Shown here: piece after piece, positions 1-64,000 of the stretch | Layout of the letters: the number at the start of each line of letters is the position of its first letter | How positions within the stretch are numbered: position 1 is the stretch's first letter | Source: Nitrospirota bacterium | Lineage (GTDB): Bacteria > Nitrospirota > Thermodesulfovibrionia > Thermodesulfovibrionales > UBA9159 | Direction of reading: 5' to 3' | Assembly: GCA_023475105.1 (NCBI GenBank) | Contig: JAMCWJ010000030.1 | Coordinates: 1,743 to 65,742 of the forward strand | Length of the DNA stretch: 64,000 nucleotides | Made by a program: the position numbers and the translations under genes | The notes under the pieces: model-generated | Seen by the model: the letters and a program-made list of their open reading frames with translations, nothing else | Told to the model about the DNA's origin: nothing | The model's database searches: none

Positions 1-1
1 C

Positions 2-538
2 GAGAGGTCGAAACATGCCACGCTTACCAAGTTCCTGTTTGCGATAGGAATCATCCACGTAGGAGAATATGCCGCGAAACTTCTCGCAAGGCATTTCAGG
101 AGTCTCGATAACTTATACCATGTGAAGCCGGAAAGGATTATGGAGATAAAGCAGATGGGGGAAAAGATCGCCTCCTCCGCCGCCGTGTTCTTCGGCGACG
201 AAAAGAACATCAGGACCCTCGAGGCCCTCAAGTTGTTAGGATTGAGGATGACCAATCCTGATTTTGTTTCGGGCGAAGAGGGCAGGAGGCCCCTGGAAGG
301 GCTCTCGTTCGTAATCACAGGTACGCTTCCGAAACCAAGGAAAGGGGTGGAAGAGCTGATCGAGTCCCGGGGAGGGCAGGTGTCTTCCGCAGTATCGGCG
401 GGCACGGACTATCTTGTGGTCGGGGAGTCTCCCGGCTCAAAATTACAGAAGGCAAAGACCCTCGGGGTCAGGACGATCAGCTACGACGAGCTCATGAAAA
501 TGATCGGGAAAGAGAACGGGAGGCCGGGGCTTTTTTGA
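2..538 (+). CDS. ligA: NAD-dependent DNA ligase LigA, C-terminal part (5' end lies outside the window)
   Basis: Frame is open from base 2 (..FLFAIGIIHVGEYAAKLLARHF..). It ends in a typical BRCT domain: LEGLSFVITGTLPKPRKGVEELIESRGGQVSSAVSAGTDYLVVGESPGSKLQKAKTLGV. Confidence 0.9.
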   Translation, partial: ERSKHATLTKFLFAIGIIHVGEYAAKLLARHFRSLDNLYHVKPERIMEIKQMGEKIASSAAVFFGDEKNIRTLEALKLLGLRMTNPDFVSGEEGRRPLEGLSFVITGTLPKPRKGVEELIESRGGQVSSAVSAGTDYLVVGESPGSKLQKAKTLGVRTISYDELMKMIGKENGRPGLF

Positions 539-546
539 CCCCATGG

Positions 547-942
547 ATGTCGGAGAAAAAAGTCAGGAAGATCATGTCACGGATGCACGGAAACGCGATA
601 GAGAGAGCAGTCCTTGGCTTCACAGTCGCCCTGTTTATGGCCGGGTATGCGTTCGCGGCCGACAAGCACGAGTGCGGCTACTGCCACGTCTCTTCCGCAG
701 GAGGCACGGATGTTCGCCTCAAGAATCCGCTCGCTGAACTGTGTGTTGGGTGTCACCCGGAGAGAAAGAGCGGGAGCGAACACAGGGTCGGTTTGTCCCC
801 CTCCGTGAAGGTCGATTTGCCATTGACCAAAGACGGCAAGATGACTTGCGTCACGTGCCACGACCCGCACAGCAAGGGAGAGTATCCAAAGCTCCTGAGG
901 GTAGCGCCATCGGCGCTTTGCCTGAAGTGTCATTTCCTGTAG
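547..942 (+). CDS. small tetraheme c-type cytochrome (secreted or membrane-anchored)
   Basis: Four CxxCH motifs (CGYCH, CVGCH, CVTCH, CLKCH) in about 100 residues. Hydrophobic signal-like segment AVLGFTVALFMAGYAFAA. The ORF overlaps the ligA stop. Start is ambiguous (TTG 535, ATG 547, 574 or 583). Confidence 0.75.
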   Translation: MSEKKVRKIMSRMHGNAIERAVLGFTVALFMAGYAFAADKHECGYCHVSSAGGTDVRLKNPLAELCVGCHPERKSGSEHRVGLSPSVKVDLPLTKDGKMTCVTCHDPHSKGEYPKLLRVAPSALCLKCHFL

Positions 943-1029
943 CCCTGCGATGTCCGGTTTCTGTTCGAACAGTTGCGTTCGTGCGTTCTGATCTCCGCGC
1001 CACTGCGCAGGAGGCTTCAGACGCTCCTG

Positions 1030-1461
1030 TCAAGGCGCTTCATTGAGAAGGAGCCAATAGAGCCCAAGCTGCTGGACCGCCTTCGCAAACTGGTCAAAGT
1101 TCACCGGCTTCCTGACGTAACTATTTGCGCCCAGGCGGTAACTGTCGATGCGGTCTGCGTCCTCGCTCGAGGTGGTGAGCACAACGACGGGAAGCAATTT
1201 CGTCCTCTCGTCGGAGCGTATGCGCTGCAAGACCTCAATACCCCCTATGCGCGGCATATTCAGGTCGAGCAGTATCACCTGCGGCGTGTTCCGTATGTCG
1301 CGGCCTGAATATTCCCCGGTGCCGAAAAGATAATCGAGGGCTTTGACGCCGTCGCCGGCGACGACCACGTCGTTCAGAATATTGCTCTTCTTCAGCGCCC
1401 TCAATGTCAGTTTGACGTCATCGGGATTATCTTCCACCAAAAGAATGACCTTGTCTTTCAT
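1030..1461 (-). CDS. stand-alone response regulator receiver (CheY-like)
   Basis: MKDKVILLVEDNPDDVKLT...ILLDLNMPRIGGIEVL...VVVLTTS...GANSYVRKP is the receiver-domain pattern with the phospho-acceptor Asp context. No output domain. Confidence 0.9.
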   Translation of the reverse strand: MKDKVILLVEDNPDDVKLTLRALKKSNILNDVVVAGDGVKALDYLFGTGEYSGRDIRNTPQVILLDLNMPRIGGIEVLQRIRSDERTKLLPVVVLTTSSEDADRIDSYRLGANSYVRKPVNFDQFAKAVQQLGLYWLLLNEAP

Positions 1462-1491
1462 CCGACCTTCATTACATCCTTTCCCGCATTA

Positions 1492-4062
1492 TCATTGCGT
1501 GTGTTTTAGCGTGAAATAGAACGTCGCTCCTTTTCCGACCTTGCCTTCGGCCCAGACCCGGCCGCCGTGACGATGGATGATACGCTGCACCGTCGCCAGG
1601 CCTATTCCCGTGCCGGAAAAGTCAGCCGCGTCATGGAGACGCTGGAACGGCCTGAACAGCTTGTCCGCAAAGGCCATATCAAAGCCGGCCCCATTGTCCC
1701 GCACAAAATAAACGGGTCGTCCATCGACCCGGCTTGCGCCGAACTCTATACGGGACTTCCCGCTCTTCCCGGTAAATTTCCACGCGTTGCCGAGCAGGTT
1801 TTGGAGCGTGGCGTACAAGAGCCTTTCATCGCCCTCTGCAAAAAGCCCCTCGGATATCACAAACTCCGCTTCTCTTTCCGGCTGGGTCTCTTGAAGCACT
1901 CTCGCAACATCACGGGCGACAGCGCTCAGATTTACCGGCTCATGCGTCAATTCGGAGCGCGAAATACGGGAGAGCATGAGGAGACCGTCTATGAGAAGGC
2001 CCATACGCTGACTTGCGGCACGGATTCGCCGCAGAGAGTCTCTCCCGTTCTCGTCCAGTTTGTCGCTGTAATCTTCGAGAAGTTCCTGGCTGAAGCCGTC
2101 AATGCTCCGGAGCGGTGACCGCAGATCGTGTGAAACAGAATAGCTGAATGCCTCGATCTCTTTGTTCGCGGAGGAGAGCTCTTCGATGTTTCGCCTCAAT
2201 TGCTCATTGAGAGACATTATCCTCTCCTCGGCTTTCTTGCGCTCCGTAATATCGTGAGCGACATGCACGGAACCGATCATCTGCCCCTGCCTACCGCGCA
2301 GGGGAGTCGTGCTGACAAGAAAGCAGCCGCCGAGGTTGCTCTCATGGATTTCTTCGAAATGCTGACTGCCGTCGCATATGGTTCGGGAGTGAGGACAGAA
2401 CGGCGGCGGTCCCGACAACCCGTGTACGTATTGATAACAGGGCAGTCCGACACACTCTTCGACCTTCAGCCCAAAACGTAGGGCCATCGCTTCGTTTACC
2501 CGCATTATCCGGTGCCGGTTGTCGATGATCGCAATCATATCAGGCACACTGTCGAAGGTAAGCTCCCATTCCTCTTTGGCCCGTATGAGCGATTCCTCCG
2601 CACGTTTCCGCGCCATAGCCGTAGCCACCAGGTCCGTGACCGCTTTCATCAGCTCGACTTCCTCGTGACTGAAGTGCGCGCGGTTGCGTGTCCCGAAAGA
2701 GAGCGTGCCGATCGTCCTCCCCTGGTAGATCAGGGGATGGCAGGCATAGGCTTGTATGCCGAAGGAGCGGACGAGGACGGTCCGATCATCGGGAGTGTTG
2801 GGGATATCTTCAGCGATAATCCTGCAGCCGTCTCTGGCGACGCACCCGCAGACCGCCACCCCGAAATCGAGCCATTCGATTTCCTTTGCAGTCTCCTCGG
2901 GGACCCCCGCAGAGGCATTCAGCCGCATGCGTTGCCGGCCTTCCTGCACCAGGTAATTGAAGAAGGCATCGCAGTCGAGATGATGCATCACTTTTTCGCA
3001 AATCGTCCGGACGATCCTTTCCGGCGTCTCGCTTGTCAGGAGCAGCCGTGCGGATTCGGCGAGGAGTTCCAGCGTAACGTTGCTCCTCCGCAGCGCCTCT
3101 TCCCCCTGCTTGCGCCCGGTAATGTCGCTCACCGTCATTGCGAAATAGCCCTTGTGCGGACTGAAGGCCGAGACCGAATACCACCGTTCGAGCGATTCTG
3201 AATAGCTCTCGAAATGCAGAGGCGTTCCGGTCATCGCAACGTTCCCGTATTTTCCGATCCAGTCCGTCGGGTCATTCTCGATTCCAGGAAGAACCTCCGT
3301 GGCCCTTTTGCCGATCACAGTTTTTCCGTTAAGGGCGGTCAGTCTTTCGAATGCCTTATTGACTTCGAGGAAGATGTAATCGCAGGGCTTTCCCCCGGCA
3401 TCGAGCACCACTCTGTGATAGGCAAACCCTTCCGACATGTTGCTGAAAAGAGATTGGAGCTTTTCCTCACTCCTCTTCAGCGCATCCTTGACTGTCCGCG
3501 CCTCCGAGCTCTCGATCACCTCCCACCTGCCTGCATTCCGGACAAGGGCAAACCGGTGGTTCTTGACGACCTCCATGAGCCCTATCGCATCGAAGTCGTC
3601 CCGGGGGTAGGCAAAGACAGCGATCGCGTTGTATCTGCTCACCGCATCAGTCACGTACGTGGAAAAGGCTTTCCCGTCCTCCCTTTCAGGGATGGCGTTG
3701 CACGCGAGCCTCAAGCCGTCAAAACCGCGGGCGGCCGCGTTGTCGACCTTCGAGATGACCGCCCTGCCGGACTTCCCGCCGCCGGTTGGCCACAGTCCGG
3801 CAGGGATTATCTCCATCTGGTCCCTTTTTGCATAGTCATCAAAATGCGGAACGGCTTTCCGCAGCGCCTTCTCCGCATCATCGGAACTGAGGTTCTCCGG
3901 GGTGACCCAGACGCAAAGCTCGTTGTTTTCGAGCCCCGCCCTGAAGTAGGGGACAAGTATATCAAGCAGATCCTTCTTTGTCTGATAGAATTGGCAGAAA
4001 TGGCTGCCCCAGGGCAGATCATCAATGAACGAGATGCCGGATTTCCGTTTATCGAAGTGCAT
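1492..4062 (-). CDS. sensor histidine kinase, MEDS-PAS-GAF-PAS-HisKA-HATPase architecture
   Basis: N-terminus DDLPWGSHFCQFYQTKKDLLDILVPYFRAGLENNELCVWV (MEDS-type). H-box FSYSVSHDLRSPLRSI. C-terminal VRDNGAGFD...GTGIGLATVQRIIHRHGGRVWAE (G1/G2 boxes). Confidence 0.9.
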   Translation of the reverse strand: MHFDKRKSGISFIDDLPWGSHFCQFYQTKKDLLDILVPYFRAGLENNELCVWVTPENLSSDDAEKALRKAVPHFDDYAKRDQMEIIPAGLWPTGGGKSGRAVISKVDNAAARGFDGLRLACNAIPEREDGKAFSTYVTDAVSRYNAIAVFAYPRDDFDAIGLMEVVKNHRFALVRNAGRWEVIESSEARTVKDALKRSEEKLQSLFSNMSEGFAYHRVVLDAGGKPCDYIFLEVNKAFERLTALNGKTVIGKRATEVLPGIENDPTDWIGKYGNVAMTGTPLHFESYSESLERWYSVSAFSPHKGYFAMTVSDITGRKQGEEALRRSNVTLELLAESARLLLTSETPERIVRTICEKVMHHLDCDAFFNYLVQEGRQRMRLNASAGVPEETAKEIEWLDFGVAVCGCVARDGCRIIAEDIPNTPDDRTVLVRSFGIQAYACHPLIYQGRTIGTLSFGTRNRAHFSHEEVELMKAVTDLVATAMARKRAEESLIRAKEEWELTFDSVPDMIAIIDNRHRIMRVNEAMALRFGLKVEECVGLPCYQYVHGLSGPPPFCPHSRTICDGSQHFEEIHESNLGGCFLVSTTPLRGRQGQMIGSVHVAHDITERKKAEERIMSLNEQLRRNIEELSSANKEIEAFSYSVSHDLRSPLRSIDGFSQELLEDYSDKLDENGRDSLRRIRAASQRMGLLIDGLLMLSRISRSELTHEPVNLSAVARDVARVLQETQPEREAEFVISEGLFAEGDERLLYATLQNLLGNAWKFTGKSGKSRIEFGASRVDGRPVYFVRDNGAGFDMAFADKLFRPFQRLHDAADFSGTGIGLATVQRIIHRHGGRVWAEGKVGKGATFYFTLKHTQ

Positions 4063-4117
4063 ATGTCCGTGTCTCCGCCGCGCTAAAAATTGCGGTCATG
4101 CGTCGCGCGATAACAAT

Positions 4118-4738
4118 CTATGAAGCACGGCCGTGGCCGATGCCCGGCATGCTGACGATCTGCCACGTGCCGCGGTTCATGGCAAGAGCGAACTCGTGGT
4201 TCTTTACGACGTCCATGATCTCGACGACGCCGCACTTCTTGAGCGAGTATGTGCAGAGCACCAGCAGCCTGTAGCCGCCTATGACGTTGTTTATCTCCGC
4301 CTCGTAGCAGGCGAAATCGTCCCAGTCCTTCTTGTTGTCGATCCAGTAGGGATTGCCGCTCACTCTCATCCCTGCGAACCCTTTTGACAATGCCTCATCG
4401 TGTTTTTCCTTCCACATGTCAAGCGTCCTCGTAAGGTCGAATTTTCCGCCCTTGAGATACCAGTCGGTGTAAGGGAATATTTCTATCTGCTTTTTCGCCA
4501 GGTATTCCGGGAAGCGAGGCACACCCTTTTTCATAGCCCGCAAGGCGTGCTCTTCGGTAACGAAGTCCGAGGTGACCCATACGCAGAGCTCGTCGCTCTC
4601 GAGCCCCGCCCTGAAGTAAGGGACAAGGACGTCGAGTAAATCCTTCTTCGTGCGGTAGAACTGACAGAAGTGGCTGCCCCAGGGCAGGCCTCCGATCAAA
4701 GCTATGCCCGAATTCCTTTTCTGCGCGTCCGGTTCCAC
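4118..4738 (-). CDS. stand-alone MEDS-domain protein (paralog of the kinase N-terminus)
   Basis: GGLPWGSHFCQFYRTKKDLLDVLVPYFRAGLESDELCVWVTS is near-identical to the kinase N-terminus. I chose the GTG start at 4738, 8 nt after AAGGAGG. The listed ORF extends to 4864. Confidence 0.8.
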   Translation of the reverse strand: MEPDAQKRNSGIALIGGLPWGSHFCQFYRTKKDLLDVLVPYFRAGLESDELCVWVTSDFVTEEHALRAMKKGVPRFPEYLAKKQIEIFPYTDWYLKGGKFDLTRTLDMWKEKHDEALSKGFAGMRVSGNPYWIDNKKDWDDFACYEAEINNVIGGYRLLVLCTYSLKKCGVVEIMDVVKNHEFALAMNRGTWQIVSMPGIGHGRAS

Positions 4739-5037
4739 CTTGCACACCTCCTTCTCTTTTCCGCATTCCCGGGAAGCTGTCCCGTGAAACACGGGGGAAC
4801 CTCCCGCTAGCCCGCTGCCTGTGCGCTGAATCCTCACTCGCACCGAGGCTTCGGAACGATGCAAACAGCTTACCGTATAGACTTTTTTATAGCATACGGC
4901 TCGTTATCAGTGCAAGACCTTCTGTCTGCTTTTGCGGATTAAGCTTAAAAGACTCGACGCGTGAATGTCTTTGGGCTCTATTCCGGATATAATATAAATC
5001 AGAAACCAGAGAGATATTCGATGAGAGGCATTGCGCA

Positions 5038-5712
5038 ATGATTTCTGTAATCATCCCGACGTTAAACGAAGAAGAAAACATCGGGAGGTCCCTGGAGGGC
5101 ATTAGGGCGGAGCCGCACGTCTCAGAAATAATCGTCGCCGACGGGGGAAGCGAGGACGGAACGGTCGAGCTTGCGGAAAGATATCCGGCAGTGAGGATAG
5201 AAAAAACGACCCGCGGCAGGGGTGCGCAGATGAACCGGGGCGCCTCATCGGCACAGGGGAATATCCTGTTTTTCCTTCACGCCGACACTGTGCTCCAGGG
5301 GGGATGGGCCCGGGATATCGTTGCCGCACTTGAGGACAAATCGGTCGCAGGCGGAGCCTTCACTTTCAAGATAGAATGCGCCAAAATAAAATACCGGCTC
5401 GTGGAACAATGGGTGAGGTTGAGGTGTTCTCTTTTTACTCTCCCCTATGGAGATCAGGGTATTTTCGTCCGCAGGGACGTATTTGACGACATCGGGGGAT
5501 ATCGTGACATCCCCGTAATGGAAGATGTCGATCTTATCGAAAAGATGAAAAGAAAAGGGCGGGTGGTCATTCTGCGCCGAAAGGCCTATACCTCGGAGCG
5601 GCGATGGGAGAGAAGGGGCCTGCTCCGCACGGCCGCGATGAACCAGCTCATAATGGCGCTTTACAGGCTTGGACGGGATCCGCGCAAACTTGCCAGGATG
5701 TACTACCGATGA
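5038..5712 (+). CDS. family-2 glycosyltransferase (TIGR04283-like)
   Basis: MISVIIPTLNEEENI...IIVADGGSEDGT...LFFLHADT...PYGDQGIFVRRDVFDDIGGYRDIPVMEDVDL. Confidence 0.85.
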   Translation: MISVIIPTLNEEENIGRSLEGIRAEPHVSEIIVADGGSEDGTVELAERYPAVRIEKTTRGRGAQMNRGASSAQGNILFFLHADTVLQGGWARDIVAALEDKSVAGGAFTFKIECAKIKYRLVEQWVRLRCSLFTLPYGDQGIFVRRDVFDDIGGYRDIPVMEDVDLIEKMKRKGRVVILRRKAYTSERRWERRGLLRTAAMNQLIMALYRLGRDPRKLARMYYR

Positions 5713-6311
5713 ACAGAAAGAGCGTGTTGGGCATCCTGGTGAAATTCCCCCGGCCCGGAGAGGTGAAGACCCGGCTTGCAAGAGTGATCGGGGAGGAACG
5801 GGCCGCAGAGGAATACAGAATCATCGCGGAGAGAATAATGGAGAACACGTTTCCCGGGGAATCCGGGTACGAAAGAGAAGTCTTTTATACTCCCGCCGAT
5901 AGGAAGGATCAGTTCGAGAAATGGCTGCCGGGGAATGTCCTTGTGCCGCAGCGCGGCGCAGATATCGGCGATATTATGAGCAATGCACTGCACGACTTGT
6001 TTGCATGCGGTGCGGAGAAGGCTGTCCTGGTCGGATCGGATATCCCGAAGCTCGGCAGGGATATTATCGTTCAGGCGTTCCGAGAACTCGACCGAACGGA
6101 CACGGTGGTGGGACCTGCAGCCGACGGAGGATATTATCTTATCGGCATGAGATCACTTCACGAAGGTGTTTTCAGAGGAATTTCCTGGGGATCGTCCGGA
6201 GTCCTCGGCGAAACGATATCGGCAATCGGGAGACTGGGCCTGACATGGAGCCTGGTGCCTGCGTTGTCGGACATGGATACGGCAGAGGACTTTTTCAGGA
6301 TGAAATCCTGA
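5709..6311 (+). CDS. DUF2064 / TIGR04282-like nucleotidyltransferase-fold protein
   Basis: ATGA start/stop overlap with the upstream gene. GILVKFPRPGEVKTRLA...VLVGSDIPKLG...GPAADGGYYLIGM...WGSSGVL. Confidence 0.8.
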   Translation: MNRKSVLGILVKFPRPGEVKTRLARVIGEERAAEEYRIIAERIMENTFPGESGYEREVFYTPADRKDQFEKWLPGNVLVPQRGADIGDIMSNALHDLFACGAEKAVLVGSDIPKLGRDIIVQAFRELDRTDTVVGPAADGGYYLIGMRSLHEGVFRGISWGSSGVLGETISAIGRLGLTWSLVPALSDMDTAEDFFRMKS

Positions 6312-6370
6312 CTCTTGATACACCGATTGCTTCCTGACAGTTTGGAGACCGGGACCTTCAGCGTCTCCGG

Positions 6371-7816
6371 TTACCCGCAAGCCCTTCCTTTGAAATTGAA
6401 GAAGAACGTGAGCAGTTTTCTCACCTTGTCCGAGAATAGTTTGTGTGAAAAGAAGTTTCCCACTACCTTCTTGTTTATCTCGCCGAGTGTCGGGTACGGA
6501 TGGACGGCGCCGGCCAGGGTTGAGAGTTTTACCCCGCCGCTGAGGATCGCTACCCACTCGCTGAGGAGCTCCCCGGCGTGGGGTCCCAGAAGCTGAATCC
6601 CAAGCGGTTTTTCGCGTTCATCCAGTATCAGCTTTATCTTGCCGATCTCTTCACCCTCGGTAAGGCTCCTGTCATTCGTCCGGAACTCCTCAGTCCAGAC
6701 CGAACAGGCTATGCCTTTTCCCTTCGCGGCGCTTTCGTTCATGCCGATGCTTGCCAGTTCCGGGTCCGTATAGGTGCACCACGGGAGGAACGTATAATCG
6801 GCCTTTCTCGGCAAGTGGAAGATCGCATTGCTCACGACGATGCCGCCTTCGTACCCTGCGGCGTGGGTGAACTGGTACGCGCCGGTGACGTCCCCCGCGG
6901 CATAGATGTGCGAATGGTTCGTCCTCATACGGTTATCGACCTTTATGCCTTTCCTGTCGAATTCGATTCCGATTCCCTCAAGTCCCATGCCTTCGACATT
7001 TGCGTCCCGCCCCGCGGCCACGACGATCGTTTCCGCCTTCAAGCTTACGGTTTCCCCAGCCTTTTTTATGATGACTTCCTTTTCCGCGCCGAGGTCCTTT
7101 ACCCCGACAATCGTGGAACCGAGATGGAATGTCACGCCTTCCTCCGTCATCACCTGCATCACCGTATCCGCCATGTCTTTGTCTTCCCTGGTGAGGATTT
7201 GGCCGCCGCGCTGGACGACGGTCACCCTGCTGCCCAGCCGGGCAAAGGCCTGGGACATTTCGGATGCGATGGGTCCGCCGCCCAGGAAGATCAGGGAAGC
7301 CGGAAGGCGGTCCAGGGAGAAAAGTTCCCTGTTGGTGATGAGGGGGGTTTTGTCCAGTCCTTCAACCGGAGGTATCGAAGGTGAGGACCCCGTTGAGACG
7401 ACCCATGTCTTTGCCGAGTAGGTCTTGCCGTTAAGGATGATTGTATGCTCGTCAGTGAACACGGGATTGCCGAACGCGATCTTCACCCCCAGGCCGCAAA
7501 ACCTTTCCTCCGAGTCGTGCTGCTGTATAGCGCCGATGACAGACCGGATCCGTGCTGCCACGGCCTTGAAATCGACCGGTTTCATGTCGGGATCGGGCAG
7601 CCCGAAACGTCGGGCCCTTTTCATAAGGTGCCGGACATGGGCTGTCCTGATAAGAGTTTTGCTCGGGACGCAACCGTAGTGCAAACAGTCGCCACCCAGC
7701 CTCGTTTCCTTGTCGATGAGGAGAGTTCCGGCCCCCAGCCGGGCGGCCCCAGATGCGATGGTAAGTCCTGCCGCGCCGCCTCCAAGGATCCCTATGTCAA
7801 AATCAAACTTTGCCAT
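6371..7816 (-). CDS. pyridine nucleotide-disulfide oxidoreductase (dihydrolipoyl dehydrogenase / mercuric reductase family)
   Basis: FDIGILGGGAAGL FAD fold. Redox-active GGDCLHYGCVPSK. Second Rossmann motif LIFLGGGPIASEM. C-terminal dimerisation region with HPYPTLGE. Confidence 0.85.
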   Translation of the reverse strand: MAKFDFDIGILGGGAAGLTIASGAARLGAGTLLIDKETRLGGDCLHYGCVPSKTLIRTAHVRHLMKRARRFGLPDPDMKPVDFKAVAARIRSVIGAIQQHDSEERFCGLGVKIAFGNPVFTDEHTIILNGKTYSAKTWVVSTGSSPSIPPVEGLDKTPLITNRELFSLDRLPASLIFLGGGPIASEMSQAFARLGSRVTVVQRGGQILTREDKDMADTVMQVMTEEGVTFHLGSTIVGVKDLGAEKEVIIKKAGETVSLKAETIVVAAGRDANVEGMGLEGIGIEFDRKGIKVDNRMRTNHSHIYAAGDVTGAYQFTHAAGYEGGIVVSNAIFHLPRKADYTFLPWCTYTDPELASIGMNESAAKGKGIACSVWTEEFRTNDRSLTEGEEIGKIKLILDEREKPLGIQLLGPHAGELLSEWVAILSGGVKLSTLAGAVHPYPTLGEINKKVVGNFFSHKLFSDKVRKLLTFFFNFKGRACG

Positions 7817-8122
7817 GATAGTCTCCCTATTTATGATCCGCTGTTATGGTGCGGCGTATCGGTTCCTTTTTCACCACGGCCCCGGTATCGTTCGTAAAAA
7901 CGTGTCCCTCTTTTTTGAAATAGCGCCGTCTCTTATCCGTTCCTGTTTTTAGTCCATTATATGGCATATGAACCCTATTTCATAGGTTCGCGCCGGGATT
8001 GGGATATAATCCGATTGCACGAGGCCGGGGTAGTAGGAATATCCCTACAGAAAAACAGGGATTGTTTTAATCAAAGGAATTCCTCGATGCTCTGCATCGG
8101 GGTTCAAGTCTTTTTTTTGTTT

Positions 8123-8187
8123 GTCATTCCCGCAAGCGAAGCGCGTCGGGAATCCTTCCGGAAAGATTCCGGACAAGCCGGAATGAC
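8123..8187. repeat. nested-palindrome dispersed repeat, copy A
   Basis: Sequence gtcattcccgcaagcgaagcgcgtcgggaatccttccggaaagattccggacaagccggaatgac. Termini GTCATT/AATGAC are inverted. Internal hairpins ATTCCCG/CGGGAAT and ATTCCGG/CCGGAAT. Related copies at 14651, 50653, 61221 and 61333. Confidence 0.8.
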
Positions 8188-8357
8188 AAATAGATACCTC
8201 GCAGCTCTGCTGCGGGGTAGTTCATTAGGCATCGTTTTCTTTCCATGGTATTCTGTGGGAAAAGGATAAAGGTCATTTCGGCAAAATGAGCGAGGCTCTT
8301 CCCTCATACGCCGTTCCTGAGTCTTCTGCCCGCTCGCATGAAAGGAGGAAATGTATT

Positions 8358-10764
8358 ATGGATCAATTCACGACCGAAACGTCGTCTGGAGCCGGAGGAG
8401 AAAATCAGCTTTCGGCTGATGAACTCCGGAAGATGGACGCCTACTGGCGCGCATGCAATTATCTCTCGCTCGGGATGTTGTATCTGAAGGACAATCCACT
8501 GCTGCGAGAGCCGCTCAGGGTGGAGCACCTCAAGAAGCGCTTTGTCGGGCATTGGGGGTCAGATGCCGGCCAGAGTTTCATCTGGGTGCACCTGAACCGT
8601 CTGATCAAGAAATACGACCTGAACGTGCTGTACATTTCCGGCCCGGGACATGGCGCCCCCGCGACACTCGCCAACTGCTACCTCGAAGGTACGTATTCAG
8701 AGGTCTACCCCGACATGTTCGGGGATGCGGAAGGCATGCGAAAGTTCTTCAAACAGTTTTCATTCCCGGGCGGCATCGGAAGCCACTGCACGCCTGAAAC
8801 TCCGGGCTCGATCCACGAAGGCGGCGAGCTTGGCTACAGCGTGTCGCACGCATTCGGCGCAGCCTTCGACAATCCGGACCTGATCGTCGCCGCGGTCGTG
8901 GGGGACGGCGAAGCGGAAACCGGTCCCCTGATGGGCTCACTGAATTCGAACAAATTCCTTAACCCGGTCCGTGACGGCGCGGTGCTGCCTATTCTCCATC
9001 TGAACGGTTATAAGATCGTCGAATCCGACGATTCTCGCGCGCATCTCCCCGGAAGAGCTGCAGAGTCTCTTCTTCGGTTTCGGGTGGACCCCCTATCTCG
9101 TGGAGGGTGAAGACCCGCAGTTCATGCACCGGAAAATGGCGGCTGCGCTCGAGACCTGCATAATGCAGATCAGGTCCGCCCAGGAAGAATGCCGCCGGAG
9201 CGGGGTCGCGAAACGTCCGCGCTGGCCCATGATCATCCTCCGCTCTCCGAAGGGCTGGACCGGGCCAAGGGAGATCGACGGGCATAAGCAGGAGGGCTTC
9301 TGGCGGTCTCATCAGATACCGATCCCCGACGTGGCCGACAACCCCCCCCACCTGAGGATCCTCGAAGACTGGATGAGGAGCTACAGACCGGAAGAACTGT
9401 TCGATCAGAACGGTGCGTTGGTCCCGGAGCTCAGGGAACTGGCTCCGACGGGAAGCAGGCGTATGAGCGCCAACCCGCACACCAACGGCGGCTCGCTGCG
9501 GAAACCCCTGCGCCTACCGGATTTCCGGGAATACGCAGTTCCTGTCTCCGAGCCGGGAAAATCCGAAGTCCAGCCGACATTCGTCCTCGGTCAATTCCTG
9601 CGGGACGTCATGCGGGAAAACATGACGAACTTCCGCGTCTTCGGGCCTGATGAGACGGCCTCGAATCGTCTTCAGGAGATTTACCGGGCCAGCAAGAAGA
9701 CATGGATGGCCGGGTTCAGACCCGAGGACTCCGATGGGGGCGAACTCTCGACGGACGGCCGTGTGATGGAGATGCTCAGCGAACACACCCTGGAAGGCTG
9801 GGCGGAAGGCTACGTGCTGACCGGTCGTCATGCCTTCTTCTCTTCGTATGAGGCATTCGTGCATATCATAGATTCCATGTTCAACCAGCATGCAAAGTGG
9901 CTCGAAAAGTGCAAGACCGAGGTCGAATGGCGCGTGCCGGTCTCCTCTCTGAATTTCCTGATCACCTCTACGGTCTGGCGCCAGGACCACAACGGCTTCA
10001 CCCACCAGGACCCCGGGTTCCTCGATGTGGTGACGAACAAGAGCGCACTCGTGACGCGCATCTATCTGCCTCCCGATGCGAACTGCCTGCTCAGCGTGGC
10101 GGACCATTGTCTGCGGAGCGTCGGTTATGTGAACGTCATCGTCGCCGACAAGATGCCTCACCTTCAGTATCTTGACATGAACCGCGCCATTTCACACTGT
10201 GGAAAGGGGATCGGCATCTGGGACTGGGCGAGCAGCGACCAGGGAGGAGAGCCTGATGTGATTATGGCGAGCGCCGGCGATATCCCCACGATGGAAGCCC
10301 TTGCGGCTACCGCAATCCTCCGCGAAAAATTCCCGGACCTGAAGCTCCGCTTCGTCAACGTCGTCGATCTCTTCAAACTGCAGCCGGCGACCGAACACCC
10401 CCATGGGCTTGCGGACCGCGACTTCGATTCCCTGTTTACGGCCGACAAGCCGGTCATTTTCAACTTCCACGGGTACCCCTGGTTGATCCACAAACTGGCC
10501 TACCGCCGCACCAATCATGCCAATATGCATGTACGCGGCTACAAGGAGAAGGGGAATATAAACACGCCTCTGGAACTGGCTATCCGGAACCAGGTCGACA
10601 GGTTCAATCTTTCGATCGATGTTATCGACCGTGTTCCTGCGCTGCAGAAATCGGGGGCCCACGTAAAGGACTGGCTGAAGGACCGGATCATCGAGCACCT
10701 CTCTTACGCTCACGAGCACGGGGTCGACAGGCCGGAGATTCAGGATTGGAAATGGCCGTATTAG
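8358..10764 (+). CDS. xfp: xylulose-5-phosphate/fructose-6-phosphate phosphoketolase, interrupted by a +1 frameshift near 9018-9022
   Basis: [24 protein letters not shown]...[11 protein letters not shown]...[10 protein letters not shown]. The frame changes after LNGYKI: the next frame reads [32 protein letters not shown] and continues to 10764. RBS AAAGGAGGA precedes ATG 8358. Confidence 0.9.
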
Positions 10765-11064
10765 AATGACCAGAGCACCGGCGGTATTCGGCGCAGTGTA
10801 CTGAGCACGGCCGGCTGGGGAGAGCGCCACGACGTCGCGCATAGAAAAACGGCGCGGCAAAGCCGCAAAGTCATTTCCTTTTCGGGCGGTGCCTCAAGTA
10901 AAGTCTTACCCATAGATACACGGCCGCTGCCGGACTGATGATCGGAAGAAACGGCACGACGGCGCGCCGCGAAACTCCCGTGCCGATGGCGACGAGGCAA
11001 GCTCCTGCGGCAATGCCTGTTGCGATCCCGATTGCCGGCAGGGCGCTCCTGCGGCAGTTTTACG

Positions 11065-11283
11065 CTACCTCTTCACCTTCATCGGCTTTTCACAACAGAT
11101 GAGGTGGGCAGTTTCAGCGCAGCCGCAGGCGGTATCGACAGTGACGGCGAGGCCGCAGACTCCGCATACGTATTTGCTTCCTTCCTTCACACCTGCAGTC
11201 TTCTTTACCGCCGTCTTTCTTGAAGCAGTCTTCACTGCCGCCTTCTTTGCAGTCTTCTTTTCCGACATCTTCGTTCTTGCCAT
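11065..11283 (-). CDS. desulforedoxin-type Cys4 domain protein with lysine/alanine-rich N-terminal tail
   Basis: C-terminus YVCGVCGLAVTVD..CGC..LICCEKPM matches the desulforedoxin pattern Y-x-C-x-x-C-G...V-C-C-G-x-x-M. N-terminus KKTAKKAAVKTASRKTAVKKTAGVK. I chose the ATG at 11283, after GGAAGGGGA. Confidence 0.65.
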   Translation of the reverse strand: MARTKMSEKKTAKKAAVKTASRKTAVKKTAGVKEGSKYVCGVCGLAVTVDTACGCAETAHLICCEKPMKVKR

Positions 11284-11434
11284 GTCTTTCCCCTTCCTGT
11301 TCACAGTTCTGCCGCCCAAAGGCGATCTATAGGAAAAGTATACCGAAAATCAGCAAAACTGCAATGCTCATGAAAAAATCACGCGGGCATGATACTATTT
11401 CCGAAGAAGAACAGAAACTCGATAATGACTTGTT

Positions 11435-12106
11435 ATGTGCCAACTGAGGCGACGAAGATTTCCCGTGAAGCGTTGTGAATGGGCCTACAGGAGCGAGCTG
11501 GAGCAGTACTACCATGACAATGAATGGGGCGAGGCAATTCACGACGACAGAAGCCTATTCGAGTTTCTTATTTTGGAAGGCGCGCAGGCAGGACTGAGCT
11601 GGTCCACCATCCTGAGAAAGCGGGAGGGTTATAGAAAGGCGTTCGACAATTTTGACGCCCGGAAGATTTCCCGGTACTCCGAGGCCGACGTTTCCCGGTT
11701 GCTGACTGATCCCGGGATCATAAGAAACAGGCTCAAGATCAACGCGGCCATCACGAACGCCGGAGCATTCCTGCAGGTGCAGGAGCAATTTGGAAGTTTC
11801 GATCACTACGTCCGGCAATTCGTTGACGGCAAACCCATTCAGAATTCATGGGAGAAGATTACCGATATTCCTTCCAGCACTCCCGAATCCGACGCCATGA
11901 GTAAAGATTTGCAGAGCAGAGGGTTCAAGTTTGTCGGAACCACTATATGTTATGCATTCATGCAGGCAGTCGGAATGGTAAACGATCACGTGGTTGGCTG
12001 TTTCAGACACCGGGAACTCAAGAAAAGGGGCGCGGGCATGACGGGTCGGGCCGCCGGACCGCCCGGAAAACGGCCTCCCGGTAAAAAGGCAGACCGGGGA
12101 AGATGA
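11435..12106 (+). CDS. tag: DNA-3-methyladenine glycosylase I
   Basis: RCEWA...YHDNEWGEAIHDDRSLFEFLILEGAQAGLSWSTILRKREGYRKAF...IIRNRLKI...GTTICYAFMQAVGMVNDH. Carries a basic C-terminal extension. Confidence 0.9.
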   Translation: MCQLRRRRFPVKRCEWAYRSELEQYYHDNEWGEAIHDDRSLFEFLILEGAQAGLSWSTILRKREGYRKAFDNFDARKISRYSEADVSRLLTDPGIIRNRLKINAAITNAGAFLQVQEQFGSFDHYVRQFVDGKPIQNSWEKITDIPSSTPESDAMSKDLQSRGFKFVGTTICYAFMQAVGMVNDHVVGCFRHRELKKRGAGMTGRAAGPPGKRPPGKKADRGR

Positions 12107-12324
12107 AAAGACTGATCGTCGCAGTAGTGATCCTGGTCGTCGTAATCGTGATGGCGCTCCGGGGTTGCCCCAGAGGCCGGAGAAGCGCGGGCATGGCACA
12201 CGACTCGGCAACGGCGGACGTAACCGTCATTCCGATCGTTTCCGGGGCAGTGGTTTCAGCAGGGACTTCAGATAAAGAAAAGGCTGGTTTTATCGGCAGC
12301 AGAGAAATGGCCGGCATTGATTAG
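12103..12324 (+). CDS. hypothetical small membrane-anchored protein
   Basis: ATGA overlap with the tag stop. N-terminal TM segment MKRLIVAVVILVVVIVMAL. No recognisable family. Confidence 0.3.
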   Translation: MKRLIVAVVILVVVIVMALRGCPRGRRSAGMAHDSATADVTVIPIVSGAVVSAGTSDKEKAGFIGSREMAGID

Positions 12325-12383
12325 AGGGAAGTGGCGGGTTTCAGGATACTATATCAAATAGTTTCATCTTTTATAAGAAGGAC

Positions 12384-13028
12384 TTAACCGCCCCTTACCT
12401 TTTCAACCAGCTTTAAAATGATCTCTTCCGCGGCATCGAATCCTGCGAATGCGGTATCGACACACAAATGAGAGCACAGGGAATCGGTCCACTCCATACC
12501 TGAGACCGCTTGTATGAAGCGTCTCCGTTCCTTATCCGACTCTCTCACGAGAACGGCTGCTTCAGAACGATCGGAAATGTCATATGTTTCCAGCACGCGC
12601 GTTATGCGAAACTCCTCCGGTGCGTGCAGAAAGATACTGATCAGCCCGGAGCGTCCTCTTAAAACGTGAAACCCTGCCCTCCCGACTATAACAGAATCGT
12701 GTGCAGCGGCGATCTTTTGAATGACCCGGGCTTCTGTTTTAAACAGCTCGGGATCATAAACAGGCCTGATCGCAGGAGGCACATATGCCGCCTCGGGACT
12801 GCCGTGAATAAATCCCCTCAGAAGGTTTTCCAAAACGCCTGAAACCCGTTCCTCCCTGAATTCGAGATGCTTTTCATCCTCGCCGAGATATTCCGTCGTC
12901 CTTCTCAGGATATCCCTGTCCACGTATTTGATTCCAAGGCGGCGTGACAACCTTTGCCCGATGTAAGACCCTCCGCTTCCCATCTGTCTTGAGATCGTGA
13001 TCAAAAGTCTTTGATTCTGTTCCCGCAT
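12384..13028 (-). CDS. cytidylate kinase-like family protein
   Basis: ITISRQMGSGGSYIGQRLSRRLGIKYVDRDIL, a P-loop-like AAA_28/cytidylate-kinase-like N-terminus. Confidence 0.7.
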   Translation of the reverse strand: MREQNQRLLITISRQMGSGGSYIGQRLSRRLGIKYVDRDILRRTTEYLGEDEKHLEFREERVSGVLENLLRGFIHGSPEAAYVPPAIRPVYDPELFKTEARVIQKIAAAHDSVIVGRAGFHVLRGRSGLISIFLHAPEEFRITRVLETYDISDRSEAAVLVRESDKERRRFIQAVSGMEWTDSLCSHLCVDTAFAGFDAAEEIILKLVEKVRGG

Positions 13029-13046
13029 GATCAGCCCTCCAATTTC

Positions 13047-14594
13047 TTAATCTACCATAATCTCGCCGGATGAAGAATGGTCGCTGCTTTTCAGCAAGAT
13101 GATCAGAGGAATCGCCGCTATGAAAAGAAACGTAACAAGCAAGAAGACCCGGTTATACGCCAGCATTGCGGCCTGTCTCATGAGGTTGCTGTTGAGCAGC
13201 TGCAGCGTCCTGCTATGGGCCGTGACCTGGTCTGCCCCTTTCTGGGCAAAGACTCCGGTCATAACGCCGACCCAGTTGTTTACTTTCTGATTGAAGACGT
13301 TGACATGCGTAGACAGCACCGAGCCGTAAATAGACTCTCCCCTGGTCAACTGCGTTGCGGTGAGAGATATCCCTATGCTTCCGAAGACCTGTCTTACGAC
13401 ATTGTACAGTCCGGCGGCATCGGTCATCTTTGTCTTGCGTATCGTGGACAGCGCGGCGGTACTGAGGGCCACAAATATCATTCCAAAGCCCACACCCTGT
13501 AGAAACTGGGGTTCAAATATATCCCAGAAACCTACATCGAGCGATATGGCTGAAAGCTGCCAGAAAGAGAAGGCCGTTATGATAAGGCCGATCCCGATCA
13601 AAAACCTGGGGCCCGCCTTATTATAGAACCGGCCTGCAAGAGGCATCGCAAGTGCCATTGCAAGACTCCTCGGCATGAGTGCAAGCCCGGAATCGAGCGC
13701 AGGATATCCAAGGATCTGCTGGAGAAAAAGCGGAAGCAGAAAAAGGCTGCCGTAAAGTCCCATTCCGAGAACGCCGCCCAATAGTGTCCCGGATGCAAAA
13801 TTGGCGTCCTTTAAAAGCCGCAAATTCACGACCGGTCTGTCCGTAACGAGTTCCCATAATACAAAAAGCGACAAGCCAATAACAGCTATTCCGAGGAGCG
13901 CGAGGATAAAATCCGACTGAAACCAATCTCGACGTTCCCCCTTTTCGAGCATTAGCTGAAGGGCGCCCAAGCCGATTACAAGGAGTCCCAGCCCCGGGAA
14001 ATCGATTTTTCCCTTTTCCCTTTTCAGATAGGCCGGATCGTGAAGGAAGCGGTAGACCAGCAGAAGGTTGAGCATCCCGATCGGGACATTGATGTAGAAA
14101 ATCCACGGCCACGAGTAATTGTCCGTGAGCCAGCCCCCCAGTGTAGGCCCGAATGCGGGCCCGAGGACGACGCCGAAGCCGTATATCCCCATTGCCAGGC
14201 CCTGCTCTTCCGGAGGGAACGATTCTCTCAATATTGCCTGCGACACAGGGATAAGCGCACCGCCGCCGATTCCCTGAATGATCCTGAACACGACGAGAGA
14301 ACTGAGGCTCCAGGACAGGCCGCACAACATGGAGCTCACAGTAAAAAGAAAGATGCTGAAACCGTAAAGCGTCTTCCTGCCTAAGCGCGAGCTCAGCATC
14401 CCGATTATCGGCATAACGATTACATTGGAAAGCATATAGCCCGTCGCAACCCAGGTAATCTCATCTATCGAGGCACCAAGGTTGCCGCGCATGAAAGGAA
14501 GCGCCACATTGACTATGCTGGTGTCCAGTGCGCTCATGATCGTTCCCATGATTACCGTCACGGCGATCATCCATTTATTGCTGTTTCCCGTCAT
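13047..14594 (-). CDS. MFS transporter, DHA2 (EmrB/QacA) 14-TMS drug-efflux family
   Basis: ALDTSIVNVALPFMRGNLGAS..EITWVATGYML...GRKTLYGFSIFLFTVSSMLCGL...FRIIQGIGGGALIP. Confidence 0.9.
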   Translation of the reverse strand: MTGNSNKWMIAVTVIMGTIMSALDTSIVNVALPFMRGNLGASIDEITWVATGYMLSNVIVMPIIGMLSSRLGRKTLYGFSIFLFTVSSMLCGLSWSLSSLVVFRIIQGIGGGALIPVSQAILRESFPPEEQGLAMGIYGFGVVLGPAFGPTLGGWLTDNYSWPWIFYINVPIGMLNLLLVYRFLHDPAYLKREKGKIDFPGLGLLVIGLGALQLMLEKGERRDWFQSDFILALLGIAVIGLSLFVLWELVTDRPVVNLRLLKDANFASGTLLGGVLGMGLYGSLFLLPLFLQQILGYPALDSGLALMPRSLAMALAMPLAGRFYNKAGPRFLIGIGLIITAFSFWQLSAISLDVGFWDIFEPQFLQGVGFGMIFVALSTAALSTIRKTKMTDAAGLYNVVRQVFGSIGISLTATQLTRGESIYGSVLSTHVNVFNQKVNNWVGVMTGVFAQKGADQVTAHSRTLQLLNSNLMRQAAMLAYNRVFLLVTFLFIAAIPLIILLKSSDHSSSGEIMVD

Positions 14595-14650
14595 TTATAC
14601 CAACCTGAGTTATTAATACTTGCAATGAAATACTAAAGTTTGACTACGAT

Positions 14651-14735
14651 GTCATTCCGGCCTGTCCGGTCCCGCCTCGGCGGGATTTCTTTGTTTTCAG
14701 AAGGATTCCCGGCGCACTTCGCTCGCGGGAATGAC
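14651..14735. repeat. nested-palindrome dispersed repeat, copy B (opposite orientation, with a roughly 20-nt extra internal hairpin)
   Basis: The reverse complement reads gtcattcccgcgagcgaagtgcgccgggaatccttc...ccggacaggccggaatgac. It shares both end modules with copy A. Confidence 0.8.
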
Positions 14736-14880
14736 AACTTTCATTAACGACCAGGAACGATTTTTCATATACCTTTTGCTTCATAGATCGGGCGGACTCT
14801 CTCCCTTAGTCCATCGAGGGACCGGCGTGATATACGGTAGAGCCGGTAATTTCTGTGCTGAAGGGCACGGAGGATATGTC

Positions 14881-15525
14881 TCATCGTCGACCCACGCGGC
14901 CTTCGGTCTTTCCCATTCCCGCACTCGCAAAAGAAACCAGCATCTCAATCAGGGTTTCGGAATCTGTTTCAAAGTTCTTCTTTAATCGCTCATATCCGGG
15001 GCTCGAGTTCATGCGTATCGCACGGCCAAGCGCACCGATCAGAAACTGGTATCTCCAGAACACCTCCTGTCCGGACAGATCGGGGAGGGCTGCCCTGAGC
15101 AATTCGAGCATAAGCTGGTTTGCCGGTTTCATATGCCGCAGCAATATTTTTTGAACGGTCTCGTCAGGCTCTGTGAATGCCCTTCCGATAAGGTTTGCAA
15201 AATCCGCCCAGCCTCTCTCTGATTCGCCCGTGCCGAAGACCGGTTCGATGTACGCCCGGAGAATCTCCGGAAGATCAGGTTTTATATTCAGCTCCTCCGA
15301 CCTGTTTCTTATCTCCTGCAATCTCTTGAGCCTGACCTCATTTACTGGCCGCAATCTCAGCGCGACAACGGCCTCAAGCAATGCCTCTTTGGAGCCGAAG
15401 TGATAATTTACGAGGGCCAGATTCACTCCGGCACTCTCCGTTATCGCCCTCATCGATGAGGCATGGTATCCCGAACGCGCGAAGAGGACTTCGGCAGCGT
15501 TGAGAATCTCCTCCTTGGTATCCAC
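14881..15525 (-). CDS. TetR/AcrR family transcriptional regulator
   Basis: EILNAAEVLFARSGYHASSMRAITESAGVNLALVNYHFGSKEALLEAV is a TetR HTH. Lies immediately upstream of the MFS gene on the same strand. Confidence 0.9.
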   Translation of the reverse strand: MDTKEEILNAAEVLFARSGYHASSMRAITESAGVNLALVNYHFGSKEALLEAVVALRLRPVNEVRLKRLQEIRNRSEELNIKPDLPEILRAYIEPVFGTGESERGWADFANLIGRAFTEPDETVQKILLRHMKPANQLMLELLRAALPDLSGQEVFWRYQFLIGALGRAIRMNSSPGYERLKKNFETDSETLIEMLVSFASAGMGKTEGRVGRR

Positions 15526-15550
15526 AAAAACCCTCTTAAATATAGTTGAG

Positions 15551-15566
15551 TTAAACGTTCGTTTAA
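15551..15566. promoter_or_regulatory. candidate TetR operator (7-2-7 perfect inverted repeat)
   Basis: TTAAACG-TT-CGTTTAA, 26 bp upstream of the tetR start codon. Confidence 0.4.
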
Positions 15567-15857
15567 ATATACCCGAGGTCAGCTGTTTGTGTCAAGAATG
15601 AATATCGACGGTTTTCTTGGAAGAGCTGTGAAAACCGGCATTGCCGCGGAAACGGAAATCCAATTTCTTTTCAAAGACGCCTGGATACCGTCTTCACGGC
15701 ATGACGGCATTAGATGCAACCATAATTCTTTTCCAGCGGCCTGTTTTGGGCGTAATTTTCTCAAAAACTTACTCGGCATTTGCTCGCCGGAGGCGAAGCA
15801 AGAAAAGCCTCCCGACATTTCCGGAAAATTTTCAGTCATTTCTGATATCGTTATCGT

Positions 15858-17060
15858 ATGATTTCCGTCGAGACGTATAAAGGCAAGGCGGTTACCGAGC
15901 ACGACGTAGAGATCGTTGAGAGGAAAGGTGCAGGCCATCCCGACTTTATCTGCGATTCTCTCATGGAGGCGATATCCATAGCCCTGAGCAGTGAGTATAC
16001 AAAGACCTTCGGAGCGATCCTTCACCATAATATTGATAAGGGTCTCCTTGCAGCAGGGAGGACCGCGAAGACATTCGGAGGCGGCAGGGTCACAAGACCG
16101 ATGGAACTCACCATAGGGGACAGGGCTACATTCAAGGCGGCCGGCAAAGTGGTGCCGGTTGCAGAGATCGCGGTGCATGCTGCAAAAAAGTGGATCAAAG
16201 AGAACTTGCGGTTCGTCGACCCCGAGAAACATCTTAAGTATCGTGTGATCCTGGCACCGGGTTCGGAGGAACTTACCGATATTTTTTCGAGACCCGGAAA
16301 AGTGCGGTCTGCCAATGACACCTCAGCTGCAGTGGGATACTACCCCTTAAGCCCCACCGAGGCCATTGTCCTTGAACTGGAAAGATACCTGAATTCGAAA
16401 AGGTTTAAAAGTCGTCATCCTGAGACGGGGGAAGACGTGAAGGTCATGGGAATGAGAAAGAGGGATATGTTCGATATCACGGTCGCCATGCCGCTCCTCT
16501 CCCGGTATGTCCTGTCCGAAGAAGAGTATTTCGAGAGAAAAGATATCGTCCATAAAGATATGATGGCCTTTCTAAGAACACACAGTGGCGTTGAGAAAAT
16601 GGAGGTTCATTTCAATACCCTGGATGAGAGATACCGGGGGCTCGGCGGTATCTACCTCAGTCTTCTCGGCACCTCTGCAGAGGATGCGGATTCGGGACAG
16701 GTGGGACGGGGCAACAGGGTGAACGGCCTCATCTCCATGAACAGACCTATGGGCACTGAGGCAGCTGCAGGAAAGAACCCGGTGAGCCACGTGGGGAAAA
16801 TATACAATGTCCTCTCCCACGTTATTGCACGGAAGGTCTACGAGGAAGTCGAAGGCCTGAAAGAAGTCTACGTTCTCCTCCTCAGCAGGATAGGCACGCC
16901 CATCGACATGCCCCAAATGGCATCGGCTCAGGTTCTGACCGATGGAAAGCTAAGGCTCCGGGACGTTTCGAAAAAGATCACCACGATCATCGAAAGGGAA
17001 ATGACAAATATCGATACGTTCTGTATCGACCTCAGCAAAGGGAGATATCAAGTATGCTGA
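15858..17060 (+). CDS. archaeal-type S-adenosylmethionine synthetase (methionine adenosyltransferase)
   Basis: VEIVERKGAGHPDFICDSLMEAIS...HNIDKGLLAAG...DTSAAVGYYPLSPTE...GTSAEDADSGQVGRGNRVNGLI...GKNPVSHVGKIYN follows the archaeal MAT family pattern, not bacterial MetK. Confidence 0.85.
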   Translation: MISVETYKGKAVTEHDVEIVERKGAGHPDFICDSLMEAISIALSSEYTKTFGAILHHNIDKGLLAAGRTAKTFGGGRVTRPMELTIGDRATFKAAGKVVPVAEIAVHAAKKWIKENLRFVDPEKHLKYRVILAPGSEELTDIFSRPGKVRSANDTSAAVGYYPLSPTEAIVLELERYLNSKRFKSRHPETGEDVKVMGMRKRDMFDITVAMPLLSRYVLSEEEYFERKDIVHKDMMAFLRTHSGVEKMEVHFNTLDERYRGLGGIYLSLLGTSAEDADSGQVGRGNRVNGLISMNRPMGTEAAAGKNPVSHVGKIYNVLSHVIARKVYEEVEGLKEVYVLLLSRIGTPIDMPQMASAQVLTDGKLRLRDVSKKITTIIEREMTNIDTFCIDLSKGRYQVC

Positions 17061-17104
17061 TTGTATCGACAATTTCGCAGCGAACCTTTTGTGAGCAATT
17101 TTCA

Positions 17105-17926
17105 TCATAGTACCTTTTCATAGATCCCTGGTGTGTTGCCATATGGGATGATATCGGTCACTCCACGCGGCAGGGATTCGTGTATTCCGATAATGAAGAT
17201 TCCTCCACGGCGAAGCCTATTCGAAATTCTACGAAGGATTTCTTGCTGTAATGCTTCTTCAAAATAGGTTAACACGAGATTGCGACAGAGTATGAGGTGG
17301 AAGAATCCCGCTGGTTGCTGAATACGAATGTCCTGCTCTGCAAATTCGATGTTCTCTCTGAAAGGTTTCTTGACCGCGAAGGACTTTCCGGACTGTGTAA
17401 AAGCCTGCGGGATCAGTTCCTTCGGGAGGTCCCTGAGACTGCTCTGCGGGTAGCATCCTTCCCGTGCTCGTTCAAGCACATCACGGTTTATATCTGTAGC
17501 GATAATGCGAAGAGGTAAATCAAAGCGTATTGCGGGTATAACACGGACCTTCCAGAGGATCTGCAAGGTGTAGGCCTCCTCGCCCGAACAGCAGCCGGCA
17601 CTCCAGCAGCTGAGCTCGTTTCCTCCGCTCAATAATATGCTTCTTGCCAGTGAGGGAAGTAGTTTGAAGCATAATTCTTCAAATACACCCTTGTCGCGAT
17701 AGAAGCGGGAAATTGTTATCCGACACGCTGAGTCGAGGATTTTCCACTCTTCAGGATGGTCTTTTATATATTCTTCGTAAGCGGAAAAACCAGGAAGACC
17801 CAGCTCTGCCTTACGGCGGCTCAGCTCCTTGCAAACCTGCCGGCGAACCTTGCGAAAGCCTGCCCAACGAAGCCTGAGCCGGGGTAAGCACAGCCGCAAA
17901 AATTCCGTGCACTCAAGGTTCCTCAT
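17105..17926 (-). CDS. CheR-type SAM-dependent protein methyltransferase
   Basis: ITISRFYRDKGVFEEL...CWSAGCCSGEEAYTLQILW...IIATDINRDVLERAREGCY...FHLILCRNLVLTYF. Confidence 0.8.
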   Translation of the reverse strand: MRNLECTEFLRLCLPRLRLRWAGFRKVRRQVCKELSRRKAELGLPGFSAYEEYIKDHPEEWKILDSACRITISRFYRDKGVFEELCFKLLPSLARSILLSGGNELSCWSAGCCSGEEAYTLQILWKVRVIPAIRFDLPLRIIATDINRDVLERAREGCYPQSSLRDLPKELIPQAFTQSGKSFAVKKPFRENIEFAEQDIRIQQPAGFFHLILCRNLVLTYFEEALQQEILRRISNRLRRGGIFIIGIHESLPRGVTDIIPYGNTPGIYEKVL

Positions 17927-17967
17927 GGCTCAGACCTCGGACAAAATGGGGGCATACTTACAATAAG

Positions 17968-18366
17968 CTATTTCTCTTTGTCCTCTTTCTTTTCTGTCCT
18001 TCTCTTCCTCTTACCGGCGAGGTATGCCTCCATGGGTCGCCAGCCAAAGGCTATACTTCTGCGTGCCAGACCCAAAATACTCTTGAGAACCGTTGTAGCC
18101 AAGGTGAACGCGAATGCAAAGGGAAGAACAACCACATATGCAAGGCCGATGAACGGGGCAGCCACTATGCGCCCCAGTGTCTTAAGTATGTTCCTATACC
18201 CCGTGTTTTCTACGAACATTAGGTCTTCTTTAGCGTCTTCCGTCACAGTCTTGAAAGGTTTCGGCTTCAATATTTCCGCATAGAGGATATATCCGACCAT
18301 GAACAGAAGAGCTATTATGTACTCTATTCCTTTCACATGGGTTAAATAATCATAAAGTGTATGCAT
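17968..18366 (-). CDS. hypothetical membrane protein
   Basis: Two or three hydrophobic segments (IIALLFMVGYILYA, VAAPFIGLAYVVVLPFAFAFTLA) and a basic C-terminal tail. No family recognised. Confidence 0.5.
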   Translation of the reverse strand: MHTLYDYLTHVKGIEYIIALLFMVGYILYAEILKPKPFKTVTEDAKEDLMFVENTGYRNILKTLGRIVAAPFIGLAYVVVLPFAFAFTLATTVLKSILGLARRSIAFGWRPMEAYLAGKRKRRTEKKEDKEK

Positions 18367-18423
18367 CTTTTCCCTCCTTTCTTTCAGTCCGTCATTCAGA
18401 AGGGATTGGCCCTTGATTCGACA

Positions 18424-18867
18424 TCAGTGTTTCGCAAAGGCCTCTTCGAGGCCAATGAACTGATCAAATTCTTCTCTTATCCCGGTTGCCACATCGGCTG
18501 AGGACAAAAGACCCACCAGCCACCCGCCTTCCGTAACGGGCAGCCTTCTTATATTGGTTCTATTCATCAATCCTAAAGCAGTGTCAACATCAGCATCGGC
18601 GTTGATTGTTATAGGATCCGTTGTCATAATGTCAGAAACAAAGGTAGTCTTTGGGTCTTTAGAGTCCGCAGCCACTGCCATGGCTATGTCCCTGTCTGTA
18701 AAGATTCCCTTGAGCTTCCAGCCCTCTTCGACGACAAGAATCGAGCCGATACGGTGTTCTTTCATCTTCAAAGCAGCCTCATAAACGGTTGAAGAGGGCA
18801 GGACAGTCACCAGTTCCTTACGCATTTTCTGTCTTACCAGCATGGTTTCCTCCTTCCCTTGAGCCAA
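18424..18867 (-). CDS. CBS-domain pair protein
   Basis: Two CBS repeats: VYEAALKMKEHRIGSILVV...GIFTDRDI and DTALGLMNRTNIRRLPV...GLLSSADV. Confidence 0.85.
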   Translation of the reverse strand: MAQGKEETMLVRQKMRKELVTVLPSSTVYEAALKMKEHRIGSILVVEEGWKLKGIFTDRDIAMAVAADSKDPKTTFVSDIMTTDPITINADADVDTALGLMNRTNIRRLPVTEGGWLVGLLSSADVATGIREEFDQFIGLEEAFAKH

Positions 18868-19192
18868 TCCCTCACCAAGTCCCTACTCGAAAAAAAACCG
18901 AACTCACCAAATTCCTTCGGCAGCTCGGCCATCTTCTCCTCAAAAGACCCGCCGCTTTCCGCACCCTTTTCGCAAAGGGTTCGGCTTTGTCGGGACTATC
19001 TTTAATTAAATTCTATCACAAAATGTCGTTTTGTCCTACTAAGAAATCTTAATAGATGAGAATGCTAAATACTCTTGTTATATTAAGTAGTTAGCGATAT
19101 GAAGCTACCCGTTCGAATGTCTGAAAAGGCCGTCCTTTGTCTTTTCAAATGAGCTGTGGTAAGGCGGTCATAGAGAACAGATTCCAAATCAG

Positions 19193-19435
19193 ATGAAAAT
19201 ATTGCTTGCAACCGACGGCTCTGAATACTCAAAAGGGGCTGCTAAATTCTTAACATACCTGAACCTTTTCCCATAGGATGAAATCACTGTTTTTCACGCT
19301 GTATACCGGATTCCCTTTTTCTGTATGACAAGAATCATATTTCGAGACCTTCAGGGAAATAAAAAAAGAAATCGCACCCAGGATTATCGACTCTGCACTC
19401 CTCTTCACTCAGAAGACGGCTTCGATAATCAAGAG
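19193..19435 (+). pseudogene. universal stress protein remnant (in-frame TAG, frameshift, 3' truncation)
   Basis: MKILLATDGSEYSKGAAKFLTYLNLFP*DEITVFHAVY, then after a frame change YFETFREIKKEIAPRIIDSALLF. Colinear with the first ~80 residues of the intact USPs at 43076 and 45811. Homology stops near 19435. Confidence 0.75.
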
Positions 19436-19457
19436 ATTACTTTCTTGCTTGCCATGC

Positions 19458-19688
19458 CTAAGCAAGGAGCACGCCCTGTTCTTCGAGCGATTGATCTTCG
19501 AACAGCGCAAACCATTCATTTCTTACTAATACAAACGGCATTTCTTGCTGACAAGTCTTGCATCTTCTTATCTCGGCTGCTTCGATACCGAGATCTCTTG
19601 CTCTGGATGCAGGACTGGGATGATAAGTAGTTTCATATTCGTGCCTGTGTTTATGTCTCTGTTCCATTTCTTTGACCTCCTTATTCAA
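19458..19688 (-). CDS. hypothetical small protein
   Basis: A 76-aa ORF only (His-rich N-terminus, one CxxC). It lies in an AT-richer stretch. No family recognised. Confidence 0.2.
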   Translation of the reverse strand: MNKEVKEMEQRHKHRHEYETTYHPSPASRARDLGIEAAEIRRCKTCQQEMPFVLVRNEWFALFEDQSLEEQGVLLA

Positions 19689-19877
19689 GGTTACTACAGT
19701 TCAGACAGGGTGTCCACTACGCCGCCCTTACAGTCGCTTGATTAAGATGCCTGTCGATCATTTTGACAGATAATGAGTGGAAAAGAAGAAACAACCGCCT
19801 TTTTGCCGCCGATAGTGCAGCCGGCGACGGTATGAACCAGGACCCGGACGAGACGGCAGAAGAGCCACCCGCCTGCT

Positions 19878-21461
19878 TTAGCGGAACAGGCGGTAATCGG
19901 CATTCGGAAAGATATTGTCGATCTCCTCTATGGCAGACAGATATTCTTCGTCGATGGACTTCTTTTCGATCGAATCCGCGAGATAGCGGAAACGGGCAAC
20001 ATGATCTTTTATACGGCGCACTGCGTATCCCTCCGACGTCCCGTTGTTGATGATGAAAGGCCAGTCCGAACTCTGGGCGAGAAGCAGTTCCCGCACGCAC
20101 TGATTGAGGGCCCTTACCGTGATGTAGGGGACCCTTCCGATGCCGTATCTCCCCGCAAGTGACTCCATCCGGCGGCAGCACTCGTAGAGCTGGGGGTATA
20201 TCCAGTCTGTTTTTCCGTTCAGCCATGCCTCAAAATAGCCCTTATGTCCCCAAGTGGCGCAACAGGGGACACCCACCTGGTGGACCGGATGGCGGTCAAG
20301 GTATCCCGAAAGGGTGATAAGTTCGAGCGCACTCTGGTCGAAGGCGGCTTTCCGTATCAGAAAATCAAGCCACTGCGGTCCCTCAAACCACCAGTGACCG
20401 AAGAGTTCGGCATCAAAGGGCGCCACGACCACCGGCGCCGTCTCCATCATCGAATTCAGATACTCGATATGGGTGATCCTCTTGTGCAAAAAATCTCCGG
20501 CATGCTGCGCCGCCCTCTCTCTTGCCGCATCCGGGTGGTAGAGTTCCTTCCATGGAGTAGGCCCGGTGATACGGTGGTATTTTATGCCCGTATCGGCGCG
20601 CATATGCCCGGCGAGGTACGGCCGGATGTAGTTGAAGTCTAGGTCGTGGCCGATGTCACGGTAAAACTCCCGATAAGCGGGATCGCCGGGAAAGCCTTCG
20701 CGTGCGGACCATACCTGCTTCGTGCTTCCACGGTCACGTCCAAAGGCTGCGACTCCCGAGGGCGTATACAGTGGCGCGTACACCCCGTAAAAAGGGGTTG
20801 TTCCCGCGTGTTCGATCCCGTGTGACTCGAGGAGGAAATACCGTATCTCTTTGTCGCGGAGATCCTCTTCTAGGCCACGGCAATATCCGCATTCGGGAAG
20901 CCACATGCCCCGGGCGTCGAACCCGAAAACGCGCCCGAAATAATCAAGACCGGTGGCGAGTTGTGCGGTTACCGCTTTCGGATGTGGTGACAGGAGCGGC
21001 AGAAGCCCATGGGTTGCCGAGGTCGTAATAAGCTCGACCACACCGTGCTCATGAAACCTCTTGAAAGCGGAAGAAAGTCTTCCGCCATATTGTCCGACAA
21101 AGATCTGCCTCGCCTCCTCGAAAAGGCCCCTGTACATTCCCGCGAGATAGTTGAGGTGCGGGTCGTTGCGTGTCCTTTCGATTTCTTTTTCGCTCAACTC
21201 TATCAGTCTTGTGAGATGCTCCGCATACCTCTCCTGGAGAACTTGATCCTCCATCATCGCGAGGAGACTCGGAGAGACAGAGATGGTAAGTCTGAAGGGG
21301 ACGTTTTCGATGATGAGGCGGTCAAAGAATTTGACGAGCGGTATATAGGTTTCGGTCATCGCCTCGAAGAACCACCGCTCCTCAAGGAAGGTGTCGTGTT
21401 CGGGATGCCTCACAAAGGGCAGATGGGCGTGTAGTACGAATGCGAGATACCCCTTAGGCAT
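19878..21461 (-). CDS. GH57-family 1,4-alpha-glucan branching enzyme
   Basis: MPKGYLAFVLHAHLPFVRHPEHDTFLEERWFFEAMTETYIPL...ELITTSATHGLLPL...PECGY...FDAELFGHWWFEGPQWL. I chose the start at MPKGY; the listed ORF extends further upstream. Confidence 0.85.
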   Translation of the reverse strand: MPKGYLAFVLHAHLPFVRHPEHDTFLEERWFFEAMTETYIPLVKFFDRLIIENVPFRLTISVSPSLLAMMEDQVLQERYAEHLTRLIELSEKEIERTRNDPHLNYLAGMYRGLFEEARQIFVGQYGGRLSSAFKRFHEHGVVELITTSATHGLLPLLSPHPKAVTAQLATGLDYFGRVFGFDARGMWLPECGYCRGLEEDLRDKEIRYFLLESHGIEHAGTTPFYGVYAPLYTPSGVAAFGRDRGSTKQVWSAREGFPGDPAYREFYRDIGHDLDFNYIRPYLAGHMRADTGIKYHRITGPTPWKELYHPDAARERAAQHAGDFLHKRITHIEYLNSMMETAPVVVAPFDAELFGHWWFEGPQWLDFLIRKAAFDQSALELITLSGYLDRHPVHQVGVPCCATWGHKGYFEAWLNGKTDWIYPQLYECCRRMESLAGRYGIGRVPYITVRALNQCVRELLLAQSSDWPFIINNGTSEGYAVRRIKDHVARFRYLADSIEKKSIDEEYLSAIEEIDNIFPNADYRLFR

Positions 21462-23148
21462 CTTGTACCCCCTCAATTCTTTTGAGAAGCATTTCGTAAT
21501 ACATGTAATGCTGTACAGCGACAATTTCCACGGAGGGCGTCCCGCCCACCCTCTTTCTCGCCGCGAAGCGGAGCATGCTCCCCTGCAGAGGATTGTGGAG
21601 CATCTCCTGAATCCCCCAGACGATTGATCCGGGGTTATCAAAAGTCACGAGCCCGTTTTCTCCGTGGACTATGCATTTGATGCCTGCCTGGTGCGTGGTG
21701 AGCACCGGCCGTCCCCGGGCGATAGCGGCCCTGGCAAGACTCTCGTCTTGCCAGGTGCGGGCCGGGATGACTACAAAATCCGAGGCCCCGAGAATTGCAT
21801 CGAAGGTCTCCTTTGACACATCACCCAGGAAACGGCACCTGTCACCGATACCTGCGTGCAGGATGCGTGTCTGCAACTCCCCCTTGAGGGGTCCGTTACC
21901 GGCGAATATAAACTGTGCACTTCGGTGGTTGCGGCAAACTGTGGGCAACGCGTCTGCGAGGAGGTCGGCTCCTGCAGCGTGCGAAATCTCTCCGGCAAAG
22001 AGCGCGGTCGGCGCCTCCTCGCTCAGTCCGATCCGTCCCCTTACGTGGGCCACAGTCTGAGGAAGATCGGGAGATTTTTCATCGAGTGCGTCAGGGACAG
22101 TGACAACCTTTTCGGGAGGGGCTTCGTAAAGAGCGATCACCTGCTGCCGTGTCGATAAATGAGGGACGATTACGAGGTCTGCACCGACGACCGCTTCTTT
22201 CTCCCTCCGGCAGATAGATAAGGAAAGACTGTTCATCTCATTCCCTTGCAGCCGCTCGTGCTCGGTCGAATGCAGGGTCAGCACCATGGGGATACTGAAC
22301 TCTCTCTTGATGGCGAGGCCAACGGCCGAGGAGTACCAGTCGTGGCAATGGACAATATGAAAAGGCTTTTGTCTGTGCGCGGCTCTGACATCCGTCACGA
22401 CCTCGGCCGAAAGGGCATCCACAGCAGCAAGCAGAGGCCCTCCGGAGATGCGGGGCTCCCGCAACGGCGAGCTGAAGAGCCTTGTAGCGCCGACGAACTT
22501 TTCGATCCTCGTCGAGAGGTTCTCGATAAAATGACCAAGCGGGCCGCTAAAGCCTGAAATATGGTCGATCCCGAGAAACACTACGGCAACAGAGAGGGCT
22601 TTTCCCCGCACGACGCCCGCAAGTTCATGATTCATCCTCTCATATACCGGGGCATCGAATATGTTTTCAACCGGGAAGATTCTGTGCAGGGATTTTCCGA
22701 CGAAGAGGCCAGTCGTCTGATAATTTCCTGAAGGCCTGTCGCGGTCGAAGAATGCGGCATTTGAACGGCTGAGGGGATGGAACATTCCCTGTGGGTTTCG
22801 CAGTCCGATCTCAGCCAGGTAATTCCTCGCGAGACAGTCGACTGTGAAATAATAATTGCCGGCCGGTTTCCCGACATCGAGATCGAAGAACATATGGGCG
22901 TTGAACCCGTCAAAGATGATGTCCGTAACATCATAGACGCGTACGACCAGCGAAGCATTTGAGAACGCTCCCCCATGCTGCCGCCTGACATCCTCGGGCG
23001 ATCGTTCTCGCACGTGCCAGGTCGCGTGACCCATGCGGGGATGAACCATCAAGAGGGCGATGGCGTCACCCTCAGGAAGGATTGGGTATCTGTGCCCTAC
23101 ATCCCAGATGATCTCCCTGAGCCGCTCCGGGGAAAATGTCTTCCTCAT
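21454..23148 (-). CDS. GT4 glycosyltransferase (glycogen-synthase-like) with N-terminal DUF4912-like domain
   Basis: N-terminal LVVRVYDVTDIIFDGFNAHMFFDLDV...YLAEIGLRNPQGMF. Then HCHDWYSS...LTLHSTEHER...LFAGEISHAAGADLL...FVVIPARTWQDE. The stop overlaps the GH57 start by 8 nt. Start is uncertain (23148 or 23271). Confidence 0.8.
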   Translation of the reverse strand: MRKTFSPERLREIIWDVGHRYPILPEGDAIALLMVHPRMGHATWHVRERSPEDVRRQHGGAFSNASLVVRVYDVTDIIFDGFNAHMFFDLDVGKPAGNYYFTVDCLARNYLAEIGLRNPQGMFHPLSRSNAAFFDRDRPSGNYQTTGLFVGKSLHRIFPVENIFDAPVYERMNHELAGVVRGKALSVAVVFLGIDHISGFSGPLGHFIENLSTRIEKFVGATRLFSSPLREPRISGGPLLAAVDALSAEVVTDVRAAHRQKPFHIVHCHDWYSSAVGLAIKREFSIPMVLTLHSTEHERLQGNEMNSLSLSICRREKEAVVGADLVIVPHLSTRQQVIALYEAPPEKVVTVPDALDEKSPDLPQTVAHVRGRIGLSEEAPTALFAGEISHAAGADLLADALPTVCRNHRSAQFIFAGNGPLKGELQTRILHAGIGDRCRFLGDVSKETFDAILGASDFVVIPARTWQDESLARAAIARGRPVLTTHQAGIKCIVHGENGLVTFDNPGSIVWGIQEMLHNPLQGSMLRFAARKRVGGTPSVEIVAVQHYMYYEMLLKRIEGVQDA

Positions 23149-23540
23149 GACCCGAGCCTTTTTTCGATGGATTTCACCTTCTCCTCGATCCTGTTCGGCT
23201 TGCCCTTGCGGTCGTCCACAGAAATCGTCGTGATAGCCCTTTCTTTTTCCTTCATCACGGCCTTGCGGCACTTCTTGGAATTCTTAGAATTCCATCGAGT
23301 TTCACGGAATCGGCCGGAATCTTTACCTGTCTTTCCTCATCCTTTCTGTCTATGAACATAGCGCCCTTAAACTCAGATTGAAGATGAATTGATAAGTTAA
23401 TTCTATCACCATTCCTCAACCTTGACGAGTTCGAAACTTAAGGAATAAATAAAGGGTATAAGGCAGGGCAGCTTTTCTTGCGCGCAGCCTCTGTTCGGGA
23501 AGGAGAGCTGCGCAGGCTAAGGGAGATGATCGAATACTGA

Positions 23541-24909
23541 TACGCAGAAGTAAGGCGCCTGAAGGAGGCCAAGGTACTCGGAGAATGCGCGGCGCAGGCT
23601 TTTGACGCTCAGGGAAACATTCAAACCGTCTGTGCCGGTTTAGCCGGCCCCGACGCTACATCGGTCGAAAGATCCGTGGTTACGATAGATCGCAATACCT
23701 TGCAAATTCTCGCTTTCTACCCGTTTCTGAAGCCCGTTCAGAACACCGGCACGGTCGACTTCGGCGGAGCAGGCTACTTTTATCAGGACGACAAGTACCG
23801 TATGGTCGTCGCCATGCCCGACGGCCACGTGCTGATATTGCGGCGTTCGCCATCCAAGGCCGGCGGCATAGACGGTTATACCGTTGATGCCGACTACAAT
23901 GTTACCGGTACGGACGGGGCCGTCCCTGTGCCGAACGGCGCTACCTCACTGGACTTGTATGCTGTTGTGCCGGACAAGGTCGGCAACATCTGGTTTACCA
24001 CCGCCCAGGGCGTCGTGGGCACCATCACCCCGGGTGGAACTATCCGCTGGGTAAACCTGAACGATCCATATAATACCGGGCAGCCGCAGCCCCCAGCCCG
24101 ATGGTGGATACGAAGCGATCGCCAATTCGCACTGTATCGATGAGGGGGACAGTGACAGCGGGCCATCCGGTGTGTATATCCTGACGACCTATCATCTGTA
24201 TAGGCTTGGTGCATCCGAAGATGGAACTCCCGGTATTGAGTGGTCCGCAGCCTATGACCGGGGTACGGGTACAGTACCCAAGTCAGGCCAGGTAAGTCTA
24301 GGATCCGGCACGTCGCCCACCTTGTTCCGCATCGGAACTCGTCGCTTCGTTACTATTGCGGATAACGCGAAATTTATGAACGTCAACGTCTATCGCGCGG
24401 AGACTAATCTGCTGCCCGGCGAGCAACGCTTGTTCGCGCAGACTGCACCGTTTGGGCAGAATGAAGCGGTGAGCGACGAGAACTCTCTCATCGTAGCGCC
24501 TGGCGTTGACGGAAACAGCATGGACATTTACGCCGAAAACAATTTTGGAAATGACGACCCGACCAGCACACTGGGCCCTGCGGTGACCCAGCCGGGATTC
24601 GCCCGCATGCACTTACAGAGTGACGGCACGTTCACGGTAGCAAGCGTGAACAACACCATAGCCGTTCCGTCGGTCGTATCGAAAGTTAGTCTAGGTTCCA
24701 ACATTGTATACACCTACAACAAAACGCCTGATGGCTGGTTCCTGACCGGCCTTGATGCGGATGACCTTAACGCAGTCCGTTTCACGACCCGAATAGGGCC
24801 CGGCAGCTTCGGCTACAATAATTTTTATGCCGGCTTGTCGCTCGACGCTGATGGAAAAACCATCTGGCTTGGTACGTTATTTGGATTAACGAAGATACAG
24901 CTGGAGTAG
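23541..24909 (+). pseudogene. beta-propeller-like hypothetical protein, apparently 5'-truncated and frameshifted (about 24061-24143)
   Basis: The frame is open from 23541 with no canonical start. Frame 0 ends at 24143, while the frame carrying 24172..24909 is already open from 24061 (..PDGGYEAIANSHCIDEGDSDSGPSGVYILTTYHLYRLG..). The junction lies near a C5 run. Confidence 0.45.
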
Positions 24910-24962
24910 CGCCCCTTTCGGCGGATTCCGGCGAACAAGATTTAGGTGTCAATGCTTCCGAG

Positions 24963-25367
24963 ATGTCCGGAGCGAAATCGCAGCCTGAGCAGTCGGGACA
25001 AAATAATAGGGACGCGCCTATTTTTCAAATACCTTTGGCAACGGATTTGATAATGGTCGCTGTCCCTATTTTCGCTCCTCTTACCTCACCAGACGGAATT
25101 GCATGGACCCAGCGGAATTCGGGGACGGATCTGCAGCTTTCTGGAGTGACCTACGGCAACGGGTTTTTTGTTGCTGTCGGATTGGGTGTTATCCTGACTT
25201 CAAAAGATGGGGAGATATGGACATTGAGAGATTCGGCCGGCGTGGATAAGACTTTTCTTTTTGGAGTGACCTATGGTAACGGTACTTTTATCGCTGTGGG
25301 TCTCGGAGCTGTAGGTTACGAAATGATGGGGTATTCCGGCGTCATCCTCCAATCAGACTCCCTATAG
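24963..25367 (+). CDS. Asp-box/BNR-like repeat protein (short)
   Basis: Repeated units TSPDGIAWTQR / TSKDGEIWTLR and VTYGNGFFVAVG / VTYGNGTFIAVG. Confidence 0.5.
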   Translation: MSGAKSQPEQSGQNNRDAPIFQIPLATDLIMVAVPIFAPLTSPDGIAWTQRNSGTDLQLSGVTYGNGFFVAVGLGVILTSKDGEIWTLRDSAGVDKTFLFGVTYGNGTFIAVGLGAVGYEMMGYSGVILQSDSL

Positions 25368-25414
25368 AAGTAATCAGCGCAATCTCACAAAAGCGAAATT
25401 GTGGTGTTCCTGTA

Positions 25415-25801
25415 TTGATGCAGGGGAAGCTAGCCTGTCCTGTCAATGGGGATGATCTTGTATTCCCCAGTTCCTCGGGAAGGCCGTCACAGCATGACAA
25501 CGGTGTAAAGAGACACTTTATTCCGGCGTTGACAAAGGCAAAGTTAAGACAGGTATCCTTCCATAGCCTGAGACATAGCAATGCAAGCATGAGGGTACAG
25601 GCAGGGCAGAATATCAAATACATTCAATCACAGATGGGTCATGCGAGCATAAATATCACTCTGGACATCTATGGACACCTGTTTAACGATGCAAACTTTA
25701 ACAGGCAACGGGTAGAGCTTTTAGAACGTTCTTTTAAATCCGTTGGAAATTCGTTAGAAAAACCCTTAGAAGTTGAAACTTCAGCCGCTGTAAATCAGTG
25801 A
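25415..25801 (+). pseudogene. tyrosine recombinase (phage-type integrase), C-terminal catalytic fragment only
   Basis: LVFPSSSGRPSQHDNGVKRHFIPALTKAKLRQVSFHSLRHSNASMRVQAGQNIKYIQSQMGHASINITLDIYGHLF contains the R..HxxR..Y region. The N-terminal ~200 residues are absent. Confidence 0.8.
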
Positions 25802-25889
25802 TAGGAGCGACGCTAAAAGGGTATCCCTCTACAGAATGGCTTCGAATAAAAGAAAAAGGGCTTGCATCTCTGCAAACCCTTATCTCTGT

Positions 25890-25966
<77 letters not shown>

Positions 25967-25978
25967 ATTCAGTCTAAT

Positions 25979-26008
25979 AAAATAACTTATTTATGCCGGG
26001 GATGTCAA
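25979..26008 (-). promoter_or_regulatory. candidate sigma70-type promoter for tRNA-fMet
   Basis: On the minus strand: TTGACA, 18 nt, TATTTT, ending about 13 nt before the tRNA 5' end. Confidence 0.35.
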
Positions 26009-26223
26009 ACAATAGGCGGAGCCCCCGTGAAACCACCGAGGGTGGGTTAACGAAAAGAAAAGTCCCGGACCTGAATAGGAGGCGAGGATCCCTTCCTTGC
26101 GTGCGAAGTGACGGGACGAGGGGAGAAACCGAAGCACGGTGTATGACCAGACTTTATTATATCGGCTGATAAGGGATTTTGCCGTATTTGTCGGCAGGCC
26201 CGCTTTTCTGGTATATTCAATTT

Positions 26224-27546
26224 ATGCGGAAATTAGCAACAATGGTGATCGCGGCGGCAGTTGCCTTTTTGTTCCTGGCCCCTGTCCGCCTCGAAGCTGC
26301 GGTCAGGGAATACACCCTTGAAAACGGCCTGAAGGTGCTGATAAGCGAGGACCATAAGGTCCCCCTTGCGACCTTCGAGATATGGTACCGGGTCGGTTCG
26401 CGCTACGAACGGTCGGGCGAGACCGGGCTGAGCCACCTCCTTGAGCATATGATGTTCAAAGGGACTTCCCGCTATGGTTCGAAGGTCTTTTCGAAGATCA
26501 TCCAGAGAAACGGCGGGACAGACAATGCGATGACGACCAAAGATTACACGATGTACTTCGAGACGATGGCCTCGGACAGGATCGGGCTTGCGATCGACCT
26601 CGAATCCGACAGGATGGCTAACCTGACGATAGACCCGAAGGAGACGCTTTCGGAACGGAGCGTGGTGATGGAAGAGCGGAGGATGCGCTATGAGGACGAC
26701 CCGCAGAACTCGCTTTTCGAGAACCTTATGGCAACGGCTCTGATAGCCCACCCGTACCGCAGGCCTGTCATCGGATGGATGTCCGATGTCGCCTCTCTCA
26801 CCAGGGAGGAGCTCTACGATCACTACAAGGAATATTATTCGCCCAACAACGCCTTTATCGTGATCGTGGGCGACGTGAAGGCCGATGAAATCATGGAAAA
26901 AATAAAGGCCGCCTTCGGGCTGATGAAGAGGAGGGATATAGGCGTCACCCCGGTCACGCGGGAGCCCGGGCAAAAGGGAGAAAAAAGGTTTGTTCTCCGG
27001 AAAGAGGCCGAACTGCCCTATCTAATGATGGCATTTCATACTCCGGCCTTCCCTCACGAAGACAGCGCCGCCCTCGATGTCCTGAGCACTATCCTTTCGG
27101 GCGGGAAGAGTTCGCGGCTCTACAGGTCGCTGGTCTACGACAGGAAGATCGCCCTGAACGCCGGGGCGGATTACAGCGGGATGTATATTGACCCGTTCTT
27201 TTTCTTTGTCTGGGGGACTCCGGCGCCGGGGAAAGACGCCGCCGAACTCGAGAAGGGGCTTTCTGAGGAGATCGGTATGATAAAAGACACGCCGCCTTCC
27301 GAAAAGGAGGTGCAGAAGGCAAAGAATCAGATCGAGGCCTCCTTTATATTCGGGCAGGACTCGCTGTATATGCAGGCGATGAAGATAGGAACGTTCGAGG
27401 TCCTCGGAAGCTGGAAGCTTATGGGCACGTATCTCGAAGGGATACGGAAAGTGACACCCGGGGACGTGCAGCGTGTTGCGAAAAAGTATCTGACAGCGGA
27501 GAACGAGACCGTCGGGACCCTGATCCCTGCGAAGAATTCACAATGA
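26224..27546 (+). CDS. M16 (pitrilysin/insulinase) family zinc peptidase, catalytic-type subunit
   Basis: Signal peptide MRKLATMVIAAAVAFLFLAPVRLEA. Inverted zinc motif HLLEHMMFKG. ENGLKVLISEDHKVPLATF. Confidence 0.9.
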   Translation: MRKLATMVIAAAVAFLFLAPVRLEAAVREYTLENGLKVLISEDHKVPLATFEIWYRVGSRYERSGETGLSHLLEHMMFKGTSRYGSKVFSKIIQRNGGTDNAMTTKDYTMYFETMASDRIGLAIDLESDRMANLTIDPKETLSERSVVMEERRMRYEDDPQNSLFENLMATALIAHPYRRPVIGWMSDVASLTREELYDHYKEYYSPNNAFIVIVGDVKADEIMEKIKAAFGLMKRRDIGVTPVTREPGQKGEKRFVLRKEAELPYLMMAFHTPAFPHEDSAALDVLSTILSGGKSSRLYRSLVYDRKIALNAGADYSGMYIDPFFFFVWGTPAPGKDAAELEKGLSEEIGMIKDTPPSEKEVQKAKNQIEASFIFGQDSLYMQAMKIGTFEVLGSWKLMGTYLEGIRKVTPGDVQRVAKKYLTAENETVGTLIPAKNSQ

Positions 27547-28901
27547 AAAGAGGAAGAAGACCCGTGAAGATCGTTCGTGCGCTCGTCGTGATTTGCATTT
27601 TCCTGACCGCGGCCGGTTGTCTGCTTTCGGCTGATGCTGATGCCCTGGAGGTGAACAGAACCGTTCTCCCGAACGGCCTGACGGTCCTCCAGGTCGAGCG
27701 CCACAACCTGCCGATCGTGATGGTTACTCTTCTGGTGAAGGCGAGCCCGCTGGACGAACCGCCGGACAAGGCAGGACTCGCAAACCTTACCGCCGAGCTT
27801 CTTACGGAGGGAACGGGAAAGCGAAGTGCAACGGACATCAGCGGAGAGATAGAATTCATCGGCGCCTCGCTCGCCGCGTCGGCGGACGGCGATTACACGC
27901 TGGTCAGCCTTTCGGTCCTCAAGAAAGATATCGAGAAGGGGTTCGATATTCTTTCCGATATCGTTCTGAATCCAACGTTCCCTGAAATGGAGATCAGCAG
28001 GAACAGGGAACTCATCAAGGGCAGCCTTCGGCAGAGCGAGGAGGAGCCGTCCTTCGTAGCGTCGAAGGCGTTCAAGAAGGCGGTGTACGGCGATCTCCCT
28101 TACGGACGGCTTGTGGCCGGCAGTGTCGAAACCCTCGATGCGATTCAGAGGAAGGACATCCTGAAGTTCCACTCGGAATGCTACAGACCGAACAATTCGT
28201 TCCTTTCCGTTGTCGGGGACCTCACGCCGGATGAGATGAATTCGCTCCTGAACCGTTTTTTTTCCGGCTGGAAACCCGCCGAAGTTCCGAAGAGGCCCTC
28301 GCTTCTGAAGGCGGAAGAGAAGAGAAAGACGATCCTGATTGACAAAGATCTCACGCAGGCGAACATCGTCATCGGTCACGAGGGGCTGCGCAGGGAAAAT
28401 CCGGACTACTACGCCGTCTCCGTCATGAACTATATCCTCGGGGGCGGGGGCTTCTCATCCCGATTGATGCAAAGCGTGAGGGACGAGATGGGGCTTGCCT
28501 ATGACATTCACAGCTTTTTTGCTCCCTATAAAGCGGGAGGGTTCTTCGAGGTGAGCGTCCAGACAAAAAACGAATCGGCAGGTACGGTCATCGCAGAGAT
28601 AGAGAAGCAGATTGAGCGGATGCGGAAGGAAGCCGTTTCGGATCAGGAGCTGGAGGACGCAAAGGCATACCTGACCGGAAGTTTTCCGCGGAGACTCGAC
28701 ACGAACAGAAAAATCGCCGATTTTCTCGTCCTCATCGAATTCTACGGCCTCGGACTCGACTATGTCGACCGTTATCCCTCGTATATCACCTCCGTTACGA
28801 AGGATGATGTCCTGAGGGTCGCAAGAAAGTACCTCGGGACCGATGACCCGGTCATGGTCGTCGTCGGCAGGCAGGCGAAGATGACACTGAAGAAGAGATA
28901 A
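27543..28901 (+). CDS. M16 family peptidase, non-catalytic-type partner (no HxxEH)
   Basis: ATGA overlap with the upstream M16 gene. LPNGLTVLQVERHNLPIVMVTLLVKA...GLANLTAELLTEGT. No HxxEH motif seen. Confidence 0.85.
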   Translation: MKRGRRPVKIVRALVVICIFLTAAGCLLSADADALEVNRTVLPNGLTVLQVERHNLPIVMVTLLVKASPLDEPPDKAGLANLTAELLTEGTGKRSATDISGEIEFIGASLAASADGDYTLVSLSVLKKDIEKGFDILSDIVLNPTFPEMEISRNRELIKGSLRQSEEEPSFVASKAFKKAVYGDLPYGRLVAGSVETLDAIQRKDILKFHSECYRPNNSFLSVVGDLTPDEMNSLLNRFFSGWKPAEVPKRPSLLKAEEKRKTILIDKDLTQANIVIGHEGLRRENPDYYAVSVMNYILGGGGFSSRLMQSVRDEMGLAYDIHSFFAPYKAGGFFEVSVQTKNESAGTVIAEIEKQIERMRKEAVSDQELEDAKAYLTGSFPRRLDTNRKIADFLVLIEFYGLGLDYVDRYPSYITSVTKDDVLRVARKYLGTDDPVMVVVGRQAKMTLKKR

Positions 28902-29440
28902 TGGGCTTTGTCTGCCCATCGTGGCTTTCTTTCATCCTGTACAACCCTCTCAGAAAGGCGCTGACCGACAGGGAAGGTGTCCTGCAGGAATCGGAGGTCT
29001 CCCTCAATTCTGCGGTGCTCGAAATCGGCGCAGGCAACGGCTTTTTCACCGAAGTGCTGGCCGGTCGCGCCGGGAAGGTCTATGCCGTGGAACTTCAGGA
29101 GGGCATGATAAGGAAGCTCAGGAAGAGGACCGCTCACTATGGCGATAAGGTCCAAATCCTCCGGTGCGATATCGCTGCATGCGCGATCGGAGAGGACCTG
29201 GCCGATGTCTGCCTCATGTATTACAGCTTTCATGAAGTGAAGGACAAGCCCGGAGCAGCGCAAAATATCGCAGGCGCGCTCAGGGCGGGAGGAGTGCTTT
29301 CGGTCTACGAGCCGTCCGTGGAGGTGGGAGGGTCTGCGATGCGGGAGACCGTCGCCCTCTTCGAACGCATCGGTTTCGCCAGGGTGGAGGAACGCGCCGG
29401 ACTCTTTACGAGATTTGCCAAACTCAGGAAGAATGTGTGA
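28901..29440 (+). CDS. class I SAM-dependent methyltransferase
   Basis: Motif I VLEIGAGNGFFTEVLA. The start overlaps the preceding stop. Confidence 0.75.
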   Translation: MGFVCPSWLSFILYNPLRKALTDREGVLQESEVSLNSAVLEIGAGNGFFTEVLAGRAGKVYAVELQEGMIRKLRKRTAHYGDKVQILRCDIAACAIGEDLADVCLMYYSFHEVKDKPGAAQNIAGALRAGGVLSVYEPSVEVGGSAMRETVALFERIGFARVEERAGLFTRFAKLRKNV

Positions 29441-29502
29441 CTTTGATTTATTCGCGAAATTTTGTACAATAGACCGGTACGGTCAACGGGAGTACACCGA
29501 GA

Positions 29503-29575
29503 GGGCGGTTAGCTCAGCTGGGAGAGCACCACGTTCGCAACGTGGGGGTCGAGGGTTCGAATCCCTTACCGTCCA
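29503..29575 (+). tRNA. tRNA-Ala (CGC)
   Basis: GGGCGGTTAGCTCAGCTGGGAGAGCACCACGTTCGCAACGTGGGGGTCGAGGGTTCGAATCCCTTACCGTCCA. G3:U70 identity pair, anticodon loop TT-CGC-AA, CCA not encoded. Confidence 0.9.
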
Positions 29576-29849
29576 CTTTCTTTTTTCTTCGGCGGTTGCT
29601 TCCTTTCTGACATATCCATCGAATCCGCCGATTACGTTCGGGAACAAGGAGTATCCACACGCTTTGCTTTACAGTCGCTTGTGCTTTCCGGGGTCTGAAA
29701 CAGTCCGGCCGACTTGGCCTATGCCGGATTGTCGAAAGACGTATTTATTACGGCCAGTTACGCCCTTGTGCAAGGAATATCAAAAGAAAAGCAAAATATG
29801 TGTAGCGGGTTCCTCGCCGTTCGTGATATATGGGGATAGAGGTGTGCTC

Positions 29850-30131
29850 ATGATGGTTTATAGTGGTGGCGAGAAAAGGAGCGAACCGCGCCGGACGTAT
29901 TATGCCTCTGTGCAGTATGCTTTGGCGGGGGCTGAGGAAAGAATACTCAAGGGGACGGTCATCAATATCAGCCTCTCGGGAATGGGCATGTTTTGCTATA
30001 ATCCTCTCTCCGAGGGACAGGAGATCATCGTGAGGAATATCTCCCCGCGCTCTCATTTCTGTTACCAGGTTCAGTGGAGTCAGAAACTCGGAGAGGACTT
30101 CTTTCTTGTCGGGCTGAAGATGAAGGAATGA
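29850..30131 (+). CDS. PilZ-domain protein
   Basis: EKRSEPRRTYYASVQY...GTVINISLSGMGMF carries the RxxxR ... D/NxSxxG c-di-GMP motif pattern. The long listed ORF 29415.. runs through the tRNA, so only this part is credible. Confidence 0.65.
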   Translation: MMVYSGGEKRSEPRRTYYASVQYALAGAEERILKGTVINISLSGMGMFCYNPLSEGQEIIVRNISPRSHFCYQVQWSQKLGEDFFLVGLKMKE

Positions 30132-30295
30132 CATGCCGGCAAGTGCTTCGTGAAACGTGTGATCCCCGTAAGCAGCCGTACACGCCGGGGCCTCTTTCCC
30201 GCCTCTGCCTCTGAAGATAACGCCCTAACCGGCCCCTCCCGATGATTTTTTGCGAAGACTGTGGTATAGTACGGCATTCTCTTGTCAGGTGAGAA

Positions 30296-30904
30296 ATGAA
30301 GGTAAAAGAGATCTCTTTACTTTTTATCATTTCGACGGTTTTCCTTCTTCAATCATGCAATACCAGTCGCGACCAACAGATGCATGCCCCGCTGAGGTTA
30401 GACCCTTCAGTTGCTGCCGGAAGCACGAGCGGAATCGAGATACCGAGAGGCAGAATAGCGAAAAACGCATCCCTGAGAAAGATGGGGTTCGTTTTCGAAC
30501 GCGACAAGGATATTGCCGGCAGGCCGAACTATATAGGGTATTGCAAAAAGGTCCCCGCTACCTTTCAGTTGATAGGACGGGCGGACAACCTTGATTCCGT
30601 AACAGTGCTCGCGGTGCTGGACGCCGACAGCGAACGAAATTGCCTCCTTCTGGCCCCGATGATATCGGCAGCCGTAGCAATAGACAAGAACTCCGGCGGC
30701 TGGGTAGCGCGAGAGCTTAACAATATACTGATGGAAAGGAAACTATTCAGAAAATCGTATGTCGAGCAAAGGGATTTTGGAAAAAGGAGATTCGAGATCA
30801 CGGTCACCGATAATATAGTGATGCTGACCGTGAATTCCGCACGCAATGCCGCAACTCAAACAGGAATGAACAGGGGAGGAAAGAAGGCCGGCGCCACGGG
30901 GTAG
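30296..30904 (+). CDS. hypothetical lipoprotein
   Basis: Signal plus lipobox: MKVKEISLLFIISTVFLLQSC. Confidence 0.55.
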   Translation: MKVKEISLLFIISTVFLLQSCNTSRDQQMHAPLRLDPSVAAGSTSGIEIPRGRIAKNASLRKMGFVFERDKDIAGRPNYIGYCKKVPATFQLIGRADNLDSVTVLAVLDADSERNCLLLAPMISAAVAIDKNSGGWVARELNNILMERKLFRKSYVEQRDFGKRRFEITVTDNIVMLTVNSARNAATQTGMNRGGKKAGATG

Positions 30905-31229
30905 TTCCCTCGCGGCCTGATCGTCCCGGGTTTGTCCGGAAGTGCCTGCAGTTCTTTGACGATTCTTCCCTTCCCTGAGTCTATCACACCTGTCCCCGCT
31001 GTCCTGAAAGCGCCGATCCCGCAATTTATCCTGCGCTAAGTCTTCATTCCCGTCCTCCTTTTCCTCAGGGGGAGGCGACGCCTGCCGGTTCCGAAGCCCC
31101 CCGGACGATTAAGATTCCGTAATGCTTTTTTTTGAAAACTATGAAAAAATGGTATGGTGAGAGGTAAGAAAACGTGCAACTTCGGGCAACTCTAACACGA
31201 GAAGCATGCAGGAGGGAGGAGGGATCTCA

Positions 31230-31607
31230 ATGAGAAGCGTTCTCTGTGTGGCGGTCGTCCTGTGTAGTCTCTGTCCGGTTTTCGCAGGGGAAAGACCCGA
31301 CAGGATTTATACGAACCAGGACCTGGAGAAGTATAAGTCAGGCGGCGGCAGAGGAAGCGTGGCCGTCAAATCTTTCCCTCACGGGGGATTCAGCAAGTGC
31401 TTTGAACTGGATTCGATGGAGGAAGCGGAACTGAAAAGCTTCCTGCACGAACTCGATGTCATGCGGGACCGGTTTATGGCAGGCTCTTTCTCCGATGAGG
31501 CGAAACTGGGCATCGCAAAATCGATAAAGGCCTGCAGGGAAAAAGTGGAAGCGAAACTGAAAGCAAAAAAGAACAGGAACAGCCGGGGAGTGCTCGGCTA
31601 TATCTAG
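31230..31607 (+). CDS. hypothetical secreted protein
   Basis: RBS GGAGGGAGGAGGG precedes the ATG. Signal peptide MRSVLCVAVVLCSLCPVFAG. Confidence 0.5.
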   Translation: MRSVLCVAVVLCSLCPVFAGERPDRIYTNQDLEKYKSGGGRGSVAVKSFPHGGFSKCFELDSMEEAELKSFLHELDVMRDRFMAGSFSDEAKLGIAKSIKACREKVEAKLKAKKNRNSRGVLGYI

Positions 31608-31690
31608 AAAGGCAGACTGTTTTATCTTATCCGCCCCCCGGTATTTGTCTTACAGGGGGGAAAAGTGACTCATCCGAACGGGACGACGCA

Positions 31691-32227
31691 TCACTGCGCG
31701 GCGTCTTCTTCGGGGACTTCCGGCGAGTAACCAAATCTGTCGGAGGTAAAGGCGAGAACGCTGAAAACCACGAGCGAAATGATGCCCCATGCCAGACCGA
31801 CAACGACGCTCAGGTCGATAATTCCCCTCCAGGGCTGAGGCAGGAGGCGGACCAGCAGGATCAGCGCCACGATGCCAGCAGTCACGGAAAAGGAGGTGAT
31901 TTTCCTTCTTTTCGTAGCGTGCAGGAAGCCCATACAGAAAAAGGGGCCGAGTACGGCATGGAGGAGCTTCGGGTGGTCCTTCAGATAGCGGGCCCTTGCT
32001 GCCACCCGCGGCGAAAAACGCTGCTGGAAGGCACGGTAACCTTCCGCGTAAGCCATACCCAGGACGCTCAGCGCGAGAACGCCCCAATGATACCAGAGGA
32101 GGTCGAAGGAAAAAGCGGCGAGCGCAATTCCGGAAAGACGGTACACGGCGCCGGCCAGCAGCAACAAAACCCCTCCTAGTCCCCAAATCGCTCCGCACAT
32201 TCCCATAAAGATGCCGCGCCCTTTCAT
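31691..32227 (-). CDS. hypothetical polytopic membrane protein
   Basis: Four or five hydrophobic helices (GMCGAIWGLGGVLLLLAGAV, WGVLALSVLGMAYA, ...). I chose the start at MKGRGIF. Confidence 0.55.
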   Translation of the reverse strand: MKGRGIFMGMCGAIWGLGGVLLLLAGAVYRLSGIALAAFSFDLLWYHWGVLALSVLGMAYAEGYRAFQQRFSPRVAARARYLKDHPKLLHAVLGPFFCMGFLHATKRRKITSFSVTAGIVALILLVRLLPQPWRGIIDLSVVVGLAWGIISLVVFSVLAFTSDRFGYSPEVPEEDAAQ

Positions 32228-32381
32228 GTCGGACCTCTTGCGCCGGGCCGTGAGCCTGCCGGGCTCCGAAAGAGGACCTCGTTCCTCTCTACTATACCCG
32301 GAGTTCGCCGCGAGCACAAGCAGGCCTGCCTCCCAAAATCCGCCGTGGACCCTTCTCTTGAAGACCGCGGGGACGTGGCCC

Positions 32382-32411
32382 TTGTCTCGCCCTCTCCCGT
32401 CGGGTTATAAT
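32382..32411 (+). promoter_or_regulatory. candidate sigma70-type promoter upstream of leuC
   Basis: TTGTCT, 18 nt, TATAAT (32406-32411), 37 nt upstream of the ATG. Confidence 0.35.
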
Positions 32412-32447
32412 ATATACCTTAATTCTACTATTTGGACGGAAAACACC

Positions 32448-33710
32448 ATGACAATCACGGAAAAGATTCTCGCCGCACACTCGGGGAAACCGGAAGCGGT
32501 CCCCGGTGAACTGATCAATGCCAGGGTCGATTTGATCCTTGCCAATGATATCACCGCGCCGATCGCGATTGAGGAATTCAAGAAGATTGGCGCCAAGGAC
32601 GTCTTCGACAGGGAGCGTGTCGTATTCGTTCCCGATCATTTTGCTCCCCAAAAGGACATCAAAGCCGCGGAGCAGTGCAGGATGCTGAAAGAGTTTTCGA
32701 GGGAGCACCGCCTCAGCCTTTATTTCGAGGTCGGGAGGATGGGCGTCGAACACGCCCTTTTGCCCGAACAGGGCCTGGTGGTTCCGGGAGACCTCGTTAT
32801 CGGCGCAGACAGCCATACCTGCACCTATGGCGCCCTCGGCGCGTTTGCGACGGGGGTCGGCTCGACGGATGTCGCCGCTGCGATGGCTACGGGGGAGTGC
32901 TGGTTCAAGGTCCCTGAGTCGATGAAGTTCATCTATTACGGAACGCGGAACAAATGGGTCGGAGGAAAGGACCTGATCCTTCATACCATAGGCGACATAG
33001 GCGTCGACGGTGCGTTATACAGGGCCATGGAATTTGACGGGGAGGCGATAAGGAATTTACCCATGTACGGAAGGTTGACCATGTGCAACATGGCGATTGA
33101 GGCCGGGGGCAAGAGCGGCATTGTCGTTCCCGACGCGGTGACCGAAGCGTATGCGAGAGGGCGGGCGAAGAGACCGTATACCTCGTACGGGTCCGACCCC
33201 GATGCCCGGTATGTCGAGATCAGGGAATACGACTGCGCGACGATACCGTTGACCGTGTCGTGCCCGCATCTTCCTTCGAACACGAAGCCGGCGGCCGAGC
33301 TTGCGGACGTCGCCATCGACCAGGTTGTCGTCGGCTCATGCACGAACGGAAGGCTTGAAGACCTGCGGGAGGCCGCTGCCGTTATCAGGGGGAAGAAGGT
33401 GAACCCGAATGTGAGAATGATCGTTATCCCCGCCACCCAGCAGATTTACCGGGACGCGATGAAGGAGGGGCTCCTCGAGATATTTATCGACGCCGAAGCG
33501 GTCGTCTCGACGCCGACCTGCGGGCCGTGTCTCGGGGGCTATATGGGTATTCTCGCCAAAGGCGAAAAGGCGCTTGCGACGACGAACAGGAACTTTATCG
33601 GGAGGATGGGTCATCCCGGGAGCGAGGTCTACCTCTCGAACCCTGCGGTGGCTGCGGCATCGGCAGTGCTCGGAAGGATTGCGGTGCCGGAGGAGGTCTG
33701 CGAGGAATGA
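32448..33710 (+). CDS. leuC: 3-isopropylmalate/homoaconitate dehydratase large subunit (archaeal-type aconitase-family LeuC/HacA)
   Basis: [14 protein letters not shown]...[12 protein letters not shown]...VFVPDHFAP...[20 protein letters not shown]...[12 protein letters not shown]...[10 protein letters not shown]. Confidence 0.9.
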
Positions 33711-34600
33711 AGACTGAGCGTGATGGGGGGTGTGTTCTGAAACTCGGGCTCCCGAAGGGGAGTCTCCAGGAATCGACGCTGAGGCTGTTCAAGAAGGCCG
33801 GCTATCATATAAGCGTCTCCGCACGTTCCTATTATCCCGTCTTTGACGACCCCGAAATAGAATCGATGCTCATAAGGGCCCAGGAGATGGCCCGGTATGT
33901 CGAAGACGGCGTCCTGGACTGCGGCCTCACCGGCCTTGACTGGATACTCGAGCAGAACGCGGATGTGGTCGAGGTCGCCGAACTGCGGTACGGCAAGGAA
34001 GGATTCAGACCGGTACACTGGGTCGTAGCCGTTCCCGCAGATTCGAAGATCAAGGGCCTCAGAGACCTCAACGGGAAGCGGGTCGCTACGGAGCTCGTGG
34101 GGTTCACCAAGAGGTATTTCAAATCGAAGGGGATAAAGGCCGAGGTGGATTTCTCATGGGGCGCGACCGAGGTGAAGCCGCCCTATCTTGCGGACGCCAT
34201 TGTCGAGATCACCGAAACGGGCACCTCGCTCAAGGCGAACAACCTCAGGATCGTCGAGACGATTATCGAGTCGACCACAAGGTTCATCGCGAACAGGAAG
34301 GCCTGGCATGACAAGCGGAAGCGGCAGAAGATGGAGAATGTCGCGTTGCTGCTCAGGGGCGCCCTGGCTGCGGAAGAGAAGGTCGGGCTGAAAATGAACG
34401 TGCCGGAAAAGGCCTTCAAAAAGGTACAGAGTCTGCTTTCCGCCATGCACTCTCCGACGGTTTCTTGTCTTTCGGACAAGGGCTGGTACGCGATCGACGT
34501 GGTGATCGACGAAAGGACCGTGAGAGACATCATCCCCAAGCTGAAAAGCGCGGGCGCCTCGGGTATTGTCGAATATCAGCTGAACAAGGTCATCCCGTAG
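33707..34600 (+). CDS. hisG: ATP phosphoribosyltransferase, long form
   Basis: ATGA overlap with leu[23 protein letters not shown]...[26 protein letters not shown]...[17 protein letters not shown]-terminal regulatory domain is present. Confidence 0.9.
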
Positions 34601-34703
34601 CCATCATCGACCGGTTCAGGTCCGAGAGGATGGCGCGTTTTTCGGAAGTTTTACCGGCGCACTCGCACTCCGGAAGCTTGGAATAGAGTTCCTGGCGAGA
34701 CCG

Positions 34704-35481
34704 GTGAATCTTGACGGTTCCTCCACCTATTGGGGCTATATTTTCGTCAGGAAGGACAGCGGCATCGGGAACGTGGGGGATATGAAGGGCAAGAGGTTTG
34801 TATTCGTAGATAGGGCGACGACCGCGGGATATGTGTTTCCCGTCGCTTTTCTCAGGGAACAAGGGGTGGTTGATGTCGGTGCCTATTTCAGGGAAACGTA
34901 TTTTGCGGGCAGTCACGACGCCGCGATTTACGCGGTCCTCGGCGGGAAGGCCGACGTCGGGTGCGCGAAGCATTCGATGTTCGACAGGGTGGCGCGGTCC
35001 GATCCGAGAGTAAGGAAGGAGTTGCTCATTCTCGCGGAATCGCCGAAGGTGCCGTCTAACGGCCTCGGCGTGAGAAGCGATCTGGAGCCCGCGGTGAAAG
35101 ACGTGCTGATGGACCTTGGTGCTGGCCCTTTTTCTGGCGCTGGGGGTCTCGGTCCATCTCACCAGAGCGATCACGAAGCCGGTGAATGAACTGGTCCTGT
35201 CGGCGAGGATGATCGCATCGGGGGATCTCTCGATCGGTACGGCGCAGCAGGGCGGCCAGATCGCGATCAGGTTCAGGGACAGCGGACACGGCATCCCTGA
35301 AGAGGTGCTCCAAAGGATCTTCGAGCCTTTCTTTACGACGAAGAAGGACAGGGGAACGGGTCTCGGCCTCTCGATCAGCTACCGCATCATGCAGGAACAC
35401 GGCGGTTGGATCGACGTGGAAAGCGTCGAGGGAAAAGGATCGACCTTCACGGTGAAGGTGCCTGTCAGGGCGCTCGCGTAG
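34704..35481 (+). pseudogene. remnant of a PhnD-like-sensor histidine kinase (5' truncated, frameshift ~35110-35118, internal deletion ~35240)
   Basis: A partial PhnD-type periplasmic domain (YWGYIFVRKDSGIGNVGDMKGKRFVFVDRATTAGYVFP...GSHDAAIYAVLGGKADVG). After the frame change come a TM segment and HAMP start ([21 protein letters not shown]), joined directly to the HATPase G1/G2 region ([10 protein letters not shown]...[18 protein letters not shown]). No H-box or N-box. Confidence 0.7.
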
Positions 35482-35679
35482 GGCCTTCGGGAGTGGAGTG
35501 ACGGTTCCTCCAGTAAGTGTTTTCACAGAAACGTGTGCCTCAAAAGGATGTGACTATCCCGAAGAGTGCGACCGGCTCCGACTAAGAATACTCGGCATCG
35601 GCAGGTTGCCGGGTTTGGGACGGAGATCCTCATCCTTGACGATATTGCACGCTGCTGATCATTTTCAGAACTCCCCGGG

Positions 35680-37158
35680 CTAATGAGTCGCCGCGACTTC
35701 TCCTTCGGCATTCCACCATCCGCCTCCCAGGGCGACAAAAAGAGCAACAGTATCCTGAAAGCGCTGGGCAAGCGCCTGGAGATAGCCGATCCTCGCCTGG
35801 TGATACTGGTAGTCTGCGACAAGAACCTGCAAGTAGTTGGCAATACCCGCCTGATAATTTGCCTGTACCAGCCTAAGCGCTTCTTGGGCCGCACTCAACG
35901 CCTGAGACTGAGCCTGCAGAGCATCAGCGTCATTTTCGAGCGCCCTTAGAGTATCGGCAACCTGGGCAAAGGCGCCCAGGACGGCCTGACGATAGTTGGC
36001 CAGGGATTGGTTGTAGCCCTCAATGGCCGCACTTCGCCTGGACTGCAAGGTGCCGCCATGGAACAGCGGAGCAGTAATGTTTGCGCCCAGACTCCAGATG
36101 CTGCCGGTATTCTTGAAGAGATCATTGAAGGAGGTTTTTTCAGCTCCGTAAGCGCCATTGAGAGTGAAATTCGGGAATAACGCGGCCGTGGCCACTCCAA
36201 TCTCCGCACTCGCACCGTGCAACTGGGCTTCAGCCGTGAGAATATCGGGGCGCTGGCGTACCAACTGCGAAGGCAGGGTTATCGGCAAATCGGCAGGAAG
36301 CGTAAGATCCGCCATGTCGATTTGCGGCGAAGTCCACTCTGCCGGCGCGTGACCCACCAGCGTTGCAAGCAGGTGATCAGCCTGATTGAGCTTTTGCCGG
36401 AGCGGAGGGAGTGTTGCCTCGGTTGCGGCCAGTTGACTCCTGAGGCTGAGCACGTTGGAGTACGGAACTGTTCCCGCCTGGGCCTGCAGTTCGGTAATCC
36501 TGATTTGCTCTTTCTCCAGGGCGATGGTCTGCTCAGTAGCCTTGATCTCTTCGCGGTAGGCTGCCCGGGCAATAACGGTGTTCACAATATTACCCGACAA
36601 GGCGAGGTAAGTGCCTAGGACCATATATTGCTGAAAGTCCACCTGAGCCTGCAGGCCCTCCACGGCGCGGCGTTCCCCGCCAAAGATGTCGAGGGCATAG
36701 CTCACCGTGGCAGAAAGCGTGAAAAGATTAAAGATGGTACTGCTTGCGGAACTCCCGCCGAACCGGGCCTGGGACAACTTCTGGCGCGTCGCGTCGAAAC
36801 CCGCATCAACCTGGGGGTAGAACACTCCATAACCGGCCCTGAGATTATCCTGGCTCTGACGCAGGCTCGCCTGGGCGGCCTGCAGGGTGGGGTTGTTGGC
36901 CATAGCTTCTCTTATCACGGTGTCCAGCTTTGAGGAGTTGAAAAGACGCCACCAGTCCGAGACAATCCCGGCGCCCTTTTCGAAGCGCTGCGCCTGACCG
37001 TCTGCCGCGACCGTTGCGCCCGGCTGCGAACCGCTGGTGTAATGCTCAATCCGGGGAGGTTCGGGACGGACAAAATCCGGTCCCACGGTGCAGCCAATCA
37101 TAGAGAACAGGGATGCCGCCCACAACCCCCACAGCGCCGTTAAGTCCCTCTTCAGCAA
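35680..37158 (-). CDS. efflux outer-membrane factor lipoprotein, NodT family
   Basis: Lipobox LFSMIGC. DFVRPE...WWRLFNS.KLD...AMANNPTLQAAQA. Two TolC-like repeats. Confidence 0.9.
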   Translation of the reverse strand: MLKRDLTALWGLWAASLFSMIGCTVGPDFVRPEPPRIEHYTSGSQPGATVAADGQAQRFEKGAGIVSDWWRLFNSSKLDTVIREAMANNPTLQAAQASLRQSQDNLRAGYGVFYPQVDAGFDATRQKLSQARFGGSSASSTIFNLFTLSATVSYALDIFGGERRAVEGLQAQVDFQQYMVLGTYLALSGNIVNTVIARAAYREEIKATEQTIALEKEQIRITELQAQAGTVPYSNVLSLRSQLAATEATLPPLRQKLNQADHLLATLVGHAPAEWTSPQIDMADLTLPADLPITLPSQLVRQRPDILTAEAQLHGASAEIGVATAALFPNFTLNGAYGAEKTSFNDLFKNTGSIWSLGANITAPLFHGGTLQSRRSAAIEGYNQSLANYRQAVLGAFAQVADTLRALENDADALQAQSQALSAAQEALRLVQANYQAGIANYLQVLVADYQYHQARIGYLQALAQRFQDTVALFVALGGGWWNAEGEVAATH

Positions 37159-37159
37159 T

Positions 37160-38245
37160 TCATTTTTCTCCTATGTAGACATCAACCAGCTGGCCGGGAT
37201 AGAGAGAGATATTCTTCGGCTTCCCAAACCTGAATATTACCGGCAGTACTCTTACATCAACCCTTTCAGTCCTTTGACTGGATAATTGAATCTTTGGCGA
37301 CACATAGGGCTGCACCCGCACATATTCCAGAGGAATACTGATATCCGTTCCTCGTATGAACATCTTTGCCTCCATTCGTGATGCCCGGGGCAGTTTGTGG
37401 ACGAGTATCTCATCAATGTAGCATCTGAGACCCATGTAGATCTGATGACTTCCCATGACGAGGACAGGACTAAATCCCTGCGTATAGGTGTCATATGCGC
37501 CCTGCGCCGATATGTAGCTGCCTACCGCAGCATTTATCGACAATAGTACCCCATCCACCGGTGCTTTTATGACGTACTTGGCGAGGAGAGCACTTGAAGC
37601 CGCATAGGCCTTTGACAACGCATTGTACTGATTTTCCTGGTTTTTTATATTATAAACCCATGCGCCTGCTTTGGTAAGTTCATACTGCTTCCTCACAACT
37701 TCGAGATTTGCCTTCGCCACTTTCACCGCATTCTCTGCGTTATCCAAAGCGTCTTTGCTTACTGATCTCGGATCCAGTTCATACGATTTCTTTTGCTTGT
37801 CCAGCTGGTCCTGCGCGCTCTTGAGGCTCGCGCTTGCGAACTCCACCTGGGCTTTTGCCACTTCCAAGTTTTCTTTTCTGGGCTGGGCCCTGAGTTCTTC
37901 AAGCAAGGCCAGTGCAGCTTCGGCTTGAGACTTCTGCTGCTCCGCGGTTGCCCGCTGAACGGAATCGTCCATTATGAGCAGCGGCGTTCCCTGACGCACA
38001 TCTTGTCCCTCGGAAACCAGGATTCTTGTGACAACTCCCGGTATTTCAGAGTATATGTTCACATTCTCCCCATTTGTCTGATAGCTTTCGATGATGCCGT
38101 TGGCATAGATGCCTTTTGCATAGGGGTTGGAGGCCGGACTAAACACCGGAGGCTGCGGTTTTTTCTCTATGCCGTATAGGTAGGCGCTCACGATACCGAT
38201 GATAATGCCCATGATTGAAAGAGAAAACAGCACCTTATTCCGCAT
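37160..38245 (-). CDS. HlyD/MacA/DevB-type periplasmic adaptor
   Basis: N-terminal TM, barrel-sandwich GVVTRILVSEGQDVRQGTPLLIMDD, and a long coiled-coil segment. Confidence 0.85.
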   Translation of the reverse strand: MRNKVLFSLSIMGIIIGIVSAYLYGIEKKPQPPVFSPASNPYAKGIYANGIIESYQTNGENVNIYSEIPGVVTRILVSEGQDVRQGTPLLIMDDSVQRATAEQQKSQAEAALALLEELRAQPRKENLEVAKAQVEFASASLKSAQDQLDKQKKSYELDPRSVSKDALDNAENAVKVAKANLEVVRKQYELTKAGAWVYNIKNQENQYNALSKAYAASSALLAKYVIKAPVDGVLLSINAAVGSYISAQGAYDTYTQGFSPVLVMGSHQIYMGLRCYIDEILVHKLPRASRMEAKMFIRGTDISIPLEYVRVQPYVSPKIQLSSQRTERVDVRVLPVIFRFGKPKNISLYPGQLVDVYIGEK

Positions 38246-38939
38246 ATAACCCTCCCTTTTCGACTCCCATGATCTTTCCGTCCTCCATCCTCATTATTCT
38301 GTCTGCGTATTCAAATATCCTGCTGTCATGGGTGACAATGATGATACACCGGTTCTCGTTCAGCACATTCTTCTTCACAAAATCCACGATTCTTCTCCCT
38401 GTGTCCCCATCCAGGGAAGCGGTGGGCTCGTCAAAGATCATGATATCGGGACGACTGGCGAGCGCCCTTGCGATGGCCACCCGCTGCTGCTCCCCTCCGC
38501 TTAACTTCACCGGAGTAAGGTACGCCCGGTCCCTGATCCCCACTATTTCGAGGTCTTGCAGGGCAGTGGCGAGGGATTCATTCCAGTCGAGCTTTTTCAA
38601 TATGAGGGGGATCGCGACATTTTCGACCGTGGTCAGCTTTGGGAAGAGGTGATAATCCTGAAATACGAATCCCACCGTATTCAATCTGAAATCGGCGATC
38701 TGGTCGGTCGACAGTTTCCAGATCTCCTTATCTTCCACGATCACCGTACCCGAATTAGGCCTGAGGATCCCCGAGATCATGCTCAGCAGCGTCGTCTTGC
38801 CGCTTCCCGACGGGCCTTCTATGTAAAGCATTTCTCCAAAGTGAGCGTCAAAGCTTACGCCTCTCACCGCCATGGTCCGGGCTTCCCCTTCACCGAACCA
38901 TTTGACCAGTTCTTTTGCGCTCACTGCCAGTCTGGCCAT
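38235..38939 (-). CDS. ABC transporter ATP-binding protein (MacB/LolD/DevA type)
   Basis: Walker A GPSGSGKTT. Signature LSGGEQQRVAIARAL. Walker B IMIFDEPT. Confidence 0.9.
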   Translation of the reverse strand: MARLAVSAKELVKWFGEGEARTMAVRGVSFDAHFGEMLYIEGPSGSGKTTLLSMISGILRPNSGTVIVEDKEIWKLSTDQIADFRLNTVGFVFQDYHLFPKLTTVENVAIPLILKKLDWNESLATALQDLEIVGIRDRAYLTPVKLSGGEQQRVAIARALASRPDIMIFDEPTASLDGDTGRRIVDFVKKNVLNENRCIIIVTHDSRIFEYADRIMRMEDGKIMGVEKGGLYAE

Positions 38940-38940
38940 G

Positions 38941-40077
38941 TCACCCCCTGAAAATGTCGAAGGGCTCTATCTTGATCACTTTTCTCACTCCTACATAGCT
39001 TGAAATGCCGGCTATGATGAGCACCATGACAAAGGCAAATCCGAGGTTTGTATAGGTTATCTCGGCTGCGTAACTCGGTAGCCTGAGTTTCGCAACGGCT
39101 ATTAAGAGAGAGGCCAGTCCTACACCAAGACCATAGCCGGTAAGGGCCGTAAAAGCCGCCTGGAACAGTATCATAGATACAAGTTCCTTCCCCTTGGCCC
39201 CTATCGCTTTTAACGCGCCGAACTTGTCGAGATTCTCCAGTATAAAGGTGTAGAAGGTCTGTCCGGAAATCGACAAACCGACGATGAAACTTATTACTGT
39301 CATCAACAACACATTCGTGCCGACACCTGTCTGGTACTTATAAAAATTGGCGACTTTCCGGTTAAATTCGTCTTTTGTCAGTGCTTCATACCCGAGCGCA
39401 GCCACCTGCTGTTTGATATACGGCACCGTATCGCTGCTCTTCGGTTCTACCATGATATACGAGGTGGTGTACCTCGTGGAGGGGATATATTGGATGGCTC
39501 TTTTGTATGTCGTATAAAGGGTCGGGACTCCGAACAATCCGCTTGTGGTGACCTTGGCGATCCCGACGATGATTCCCCGATGGTCGTTTAACTCAAATTC
39601 AGTGCCGAGTCCGGGATTCCCGAGCTTGGGGAACTCTGCATCCTTGACGACTATAAATGCATTTTCTGCAAAGATGTCCTCAATCTGTCCTTCTATGAGT
39701 TCCGGCCTGCCGTACAGACTGGCATCGTCCAGTCCTATGACGGTCACCGACTGATAGACACCGCTTCGAAGCTTTACAAGGGCCCCGCCTGAATACAAAC
39801 CCACGGCATACTTGACTCCGTTTATGCTCCGTACCGCATCTATCACATAATCCGGCATCGGGATACTGCTCGCCACAGTGTTCACCGCCGGGTCCATCAC
39901 CCAGACTTTGGCTCCTATGTTTGTTACGGTGGAAGATGACTTATGGAGAATACCTGCAAACATCGACGTCATCATTACGATCAGGAAGACCGCAAACGTG
40001 ATCCCCACAAGCAATGCCGCAAACTTGCCCTTATCGTTTACCAGGAGCTTGTACGCGATTTTTAGAATCCCTTTCAC
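38941..40077 (-). CDS. ABC transporter permease, FtsX/DevC type
   Basis: N-terminal TM, a large periplasmic domain, and a C-terminal 3-TM FtsX-like bundle (LKAIGAKGKELVSMILFQA..). Confidence 0.85.
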   Translation of the reverse strand: MKGILKIAYKLLVNDKGKFAALLVGITFAVFLIVMMTSMFAGILHKSSSTVTNIGAKVWVMDPAVNTVASSIPMPDYVIDAVRSINGVKYAVGLYSGGALVKLRSGVYQSVTVIGLDDASLYGRPELIEGQIEDIFAENAFIVVKDAEFPKLGNPGLGTEFELNDHRGIIVGIAKVTTSGLFGVPTLYTTYKRAIQYIPSTRYTTSYIMVEPKSSDTVPYIKQQVAALGYEALTKDEFNRKVANFYKYQTGVGTNVLLMTVISFIVGLSISGQTFYTFILENLDKFGALKAIGAKGKELVSMILFQAAFTALTGYGLGVGLASLLIAVAKLRLPSYAAEITYTNLGFAFVMVLIIAGISSYVGVRKVIKIEPFDIFRG

Positions 40078-41001
40078 CGATTGTCTCCCTGGTCTCCGAC
40101 AACAAAGGAACGGCGAGAATTATCAGCAAGGACCGGATGCTTTCGTGCCGCCTCTGCCCGCCGTCACGTGTCATTCATGACGGCACCGAGAGAAATATGC
40201 CGCAGGGAATGAAAGCAGTCGCGCAGCCTTTTCGAACTATCTCCTCATTCCGTCGCCGCCGCCTCTCGCTTTGCCGCCGGAAGCGGAAGGTGCTCTGCCG
40301 CCGCCCGGCGCACCGGAACGCGGCGTAAATGTCCTTCCGGCGCCGGGAGGTTGACTGTAAACCCTGTTTAAAGGAAACGGATTGACTCCACGGAAACTCC
40401 TCGTTGAGGGCCGGCTGATCGTTCTGGTCGAGCCTTTCTGAGGGCGAATCTCCCTCCCGCCAGGCACCCCTGACCCAAATCGCCCTCGCGTACTATCGGC
40501 GCTTCCACCGGAGGTGGCTGCGCGTGGCCCTCCTGAACGTAATCCCCAGCAACAGTACCATCACCGCAGCCACGGACAACGCTGACGCTTTGAAATCAGT
40601 TTCTCTCAAGTTTGATCACCTCTTTCTTCCCTTGTACACCAGAAACCCGAATTAGTCAACAAGGTGCCCTCCTGAGGAAGTCCCTGGCGTTTCTGCTGGA
40701 GAGCTGACTGTAACACGAGGAGAAGGAGAACTTCAGCCTGCTGTCTATTGCAGATATCAGATACCGCTTGATGCCCTGCGCAAAGAGATAGGAGCTGTCA
40801 GGCTGTATCCAAGGATTGCTTGAGAGGTCGTCTTCATATTTCCTTCACATGCACGCACTATAATGCAACATGACTGGATTGGAATCGTAGTCGTCTTCTC
40901 ATTTTGCCTGCTCAACATCATCGCGGCGGAACATACGGTATATGCGAACATCTTTCGAAAACCAAGCTGATGCAATGAGAAGCTCCATAAAGGAGGAAAT
41001 T

Positions 41002-42084
41002 ATGAATAGTGCCGTAATAGAGAATCCGTCACCGGAAATATGTGCCAACAAAATCTTTGAGATCAGCGGCACCAAACTTGACCCTGAAATCGCGGCGGAC
41101 TTGTGGCAACAAATATTGCAGCATAAGTGGCTTATGTCTGAAAAGCTCGGCCGCGATGTAGGCTTACGGACTGCATGCATCGACTTTCTCGAAAATATGG
41201 ATCAGGCCGTAAGGGAATATATGGACTATAAGCGAAGAGATATTTTAGTTGAGATGGGGGCTCAAAGGATCAGTAGAGAAATATGGGATACGATATCTGA
41301 TTCTCAGCCTCCGAAGCAGTTAGTTCACCGGAGAATTATTCTTCCCCTGATCGAAGAGGGCCTTTCACAAAAGCACGGCGTTACGCCCCCGAAGACCATC
41401 GTCTTCTTTGGCCCCCCGGGTACCGGGAAAACTCATTTTGTAAAGGCAATAGCAGGTGTCCTGTCATGGTGGTACATCGAGATTTTGCCCAGCATGCTTA
41501 TGGTGGACGGCATAGAAAGGATAGGCGCCAATCTGCACAATGTAATGGAAAAGGCGAGAAATCTGGAAGATGCCGTTATCTTTGTTGATGAGTTTGAAGA
41601 AATCGCCGGCAGCCGAGATGCAGCCACCCGGATTGACAAATCCATTACAAATGAATTCCTCAAACAGGTTCCCCTCCTCAAGAACCAGGGAAATAAAGTG
41701 TTATTCGTATGTGCGACCAACTATATCAGGCAGTTGGATGCCGCACTGCTCCGGCCGGGAAGGTTTGATTGTATTATTCCCGTTGGGGCTCTCGATGAAG
41801 ACGGGAGAAGGACCATTCTCGAACAATACCTCTCCAAGCTCAATACGGAGAACGTCGATCTCAATCTCGTTGTGAAGATGACGTCCCGATATACTCCCGC
41901 GGATATCGAATATCTCTTCCAGCAGGTAGCTCAATTCGCTTTTGAGCAGGAACATTTCAGTAAGCAGGATTATCGGGTGACTACGGACACCTTTATTCAG
42001 ATTTTGCCGAGCATTCGTCCCTCTCTGAGCGACGAGATTATTGAAGAGTTTCAGAAGGACAGCATCACGTATTCGCGAACCTGA
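41002..42084 (+). CDS. AAA+ ATPase (classical Cdc48/FtsH-clade module) with N-terminal DUF4032-like domain
   Basis: RBS AAGGAGG precedes ATG 41002. N-terminus WQQILQHKWLMSEKLGRDVGLRTACIDFLEN. Walker A FFGPPGTGKTH. Walker B VIFVDEFEEI. Second region of homology ATNYIRQLDAALLRPGRFD. Confidence 0.8.
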   Translation: MNSAVIENPSPEICANKIFEISGTKLDPEIAADLWQQILQHKWLMSEKLGRDVGLRTACIDFLENMDQAVREYMDYKRRDILVEMGAQRISREIWDTISDSQPPKQLVHRRIILPLIEEGLSQKHGVTPPKTIVFFGPPGTGKTHFVKAIAGVLSWWYIEILPSMLMVDGIERIGANLHNVMEKARNLEDAVIFVDEFEEIAGSRDAATRIDKSITNEFLKQVPLLKNQGNKVLFVCATNYIRQLDAALLRPGRFDCIIPVGALDEDGRRTILEQYLSKLNTENVDLNLVVKMTSRYTPADIEYLFQQVAQFAFEQEHFSKQDYRVTTDTFIQILPSIRPSLSDEIIEEFQKDSITYSRT

Positions 42085-42152
42085 GAAGTTGCGTCTCCCT
42101 CATTTCAAGAACCTGGCACGGAATAGAGTGGGCTTACCTCAACGGCTTGACT

Positions 42153-43076
42153 TTAATCATTTTTTGGTTCGGGCGAAGAGCAGAGGGATGTCCTGCCTAT
42201 CAAGACAGAAGTTCTTGAATGTGTCAGGATGTTTCTTGAAACACTTCCCATTGCGCGCTGGATTCCACTCAAGCCCCGGCAACCGACCACTATTATGTCC
42301 GTTTGCATTGCCTCGGATATTCTCAATATTTCCTTCGAGGGATCTCCATCCGCCGACAAAACATGTATCCCATCGAAACGTCTTTTCAGATGTTCTCGAG
42401 CCTCTTCAATAATCCTTTCAGAGTTCTCGCGCTCAGCCGCTCTTCCTCGCTCCGCCACCTCTCTGAACTTTTCCCCTATGAGCGGAATATGTTTAAGGAG
42501 TATATCGGACATTGCGGGCCAGATCACGTTCACAACTGTCATGTCCGTGTTTGCCGAAAAAGGCATTTCAGATAAAAAGTTAGCAGCCGCAAGAGAATGG
42601 GCAGAGCCGTCGGTAGCAAAAAGGATTCTAAGATTCCTCAATTTACTACACCCGGGAGGTTTAGAGATGAGGACAGGTCTTGACGCATCCAGAGCCACAG
42701 CATTTGTCACACTTCCGATGAACAATGATTCAATGCCCTTGATCCCTCTTGCCCCCATGGCAATCAGGTCGACGTCGGCAGCAGCTGCCGCATCGACTAT
42801 GCATTGCTCAGGGAGGCCTTCCTTTACCAAAGTGCTAATTCTTGCGCCAAGAGGTTTAACAATCCCCAGGGCGGCGTCAATTACCCTCGTCGCGATTTCT
42901 TTCTTTTTCTGGTTGATGGTATCTATATAAGACTTCGCATCTATATAATCATGGGGTATCCAAAACAGAGCATGCAAAACAATGATTTCGTCATCGGAAG
43001 ACAAATTCAGGCATGACAGTAATCTGGCCGCCAACGCCGAGTATTCAGATCCGTCAGTCGCAAGCAATATTTTCAA
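42153..43076 (-). CDS. tandem-domain universal stress protein
   Basis: MKILLATDGSEYS...DLIAMGARG...; the second domain has ILFATDGSAHS...IIVVGCRGLSG. Confidence 0.9.
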   Translation of the reverse strand: MKILLATDGSEYSALAARLLSCLNLSSDDEIIVLHALFWIPHDYIDAKSYIDTINQKKKEIATRVIDAALGIVKPLGARISTLVKEGLPEQCIVDAAAAADVDLIAMGARGIKGIESLFIGSVTNAVALDASRPVLISKPPGCSKLRNLRILFATDGSAHSLAAANFLSEMPFSANTDMTVVNVIWPAMSDILLKHIPLIGEKFREVAERGRAAERENSERIIEEAREHLKRRFDGIHVLSADGDPSKEILRISEAMQTDIIVVGCRGLSGIQRAMGSVSRNILTHSRTSVLIGRTSLCSSPEPKND

Positions 43077-43292
43077 TTGCTTTCACCGTATAAGACTCTT
43101 CAATGTCGATCAAATTATCTCAGAACTTGAAGCCGGTTTCAAGCGGAAAGATCGGAAAGATGAAGCTGCTCCGAGAAGCGACTCGGGCAAAAAGACAGGA
43201 GAAAGTGCCGATGCAGGTGCGGCAGGCGTCTGCTCCCCGGCAATGCAAGGCGTCCGCAGTGACCTGCCGCGCAATCTCCAGACCTTTTATCC

Positions 43293-44168
43293 CTAATTGA
43301 TTATGTTTGGATATAGCTTTGCGGCCAACGTGATAAGTAATGCAAAAATAGCCAGCAGCACAGCAAAATCGGAGACCAATCCGAATATGCTCTGTCCCCC
43401 CTCAATCATAGCGCTTCTGATCGCATCTATTTGATAGGTAAGGGGGTTCATCCTGGAGATGGTGCGCAACCAGGATGGCATAAGGCTTAATGGATAAATG
43501 GCATTACTGGTGAAAAAAAGCGGCATGGTCAATACCTGACCGATTCCCATGAAACGTTCCCGCGTCTTGACAATGCACGCTGCTATCAGGGAAAATGTCG
43601 CAAAGATCGCAGATCCCGTCATAACGGCCAGGAGAACCGTTGCAGTATTACTGAGACCAAGACGCAGATGAACGCCGAGTAGAAGAGCAAGAACGTAGAC
43701 GATGACGGCTTGTGACAAGCCTCTGACGCCTGCAGAAAGCGCTCTGCCCAGCACTAAAGCGTAGCGGGAAGCAGGGCTGACCAGAAATTTTTGTAAAATC
43801 CCAAGGTCGCGTTCCCATATGACCGATATGCCATAGAATATGGCGATAAAGAGAACACTCTGAGCTAAAATCCCCGGCGCGATGAAATCGAGATAGGGAA
43901 CTCCTCCTGTCGGAATTACATGCGCGTGGGCGAATACCTGGCCGAAGACCAGCAGCCACAATACTGGTTGCGTCATCCTCGTCAGCAGCTCAAGGGGATC
44001 GTGACTCAGCTTGCGGATATCGGTTTCAGCAACCGCGAAAGTCTGCCGCCAAAAATCCGCTAAACGATCCACATTATTCCACGCGCTCCGCCGTGTGGCG
44101 GGTTCTTGCGGCATCTCTGTAATCTCCTCTTTCTTCGATCGACGTCCCCGTGCATTGAATGAAAACAT
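43293..44168 (-). CDS. ABC-2 type transporter permease
   Basis: Six hydrophobic helices. DIRKLSHDPLELLTRMTQPVLWLLVFG is typical of ABC-2/DrrB-like permeases. The start may instead be 44114 (MPQEP). Confidence 0.85.
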   Translation of the reverse strand: MFSFNARGRRSKKEEITEMPQEPATRRSAWNNVDRLADFWRQTFAVAETDIRKLSHDPLELLTRMTQPVLWLLVFGQVFAHAHVIPTGGVPYLDFIAPGILAQSVLFIAIFYGISVIWERDLGILQKFLVSPASRYALVLGRALSAGVRGLSQAVIVYVLALLLGVHLRLGLSNTATVLLAVMTGSAIFATFSLIAACIVKTRERFMGIGQVLTMPLFFTSNAIYPLSLMPSWLRTISRMNPLTYQIDAIRSAMIEGGQSIFGLVSDFAVLLAIFALLITLAAKLYPNIIN

Positions 44169-44948
44169 CGTCCAGAGTTGCCTCAGCTCCCAGGGTACTC
44201 TTGAGTCTGGCCGGAGAATCCAGTGCCACTATGCGACTCTGGTGCATAAATGCGACATTCTCGCAGAGCCTGTCAGCTTCCTCCATATCGTGAGTTGTCA
44301 TGAAAATAGTGGTCCCGAATTCCTGACGCAGATTGCGGATGCGCTGCCATACTGAGTGCTTAGCGACGGGATCGAGTCCGACAGTCGGCTCGTCAAGGAA
44401 AAGCACCGCCGGCCGGTGCAACATGGCCTGGGCGACTTCCAATCGCCTGATCATCCCCCCCGAATAATGGCTCACCAGTCTGGAGGCAACGTGAGAGAGT
44501 TCCATGAAATCAAGGGCTTGTCTTATAACTTTCTTTCTTTCCATGCGTGAGATTCCATACAACTTTGCCGAGATCAGGAGATTTTCGTAGCCTGTCAATT
44601 CTCCGTCGGCTGAGAGCATCTGTGAAACATAGCCAATATTTCGCCTGACTTCCCGCGCCTGCCGGAGATATCAAAACCGGCCACTCGTGCGGTACCAATA
44701 GTCGGTCTCAGCAAAGTTGTCAACATCTTGATAGTAGTGCTTTTCCCCGCTCCATTTGTCCCCAGTAAACCGAATATCGAACCGGCAGCAATCGTTACAT
44801 TCAGATCATCCACGGCGAGCAAAGAACCGAAACGGCGTGAGAGACCGAAGGTTTCGACGGAAATGACGTCTGCCGGCAAGATGTGGCTTTGATTCGCTGA
44901 CTTGTCGGAGGAATTCACTTGCACATCTTGCCGATCAAAACAGAGCAT
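44074..44948 (-). CDS. ABC transporter ATP-binding protein (DrrA-like), interrupted by a frameshift near 44650-44668
   Basis: The N-terminal part carries Walker A GTNGAGKSTTIKML..VAGFDISGRR. The next frame reads AREVRRNIGYVSQMLSADGELTGYENL...SGGMIRRLEVAQAML...LFLDEPTVGLD. Confidence 0.85.
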
Positions 44949-45811
44949 TTCGCATGGGTAAGCACGTTTCTCGATACGCTCCCCATTATTCCCTTGAGCC
45001 CTCTCAGGCCTCTGCAGCCGACTGCTATGATATCGCTCTTGAGTGTCTCAGATACTCTCAATATTTCCGTTGAAGGGTCTCCGACTTCGGAGAGGACTTC
45101 TATTTTCTTGAATCTCTTGCTCAGATGTTCCCGGGCCAGCTCGGCGACACGTTCAGAATTCCTGAATTCCATTTCGCGTTCCCGAGCCTCGATCTCCATA
45201 ATGTGTTCATTTATTCCAGGATGCAAGACCTCCGGAATATTCAAGGAAAATGGCGCCGAGATCACGTTAAGGATCGCTATTTCGGTATTGTCCGGAAAAG
45301 GAAGTTCGGATAGGAATGCCCCGGTATCGGCTGCGCTATCAGATCCGTCGGTAGCAAAAAGTATTTTAAGCCGAACCGGACTGCCGCACCCGGGCCGTTT
45401 TATGACCAAAACCGGTTTCGATGAATTATGGGCGACTGATCTCGTCACGCTCCCGATGAAGAGCGATTTTATCCCCTTGATGCCCCTTGCACCCATGACG
45501 ATCAAATCCATACCGGATGAGTCGGCCGCCTCAACAATGCATTGTTCGGGAGTGTCTTCTTCAATAGCGGTGCTTATCTTCGCCTTCGCTGACTTCAGAA
45601 TAGCAAAAGCAGTATCAAGGATCTTTGGTGCTATTTCCCGCTTAATTTCTTTCAGCGTTTCGTAATAATATTCCCTTTCGTAGTAAAGTGGATACCAGTG
45701 TATGACATGAAAAACAGTAATTTCGTCATCGGGTGATAAATTCAGACATGACAAAAATCGGGTTGCCAACTCTGAGTATTCCGAGCCGTCTGTGGCAAGT
45801 AAAATTTTCAT
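44915..45811 (-). CDS. tandem-domain universal stress protein (paralog of 42153..43076)
   Basis: MKILLATDGSEYSELATRFLSCLNLSPDDEITVFH...DLIVMGARG...ILFATDGSDS...IIAVGCRGLRG. Confidence 0.9.
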   Translation of the reverse strand: MKILLATDGSEYSELATRFLSCLNLSPDDEITVFHVIHWYPLYYEREYYYETLKEIKREIAPKILDTAFAILKSAKAKISTAIEEDTPEQCIVEAADSSGMDLIVMGARGIKGIKSLFIGSVTRSVAHNSSKPVLVIKRPGCGSPVRLKILFATDGSDSAADTGAFLSELPFPDNTEIAILNVISAPFSLNIPEVLHPGINEHIMEIEAREREMEFRNSERVAELAREHLSKRFKKIEVLSEVGDPSTEILRVSETLKSDIIAVGCRGLRGLKGIMGSVSRNVLTHAKCSVLIGKMCK

Positions 45812-45901
45812 AAGAATCAATCCCTGTTAAGAGAAACATAGCACCTATCGGATCGAAATGCAAATACCTCCGGAAAAAAGTGCGGAAAGCAAACTCACTT
45901 C

Positions 45902-46666
45902 TCACAGACCCACGATCATGCGGAGAAGACGCTTCCGCGTCGGGATGAAGCCGAGGGCAAAGTCTTTCCCCACTGACTGCGGGCTGACATAGGTACCGAA
46001 CATCCTGTCCCAGACGGTCAGGATAAACCCGAGGTTCTTGTTCGAGAGTCCCCGTGCCCCGTGATGGACCCTGTGATAGTCGGGAGTGATAAAAACCTCC
46101 TGCAGGGGCCCCAGGTCCACCCGGATGTTCGCGTGGATCCAGATGTTCACCACCACCCCCAGAGAGAACGCCACGCCTGCCTCCCATGGAGCAAGTTTCA
46201 GGAAGGAGTAGGCGATTATTGTTTGAGGAACGGCGAAGAGAAAGAGATGCGTCACGCTGGTCCTCGACCCTGAAAGCCACCAGAGCTGTTCTATCGAATG
46301 GTGGAAGGTGTGAGTGCGCCACAGGAGAGGGCGATGCATGGCCCTGTGGACCCAGTAGAGACAGAAGTCGGCAAGGACGATCCCCAGGAGTATCTTCAGC
46401 ATGCCCGGGAGATTGCGGACACCGGCAAGGGCATGGACTCCTCCCGGCTTGAATACATTCAAGCCGCTCTTGAGAGTGACTTTCGATGTTTCCCCCGCAA
46501 CGATCACGACGAGCAGGGCGAGAATGTTCAGGGACAGCTGCCGTCTCCTGTCCACCGCGTGTCCGGGGCGGCGACGCTCCAGGAAGTCAATAAACAGAAC
46601 GATGACAACGAGCGTGATGATCTGATAGATCTGCTCTCTTCCTCCCATAGTAGAAGTATGGCACAA
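45902..46666 (-). CDS. fatty acid hydroxylase / sterol desaturase superfamily membrane protein
   Basis: Histidine boxes HRAMHRP, HTFHHS and HRVHHG within a polytopic membrane protein. Confidence 0.8.
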   Translation of the reverse strand: MCHTSTMGGREQIYQIITLVVIVLFIDFLERRRPGHAVDRRRQLSLNILALLVVIVAGETSKVTLKSGLNVFKPGGVHALAGVRNLPGMLKILLGIVLADFCLYWVHRAMHRPLLWRTHTFHHSIEQLWWLSGSRTSVTHLFLFAVPQTIIAYSFLKLAPWEAGVAFSLGVVVNIWIHANIRVDLGPLQEVFITPDYHRVHHGARGLSNKNLGFILTVWDRMFGTYVSPQSVGKDFALGFIPTRKRLLRMIVGL

Positions 46667-46737
46667 AACCGGTTTCAGTGCATCTCATGGCCCAGATCGC
46701 AGGAACAGCGGAGGTTCGTGCGGCGCAGGCCGGCACT

Positions 46738-47553
46738 TCATGGGGAACTCCGGTCTCTCAGGTTGCGGACGATTTCCGCGCCGACCAGGAAGATGGTCGA
46801 CGAATAAAATACCCAGAGGAGAAGGATGACGAATGTCGAGAGGGACCCGTAGATGGCGCCGTACCGGCCCGCAGCGGTGACGACGTAGAGGGTAAAGGGG
46901 TGTCTCGCGACTTCGAGGAAGACCGCCGTGAAAAGGCCTCCCCCAAAGGCATGGCTCAGCAATACCTTCTTCAGGGGCAGGAATTTGTACAGGGCGGTCG
47001 TGATGAAGAGAACGAGGAATACCGGTATGACGAACTGCACGAAGGAGGCGGTTATCCCGCTGATCTTCAGCGAGGGGAAGACCTCCAGAAGCGACTGGAG
47101 CATCCGTACCGCCGATGTCGCCGCGAAGGACATGACGATCAGCGCGGCGATCAGGGTCACGATAAGAAAGGAAGAGACGACCGACGTGAGCAGCGGCTGT
47201 CTCTTTTTCTGCCGGAAAATGACACGGGTCGCCTCTTCCAGGGCCATGTAGAATTGATAGGAAAAGTAGGCATAAATGACGAACGTGACTATGCCGATCT
47301 TTCTGTACGAAATCAGGGAGGTCAGCTGTTTCGTGATTTCCGGGACCGCGGCAGGAAAAAACATGGCCAGCCGGGCCGAAAAGAAATGGTAGAAACCTCC
47401 GCTTTCCCCGAGAAAATATCCGAAGATCGCGACGAGCATGAGGCTGAAGGGAATGAATGACATAAGGAAGAAATAGGCGACGGCCCCTGCAAGGAGCGGA
47501 CCGCCGTCCCTGAAAAAGTCAATGAAGCTCCTGAAAATCAATTTCACGGCCAT
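46738..47553 (-). CDS. YihY/BrkB family membrane protein
   Basis: FFRDGGPLLAGAVAYFFLMSFIPF...YGAIYGSLSTFVILLLWVFYSSTIFLVGAEI. Confidence 0.85.
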   Translation of the reverse strand: MAVKLIFRSFIDFFRDGGPLLAGAVAYFFLMSFIPFSLMLVAIFGYFLGESGGFYHFFSARLAMFFPAAVPEITKQLTSLISYRKIGIVTFVIYAYFSYQFYMALEEATRVIFRQKKRQPLLTSVVSSFLIVTLIAALIVMSFAATSAVRMLQSLLEVFPSLKISGITASFVQFVIPVFLVLFITTALYKFLPLKKVLLSHAFGGGLFTAVFLEVARHPFTLYVVTAAGRYGAIYGSLSTFVILLLWVFYSSTIFLVGAEIVRNLRDRSSP

Positions 47554-47720
47554 TCTCCGTCTGCTGGTTTTTCTCTTTCCTTTATATCATAAAACAAGAG
47601 CGTAAGAAAACCGGGAAAGGGAATGGTGTCGCTGCAAAAGGATGGCGACGTAGTTGTCGTTGTCGGCTTTTCTTGATTTTGCCCATTCGCCTTTGCTATT
47701 ATACACGCTGTTTTTTTAAC

Positions 47721-49711
47721 ATGGACCCTGAAACGTTTCTCTATATAGGCGTCGGTTGTTTTCTTCTCGGAGCGGTTCTGCCCCTGCCTCCGCTCCGGAA
47801 GATCACAAGTCTGTGCTATATCCTCCCGGCGGCCGGCGCCCTCAATCTCCTGGTCTACGGGCTCCTTCTCATATTCTTTCCTCCTGCGACCGTCGGTTCT
47901 TTTCCTATCTCGTCTGTTTTTGAGTTCCTCTTCTCAGGAGATGCGATATCCGGATTCTTTGTCGTCGTGATTTCGGTCCTGACCTTCAGTGCGTCGTTAT
48001 TTTCCATTGGGTATACCGGCGAAATGAAGAACCAGGGTCTGATGGGCTTTCTCTTCAGCCTTTTTGTCCTGAGCATGCTGGCGGTCGTAACAGCCGGCAA
48101 TATCATTACGTTCCTCATATCCTGGGAGACGATGTCCCTCATCTCCTATTTTCTTGTGACGATTGACAGAGACAAAGAGTCTGAAAAGGCGGGCCTCGTC
48201 TATGCAGTGATGACGCACATCGGGACAGCTTTCATAATTTGCTCTTTTCTTCTCCTTTACTCATATACGGGGCGGATGGATTTCTCCGGGATGAAGGATG
48301 CCGCGGAGCAGATACCCCTCGAAATAAAATCGCTCGTCTTCATTTTTTCGGTAATCGGCTTTGGTACCAAGGCAGGGATAATCCCGCTCCATACATGGCT
48401 TCCGAGGGCGCATCCCGCGGCCCCGTCCAACGTTTCCGCCCTGATGTCCGGGGTTATGATAAAAACGGGGATTTACGGCCTTGTGAGGATAGCCGTGGAC
48501 CTGCTGGGACCCGGCCCTGAGTGGTGGGGAATTGCAGTGCTTGTGATCGGCGCGGTCTCTTCAGTCCTTGGAGTGCTTTACGCATTAATGGAACATGACA
48601 TAAAGAGACTTCTGGCTTACCACAGCGTCGAAAACATCGGCATTATCCTTCTTGGTATCGGAGCCGCCATGATGTTCAGGAGCAGCGGCCTGTATAATCT
48701 GGCGGCCATAGCGCTCATTGCAGGGTTCTATCACACGCTCAATCACGCTGTTTTTAAAGGGCTCCTGTTTCTCGGCGCGGGTTCGGTGATGCATTCAACG
48801 CATAGAAAGAACATGGATGAAATGGGGGGCTGATAAAGACAATGCCCTGGACCGGGTTGTTCTTTCTTATAGGCTCGGTTTCGATCTGCGCACTGCCTCC
48901 TTTTAACGGGTTTGTGAGCGAGTGGCTGACCTTCCAATCGCTTCTCCTCGGTTTCTCATCTCCCTCCATAACTTCAAAAATAGTATCGCCGCTTGGCGGG
49001 GCCGCGCTGGCGCTCACCGGCGCGCTCGCTGCCGCATGTTTCGTCAAGGCGTTCGGCATATCATTCCTCGGGACGGCAAGAAGTCATCATGCTGAGAAAG
49101 CAAGAGAGGCGTCTCCCTCGATGATAGCGGGCATGGCTGTTTTGGCCCTCCTCTGTCTCCTTCTCGGCCTGTTTCCGGGCCCGGTGGTGACGCTGCTTTC
49201 ACCCGCCGCGTATATTCTTGCCGGCGCCGACGGCACGATCTCTTCAGGCGCGTTCCTTTATATCGGCGAAACCGCTGCGGGCATTTCTCCGGCCCTCATA
49301 CTGATTGCGATTGTGATAATGTCTGTGGCTACACTTGCCTTTATCCTTACGGTGGGCGGAAGGAGAAAATTGACTTACGGGGCTTCCTGGGACTGCGGTG
49401 TCCCGGCGCTGACTCCGAGGATGCAATATACTGCAACGGCCTTTACGAAACCCGTCCGGATGATATTCAAGAAAATTTACCTGCCGCGAAGGGAATTGAA
49501 GGTCTCCTACATACTGAAACCTTTCTTTGTAAGGTCCATAAAATACAGCGGCGAGATAACCCCCTTTTTTGAAAGGTTCTTCTACGAGCCGGCTACGGCC
49601 CTTATTTACAAGATAGCTGAGAGAGTGAGACCTCTCCAGTCGGGAAGTCTCCATCTTTATCTCGGATACATGCTGATAACCCTGATACTCCTTCTCATAT
49701 TCGGGAGCTGA
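47721..49711 (+). CDS. NuoL/HyfB/HycC-like antiporter-type subunit, split by a 1-nt frameshift at a G6 run (48824-48829)
   Basis: ISWETMSLISYFLV...GTKAGIIPLHTWLPRAHPAAPSNVSALMSGVMIKTGIYG...LLAYHSVENIG..., ending ..NMDEMGG*. One frame over, LIKTMPWTGLFFLIGSVSICALPPFNGFVSEW continues colinearly. Confidence 0.85.
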
Positions 49712-49712
49712 A

Positions 49713-50630
49713 ATGGAATATCTTCAATTTATTGTCATCATAATTTTCTCTCCTCTCATTCAGGGGATAATCAAGAAGGTGAAGGCCGCGATGCAGGGCA
49801 GGGTGGGGCCGGGCGTCTTCCAGCCCTATTATGATCTCGTGAGGCTTCTGAAAAAGGAGATGGTGATATCCGGTGTCACTTCCTGGGTGTTCAGGGCCAC
49901 CCCCTTTATCGTCTTCGCTTCGACCGTTGCCGCAGCAATGATTATCCCTGTGATCACGACGAGGTCTCCCTTCAGTGCGATGGGCGACGTCATCGCGCTC
50001 ATCTATATTTTCGCCCTGGGCAGATTTTTCATGGCCCTGGCCGGCCTCGACGCGGGGACCGCTTTCGGCGGTGAGGGCAGCAGCAGGGAGATGGCGGTGG
50101 CGATGCTCGTGGAACCGATGATGATGCTGAGCATATTCACGGCGGCGATAGCCGCCGGTTCGACGAACATCGCCGTGATTGCGGAAAAGCAGGACATATT
50201 CTATTCGCCTTCGCACGTCCTCGCCCTGTCCGCCTTCATCGTGGCGGTCGTCGCGGAGACGGGCAGGATTCCCGTCGATAACCCCGATACGCATCTGGAG
50301 CTGACGATGATCCACGAGGGAATGCTCCTCGAGTATTCCGGGAGGTACCTGGCTCTTATGGAATGGGCCCACTTTATGAAGCAGATGCTCCTGTTTACGC
50401 TCGCCGTCGACATCTTCTTTCCTCTCGGCATACCGGCCGCCACGGGCCTGCCGGGGCTTGCGGCGTCCTTCGGCATCTATTCCCTGAAGATGGTCCTGAT
50501 GGCGGTCCTGATGGCGGCAATTGAATCGTCAAGGGCGAAGCTGCGGTTTTTTCAGCTCCCTTCCCTCCTGGGAGGGGCCTTTGTCCTGGCCCTGCTTTCG
50601 CTCCTGACCTACATTATGATGGGGAAATGA
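49713..50630 (+). CDS. NuoH/HyfC/HycD-like membrane subunit
   Basis: KAAMQGRVGPGVFQPYYDLVRLLKKE...AETGRIPVDNPDTHLELTMIHEGMLLEYSGR. Confidence 0.85.
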   Translation: MEYLQFIVIIIFSPLIQGIIKKVKAAMQGRVGPGVFQPYYDLVRLLKKEMVISGVTSWVFRATPFIVFASTVAAAMIIPVITTRSPFSAMGDVIALIYIFALGRFFMALAGLDAGTAFGGEGSSREMAVAMLVEPMMMLSIFTAAIAAGSTNIAVIAEKQDIFYSPSHVLALSAFIVAVVAETGRIPVDNPDTHLELTMIHEGMLLEYSGRYLALMEWAHFMKQMLLFTLAVDIFFPLGIPAATGLPGLAASFGIYSLKMVLMAVLMAAIESSRAKLRFFQLPSLLGGAFVLALLSLLTYIMMGK

Positions 50631-50652
50631 ATAAAGAGATCAAAATAAGATC

Positions 50653-50722
50653 GTCATTGCGAGGCGTTGTGCGCCGAAGCAATCTCAAGGCGGGGGGATT
50701 GCTTCACTTCGTTCGCAATGAC
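50653..50722. repeat. nested-palindrome dispersed repeat, variant copy C (inside the operon)
   Basis: Sequence gtcattgcgaggcgttgtgcgccgaagcaatctcaaggcggggggattgcttcacttcgttcgcaatgac. 10-bp terminal inverted repeat GTCATTGCGA/TCGCAATGAC and inner inverted repeat GAAGCAATC/GATTGCTTC. Confidence 0.8.
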
Positions 50723-50739
50723 AGGGTAAGGCGTCTGAT

Positions 50740-51399
50740 TTGAAGAACTGGATACAGGCATTTTCGGTGATCGATTTCATATCCGTGGGGATACTGCTCA
50801 CCGCGGTCTCGATGAACGCCCTCAAGAGACTTGAGTCGTGCGTGAAGGTGTACACGCTGAATTCCTGGCTCCTGGCGTCTCTGATCGCAATCGTGTCATT
50901 TATGATCGGGGAGGCTCACCTCTATGTTGCCGCCGCGCTGACATTGACGACAAAGGGCGTTCTCCTCCCTGTTTTTCTCAAGAGGATCGTGAGACAGATG
51001 AAGGTGACCCGGGACGACGAGCCGTACATCAACAATGCCCTCTCCCTTACCATCTCCGGGGTCCTTGTGGCGGTAGTTTATGTATCGCTGGGGGAGGGGA
51101 TATTCGTTTCGGGTTTCTCAAGGAATGTGCTGCAGATCTCCATTGCGGTGATCGTCATAGGGCTGTTCACGATGATCACCCGCAGGAAAGCAATAACACA
51201 AGTGATCGGGCTGCTTTTTATGGAAAACGGCCTCTTCTTGGCCGGATTTTCTCTCACATTCGGCATGCCGCTAATCATAGAGCTTGGGGTCTTGTTCGAC
51301 ATGCTTATGGGAGTGATCATACTGGGAATATTTGTCGTACAGATTAAGAGGTCCTTTCTTTCTACGGACCTCGACAAGCTGACGACCCTGAGAGGTTGA
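50740..51399 (+). CDS. HyfE-like (NuoK-related) membrane subunit
   Basis: A 219-aa polytopic protein positioned as hyfE. ...VIGLLFMENGLFLAGFSLTFGMPLIIELGVLFDMLMGV. TTG start is uncertain. Confidence 0.75.
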   Translation: MKNWIQAFSVIDFISVGILLTAVSMNALKRLESCVKVYTLNSWLLASLIAIVSFMIGEAHLYVAAALTLTTKGVLLPVFLKRIVRQMKVTRDDEPYINNALSLTISGVLVAVVYVSLGEGIFVSGFSRNVLQISIAVIVIGLFTMITRRKAITQVIGLLFMENGLFLAGFSLTFGMPLIIELGVLFDMLMGVIILGIFVVQIKRSFLSTDLDKLTTLRG

Positions 51400-52859
51400 A
51401 GATGATCGGCGTATTACTGCTTATTCCCGTTGTTACCGCCCTGCTGTGCTCATTCTTCAGGAACAGGAAGACGATCGAAGTTATCAACGTTATCGGGGTC
51501 ATCGCCCTGACGGCGGTCTCCGTCCCACAGATCACAGGCGCTCTTTCGGCGCAGGAATATTTCATGGGAGGCGTCCTGTTTATGGATGCCCTTTCCGCCT
51601 ATATCATGGCAATCGTTGTATTTATCGCCCTTGTTGCCGCAATCTATTCAGTAGATTATATGGGACAGGAATATAAAGAGGGAGCGGTGACCTTAAAGGG
51701 GCTGCGTTATTATTATGCCCTATTTCATCTCTTCATATTCACCATGCTCCTTGTTTCCGTATCGAACAACCTCGCGGTATTCTGGATAGCGATAGAAGGA
51801 ACAACACTCGTCTCGGCGCTCCTTGTCGGTTTCTACAAGAACAGGCAATCTATCGAAGCGGCATGGAAGTACATTATTCTTTGTACGGTGGGAATCACCT
51901 TTGCACTGCTGGGGATATTCATTACCTATTACGCCTCGGCTGGAGCAACGGGGGGAAAGGGCACACTGAACTGGACGGAACTGAGAGAAATGTCACACAG
52001 GCTTAACCCATCGACGATGAAGCTGGCGTTCATCCTAATACTTATCGGTTACGGTACAAAGGCCGGGCTCGCGCCGGTCCATAACTGGCTCCCGGACGCC
52101 CACAGCCAGGCTCCGACGCCGATAAGCGCTCTCCTTTCGAGTATTCTGCTTAAATGTGCCTTTATCGGGATTGTGAGGTTTGCTATTATTCTCAACGGTT
52201 CTGCCGGCTCTTCATACGCCGGCAACCTCCTCCTGATATTCGGTTTATTGTCCATGGGGATTGCTACTGCATTTATCCTTCTTCAAAACAATTATAAGAG
52301 GCTGCTTGCCTATCACAGCATTGAACATATAGGGATCATAGCCACCGGGATGGGGCTAGGCGGGCCTCTCGGCATTTACGGTTCCCTGCTGCATATCCTC
52401 AACCATGCTATTGTGAAAGCCTTGCTCTTTTTTACCACCGGCCAGGTAAGGCTAAGGTACTTTTCTACGAAAATTGACAAAGTCAGGGGCGTGATAACCC
52501 TTCTGCCGGTTTCGGGGGCCGTCATGCTGCTCGCGGCGCTCGCCATTGCGGGCACGCCTCCATTTAACATTTTTCTGAGCGAGTTTATCATCCTTAAGGC
52601 CGCAGCCGAAGGCGGAAGCTGGGTAACATTCACTCTTTTCCTGGTATTCGCGACGATTATTTTCGGTGGTGTCCTGCATCACTTCGGCGGTATGGCTTTC
52701 GGGGAACCCAACGTCAGCCACGAGATGAAAGGAGAGCGTAAACTGGTAAGTATTTTGATTGTTGTCATGGCAACCGGCATGCTCTTGCTGGGGGTTTATG
52801 TACCTTCGTTTCTTGAGCTGATGCTCTCCGGTTCTCTCAAGGTCATCACGGGGGGATGA
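51396..52859 (+). CDS. NuoN/NuoM/HyfF-like antiporter-type subunit
   Basis: FWIAIEGTTLVSALLV...GYGTKAGLAPVHNWLPDAHSQAPTPISALLS...LLAYHSIEHIG. The start overlaps the upstream stop. Confidence 0.85.
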   Translation: MKMIGVLLLIPVVTALLCSFFRNRKTIEVINVIGVIALTAVSVPQITGALSAQEYFMGGVLFMDALSAYIMAIVVFIALVAAIYSVDYMGQEYKEGAVTLKGLRYYYALFHLFIFTMLLVSVSNNLAVFWIAIEGTTLVSALLVGFYKNRQSIEAAWKYIILCTVGITFALLGIFITYYASAGATGGKGTLNWTELREMSHRLNPSTMKLAFILILIGYGTKAGLAPVHNWLPDAHSQAPTPISALLSSILLKCAFIGIVRFAIILNGSAGSSYAGNLLLIFGLLSMGIATAFILLQNNYKRLLAYHSIEHIGIIATGMGLGGPLGIYGSLLHILNHAIVKALLFFTTGQVRLRYFSTKIDKVRGVITLLPVSGAVMLLAALAIAGTPPFNIFLSEFIILKAAAEGGSWVTFTLFLVFATIIFGGVLHHFGGMAFGEPNVSHEMKGERKLVSILIVVMATGMLLLGVYVPSFLELMLSGSLKVITGG

Positions 52860-52862
52860 TGC

Positions 52863-54392
52863 ATGATGAATAATGAGCACTACAGAGAGCTGGGGGGCCG
52901 GGAATTCAGAGATCACTGTATCTCACTTTGCCGAAGCGGTTTCACTCTTCGCCTGATGTTTGCAACCGATGAAAGGGAGAACGAAGGATGTTTCAAAATC
53001 TATGTGGTTTTTTCAGAAACAGGAAAAGACAGTTTTCAGATACCGTTCCTGAAGCTGAAGGGAGACGACCTTTCCTATCATGGCCTGACTCCGGATATTC
53101 CTGCCGTGCACTGGTACGAACGTGAGATTCACGACATGTTCGGCCTCACTCCCGAGGGTCATCCGGACCTCCGAAGGCTTGTTTTCCATGACTCTTTCCC
53201 CGGGGACTCGTACCCTCTCAGGAAGGACTGGAAGATTAGTGAGGCCGAGTTAAGGGAATGGGGCGAGGGGCTGGTCCGGAAGGAACCGTATCATTTCATG
53301 GAAGTGAAGGGAGAGGGCGTCTATGAGATACCCGTGGGGCCCGTTCACGCCGGAATAATCGAGCCGGGGCATTTCAGGTTCAGCGCGGTGGGCGAGACCA
53401 TATTTTTCCTCGAGCCGAGGCTGTTTTATACGCACAAGGGTACGGAGAAGCTTTTCGAGGGGTTCGGGTTCAGTGAAGGTGTCAGGCTTGCTGAAAGGGT
53501 GTCCGGCACATCGTCATTTTCTCACGGCACCGCTTACTGCATGGCGGTGGAGAGGATGTCCGGGACCGATATCCCCGAAAAAGCAAAGGCGATAAGGACA
53601 CTCCTTCTGGAACTTGAGAGGTTGTATAACCATGTTGGGGACATCGGCAATATGTGCGCGGGGACCGGGCTTGCCGTGGGATATGCCGCCGGCGCGCTCA
53701 TCAAAGAAAAGCTCATGCAGCTTAATGAGAGAGTGTCGGGAAGCAGATATCTGAGGGGGGTGAATGTTATCGGAGGGGTGACAAAAGACATATTTCAGTA
53801 CGCCGATGACATCCTGACGACGCTCGAGACAGCGACAGGGGATTACAAGGCGTTCATGAAACTGCTCCTCGGCGCGATCTCGCATGTTGAGCGGCTGGAA
53901 AACGCCGGGCAACTGTCCAGGGAGATCGCGATGAAACTTGGAGTGACAGGCGTGGCTGCAAGGGCCTCCGGGGTAAACGACGACATCAGAAAGGCGCATC
54001 CCCATCTCCTCTACGACAGGCTCGAATTCGAACCGCACACCACGACAAGGGGCGACGTCTTTGCGAGGATGATGGTGAGGGCCGAAGAGGCGGAGTGCTC
54101 CATATCCATGATCCATGCGCTCCTTGAGAGGAATTACGGAAGAGAGCTTGCTGCGGAGGTGAAGGACGTGTCCCCGCATGCCTGCGCCCTAGGGTACACC
54201 GAGTCGCCGAGAGGCTCGCTCTTCTACTGGGTCAAATCGGATGCAGAGGGAAGACCGCTCAGGGTGAAACTGAGGTCGCCGTCCTATTGCAATTGGCCCG
54301 CGGTCCCCTTTGCGGTGCACGGAAACATCGTTCCTGATTTTCCGCTCTGCAACAAGAGCTTCAATCTCTCCTATTCCGGATGCGATATGTGA
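52863..54392 (+). CDS. NuoC-NuoD fusion / HycE-HyfG-like large subunit lacking the [NiFe] cysteine ligands
   Basis: HWYEREIHDMFGL (NuoC part). GPVHAGIIEPGHFRFSAVGE, ESPRGSLFYW (NuoD/large-subunit part). RVSGTSSFSH stands where RxCGxCxxxH is expected. The C-terminus is ..FNLSYSGCDM*. Confidence 0.85.
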   Translation: MMNNEHYRELGGREFRDHCISLCRSGFTLRLMFATDERENEGCFKIYVVFSETGKDSFQIPFLKLKGDDLSYHGLTPDIPAVHWYEREIHDMFGLTPEGHPDLRRLVFHDSFPGDSYPLRKDWKISEAELREWGEGLVRKEPYHFMEVKGEGVYEIPVGPVHAGIIEPGHFRFSAVGETIFFLEPRLFYTHKGTEKLFEGFGFSEGVRLAERVSGTSSFSHGTAYCMAVERMSGTDIPEKAKAIRTLLLELERLYNHVGDIGNMCAGTGLAVGYAAGALIKEKLMQLNERVSGSRYLRGVNVIGGVTKDIFQYADDILTTLETATGDYKAFMKLLLGAISHVERLENAGQLSREIAMKLGVTGVAARASGVNDDIRKAHPHLLYDRLEFEPHTTTRGDVFARMMVRAEEAECSISMIHALLERNYGRELAAEVKDVSPHACALGYTESPRGSLFYWVKSDAEGRPLRVKLRSPSYCNWPAVPFAVHGNIVPDFPLCNKSFNLSYSGCDM

Positions 54393-54402
54393 GGAGGTTC
54401 TC

Positions 54403-54933
54403 ATGATAAAGGAAATTCTTAAAAACATAACGGGGAAAAAGCAGGCGATCCGGTTTCCCGGGGGGAGTGCCGTATCCCCTGAAGACGCGGCGAAGATCCC
54501 GGCGCTTCAGGAGGGGATGGGGAAGGTTTTCCGCAGGTCCCTCAGGATCCGGCAGGTCGACGGAGGATCGTGCAATGCCTGCGAGTGGGAATGTACGGCG
54601 CTCACGAATCCGGTCTACGATGTCGAGAGGTTTGGCATCGGCTTCGTCGCATCGCCGAGGCACGCGGACGCGCTCCTCGTGACCGGCCCCGTCTCGCGGC
54701 AGATGGAGCTTGCGCTGAGAAAGACCTACCTCGCGACCCCGGAGCCCAGGCTCGTGATCGCCTTGGGCGACTGTGCCGTCGACGGAGGTATTTACAAGGG
54801 GAGCTACGCGGTCACGGACGGGGTCGCGAACGTCATACCTGTGGACTGTTTCATCCCGGGATGTCCGCCTTCCCCGGCGGAGATCATAGCGGGCGTCCTG
54901 CGACTGCTGGAAGAGCTGGCCCGCAGAAAATGA
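54403..54933 (+). CDS. NuoB/HycG-like small subunit with one [4Fe-4S] site
   Basis: RBS GAGGAGG. GGSCNACEWE, ..ALGDCAVDGG.., ..IPGCPPSP supply the four-Cys N2-type cluster pattern. Confidence 0.85.
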   Translation: MIKEILKNITGKKQAIRFPGGSAVSPEDAAKIPALQEGMGKVFRRSLRIRQVDGGSCNACEWECTALTNPVYDVERFGIGFVASPRHADALLVTGPVSRQMELALRKTYLATPEPRLVIALGDCAVDGGIYKGSYAVTDGVANVIPVDCFIPGCPPSPAEIIAGVLRLLEELARRK

Positions 54934-55014
54934 TCCTGCCCGGCAGGTGGGAGACGGGAAACCGCATAATGACTTTTCTCTTTTCCCTAATATATTATAA
55001 AAGCCGTTATCCCT

Positions 55015-55764
55015 ATGGAAGAAGTATACAGCATAAAGCTCCCAGTCTTCGAAGGCCCCCTTGATCTCCTCCTGCATCTCATTAAGGAGAACAAGGTCGA
55101 TATTTACGACATACCGATTGCGCTCATCACCCATCAATACCTCGAATACATCGAGATGATGAAAGAACTCAACCTCGATGTTGCGGGGGAATTTCTTCTC
55201 ATGGCGGCGACCCTTATCCATATCAAGTCCAGAATGCTCCTCCCCGTGGAAGAAGTGTCCGGGGAGGAACCGCAGGACCCGAGGTTCGAGCTGGTCCAGA
55301 GGCTTATCGAATATCAGGCGTTCAAAGAGGCGTCGCTTGCGCTGAAGGAGAAGGAAGAGGAGTGGAGCAGCGTCTTTTCCAGGGAGGCCGGAGACACGGA
55401 GGAGGAAAGCGAAAATAGCGGGGAGCTGGACCTTTTTGACCTAAGCCTTTTCGACCTTCTCGGCGCTTTCAGAAAACTTCTCGAGAAGGCGCCGCCGGAG
55501 ATCGTTAATATCACCAAGGAGACTTTGACCGTCAAGGACAGGATCGCCTTTATTATGGAAAGGCTCGAAAATCAGGAGACCGTGCGCTTCGAAGCCCTCT
55601 TCGAGGGCGCAATGACGAAGGCCTACCTTATCGTGACCTTCGTAGCCCTCCTCGAAATCCTCAGACTGGGACTCGCAAGGGCCTATCAGGAGGGAGACTT
55701 CGGAACGATATGGGTCATCAATTCCCAACGGCAGCCGGCGGGGGAAATCGGGCCGGCGGAATAA
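55015..55764 (+). CDS. scpA: segregation and condensation protein A
   Basis: FEGPLDLLLHLIKENKVDIYDIPIALITHQYLEYI...AGEFLLMAATLIHIKSRMLLP. Confidence 0.9.
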   Translation: MEEVYSIKLPVFEGPLDLLLHLIKENKVDIYDIPIALITHQYLEYIEMMKELNLDVAGEFLLMAATLIHIKSRMLLPVEEVSGEEPQDPRFELVQRLIEYQAFKEASLALKEKEEEWSSVFSREAGDTEEESENSGELDLFDLSLFDLLGAFRKLLEKAPPEIVNITKETLTVKDRIAFIMERLENQETVRFEALFEGAMTKAYLIVTFVALLEILRLGLARAYQEGDFGTIWVINSQRQPAGEIGPAE

Positions 55765-55873
55765 GGGACGGGGAAGTTTTTCACCTGCCGGCACGAAATG
55801 TCCAAGCGCGCTTCTTGCTCTTTTTGGGCCCCGGAATCCGGACAAAAAGCACTGAGCTATTGACCGGAAATTG

Positions 55874-55882
55874 TGCTATACT
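55874..55882 (+). promoter_or_regulatory. candidate extended -10 promoter element upstream of rplI
   Basis: TGcTATACT, about 138 nt upstream of the rplI ATG. No well-spaced -35 element. Confidence 0.25.
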
Positions 55883-56019
55883 AGGGAAAACGAGGTGGAC
55901 CGTATACCCGGAGAGACCCATGCATTTCCGCGTCCCCGAATCAGACATTGCAGCGCAGTTTTGTACCTTTCGGGGCATGAAACCCTTGATTACCTTACAA
56001 TAAAGAAGGAGGCCGGCGA

Positions 56020-56463
56020 ATGAAAGTGATTCTTCAGGAAGATGTCAAGAATCTTGGAAGGATGGGTGAAGTGGTGAATGTTGCCGACGGATTTGCAAGA
56101 AACTACCTGATCCCGAGGAAGCTTGGGGTCGAAGCAAATGTCAACAATATCAAGGCCCTGGATCACGAAAAGCGAAAGATAGAGGAGAAGGCGAAGAAAA
56201 TGAGAAATGACGCCCAGGGACAGGCCGAAAGGCTCTCGGCAACGACACTCACCCTGAGCGCCAAGGCAGGGGAAGAGGAGAAGCTTTTCGGTTCGATCAC
56301 ATCCATGGACATCGCCGAAGCCCTGAAAAAAGAAGGGTTCGAGATAGACAAGAAAAAGATTCTCCTCGAAGAACCGATCAAGAGGATCGGCTCCTACAGT
56401 GTGGGAGTAAAGATTCATCACGAGATCATTGCCCAGGTACAGGTCAAAGTAGTCGCAGAATGA
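56020..56463 (+). CDS. rplI: 50S ribosomal protein L9
   Basis: MKVILQEDVKNLGRMGEVVNVADGFARNYLIPRKLG. Confidence 0.95.
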   Translation: MKVILQEDVKNLGRMGEVVNVADGFARNYLIPRKLGVEANVNNIKALDHEKRKIEEKAKKMRNDAQGQAERLSATTLTLSAKAGEEEKLFGSITSMDIAEALKKEGFEIDKKKILLEEPIKRIGSYSVGVKIHHEIIAQVQVKVVAE

Positions 56464-57833
56464 ACGATGCGGACGTAGCGCTGGACAAACTCCCTCCTCA
56501 GAACGTCGAGGCCGAGCAGTCTATCCTCGGCGCCATTCTCCTGGAGAATGACGCCCTGCCGAAGGCGATCGAAATCCTTTCTCCCGAGGACTTTTACCGG
56601 GAGGCCCACCGGAAACTCTTCAACAGCATGACGGACCTCTTCGAAAGGAATGAGGCGATAGACATCATCACCGTCACCGACACGCTCAAGAGGAAGAATG
56701 AGCTGGAGGCCGTAGGCGGCGTCACCTATCTTTCGCACCTCGTGAACCAGGTGCCGACCGCGGCGAACGTACGCTACCATGCGAAAATTGTGAAGGAAAA
56801 GGCCCTGCTCAGGGCGCTCCTCAAGTCAGCCACTGAAATCGCCGCGAAGGTCTATGAATCCTCGCTCCAGGCGGACGAGATGGTCGATTATGCGGAAAGG
56901 ACCATCTTCGACATTTCCGACAAGCGCACGAAGACGTCCTTTTTTACCCTGAAAGACGTGATGAAGAGCAGTTTCGAGATGATCGAGCACCTCTACGACA
57001 AGAAAGAGGCGATCACCGGCATACCGTCGGGGTTCGCCGACCTGGACGATCTCACCACGGGCTTCCAGCCGGGGGACCTGATCATAATCGGAGGCAGGCC
57101 GTCCATGGGGAAAACGGCGCTGGGGCTCAACATTGCGCAGCATGTCGCCATCGAGGTGCGGGAACCCGTTGCGATCTTCAGCCTCGAGATGTCGAAGGAG
57201 CAACTCGCGATGAGGATGTTGTGCTCCGAGGCCCGCGTCGACTCCAACAGTGTGCGGAAAGGCTTTATCAGGAAAGAGGACTGGCATAAGCTCACGAGCG
57301 CTGCGGGCAGGCTGGCCGATGCGCCGATCTTTATCGACGATTCTTCGGGGATATCGGTCCTCGAAATGAGGGCAAAGGCGAGGCGCCTCAAGATGGAGCA
57401 CGGGGGGCTGAGTCTCGTCCTGGTCGACTATCTTCAGCTCATGAGGGGAAGGGGCAACTTCGAAAGAAGGGAACAGGAGATATCGGACATATCCCGTTCC
57501 CTCAAGGGCCTTGCAAAGGAGCTGAAGGTCCCGGTCATCGCCCTGAGCCAGTTGAACAGGGCCGTGGAGCAGAGGGGAGAGAAGAAGCCGACCCTTGCGG
57601 ATCTGAGGGAATCGGGAGCGATCGAGCAGGACGCGGACGTGATCATCTTTCTTTACAGGGACGAGGTATACAACAAGAACAATCCCTCGAACAGGGGCGA
57701 GGCGGAGATCAACATCGCGAAGCAGCGAAACGGCCCCACGAGCACCATAACGCTCACGTTCCTTTCGAACTGCACGAGGTTCGTGCCCCATGCGAAGATG
57801 GAATACCACGAAGAGTCCGAGGAGGTCTTTTGA
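56460..57833 (+). CDS. dnaB: replicative DNA helicase DnaB
   Basis: PPQNVEAEQSILGAILL...GGRPSMGKTALGLNIA...VDYLQLM...EISRSLKGLAKELKVPVIALSQLNR...DLRESGAIEQDADV. Confidence 0.95.
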   Translation: MNDADVALDKLPPQNVEAEQSILGAILLENDALPKAIEILSPEDFYREAHRKLFNSMTDLFERNEAIDIITVTDTLKRKNELEAVGGVTYLSHLVNQVPTAANVRYHAKIVKEKALLRALLKSATEIAAKVYESSLQADEMVDYAERTIFDISDKRTKTSFFTLKDVMKSSFEMIEHLYDKKEAITGIPSGFADLDDLTTGFQPGDLIIIGGRPSMGKTALGLNIAQHVAIEVREPVAIFSLEMSKEQLAMRMLCSEARVDSNSVRKGFIRKEDWHKLTSAAGRLADAPIFIDDSSGISVLEMRAKARRLKMEHGGLSLVLVDYLQLMRGRGNFERREQEISDISRSLKGLAKELKVPVIALSQLNRAVEQRGEKKPTLADLRESGAIEQDADVIIFLYRDEVYNKNNPSNRGEAEINIAKQRNGPTSTITLTFLSNCTRFVPHAKMEYHEESEEVF

Positions 57834-58028
57834 CCGGGGCGGTCCCTCAGGGGTCCGGCCCGAGCACGGGAATGCCTTTCGCAGGGGACGGAAGGGTCGC
57901 GGCGGAAGGATGAAGGAACTGCACGTCCTCTTTGTTGAGGAGAAAGAGGCGGGGGCGGCGGCCCTCTGCGGAGTGTCCTGCGCGGACATAAACACGATCG
58001 AAGATTACGAGAGAATCGGAGGGAAGAC

Positions 58029-58226
58029 ATGTTTGGATTAGGAATGCAGGAACTTGTTATCATTCTGATAATTGTCCTTGTGCTCTTCGGCGCCACGCGG
58101 CTGCCCGAGATAGGGAAGGGGATCGGCCAGGCGATACGGAACTTCAAGAAGGCCACGTCGGAACCCGACGAAATAGATGTTACCCCCAAGAAGCCCGTGG
58201 ACGAAAAGAAAGAGGAGAAGAAGTGA
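58029..58226 (+). CDS. tatA: twin-arginine translocase subunit TatA/E
   Basis: [42 protein letters not shown]. Confidence 0.9.
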
Positions 58227-58286
58227 GAGGTTGGGTATTTTCGGAGGGTCCGCGGGGGAGGAGAAGTCTCCGACGCGCAGAAGGAA

Positions 58287-59411
58287 GTGCGTAGAGGGGC
58301 CACTGCGGAGATACGTCTTGACGCCTTTTCCCGCAACCTCGGAGCCGTAAGGCGTTTTTCCGGGGTCCGGCCCGTAATTGCGGTGGTGAAGGCGGACGCC
58401 TATGGTCATGGCGCGGCCGAGGTTTCGAGGAGGCTGGTTCGTGACGGCGTTGAATTTCTTGCGGTCGCCTTTACCGAAGAAGCGGCGGAACTGAGGGAGG
58501 AGGGCATCTCGTCCCCGATACTCGTCCTTTTCGACAAGTGCGACATCGGCGATTTCTTCCGCTACGATCTCATCCCCGTGCTGCACGACCTCGGGACCGC
58601 AAAGAGGTTTTCCGAGGAGGCCGCGAAACGAAACCGTCCCCTGGAGGTCCACGTGGAGATCGATACCGGCATGGGGAGGCTCGGGCTGAACAGCGGTGAC
58701 GTCATCGGGGAGCTGACGGCGATCACGAAGATGGATTACCTGCATGTCCGGGGACTCATGAGCCATTTTTCGAATTCCGACATTGCCGATACGTCCTGTG
58801 CGGAAAGCCAGCTGAAGGCCTTTGTCGGCATACGGGACGGCCTTGCGGGCGTGTCCTGCGGTCCGGTCCTCTGCCACATGGCGAACAGCGCAGCGTCGTT
58901 TTCCCTCGGTGCTGCGCATCTCGACGCGGTGAGGCCGGGACTTGCCCTTTACGGACATTCGCCTTTTCAGGGCGCCGGAGACGTGAGGGAGGACCGGGCC
59001 GGGGAAGCCGAACTCGAGCCTGCCATGACGGTGAAGACCGAGGTACTCTCCCTGAGAAGACTGCGGGGCGGAACCCCGGTGAGCTACGGAGGGACGTTCA
59101 TTACGAGACGGGAAAGCATGATGGCGGTCCTGCCGGTCGGGTACGCCGACGGATACCACAGGATGCTCTCGAACAATATGGATGTGCTCGTGAGGGGAAA
59201 GAGGGCCCCTGTCGCAGGCAGGGTCTGTATGGATGTGACGATGGTGGACGTCACCGACGTCGGTGACGTGGCGGAGGGCGACGAAGTGGTGCTGCTCGGG
59301 AGACAGGGCGGCGCAGAGATAGGGGCCTGCGAGATGGCCGAAAAGGCAGGGACGATACCGTATGAGATCCTGACTTCACTCGGAAGCAGGTCGCGCAGAG
59401 TTTATGTATAA
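58287..59411 (+). CDS. alr: alanine racemase
   Basis: PVIAVVKADAYGHGA (PLP lysine context)...VHVEIDTGMGRLG...SHFSNSD...PVSYGGTF...GYADGY...VCMD. The GTG start is uncertain. Confidence 0.9.
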   Translation: MRRGATAEIRLDAFSRNLGAVRRFSGVRPVIAVVKADAYGHGAAEVSRRLVRDGVEFLAVAFTEEAAELREEGISSPILVLFDKCDIGDFFRYDLIPVLHDLGTAKRFSEEAAKRNRPLEVHVEIDTGMGRLGLNSGDVIGELTAITKMDYLHVRGLMSHFSNSDIADTSCAESQLKAFVGIRDGLAGVSCGPVLCHMANSAASFSLGAAHLDAVRPGLALYGHSPFQGAGDVREDRAGEAELEPAMTVKTEVLSLRRLRGGTPVSYGGTFITRRESMMAVLPVGYADGYHRMLSNNMDVLVRGKRAPVAGRVCMDVTMVDVTDVGDVAEGDEVVLLGRQGGAEIGACEMAEKAGTIPYEILTSLGSRSRRVYV

Positions 59412-59480
59412 TAGGAGGGACGTCCGAAGAACGGAAGAGCAGCGGCATTATCAGACGAAGGGAGAAGGGAGGTGAAAAGG

Positions 59481-59876
59481 ATGGGAGTACCTTTTATGAA
59501 GCAGATATCCTGGTATCTTGTCATTGCCATGTTCCTCATAGGGATCGCGCCGAGACTCGATGCGGCAATTGCGCCGTCCGAGGTGATCGCCACAGCACAG
59601 TACGACAGGGCGGGCGATCTCCGGCAGATACAGAGGGTCCTGGAGACGAAGGTGGTGAAGGAGCGTCTTGAGAAACTCGGGTTTTCGGGCGATGAGATCA
59701 AGGCGAAATTCGACAGCCTCAGCGACCACCAGGTCCATCAGCTTGCCCGGCAGATTGACGACCTGCGGGTCGGAAAGGACGAAGTCCTCGGCGTAATCAT
59801 TGCACTCCTGGTCATCGCGATCCTGGTGATTGTTATCCTTCACCTTTCGGGTCGCAAGGTCATCGTAACGAAGTAA
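59481..59876 (+). CDS. PA2779-family small membrane-anchored protein
   Basis: Signal or TM segment, then LETKVVKERLEKLGFSGDEIKAKFDSLSDHQVHQLARQIDDL, then a C-terminal TM GVIIALLVIAILVIVIL. The pattern and its pairing with the next gene match my recollection of the family. Confidence 0.65.
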   Translation: MGVPFMKQISWYLVIAMFLIGIAPRLDAAIAPSEVIATAQYDRAGDLRQIQRVLETKVVKERLEKLGFSGDEIKAKFDSLSDHQVHQLARQIDDLRVGKDEVLGVIIALLVIAILVIVILHLSGRKVIVTK

Positions 59877-60514
59877 TGAAATCGTATCGGACAATGCGTG
59901 GCGGGTCTTCTCTTGCGGGGCCCGTCACGCATTGTCGTTTCGGTTCTCTGCAAGAACGCCTTCCTCTTCTCTTTGTGCTTGTCGTCTTTCTCTGCGGCTG
60001 TGCCCACCCGGGCGGGATTCCGGAGGCCCAGAAGACCGCGGGTCTCCGCATCGTGGAGAATGTTCCTTTCTTCCCGCAAGAGGACTATCAGTGCGGACCT
60101 TCGTCGCTCGCCGGCGTCCTGAGCTACCGTGGAGTCCCCGTCACACCCGCCGAGGTGGCGAAGGCGATTTACAGCCGGTCTGCGGGAGGCACCCTGAATA
60201 TCGACATGCTTCTCTATGCCCGGGCGCAGGGACTCGAGGCCTCCCAGTATTCCGGGGGGTGGGACGACCTGAGGAAAAGGATCGATGCGGGGCAGCCTCT
60301 CATCGTCCTTGTCGATTACGGCTTTTCCGTCCTCCAGGTGAATCATTTCATGGTCGTCCTCGGTTACAATGAAAACGGGGTCGTCGCAAACTCGGGGAGA
60401 CATGAAAAGAAATTCATTCCTCTCGAAGATTTCATGAAGGCGTGGGAAAAGACGAAATATTGGACGCTGCTCGTGACGGTAAGGAGTAAGGAACTGTCGG
60501 CTCTCTACTCGTGA
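59876..60514 (+). CDS. PA2778-family C39-like cysteine peptidase (lipoprotein)
   Basis: TAATG overlap. Lipobox VVFLCGC. FFPQEDYQCGPSSLAGVLSY (catalytic Cys context) ...NHFMVVLGYNENG (His context). Confidence 0.75.
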   Translation: MKSYRTMRGGSSLAGPVTHCRFGSLQERLPLLFVLVVFLCGCAHPGGIPEAQKTAGLRIVENVPFFPQEDYQCGPSSLAGVLSYRGVPVTPAEVAKAIYSRSAGGTLNIDMLLYARAQGLEASQYSGGWDDLRKRIDAGQPLIVLVDYGFSVLQVNHFMVVLGYNENGVVANSGRHEKKFIPLEDFMKAWEKTKYWTLLVTVRSKELSALYS

Positions 60515-60581
60515 CGAAGAGCGAAAGAAAAGGTGGGCGGTAAGAAGGCTCATAGCCCGGCGCAACAATAAGGAGCAATGG

Positions 60582-61082
60582 ATGTCAAAAGGTCGGGGTT
60601 CAAGGTTCGACGTAAAAGGCGCGAGAGAGGCCCTGTGCGCTGTGCTTTTTGCTCTATGCTGCCTGCTCATTGCGGGTTGCGCACTGCCGAGGATCATCGT
60701 ACTCGATGACCCCCTGAGCGCCGAAGAGCATGTGAATCTCGGCGTCGCGTATGAAAGGAACGGCGAACTGGACAGCGCGCTGAAGGAGTACGAGGCGGCA
60801 TCGAAGAAACTTCCCGTTGCCCTGGTCTATATCGGGAATATCTACTTCCAGAAAAACGAGCCGGTCGAAGCGGAGCGCTATTACAAGAAAGCGATCAAGA
60901 AAGACCCGGGGAACGCGGATGCATGCAACAACCTGGCGTGGCTCTACTACACGCAAAGGGAGAACCTCGACGAGGCCGAGCAGCTCGCGCTGAAGGCGAT
61001 CGAGCTCAATCCGGAAAAAGAAGCGCTCTATCAGGACACGCTCGAGAAGATACGGGCGCTGAAGAGCGGTCCTGCGCAGTAA
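60582..61082 (+). CDS. TPR-repeat lipoprotein
   Basis: Lipobox LLIAGC. TPR units: HVNLGVAYERNGELDSALKEYEAA, IGNIYFQKNEPVEAERYYKKAIKKDP, CNNLAWLY. Confidence 0.8.
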   Translation: MSKGRGSRFDVKGAREALCAVLFALCCLLIAGCALPRIIVLDDPLSAEEHVNLGVAYERNGELDSALKEYEAASKKLPVALVYIGNIYFQKNEPVEAERYYKKAIKKDPGNADACNNLAWLYYTQRENLDEAEQLALKAIELNPEKEALYQDTLEKIRALKSGPAQ

Positions 61083-61220
61083 ATCTCGAAGACGTAGTAC
61101 CTTGGGTTTCACTTCGGCGATATGCCATCGTTAAGGTTCCTGGTCGCCGGAGTAACACTGTCCTATCTTTTCGTATGCCTGGTTTTTTTGGAGTCTTACT
61201 AATGAGTTCATTAGTAGGGT

Positions 61221-61277
61221 GTCATTCCCGCTTGCCGGGAATCCTTCTTAAGAGAGACTCCGGATAAGCCGAAGTGA
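61221..61277. repeat. nested-palindrome dispersed repeat, copy D1
   Basis: gtcattcccgcttgccgggaatccttcttaagagagactccggataagccgaagtgac. Confidence 0.75.
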
Positions 61278-61332
61278 CAAATAACGTTATCGTACTTATT
61301 AAGGTGTGCATAATAGTATCGACATCTATTGT

Positions 61333-61396
61333 GTCATTCCCGCTTGTCGGGAATCCTTCTTGCGGCAAAGAAAGATGCCGGACAAGCCGGCATGAC
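61333..61396. repeat. nested-palindrome dispersed repeat, copy D2
   Basis: gtcattcccgcttgtcgggaatccttcttgcggcaaagaaagatgccggacaagccggcatgac. Confidence 0.8.
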
Positions 61397-61764
61397 AGAG
61401 AAGAGGCGTTCAATCAGTGTCCACATTATTATGAGAACATTAGTATGTACTTCTTAGTAACACGCAGATGCTGAATCCACCATCAAGAGAGACTGATACT
61501 GCGTGAGGACGGCATTCTCTCTCATTCTCGCTTCGCTCCGAGGCACCGGGCCGCCCCACTGAAACCGTTCGAATGCATCCCCATGCAGAATTGATGGTTG
61601 ATTTTGGTAGACGCCATTGCCCCTGTTGCCTTTACAAATACAGAGTTTTCTATTAGACTAGCACACGGAGAAGCAGCCTTTGAGGGGGATCGAATTCCCG
61701 GGGAATCACATCTTTTCGCTGCGGAGAATGCAGCAATCGGCGGTAGCCTGCGCAAAAATTGGGA

Positions 61765-62194
61765 TCACCAGTCCAACGGGCTTCTTACCCCGAGGATGTT
61801 CTTCCTCGCCACATGCGTATAGATCATCGTCGTCTGAATACTGGTGTGGCCGAGGAGTTCCTGAATCGTCCTTATGTCATGGCCTTTTTCGAGAAGGTGG
61901 GTGGCGAAGCTGTGCCTGAGAGTGTGCACGGACACCTGCTTTGTAATTCCGGCCTTTGCAACAGCGATCTTAAAGGCCCTCTGGAGGGCGCTCGGATGGA
62001 TATGATGCCTGCGCATAACACCGGACACGGGGTCGCGCGAATGGGCCTGGGCAGGAAAGAGCCAGAACCACGGCCATTCCTTGCCTGCGTTTGGATACTT
62101 CCTTTCAAGCGCAGCCGGAAGCTCGACGCCGTTTGCGTTGTTCTTCCTGTCTTCTTCATGAATGAGCCTTATCCTGTTCATAAGTCGACCCAAA
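61765..62194 (-). pseudogene. intI: integron-type integrase (IntI), C-terminal ~140 residues only
   Basis: [104 protein letters not shown]...GVRSPLD. It includes the ALERKYP..W.W.W.FP insertion characteristic of IntI. Homology ends at the inverted repeat at 62195. Confidence 0.85.
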
Positions 62195-63122
62195 GGGGTC
62201 AGGTCTTTAGAAGTAGCAACAAGCGATATTATTTGATATACTTTTGTTAATGTCGAGACCATTAAGGATAGAGTACGACGGCGCAGTGTATCATGTGACA
62301 TCGCGGGGTAATGCGCGGAAGCCTGTTTATCGGGACGATACTGACCGGGGGATATTCCTTGATGTGCTTCATAAAGTCAACGAGAAATTCAACTGGCTTT
62401 GTCATGCCTACTGCCTAATGAACAACCACTATCACCTAATTGTCGAGACACCTGATGGAAACCTGTCAAAAGGCATGCGACAGCTCAACGGCGTCTACAC
62501 CCAACTTTTCAATAAACTGCATCATCGGGTCGGCCACATATTTCAGGGCAGGTATAAGGCGATTCTCATCCAGAAAGAAAGCCATTTACTGGAAGTCTGC
62601 CGGTATGTGGTGTTGAACCCGGTGAGAGCCAGGGCTGTAACGAGACCGGAGGAATGGCAATGGAGCAGCTATCGGGGTACTGCCGGATTTGAAAAAAGGC
62701 ATCCGTCGGTAACGACGGACTGGGTGCTCGGGCAGTTCGGAACGAGGCGAAATGAAGCGGAAAGGAGATACAGGGAGTTTGTTCGTGATGGCGTCGGGGT
62801 AGGGGGAATATGGAGAGAAGTGAGGGGGCAGAGCCTGCTTGGGGAAAAGAGTTTTGCTGAAGAACTCATGGGATATGTGAAAGGGCAAAGAGACATCAGG
62901 GAGATACCGAAGAGCCAGCGGTATGCTGACAGGCCGACACTCGAAAAAATCTTCACTGTAGATATCGTCGGCAAGAAGAAAAAAAGAGACAGGAAAATTG
63001 TTGATGCTGTTGAACGATATGGGTACAGCCAACGGGAAATTGCAGAACACTTGGGTATGCACTATACGACGATAAGTAGGATCGTAAATGAGTTATAACG
63101 CTAAACCTAAAGACCTGACCCC
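62195..63122 (+). mobile_element. 928-bp unit: Y1 (IS200/RayT-like) transposase gene bounded by perfect 16-bp inverted repeats
   Basis: Left GGGGTCAGGTCTTTAG (62195-62210) and right CTAAAGACCTGACCCC (63107-63122) are exact reverse complements. They lie 33 bp before the ATG and 8 bp after the stop of the enclosed gene. Confidence 0.65.
62244..63098 (+). CDS. IS200/RayT-like Y1 transposase-family protein with C-terminal DnaA-C-like HTH
   Basis: [14 protein letters not shown]...[53 protein letters not shown]...YVVLNPVRA has the HUH (HYH) and Tyr regions. C-terminus [23 protein letters not shown]. Confidence 0.8.
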
Positions 63123-63263
63123 ACGAGTGACCTCGCTGAAAGTATCAGCCTAAAGGAAGAAAACACGTTCTATTGGGACGTATTTCTTTCAACGCCAAGT
63201 ATTAGCTTGGTCCGACCCCCGTCACCGTCTTGACTAGCTTTACTATGGGGCATGGAGGGTACT

Positions 63264-64000
63264 ATGACAAAATTCAGAGTCTTTTTCATCTTCTCTATCG
63301 TGTTACTCTTTGCATTTTGGATGACAGACGGGGCGGCCCGCGGAGAGACTTCGGTGAAAGGGATCGTTCTTCTCGTGGAGTTTCCGGATGTCAAGCATAA
63401 CGTAAACAGAAGCTTTGTTCAGGCGCGATTTTCCAGAGGGCTGAATTCTTATGTTAAGGAGATGTCTTATGACAAGGTTTCTCTCGACGTCAATGTGACA
63501 AGAAAGTGGTATACAATGCCGGACCCGGTCAGCCGCTATAAAATCTCTCCTCGTAATCTGGAAGTGGACAAGTCACGCGTGAGGAAGCTGATCGATGACG
63601 CCCTCGATGCCGCGGACAGAGAAGTTGATTTTTCGAAGTACTCCTTCGTGGCCATTTTCATGGGGGCAAAGGTAAGCGATTACGGCATGGTCGGCCTTTG
63701 CGGATATCCGGGTATGCTCGGATGGGGCACGCAGGATTCCTTGAAAACAAAGAGCGGTCAGGTAATCAAAGGAGGGGTCGCAATCTTTTGTTATCAGGCG
63801 CACCTTGGGACGCTCTTTCATGATATCGCCCACATCCTTGGAGGAGTCAAAGACGGGAAAAGGATGGTCCCTTGCCTTTACGATCATGACCTGCAGGGCG
63901 AAGCCCGGCCCCATGAGAGAGACATTTATCGATTCTCTTATCAACATGGGCTTCTGGGATACTATGTCCTGCCACTTTTATAAGAGGGAATTGCCGCCGC
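63264..64000 (+). CDS. secreted M6-like (immune-inhibitor-A-like) peptidase-domain protein, 3' partial, probable frameshift ~63895-63915
   Basis: Signal MTKFRVFFIFSIVLLFAFW. GIVLLVEFPDV...MSYDKVSLDV.. HDIAH stands where HExxH is expected. The listed frame stops at 63983, but the next frame (GPMRETFIDSLINMGFWDTMSCHFY..) stays open to the window end. Confidence 0.4.

Follow-up and report, generated by a model that had tools for sequence, protein, structure and literature searches.

A six-gene operon of a Nitrospirota genome that probably encodes an Ehr-type relative of group-4 hydrogenases without the nickel–iron ligands

What can a membrane complex assembled from hydrogenase-type subunits do when the ligands of the metal site are gone? 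The question is raised by an operon in the 64 kb stretch of DNA analysed here (the window), which an earlier note had likened to group-4 hydrogenases and assigned to the Ehr complexes, an established class with no assigned function (PMC6349859, PMC10284858, PMC6728331). The complex fits this already known class. On the sequence comparisons described below, we think it probable that the locus encodes an Ehr-type complex, that is, an H2-independent, ferredoxin-linked and ion-translocating redox module derived from Hyf/Ech-like group-4 hydrogenases.

Pfam, NCBIfam and tblastn searches (the last with the E. coli Hyf, Hyc and Nuo proteins) gave every subunit a clear family match, and they bore out the subunit types, coordinates, strand and order in the earlier note. 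Between 47721 and 54933, all on the forward strand, lie genes for a HyfB/NuoL-like, a HyfC/NuoH-like, a HyfE-like and a HyfF/NuoN-like subunit, a NuoC–NuoD fusion and a NuoB-like protein (Table 1). The claim that the six genes are tightly packed was right in so far as the intergenic spacing is −4 to +10 nt, except for 109 nt upstream of ehrC; it overlooked, however, a frameshift that makes two ORFs of the first gene. The flanking genes are indeed unrelated, a divergent BrkB/YihY gene on one side and scpA on the other. A promoter-like site precedes ehrA; such sites are not more numerous in the region than expected by chance in the consensus scan, and its position alone is suggestive.

Table 1. 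Features of the ehr operon and its borders (window coordinates).
Feature	Position	Strand	Description	Evidence
BrkB/YihY gene	46738-47553	-	divergent, 5' flank of operon	
Promoter-like site	47673..47702	+	TTGATT / 18 nt / TG-TATTAT; 19 nt 5' of ehrA start codon	consensus scan
ehrA, total span	47721-49711	+	HyfB/NuoL-like; two ORFs	
ehrA, N-terminal part	47721..48833	+	370 aa; antiporter subunit	PF00361 1.7e-46; NF005086 HyfB positions 8-376/669
G6 run in ehrA	48823..48828	+	frameshift site	sequence; comparison with relatives
ehrA, C-terminal part	48842..49711	+	289 aa from ATG	NF005086 positions 381-666/669, 1.8e-77; tblastn HyfB/HycC
ehrB	49713..50630	+	305 aa; NuoH/HyfC/HycD-like membrane subunit	PF00146 7.8e-49; 38% identical to HyfC
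ehrC	50740..51399	+	219 aa; TTG start; HyfE-like membrane subunit	NF008556 HyfE 6.9e-27 and PF00420 1e-4, both under curated cutoffs
ehrD	51396..52859	+	HyfF/NuoM/NuoN-like antiporter subunit; start TTG 51396 (487 aa) or ATG 51402 (485 aa)	PF00361 1.8e-56; NF005044 HyfF 2.3e-142, under cutoff
ehrL	52863..54392	+	509 aa; NuoC–NuoD fusion, HycE-like large subunit	PF00329, PF00346, PF00374; HycE 7z0s_E
ehrS	54403..54933	+	176 aa from ATG 54403; NuoB/HycG-like	PF01058 6.5e-31; NF005012 129 bits, over 116-bit cutoff
scpA	55015-55764	+	3' flank of operon	

The large subunit, EhrL, aligns over its full length with E. coli HycE (7z0s_E; E=2.9e-83), ahead of any NuoD, and is 35% identical to HycE/HyfG by tblastn; its match to PF00374 is weak. 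HycE is also the closest solved structure by fold (TM 0.76 between 7z0s_E and an AlphaFold model of EhrL that is unreliable, with pLDDT <50, at the pocket-forming residues 130-196 and 468-509). The four [NiFe] cysteines of HycE align with S214, S217, S503 and G506, with RVSGTS where RxCGxC is expected and NLSYSG where DPCxxC is expected, which upholds the loss of nickel ligands reported earlier. Across 71 orthologues these replacements vary little or not at all, and paralogous second copies have them as well. EhrL terminates three residues past NLSYSG, where HycE has a 32-aa maturation peptide, and has no C-terminal extension. By sequence and by fold, EhrL is thus a HycE-like protein with all four cysteines replaced, and not the large subunit of a bona fide group-4 hydrogenase with intact ligands. 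Because it has no nickel–iron site, the Ehr complex would neither make nor use H2.

The hydrogenase scaffold is nevertheless kept, including an invariant HAGIIEPGHFRF loop with the proton-relay Glu. When EhrL was compared with relatives that retain the four cysteines, 71 positions, the proton-relay loop among them, proved to be conserved jointly, and no residues marking a new catalytic site were found conserved across Ehr beyond the Cys to Ser/Gly changes; conservation coincides with group specificity at positions 503 and 506 alone. NuoCD's quinone head-group ligands are absent too: H224 is replaced by I166 and Y273 by G215, and 88 of the 94 Cys-less representatives have Gly where NuoCD has the Tyr; these replacements are points against a quinone substrate.

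EhrS keeps a full set of ligands for one [4Fe-4S] cluster, in the hydrogenase-type CxxC...C...C pattern. Among 62 orthologues, C58, C61 and C125 (counting residues from 54400) are conserved in all, and C155 in 61. In a Hydrothermarchaeota MAG, a Cys-less relative (L075) whose EhrL shows 49% identity carries a small subunit with a fused 2x[4Fe-4S] ferredoxin domain, and the small subunit of a four-Cys relative (L089) is fused to a Fer4 domain. A paralogous second copy in Scalindua has lost three of the four small-subunit cysteines while keeping the other operon genes, so parts of the wider family may have no redox activity.

All four membrane subunits retain the charged residues on which complex I and formate hydrogenlyase rely for coupling and proton transfer. 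E136, K217, H338, H342, K346 and E401 of EhrA, and E134, K222, H337 and E396 of EhrD, are invariant or nearly so, preserving the complex I pattern of TM5 Glu, TM7 Lys, TM11 His and TM12 Glu/Lys. EhrB has ten invariant charged residues common to NuoH and HycD (R30, D41, R125, E134, R185, D189, E196, E202, E207 and K259), and NuoH E157, D213, E220 and E228 have conserved equivalents in it. The C-terminal half of EhrC is NuoK-like. Alignments with relatives span residues 1 to 219 of the protein, and its conserved E162, E181 and D187 correspond to HyfE E159, E178 and D184.

Partner genes were sought in the window and around related loci. With E. coli queries (E<=1e-3), tblastn found no match in the 64 kb window to HyfA, HycB, HycF, HyfH, NuoI, HycI, HycH, HyfJ, HypA, HypB or NuoEFG; NuoA, NuoI and NuoJ were likewise without a tblastn match there. 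No CxxCxxCxxxC motif occurs among window ORFs of at least 40 aa, and Pfam annotation of the remaining window brought up no genes for Hyp proteins, formate dehydrogenase or CO dehydrogenase. The earlier statement that NuoI/HycF-type, formate or CO dehydrogenase and hyp/hycI genes are missing from the window therefore stands, and no ferredoxin-like subunit or hyp gene joins the operon there, bounded as it is by unrelated genes.

The identical six-gene layout recurs in 77 of 80 related loci, mostly from Nitrospirota (Thermodesulfovibrionales) and anammox bacteria, and 23 loci have two tandem paralogous sets. Flanking genes differ from one genome to another, and among 584 flanking ORFs of the 80 loci there was no NuoI/HycF-like gene or recurrent Fe–S partner; a ferredoxin motif is present in only nine of these ORFs, none of them recurrent or NuoI-sized. 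The gene neighbourhoods thus agree with a self-contained six-gene set. Near seven loci an ArsB/NhaD-like permease recurs, an assignment made by eye from the sequence. That EhrL is 70-82% identical across >100 MAG proteins, and that gene order is so widely kept, supports selection on the complex.

In a neighbour-joining distance tree, in which deep nodes have bootstrap values <70, the window clade (bootstrap 100) falls inside a radiation of 126 Ehr and four-Cys sequences. EhrL thus appears to lie among Cys-less and ‘4f-like’ four-Cys proteins, apart from E. coli HycE/HyfG and NuoCD; the ‘4f’ label is taken from the literature, in which Ehr branches next to group 4f (PMC10284858), a position like that found here. 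The clade of the window (Thermodesulfovibrionales) has the motifs RVSGTSSFSH and NKSFNLSYSG, while most other Cys-less representatives have SGD, not SGT. A HycE-like EhrL without the four cysteines, its apparent placement among Cys-less and four-Cys proteins and the self-contained gene set all agree with the Ehr assignment of the earlier note.

The subunit types seen here (NuoL-like, HyfE-like, large and small) recur, by published names, in Geobacter sulfurreducens GSU0739-0745 (EhrA-1, EhrC, EhrL, EhrS and others; PMC7894505, PMC8691401), and literature descriptions of the ‘hyc’ cluster Rv0082-Rv0087 of Mycobacterium tuberculosis suggest a likeness to the window operon. In both, as here, the large subunit is without CxxC motifs (PMC7894505, PMC6728331, PMC10284858) and no maturation genes of its own stand alongside the cluster; unlike these known clusters, the window operon has a frameshifted ehrA. 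Among the nearest four-Cys relatives, which are without a separate NuoI-type gene, Desulfitobacterium hafniense DCB-2 (P0129, L090) has the same order, HyfB-HyfC-HyfE-HyfF-large-small, and no separate NuoI/HycF gene. Four-Cys relatives of this type share with EhrL the HAGIIEPGHFRF loop, the NKSF motif, 71 other conserved positions and the want of a C-terminal extension, but they keep all four [NiFe] cysteines (ERxCGxC, LCYxC), which are Ser, Ser, Ser and Gly in EhrL, and may therefore be true hydrogenases.

In E. coli, the six genes find their best matches in HyfB, C, E, F, G and I, whose relative order is the same, and the small subunit of Hyc/Hyf (group 4a; 7Z0S) has the CxxC ligand pair seen in EhrS. 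Hyc/Hyf, however, has the four cysteines and the maturation peptide that EhrL does not, and works with HycF/HyfH (NuoI-like), HycB/HyfA, formate dehydrogenase H, HycI and hyp genes, all missing from the window. Complex I has homologues in the window of NuoB, NuoCD, NuoH and the NuoK-like and NuoL/M/N-like subunits, but its NuoB has a tandem CC rather than CxxC, and NuoI, NuoA, a separate NuoJ and NuoEFG were not found there. We rejected an identity with complex I because of these absences (NuoA, NuoI and NuoJ) and the replaced quinone ligands. An Mrp-type antiporter was rejected as well, given that the only such matches are of PF00361 type with a weak PF00420, that the operon proteins gave no match to MrpE/F/G and that a NuoB/NuoCD arm is present. 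MBS, the membrane-bound sulfane reductase, is a respiratory complex that descends from hydrogenases but has lost H2 production; an Mrp-type module and a NuoI-like protein count among its 13 subunits. Its catalysis is reportedly assigned to the proximal [4Fe-4S] cluster, and would therefore be a precedent for a possible working mode of Ehr. MBS/Mbx of Pyrococcus furiosus (6U8Y) is a far weaker match to EhrL than HycE (6u8y_L, 5.2e-32 vs 2.9e-83), and the likeness is one of mechanism only, not of membership.

The mechanism, donor and acceptor included, we infer from the conserved features. A six-subunit membrane machine without H2 chemistry would still act as a redox-coupled ion translocator. 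As no gene for a NuoI/HycF-type subunit was found in the window or beside the 80 related loci, a soluble low-potential carrier, most likely ferredoxin, would dock at the EhrS cluster and exchange electrons with it directly; the six-gene layout of the four-Cys relatives, the lack of a NuoI-like gene in D. hafniense and the Fer4 fusion in L089 support such direct input. The pocket once occupied by the metal, where EhrL, EhrS and EhrB meet, would bind a second substrate, and redox turnover of the cluster would drive H+ or Na+ through EhrA and EhrD or, in reverse, an ion gradient would drive the redox reaction. Our first candidate for the second substrate would be menaquinone, the lineage being of the menaquinone type; the complex would then be a ferredoxin:menaquinone oxidoreductase, which may run backwards to give reduced ferredoxin. 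A part in reverse electron transport has been proposed for the Ehr proteins of Geobacter, which are expressed and increase on formate (PMC7894505). Ehr-type complexes are nevertheless present in lineages reported to be without quinone synthesis (PMC6349859; CPR bacteria, bioRxiv 10.1101/2019.12.18.881540), and a quinone therefore cannot be the universal acceptor. The second candidate would be a sulfur compound that the cluster reduces, in line with the proposal for MBS.

The ehrA frameshift bears on whether such a complex is made in this organism. Compared with the in-frame ATG GGN GGN CTN of its relatives, the gene has lost one base within the run ATGGGGGGCTGA and is broken there; adding one G restores M-G-G-L-I-K-T-M-P-W-T and an uninterrupted EhrA of 663 aa. 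The N-terminal part, which ends in a premature TGA, comprises TM1 to about TM11 with E136, K217, H338, H342 and K346, and the C-terminal part carries the TM12 Glu (E401, restored numbering) and a HyfB-type C-terminal extension, so the break separates the TM11 His/Lys residues from the TM12 Glu. About 60 relatives have this stretch in frame, three of them with a G7 run. EhrA would therefore be made in two pieces or be rescued by occasional slippage, or else the complex has recently been inactivated.

It is conceivable, if rather unlikely in our view, that the locus is such a recently inactivated remnant, in which the NuoL-like subunit is cut and no working complex is made. The deletion itself, set against the intact relatives, argues for this and the complex may therefore be inactive here; the identical split recurs in a separate Logan assembly (L004) of the same run (SRR10267473), and an ABC ATPase and a phosphoketolase in the window are likewise split, which suggests either gene decay or an indel-prone data set. 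Yet the remaining five genes are intact and 71-85% identical to their orthologues, and a consensus error in the homopolymer is possible. Moreover, the ATG of the second ORF lies 8 nt past the stop codon, so that re-initiation could give a two-piece EhrA, and a −1 slip could occur at G GGG GGC, after which UGA follows. The name ‘EhrA-1’ within the seven-gene Geobacter cluster hints that a divided NuoL-like subunit may be tolerated. The six genes might instead be a core only, with an electron-input module encoded elsewhere that docks at the NuoI position of complex I; either a HycF/NuoI-like protein or a formate dehydrogenase accompanied by NuoE/F-like subunits could fill this role. For Margulisbacteria and Saganbacteria, co-occurring genes have led to the proposal of an FDH–Ehr complex (PMC6349859), and the Geobacter Ehr proteins increase on formate (PMC7894505); the fusions in L075 and L089 imply, in addition, that an Fe–S relay is sometimes part of the design. 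We nevertheless hold this to be quite improbable, because the 64 kb window contains no input-module gene, the few ferredoxin-motif ORFs in the flanks of the 80 loci are neither recurrent nor NuoI-sized, and those flanks change from genome to genome.

There is a slim chance that the complex is no redox enzyme at all but an Mrp-like cation/proton transporter, in which the peripheral arm and its Fe–S cluster are kept for structure or regulation. The full conservation of the antiporter residues, the missing quinone ligands, the failure to find Ehr-specific catalytic residues in EhrL, the ligand-poor Scalindua paralogue with its otherwise retained operon and the permease assigned by eye near seven loci would all suit a transporter. 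It would leave unaccounted for the four cluster cysteines, invariant in the clade of the window, the 71 EhrL positions, proton-relay loop included, common to true four-Cys relatives, and the ferredoxin domain on the small subunit of Cys-less L075; nor do the operon proteins match MrpB/E/F/G-type families in Pfam. That the complex is a functional group-4 hydrogenase, evolving H2 at an unconventional active site, is a reading to which the similarity to HycE/HyfG and the weak PF00374 match might point, but it is scarcely credible given that every metal-binding cysteine is Ser or Gly, that the C-terminal peptide for protease-dependent maturation is absent, that hyp and hycI were not found in the window and that published analyses deny Ehr any reaction with H2 (PMC10284858, PMC6728331). 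We accordingly favour the Ehr-type redox module.

A wider and quite speculative reading, to which we attach only a low probability, is that Ehr and its four-Cys sisters are the smallest natural coupling machine of the complex I/hydrogenase type. Such a machine would consist of six subunits and a single [4Fe-4S] cluster, fed directly by ferredoxin without a NuoI relay, and its Ser-lined, metal-free pocket would serve some substrate other than H2 or a canonical quinone, for example a sulfur compound reduced at the cluster. Alternatively it might run backwards, using the ion gradient to supply reduced ferredoxin for autotrophic CO2 fixation. The loci with tandem sets, the ligand-less Scalindua copy included, could then pair a catalytic with a purely ion-conducting module.

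The six ehr genes, called from an ORF listing, Pfam and NCBIfam matches and tblastn searches with the Hyf, Hyc and Nuo proteins of E. coli, span 47721–54933 on the forward strand in the subunit order given by the earlier note. Neighbouring genes overlap or are separated by ≤ 10 nt, the sole exception being a gap of 109 nt 5′ of ehrC. The flanks are unrelated to the cluster, as had been claimed, with a divergent BrkB/YihY gene at one end and scpA, followed by rplI, dnaB and alr, at the other. A promoter-like site is present at 47673–47702, in a region that shows no above-chance excess of such matches. The reading of the locus as a six-gene operon was right overall, but it had overlooked a frameshift in ehrA. 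When the six subunits were scanned against NCBIfam, only the ehrS product passed a curated cutoff, and did so as generic NuoB; no Ehr-specific NCBIfam model exists, and NCBIfam naming is uninformative here. The stress and membrane gene run 5′ of ehr encodes two tandem-USP proteins, an ABC-2 permease with a split ATPase, a fatty-acid hydroxylase-family protein and BrkB/YihY, and the same set is found in the Logan contig.

Coordinates of the ehr genes, their boundaries and other features of the window
Feature	Position	Strand
ehrA, HyfB/NuoL-like	47721–49711	+
ehrB, HyfC/NuoH-like	49713–50630	+
ehrC, HyfE-like	50740–51399	+
ehrD, HyfF/NuoM/N-like	51396–52859	+
ehrL, NuoC-NuoD fusion, HycE-like	52863–54392	+
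ehrS, NuoB/HycG-like	54403–54933	+
BrkB/YihY gene	46738–47553	-
scpA	55015–55764	+
Stress/membrane gene run	42153–47553	-
Split ABC-transporter ATPase	44074–44948	-
Interrupted phosphoketolase (XFP)	8286–10764	+
Two adjoining MEDS-domain proteins	1492–4864	-
Low-GC patch	18000–20000	
Truncated phage-integrase-family ORF	25415–25801	+
IS200-like Y1 transposase	62244–63098	+

The best match of EhrL is E. coli HycE (7z0s_E, E = 2.9e-83), which aligns over the full length and ranks above any NuoD or MbhL/MbsL. At residue level, the L1 motif DRVCGICGFAH of HycE aligns with ERVSGTSSFSH, the L2 motif DPCYSCTDR aligns with NLSYSGCDM, and EhrL ends after L2, where HycE has 32 further residues. We conclude from this alignment that all four [NiFe] ligands are replaced, by S214, S217, S503 and G506, in agreement with the Ni-ligand loss proposed earlier. 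Cys507 is not conserved (C/T/S/N/H among orthologues), while the VGPVHAGIIEPGHFRF, ERVSGTSSFSH and NKSFNLSYSG motifs are essentially invariant. The quinone ligands of complex I are also gone, NuoCD H224 aligning with I166 and Y273 with G215. An AlphaFold model of EhrL (mean pLDDT 70.6, pTM 0.76), built from an alignment of close relatives only, matches HycE best (TM 0.76) and then E. coli NuoCD; its pocket-forming segments are of low confidence (pLDDT < 50).

EhrS residues C58, C61, C125 and C155 (numbered from 54400) are conserved in 61–62 of 62 orthologues. In the antiporter-like subunits, E136, K217, H338, H342, K346 and E401 of EhrA and E134, K222, H337 and E396 of EhrD are invariant or nearly so; ten charged EhrB residues are common to NuoH and HycD, and the acidic residues of HyfE are kept in EhrC. 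The retention of all cluster ligands and ion-translocation residues narrows the Ehr problem.

The NuoI/HycF-type subunit, the formate or CO dehydrogenase partner and the hyp/hycI genes that had been listed as missing are indeed absent from the window. No match in its 64 kb was obtained by tblastn with E. coli HyfA, HycB, HycF, HyfH or NuoI, with HycI, HycH, HyfJ, HypA or HypB, or with NuoA, NuoJ or NuoEFG; the CxxCxxCxxxC motif occurs in no window ORF of at least 40 aa, and Pfam annotation of the remaining genes gave no hyp gene and none for a formate or CO dehydrogenase. What these genes encode includes sensor kinases, MEDS proteins, a disulfide oxidoreductase, SAM synthetase, glycogen enzymes, M16 peptidases, an aconitase-family protein, a TolC/HlyD/MacB efflux set, USP proteins and the IS200-like transposase.

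EhrL is identical in sequence to a record from a ‘Nitrospirae bacterium’ MAG, and > 100 relatives at 70–82% identity come chiefly from Thermodesulfovibrionales/Nitrospirota MAGs. For the neighbourhood comparison that the earlier note had proposed, we used 80 species-level genome loci, mostly from Nitrospirota, the remainder coming from Scalindua/Brocadiaceae, Aquificaceae, Dissulfurispiraceae and one Hydrothermarchaeota archaeon. Gene order is identical in 77 of the 80 loci and the six-gene set is complete in 59; 63 loci have ehrA, 52 of them in intact form, the others being cut by contig ends or derived from frameshift-rich long-read MAGs. The flanks vary between genomes, and clustering of their 584 ORFs revealed no conserved neighbour as electron partner. 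Nine of these ORFs contain a ferredoxin motif, none of them recurrent or NuoI-sized, and the only widespread flanking family comprises generic sensor kinases and response regulators. A Fer4 protein beside one locus (L001) and glutamate-synthase-like genes beside another (L002) were rejected as partners because they do not recur.

Directly 3′ of the first set, 23 of the 80 loci (many Nitrospirota, and Scalindua) carry a second, paralogous six-gene set; the window has one set only. Two-set loci include L029, L030, L033, L037, L040, L046, L047, L053, L054, L065, L066, L069, L073 and L082. The second set lies at about 12.1–20 kb in locus coordinates and is 31–48% identical to the first, and its large subunit is Cys-less too (motifs xRVSGDTT and NKSFNQSYSG). 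In Scalindua, the second-copy small subunit (258–259 aa; L029 19037–19813, L065 10385–11164) has three of the four [4Fe-4S] cysteines replaced by D, D and N and a degenerate ferredoxin-like domain at its N-terminus; the paralogue may be redox-dead.

A HMMER scan gave 9,779 relatives, of which the best 150 cluster representatives were classified. Approximately 100 of these 150 are Cys-less, typically with S-G-D/T-S/T and NLSYSG, and approximately 40 are four-Cys, with ERxCGxC and LCYxCxDR and without an extension at the C-terminus; the few canonical Hyc/Hyf proteins have DPCYSCTDR and are extended by 29–32 aa. In a neighbour-joining tree, the window clade (bootstrap 100) falls inside a mixed Cys-less/four-Cys radiation, apart from HycE/HyfG and NuoCD; the deep nodes are unsupported and compatible with single or repeated Cys loss. 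Between 94 Cys-less and 23 four-Cys representatives, the only group-distinct positions (≥ 80% in both) are 503 (S versus C) and 506 (G versus C), and 71 other EhrL positions are conserved in common. Ehr complexes and possible true hydrogenases are therefore separated by few differences, the group-specific conserved changes being confined to metal-ligand positions. For the window complex, in which all four ligand cysteines are replaced, a true hydrogenase is effectively excluded.

The contig of the closest four-Cys protein, P0121, is only 2.2 kb long, and context was read from the relatives P0122 and P0129 instead. Both four-Cys loci examined, L090 of Desulfitobacterium hafniense DCB-2 and L089 of a Firmicute, show the six-gene layout and lack a separate NuoI-type gene. 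The D. hafniense cluster (CP001336.1; 3956–11141), with all four [NiFe] cysteines, lies between housekeeping and sporulation genes, and its complex, from a cultured organism, is a natural comparator for ligand-swap work. The L089 small subunit (8773–9495) has an N-terminal ferredoxin-like (Fer4) fusion with one CxxCxxCxxxC motif, and that of L075, a Cys-less Hydrothermarchaeota locus (8349–9068), an N-terminal 2x[4Fe-4S] fusion with two. These fused domains may take the place of the absent NuoI/HycF subunit, and the L075 fusion supports Fe–S-mediated electron input in the Ehr family. An electron-input module may be encoded elsewhere in the genome; the NuoI-less four-Cys loci, together with the L089 fusion, point to ferredoxin-type input, either direct or fused, and not to a missing partner.

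By these results the locus belongs to the Ehr class, the reading of the earlier note, which is supported by the ligand loss and the self-contained gene set. Ehr has been described for Geobacter (GSU0739–0745, including EhrA-1, EhrC, EhrL and EhrS; PMC7894505) and M. tuberculosis (Rv0081–0087), and discussed for Margulisbacteria (PMC6349859), CPR bacteria and comammox Nitrospira; all of these sources call its function unknown, and our literature search turned up neither a solved structure nor an assay for any Ehr complex. The locus is not unusual, its kind being already known though uncharacterised, and its value lies in comparative constraints. The mechanism with the best support is ion translocation coupled to redox chemistry and independent of hydrogen, in which electrons would pass directly between a ferredoxin-type carrier and the single EhrS cluster. 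For this redox-coupled translocator, menaquinone would be a plausible second substrate in these lineages; against it are the absence of canonical quinone ligands from EhrL and the occurrence of Ehr in lineages reported to be without quinone synthesis (PMC6349859). The complex may alternatively catalyse a cluster-based reaction of the type reportedly proposed for MBS, or run in reverse to yield reduced ferredoxin. Reverse operation has been suggested for Geobacter Ehr (PMC7894505). The complex may also be a non-redox transporter: the Scalindua paralogue without cluster ligands shows that such loss is possible in the wider family, and the window EhrS has kept its cysteines.

The locus may, further, be inactive in its host because of the frameshift. 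ehrA consists of two ORFs, 47721–48833 (370 aa) and 48842–49711 (289 aa), which cover positions 8–376 and 381–666 of the 669-position NCBIfam HyfB model, the break separating the TM11 His/Lys residues of the antiporter core from its TM12 Glu. Across the junction the sequence is ATG GGG GGC TGA TAA AGA CA ATG CCC, with TGA immediately after the frameshift site G GGG GGC and an ATG 8 nt past the stop; one G added to the G6 run at 48823–48828 gives a 663-aa EhrA with the canonical M-G-G-L-I-K-T-M-P-W-T stretch. Because ~60 orthologues have ATG GGN GGN CTN in frame at the junction (three via a G7 run), we attribute the split to a one-base deletion in the window ehrA and not to a conserved recoding site. 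A programmed frameshift was rejected, as the slippery G run is unconserved and relatives mostly have GGC GGA or similar, all in frame. An assembly artefact as sole cause is unsupported, the independent Logan re-assembly of run SRR10267473 having the identical split; the frameshift may stem from a read-level error. The window contains two further split genes, an ABC-transporter ATPase in two overlapping ORFs (matching PF00005 positions 2–51 and 73–136, and likewise split in the Logan assembly) and a phosphoketolase in two ORFs with the break near 9100, which reflect either an indel-prone data set or a pseudogene-carrying population.

Ehr is widespread, occurring in sulfate reducers, anammox bacteria, Geobacter, M. 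tuberculosis, Nitrospira and candidate phyla, and stands in evolution between hydrogenases and complex I. The comparison around the window locus narrows the question of its function. Public records label ehr genes ‘NADH-quinone oxidoreductase subunit C’ or ‘hydrogenase-4 component G’; metabolic reconstructions from MAGs should take them neither for hydrogenase or formate hydrogenlyase nor for complex I.

Elsewhere in the window, the Y1 transposase, which has an HTH domain, the integrase ORF and the low-GC patch (0.46 versus about 0.54) hint at mobile or foreign DNA. One of the two MEDS-domain proteins is an 856-aa MEDS-GAF-PAS histidine kinase.

Follow-up and report, generated by a model that had tools for sequence, protein, structure and literature searches.

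Ehr complexes were first described in Geobacter and were reportedly surveyed across prokaryotes by Marreiros et al. (BBA 2013). The name stands for energy-converting hydrogenase-related, and the publications on these complexes, which include GSU0739-45 of Geobacter sulfurreducens and Rv0082-87 of M. tuberculosis, assign them no function (PMC7894505, PMC3569383, PMC6349859, PMC6728331). Ehr is defined by a large subunit that is homologous to those of group 4 hydrogenases and lacks the NiFe cysteines, and it adjoins the group 4f hydrogenases in published phylogeny (PMC3569383, PMC6349859, PMC10284858). It is treated as a non-hydrogenase (PMC6349859, PMC10284858, PMC6728331). In Geobacter the Ehr subunits are more abundant on formate (PMC7894505), and we follow the subunit names of that paper. 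Related machines include the MBS complex of P. furiosus, where the proximal cluster and chamber can host another chemistry, and MBH, in which E21 of MbhL is the proton-relay Glu (PMC7684303). Here, we analyze a Nitrospirota locus in a window of 64 kb, the whole stretch of DNA that was studied. We are highly confident that its central gene encodes EhrL, the Ehr large subunit, and the best reading of the complex is a nickel-free ion-translocating module, not a hydrogenase. The class itself is known, long described and widespread; the locus adds a Nitrospirota subclade to it.

The gene of the finding, ehrL (52863..54392), lies in a six-gene cassette on the forward strand, in the order NuoL-like, NuoH-like, HyfE-like, NuoM/N-like, large subunit and small subunit. 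The upstream BrkB-like gene (46738..47553) is on the opposite strand and hence the operon starts at ehrA. A promoter-like site, TTGATT-18-TATTAT with TG (47673..47702, forward strand), was found by a consensus scan just upstream of the ehrA start and is weak. The first gene, ehrA, codes for a NuoL/HyfB-like antiporter-like subunit (Pfam Proton_antipo_M) and is split by a -1 frameshift in a G6 homopolymer run (48824..48829). Its 5' part (47721..48833) ends in a premature stop after the frameshift and covers positions 7-376 of 669 of the NCBIfam hydrogenase-4 subunit B profile, and its 3' part (48842..49711) covers positions 381-666. The ATG at 47721 is also called as the ehrA start in an independent Logan contig. 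One added base in the G6 run restores a 663-aa ORF with MGGLIKTMPWTG; the orthologous ehrA genes of relatives are intact, 661-663 aa long, and read MGGLIKSMP. The Logan assembly of SRR10267473 carries the same G6 and is identical at 11415 of 11415 positions. The frameshift is either very recent or a sequencing artefact, and the complex may be inactive in this genome through the split ehrA. At least two other genes in the 64-kb window are also split.

The membrane part is continued by ehrB (49713..50630), the NuoH/HyfC-like anchor of the peripheral arm (Pfam NADHdh, E 7.8e-49), by ehrC (50767..51399; start as in the Logan contig), a HyfE-like small membrane subunit with a NuoK-like C-terminus (NCBIfam HyfE, E 6.9e-27; Pfam Oxidored_q2 match weak), and by ehrD (51402..52859), a NuoM/N/HyfF-like antiporter-like subunit (NCBIfam hydrogenase-4 subunit F, E 2.3e-142). 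In an alignment of EhrD and MbsH/MbhH the conserved Glu and Lys residues are in place, and the Glu/Lys charged transport residues are kept in both EhrA and EhrD, in EhrA by reading of the sequence. The last gene, ehrS (54403..54933), encodes the NuoB/HycG/MbhJ-like small subunit (Pfam Oxidored_q6). Its alignment to MbhJ and HycG is gap-free with the hydrogenase-type CxxC spacing, and EhrS keeps the four-cysteine [4Fe-4S] site with C57-N-A-C60, C124 and C154 as ligands. The cassette consists of six subunit types between the divergent BrkB-like gene and scpA. A NuoI-like subunit is lacking, as are genes for NuoA, J, I, E, F and G, and Pfam searches found no Fer4 or Mrp B/C/E/G genes alongside the ehr genes. 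No Hyp or other hydrogenase-maturation family matched any of the 50 larger ORFs scanned, which lie between about 1.5 and 59.4 kb of the window.

EhrL is a 509-aa protein in which a NuoC-like part (residues ~29-127) is fused to a NuoD/HycE-like large subunit, with Pfam matches to Complex1_30kDa, Complex1_49kDa and NiFeSe_Hases. The original prediction had recognized a homolog of group 4 large subunits, and in phmmer searches the best PDB sequence match is indeed HycE (E 2.9e-83); MbhL is also matched (E 5e-38). It had also read R212-V-S-G-T-S-S-F-S-H221 at 53496..53525 and N501-L-S-Y-S-G-C-D-M509 at 54363..54389, directly before the stop; our translation of ehrL is the same at both places. The first segment is the equivalent of the group 4 L1 motif R-x-C-G-x-C-x-x-x-H, the second, which has no C-terminal extension, that of the L2 motif [DE]-[PL]-C-x-x-C-x-x-[HR], and the two cysteines of each motif are absent in EhrL. 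In the phmmer alignments to PDB chains, rvsgtssfsh pairs with rvcgicgfah of E. coli HycE and with rmcgicsfsh of P. furiosus MbhL, so that both alignments agree in register with the predicted replacement of the two L1 cysteines by serine, and sfnlsysgc pairs with sldpcysct of HycE. The motif had thus been placed correctly, and no other CxxC pair in register is present within EhrL. The four ligand positions are S214, S217, S503 and G506, and none of the four cysteines is kept. The view that at most one ligand is retained was right about the loss and wrong about a possible survivor: Cys507 pairs with the Thr after the last HycE cysteine, one residue out of register, and its variation among 120 close orthologs (C in 98, T in 17, S in 5) argues against a ligand role. 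Since all four metal-binding cysteines are replaced, EhrL is unable to bind the canonical cysteine-ligated Ni-Fe centre and is no conventional hydrogenase.

EhrL retains Glu167 (proton relay), Arg450 of ESPRG, H221 and D508, and both flanking signatures named in the original prediction, GPVHAGIIEPGHFRF and ESPRGSLFYW, are present. E167 aligns with MbhL E21 and lies in the beta1-beta2 loop VGPVHAGIIEPGHFRF (residues 158-173; 53334..53381, forward strand), which is 100% conserved in the 120 orthologs and invariant or near-invariant in the wider alignment of relatives; E167 itself is at least 90% conserved in relatives with and without the cysteines alike. These 120 orthologs are 70-82% identical overall to EhrL. 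RVSGTSSFSH, whose Ser-Gly-Thr-Ser substitution had been suggested for a check in related genomes, is identical in 101 of them, and NLSYSGCDM in 87. Averaged over columns, identity to the query reaches 0.98 in each of the two motif segments vs 0.74 for the whole protein, which bears out the earlier claim that the changes are not random decay, and the serine and glycine substitutions are not due to chance. Nonsynonymous divergence of ehrL is low (dN 0.15-0.29) with synonymous sites saturated against five of six orthologs, and the single finite dN/dS is 0.14; ehrL is under strong purifying selection. Structure prediction, a further check proposed at the outset, gave a confident AlphaFold (AF2) model (pLDDT 91.8, pTM 0.93) in which residues 160-165 are the only segment with pLDDT <50. 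Foldseek finds HycE (7z0s_E) as the best match with a TM score of 0.93 and an rmsd of 2.3 Å, and by the model the fold of a large subunit from a formate-hydrogenlyase-type [NiFe]-hydrogenase is preserved in full in EhrL.

A scan of species-representative genomes matched at least 600 stretches from many bacterial and archaeal phyla, and 596 of the matches listed were confirmed as relatives by tblastn. We examined 84 loci, which span Nitrospirota, Acidobacteriota, Omnitrophota, Actinomycetes, Methanosarcina, Thaumarchaeota and others, and nearly all in which the contig covers the cluster have the gene order A-B-C-D-L-S or S-A-B-C-D-L. This cassette is retained in many phyla. At the level of 50% clusters, the representatives nearest to EhrL are a mix of Cys-type (4f-like) proteins, with R.CG.C..SH ... 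ELCY.C.DR, and Cys-less proteins, with R.SGD...H ... NLSYSGNDL, and systematic differences between the two types occur only at positions 214, 503, 506 and 473. A neighbor-joining tree of 125 full-length representatives (100 bootstraps) places the query among the Cys-less proteins, with 0% support at the deep nodes. The S-G-T-S clade, of Thermodesulfovibrionales type, has a Cys-type protein as its closest single relative, and for this reason it might have lost the NiFe site independently of the main Ehr clade with S-G-D-x.

In 91 Cys-less relatives no cysteine is conserved (best column at most 62%), and the second ligand position varies freely between S, T, E, N and A. An alternative cysteine site built from the clade-conserved C226, C265, C412, C476 and C496 was considered; these positions reach at most 62% in the wider Cys-less family, and such a site was set aside there, while it may exist in the query clade. 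The original prediction of a functional protein with a different active site thus holds in one half, since the protein is conserved and not decaying, and is not borne out in the other: there is no new conserved ligand set, which suggests that the metal site was removed and nothing built in its place.

Overall, we consider it probable that EhrL is part of an EhrA/B/C/D/L/S complex working as a nickel-free ion-translocating module, and this is the best explanation of the data. A redox-coupled pump mechanism can be outlined in tentative form, as a plausible scheme that we would not yet favor over all others combined. EhrA, B, C, D, L and S would form an ion-translocating machine similar to complex I. 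Its low-potential donor, either ferredoxin or a formate dehydrogenase module, would be encoded separately and would reduce the single EhrS cluster directly, because no NuoI-type subunit exists. The electron would then go to an acceptor that occupies the former place of the Ni-Fe site, a chamber at the interface of EhrL, EhrS and EhrB, and the redox change would be passed via the beta1-beta2 loop and EhrB to the ion channels of EhrA and EhrD. The retained EhrS cluster cysteines, E167, the beta1-beta2 loop and the transport residues of EhrA and EhrD are the points behind this pump. Neither the cassette nor its vicinity encodes an electron donor, an acceptor or a NuoI-like relay. All-against-all clustering of the flanking ORFs (within 5 kb) of about 80 Ehr loci revealed no recurrent linked redox partner, so that the redox half of the scheme is entirely inferred; the recurrent families are generic only (sigma-54 response regulator, ArsR-type regulator, ABC ATPase), and the clustering brought up no FdhF, Fer4, NuoEFG or Hyp genes.

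This missing donor or acceptor module is also what speaks first for the strongest alternative, a redox-independent Mrp-like cation/proton antiporter or pH-homeostasis module, in which the EhrL/EhrS cap would be a structural plug or regulator and the cluster structural or a redox sensor. Subunits of the Mrp/MBH/MBS type are those to which the antiporter-like subunits come closest, and a Methylocystis 'group 4f' cluster, for which the catalytic-subunit motif is given as '...AARVS', belongs to the most strongly induced genes at pH 5 (preprint 10.1101/2025.08.29.672306). The EhrS cluster can be read in both directions. All four of its cysteines occur without exception in the query clade and are present at 70 of 79 related loci overall, which argues against an antiporter, whereas the other nine loci have lost them and keep the whole cassette; these nine show that at least some family members function in the absence of any redox cofactor. 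Against the antiporter, conservation within EhrL is highest at the proton-relay Glu and the beta1-beta2 loop, which are redox-coupling elements of MBH and complex I, and in Geobacter the abundance of Ehr follows the electron donor supplied (PMC7894505). We regard the antiporter as unlikely, albeit deserving serious attention.

Somewhat more doubtful is the idea that Ehr is a conformational ion pump of the complex I type whose large subunit has given up catalysis entirely. It could take two forms: one in which the redox state of the single [4Fe-4S] cluster gates pumping or antiport, or a fully cofactor-free machine in those lineages that lack the EhrS cluster. If true, it would be a natural 'minimal coupling module', a NuoB/D/H-antiporter core without quinone or H2 chemistry.

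That EhrL is the NuoCD of a reduced complex I, with menaquinone reduction at the canonical site, would agree with its NCBI annotation as 'NADH-quinone oxidoreductase subunit C', with its matches to NCBIfam NuoD and Pfam Complex1_49kDa/30kDa and with the many complex I chains that match its fold. However, all NCBIfam NuoD scores are below the curated cut-offs (NF004739, 234 vs 360 bits; TIGR01962, 195 vs 459 bits), and HycE is the best match in sequence as well as in fold. Both quinone head-group ligands are missing, His38 and Tyr87 of T. thermophilus Nqo4 being replaced by I166 and G215 in the phmmer alignment to 2fug_4, although a structure-based alignment could move His38 by one residue, onto E167. 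The CxxC of EhrS and the lack of NuoA, J, I, E, F and G add to this, and we hold the complex I reading to be improbable.

We judge in much the same way a sulfane-sulfur reductase of the MBS/Mbx type, where polysulfide would be reduced in the chamber by the proximal [4Fe-4S] cluster itself. Thermodesulfovibrionales-like Nitrospirota, the host clade, are linked to sulfur metabolism, which we counted in favor of this proposal. MBS moreover sets a precedent, since its large subunit is NiFe-free and catalysis takes place at the proximal cluster (PMC7684303). EhrL, however, has none of the four cysteines and keeps the E21 equivalent, EhrS aligns without gaps to MbhJ and has four cysteines, and neither MbsN nor the Mrp module is present.

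A decaying pseudogene or relic operon without function is very improbable. The ehrA frameshift, found in identical sequence in the independent assembly, and the other split genes of the window would fit decay. The frameshift, however, is a single base in a G6 run, the ehrA genes of the orthologs are intact, and ehrL is itself intact, with a high-confidence model, substituted motifs that are more conserved than the rest and saturated synonymous sites at low dN. Hardly credible at all is a hydrogenase with a non-cysteinyl or relocated metal site, for which the retained Glu167, Arg450, H221 and D508 could be cited, against the lack of any conserved cysteine in the Cys-less relatives, the variable second ligand position and the fact that we know of no [NiFe] hydrogenase without four cysteines or selenocysteine. 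Ehr is likewise classed as non-hydrogenase in the literature (PMC6349859, PMC10284858, PMC6728331).

The locus represents a well-conserved Nitrospirota Ehr subclade and introduces no new principle. For biochemistry it may be helpful that only the ligand positions set Ehr apart from the neighbouring 4f-like proteins, that the EhrS cluster is usually kept and sometimes lost, and that there is no linked partner gene. Public records name EhrL 'NADH-quinone oxidoreductase subunit C', 'formate hydrogenlyase' or 'Ni,Fe-hydrogenase III large subunit', and metabolic reconstructions that rely on them would arrive, in error, at complex I or H2 metabolism.

Compared with the known systems, HycE/HyfG of group 4a is the best match among solved structures (7z0s; 33% identity) and has the same fusion of NuoC and NuoD as EhrL, and the membrane subunits of the query resemble HyfB, C, E and F. 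Unlike EhrL, HycE contains the NiFe site and is made with a C-terminal extension that maturation removes by cleavage, and formate hydrogenlyase includes HycF with two [4Fe-4S] clusters, HycB and FdhF, none of which is encoded here. Complex I NuoD/NuoCD and NuoB share the fold, the loss of the four NiFe cysteines and the beta1-beta2 loop as coupling element. Apart from the replaced quinone ligands, the differences are the adjacent Cys-Cys of NuoB, where EhrS has CxxC (PMC7684303), and the size, 11-14 subunits in complex I and six in the ehr operon. The P. furiosus MBS (MbsL/MbsJ) is likewise a pump similar to complex I, and its large subunit also lacks a NiFe site. In contrast to EhrL, MbsL keeps two of the four cysteines and has no E21 equivalent, which EhrL keeps as E167; MbsJ has a shortened motif and a three-Cys cluster in place of the four Cys and normal CxxC of EhrS, and MbsN, with two [4Fe-4S] clusters, and the Mrp module belong to MBS and are absent here (PMC7684303).

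The nearest sequence relatives are found in the putative group 4f (Ehf; 48% identity and 515 bits for P0121). They have the same six-gene cassette, a C-terminus without cleavable extension and the same conserved residues save at four positions. The 4f proteins keep all four cysteines, and the query has S, S, S and G in their place. The Ehr complexes of Geobacter and M. tuberculosis, compared by their published description, have the same subunit set and also no NuoI-like subunit. Within Ehr, the query clade differs by S-G-T-S at L1, where most Cys-less representatives have S-G-D-x, and by its C-D-M end. The broad Ehr representatives sampled are 33-47% identical to the query, which thus belongs to a distinct Nitrospirota/Thermodesulfovibrionales subclade.

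Here, we show that EhrL, the large subunit of an energy-converting hydrogenase-related (Ehr) complex, has no canonical Ni-Fe site and an intact fold. The gene ehrL (52863..54392, + strand) encodes a protein of 509 amino acids that resembles HycE and NuoCD. According to the original prediction it reads RVSGTSSFSH at residues 212-221 (nt 53496-53525) and NLSYSGCDM at the C-terminus (nt 54363-54389), followed by the stop; translation confirmed both exactly, and the ORF has no C-terminal extension beyond NLSYSGCDM. Its Pfam domains are Complex1_30kDa (residues 29-127) and Complex1_49kDa, with a brief NiFeSe_Hases hit across the L1 region, and every NCBIfam NuoD or NuoCD model stays below its own curated cut-off. 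The best match by far in a phmmer search of all PDB chains is the E. coli formate hydrogenlyase subunit HycE (7z0s_E, E 2.9e-83), followed by T. thermophilus Nqo4, Aquifex NuoCD and P. furiosus MbhL. These alignments set L1 of EhrL (rvsgtssfsh) opposite rvcgicgfah in HycE and rmcgicsfsh in MbhL, and L2 (sfnlsysgc) opposite sldpcysct in HycE. Thus, the predicted motif placement is in register with the HycE and MbhL cysteines and the four ligand positions are S214, S217, S503 and G506. It had been proposed that at most one ligand was kept; the loss is real, but the correct count is none, as Cys507 lies one residue out of register, under a HycE threonine. This column holds C in 98, T in 17 and S in 5 of the best 120 orthologs. 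With all four positions replaced in register, the prediction of a non-hydrogenase protein is supported. In the phmmer alignments E167 pairs with E21 of MbhL, the proton donor of MBH, and the two quinone-binding residues of complex I, Tyr87 and His38, correspond to G215 and I166, respectively (PMC7684303).

Conservation and the structural model indicate that EhrL is a folded, functional protein under purifying selection and no pseudogene. A search of 5.8 billion proteins returned one NCBI entry of 100% identity, named 'MAG: NADH-quinone oxidoreductase subunit C [Nitrospirae bacterium]', together with many orthologs of 70-82% identity, the named ones being Thermodesulfovibrionales/Nitrospirota MAGs. 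The substituted motifs have not degenerated: 101 of the best 120 orthologs carry an identical RVSGTSSFSH and 87 an identical NLSYSGCDM, and the column identity to EhrL is 0.98 in each motif segment compared to 0.74 for the whole protein. In the beta1-beta2 loop (158-173) it reaches 1.00. In comparisons with six orthologous genes, a dN of 0.15-0.29 goes with saturated synonymous sites (pS 0.70-0.81), and the sole finite dN/dS is 0.14. An AlphaFold2 model made from a 36-sequence alignment has a mean pLDDT of 91.8 and a pTM of 0.93, and superimposes on HycE with a TM of 0.93 and an rmsd of 2.3 A. These data agree with the earlier view of a conserved functional protein rather than random decay. 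Model confidence drops below a pLDDT of 50 only in the middle of the beta1-beta2 loop (residues 160-165, window 53340-53357), where sequence conservation in the family is strictest. A mobile coupling loop that becomes ordered only in the assembled complex would be consistent with this.

Among the closest 150 relatives from an exhaustive HMMER search, which covered 1.84 billion cluster representatives, two motif types occur, Cys-type (R.CG.C..SH ... NKSFELCY.C.DR) and Cys-less (R.SGD...H ... NKSFNLSYSGNDL). Cys occupies both L1 positions in 30 of 125 full-length sequences, and 91 have Cys at neither 214 nor 503. The best single relative of EhrL is a Cys-type protein (representative P0121, 48% identity). 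EhrL has the S...S-Y-S-G replacement pattern and an E-to-N change in common with the Cys-less group, and in a bootstrapped NJ tree its clade falls among Cys-less sequences, with deep nodes that lack support. In a column comparison only positions 214, 503, 506 and 473 are well conserved in both groups and yet different, while 42 other positions, including E167, H191, D374, R376, D492 and D508, hold the same residue in both groups at 90% conservation or more. Thus, the 4f-like hydrogenase scaffold is intact and the metal site alone has been removed. The same comparison gave no evident replacement ligand set in the Cys-less group; the second L1 position varies freely (S/T/E/N/A) and no cysteine column there exceeds 62% conservation.

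A compact cassette of same-strand genes has ehrL as its fifth cistron and lies between a divergently transcribed BrkB-like gene and scpA-rplI-dnaB. The other cistrons, all on the + strand, are ehrA (47721..49711, split; resembling HyfB/NuoL), ehrB (49713..50630; NuoH/HyfC), ehrC (~50767..51399; HyfE), ehrD (~51402..52859; HyfF/NuoM-N) and ehrS (54403..54933; NuoB/HycG/MbhJ). The cassette contains no NuoI/HycF-type ferredoxin subunit, FdhF, NuoEFG or hyp genes, and the same families had no match among 50 larger ORFs distributed over ~1.5-59.4 kb of the window. Neither a relay subunit nor a linked partner is present at the cassette. Just upstream lie two tandem-domain universal stress protein genes (42153..43076 and 44915..45820, both -) and, on the opposite strand to the operon, a fatty-acid hydroxylase and the BrkB-like membrane protein. 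Elsewhere in the window, genes at 1492..4864 (-) encode a MEDS-GAF-PAS histidine kinase of 856 aa and, adjoining it, a 248-aa protein with a stand-alone MEDS domain, which putatively senses hydrocarbon or methyl compounds.

A base missing from the G6 run at 48824-48829 (-1 frameshift) breaks ehrA into 47721..48833 and 48842..49711, with ORFs of 370/386 aa and 289 aa. Insertion of a single base recovers a 663-aa ORF that reads MGGLIKTMPWTG, as in intact orthologs of 661-663 aa. The Logan assembly of SRR10267473 (locus L004), made independently, shows no difference over 11,415 bases, the G6 run among them, so the frameshift is present in the reads or reflects a systematic chemistry error. A second frameshift splits the phosphoketolase (XFP) gene into overlapping ORFs 8286..9110 and 9100..10764 (+), the first matching XFP_N profile positions 3-206 and the second 233-363; the junction lies beside a C5 run (~9090-9094). 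The third split gene encodes an ABC-transporter ATPase (44595..44948 and 44074..44619, overlapping, -), for which the Logan contig likewise calls only a 117-aa truncated product. Three split genes in 64 kb suggest either error-prone data or a genome gathering frameshifts, and the two further cases suggest caution before naming ehrA a true pseudogene.

In a scan of one genome per GTDB species, at least 596 stretches were confirmed as relatives among the 600 matches listed. The best 80 loci are distributed over Nitrospirota, Acidobacteriota, Omnitrophota, Rokubacteria, Chloroflexota, Patescibacteria, Actinomycetes and Firmicutes, as well as Methanosarcina, Methanomassiliicoccales and Thaumarchaeota, and nearly all loci whose contig spans the cluster have the order A-B-C-D-L-S or S-A-B-C-D-L. 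Orthologous loci on long contigs share the same six genes with unrelated flanks. Clustering of all flanking ORFs yielded no recurrent redox partner and one recurring linked gene of note, an ArsR/SmtB-type HTH regulator just upstream in about 10-13 loci. It lies on the cassette strand (e.g. 2848-3228 in locus L054), is absent from the window's own locus, and recalls Rv0081 upstream of Rv0082-87 in M. tuberculosis. One Nitrospirota MAG (MFD01716.bin.1.191, locus L007) carries two complete Ehr cassettes in tandem, one orthologous to ours (69% identity) and the other of a different subtype, with a large subunit ending in NQSYSGNDL.

The [4Fe-4S] site predicted in EhrS, the proton-relay Glu, the coupling loop and the putative ion-transfer residues are conserved. 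EhrS aligns gap-free to MbhJ and HycG with C57-x-x-C60, C124 and C154 present, and EhrB retains the NuoH signature AETxRxPxD...E...EYSG. Judged from their sequences and an alignment to MbsH/MbhH, EhrD and the repaired EhrA each hold antiporter-type charged residues (SWE/IAIE in TM5, GTKAG in TM7, a TM8 Lys, HAxxK and the Glu in xFxSEx), with roles as in NuoL/M/N. We infer that Ehr may translocate ions in the manner of complex I but without nickel. On this reading, the EhrS cluster would be reduced directly by a low-potential donor that is encoded separately, at the face that NuoI would otherwise cover. The electron would then pass to an acceptor in the former Ni-Fe chamber, and the beta1-beta2 loop, together with EhrB, would relay the change to the channels of EhrA and EhrD. 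The main competing reading has Ehr act without redox chemistry, as an Mrp-like antiporter or in pH homeostasis. The absent partner genes speak for this rival, as does a Methylocystis 'group 4f' cluster that a 2026 preprint (10.1101/2025.08.29.672306) reports to be strongly induced by acid. The motif of its catalytic subunit, quoted as '...AARVS' by authors who do not discuss the cysteines, looks Cys-less. The rival is further favored by lineages that lost the EhrS cluster too: in 9 of 79 related loci all or most cluster cysteines are replaced and the cassette is kept. Eight of these are Cys-less, among them two Methanosarcina and several Patescibacteria, and one is Cys-type. Their peripheral arm would, judged from sequence, hold no redox cofactor whatever. 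The six-gene cassette is intact in these loci (L019, L022, L031, L043, L071, L074, L075, L084 and L029); EhrS after cysteine loss reads, for example, GSTNACE...GDDA...GDPP. Against this rival, the four cluster cysteines are near-universally retained (70 of 79 loci), the query clade included. The defining features tested speak against the other readings, namely canonical quinone reductase, MBS-type sulfur reductase, cryptic hydrogenase and pseudogene.

The features of the cassette match those of the published Ehr complex. Ehr was first recognised in Geobacter (GSU0739-45: EhrA, EhrC, EhrL, EhrS and others), where its subunits are more abundant in formate-grown cells (PMC7894505); formate dehydrogenase is a suspected partner (PMC6349859). 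In M. tuberculosis the complex corresponds to Rv0082-87 (PMC6728331). It is close to group 4f, lacks the CxxC motifs, and 'their function remains unknown' (PMC10284858). EhrL is therefore a member of a known, widespread and functionally unsolved family, to which this locus adds a member. With respect to other known systems, EhrS has the hydrogenase-type CxxC arrangement of the hydrogenase small subunits and differs both from NuoB of complex I, in which two cysteines are adjacent (Cys-Cys), and from MBS, in which a shortened motif has three Cys (PMC7684303).
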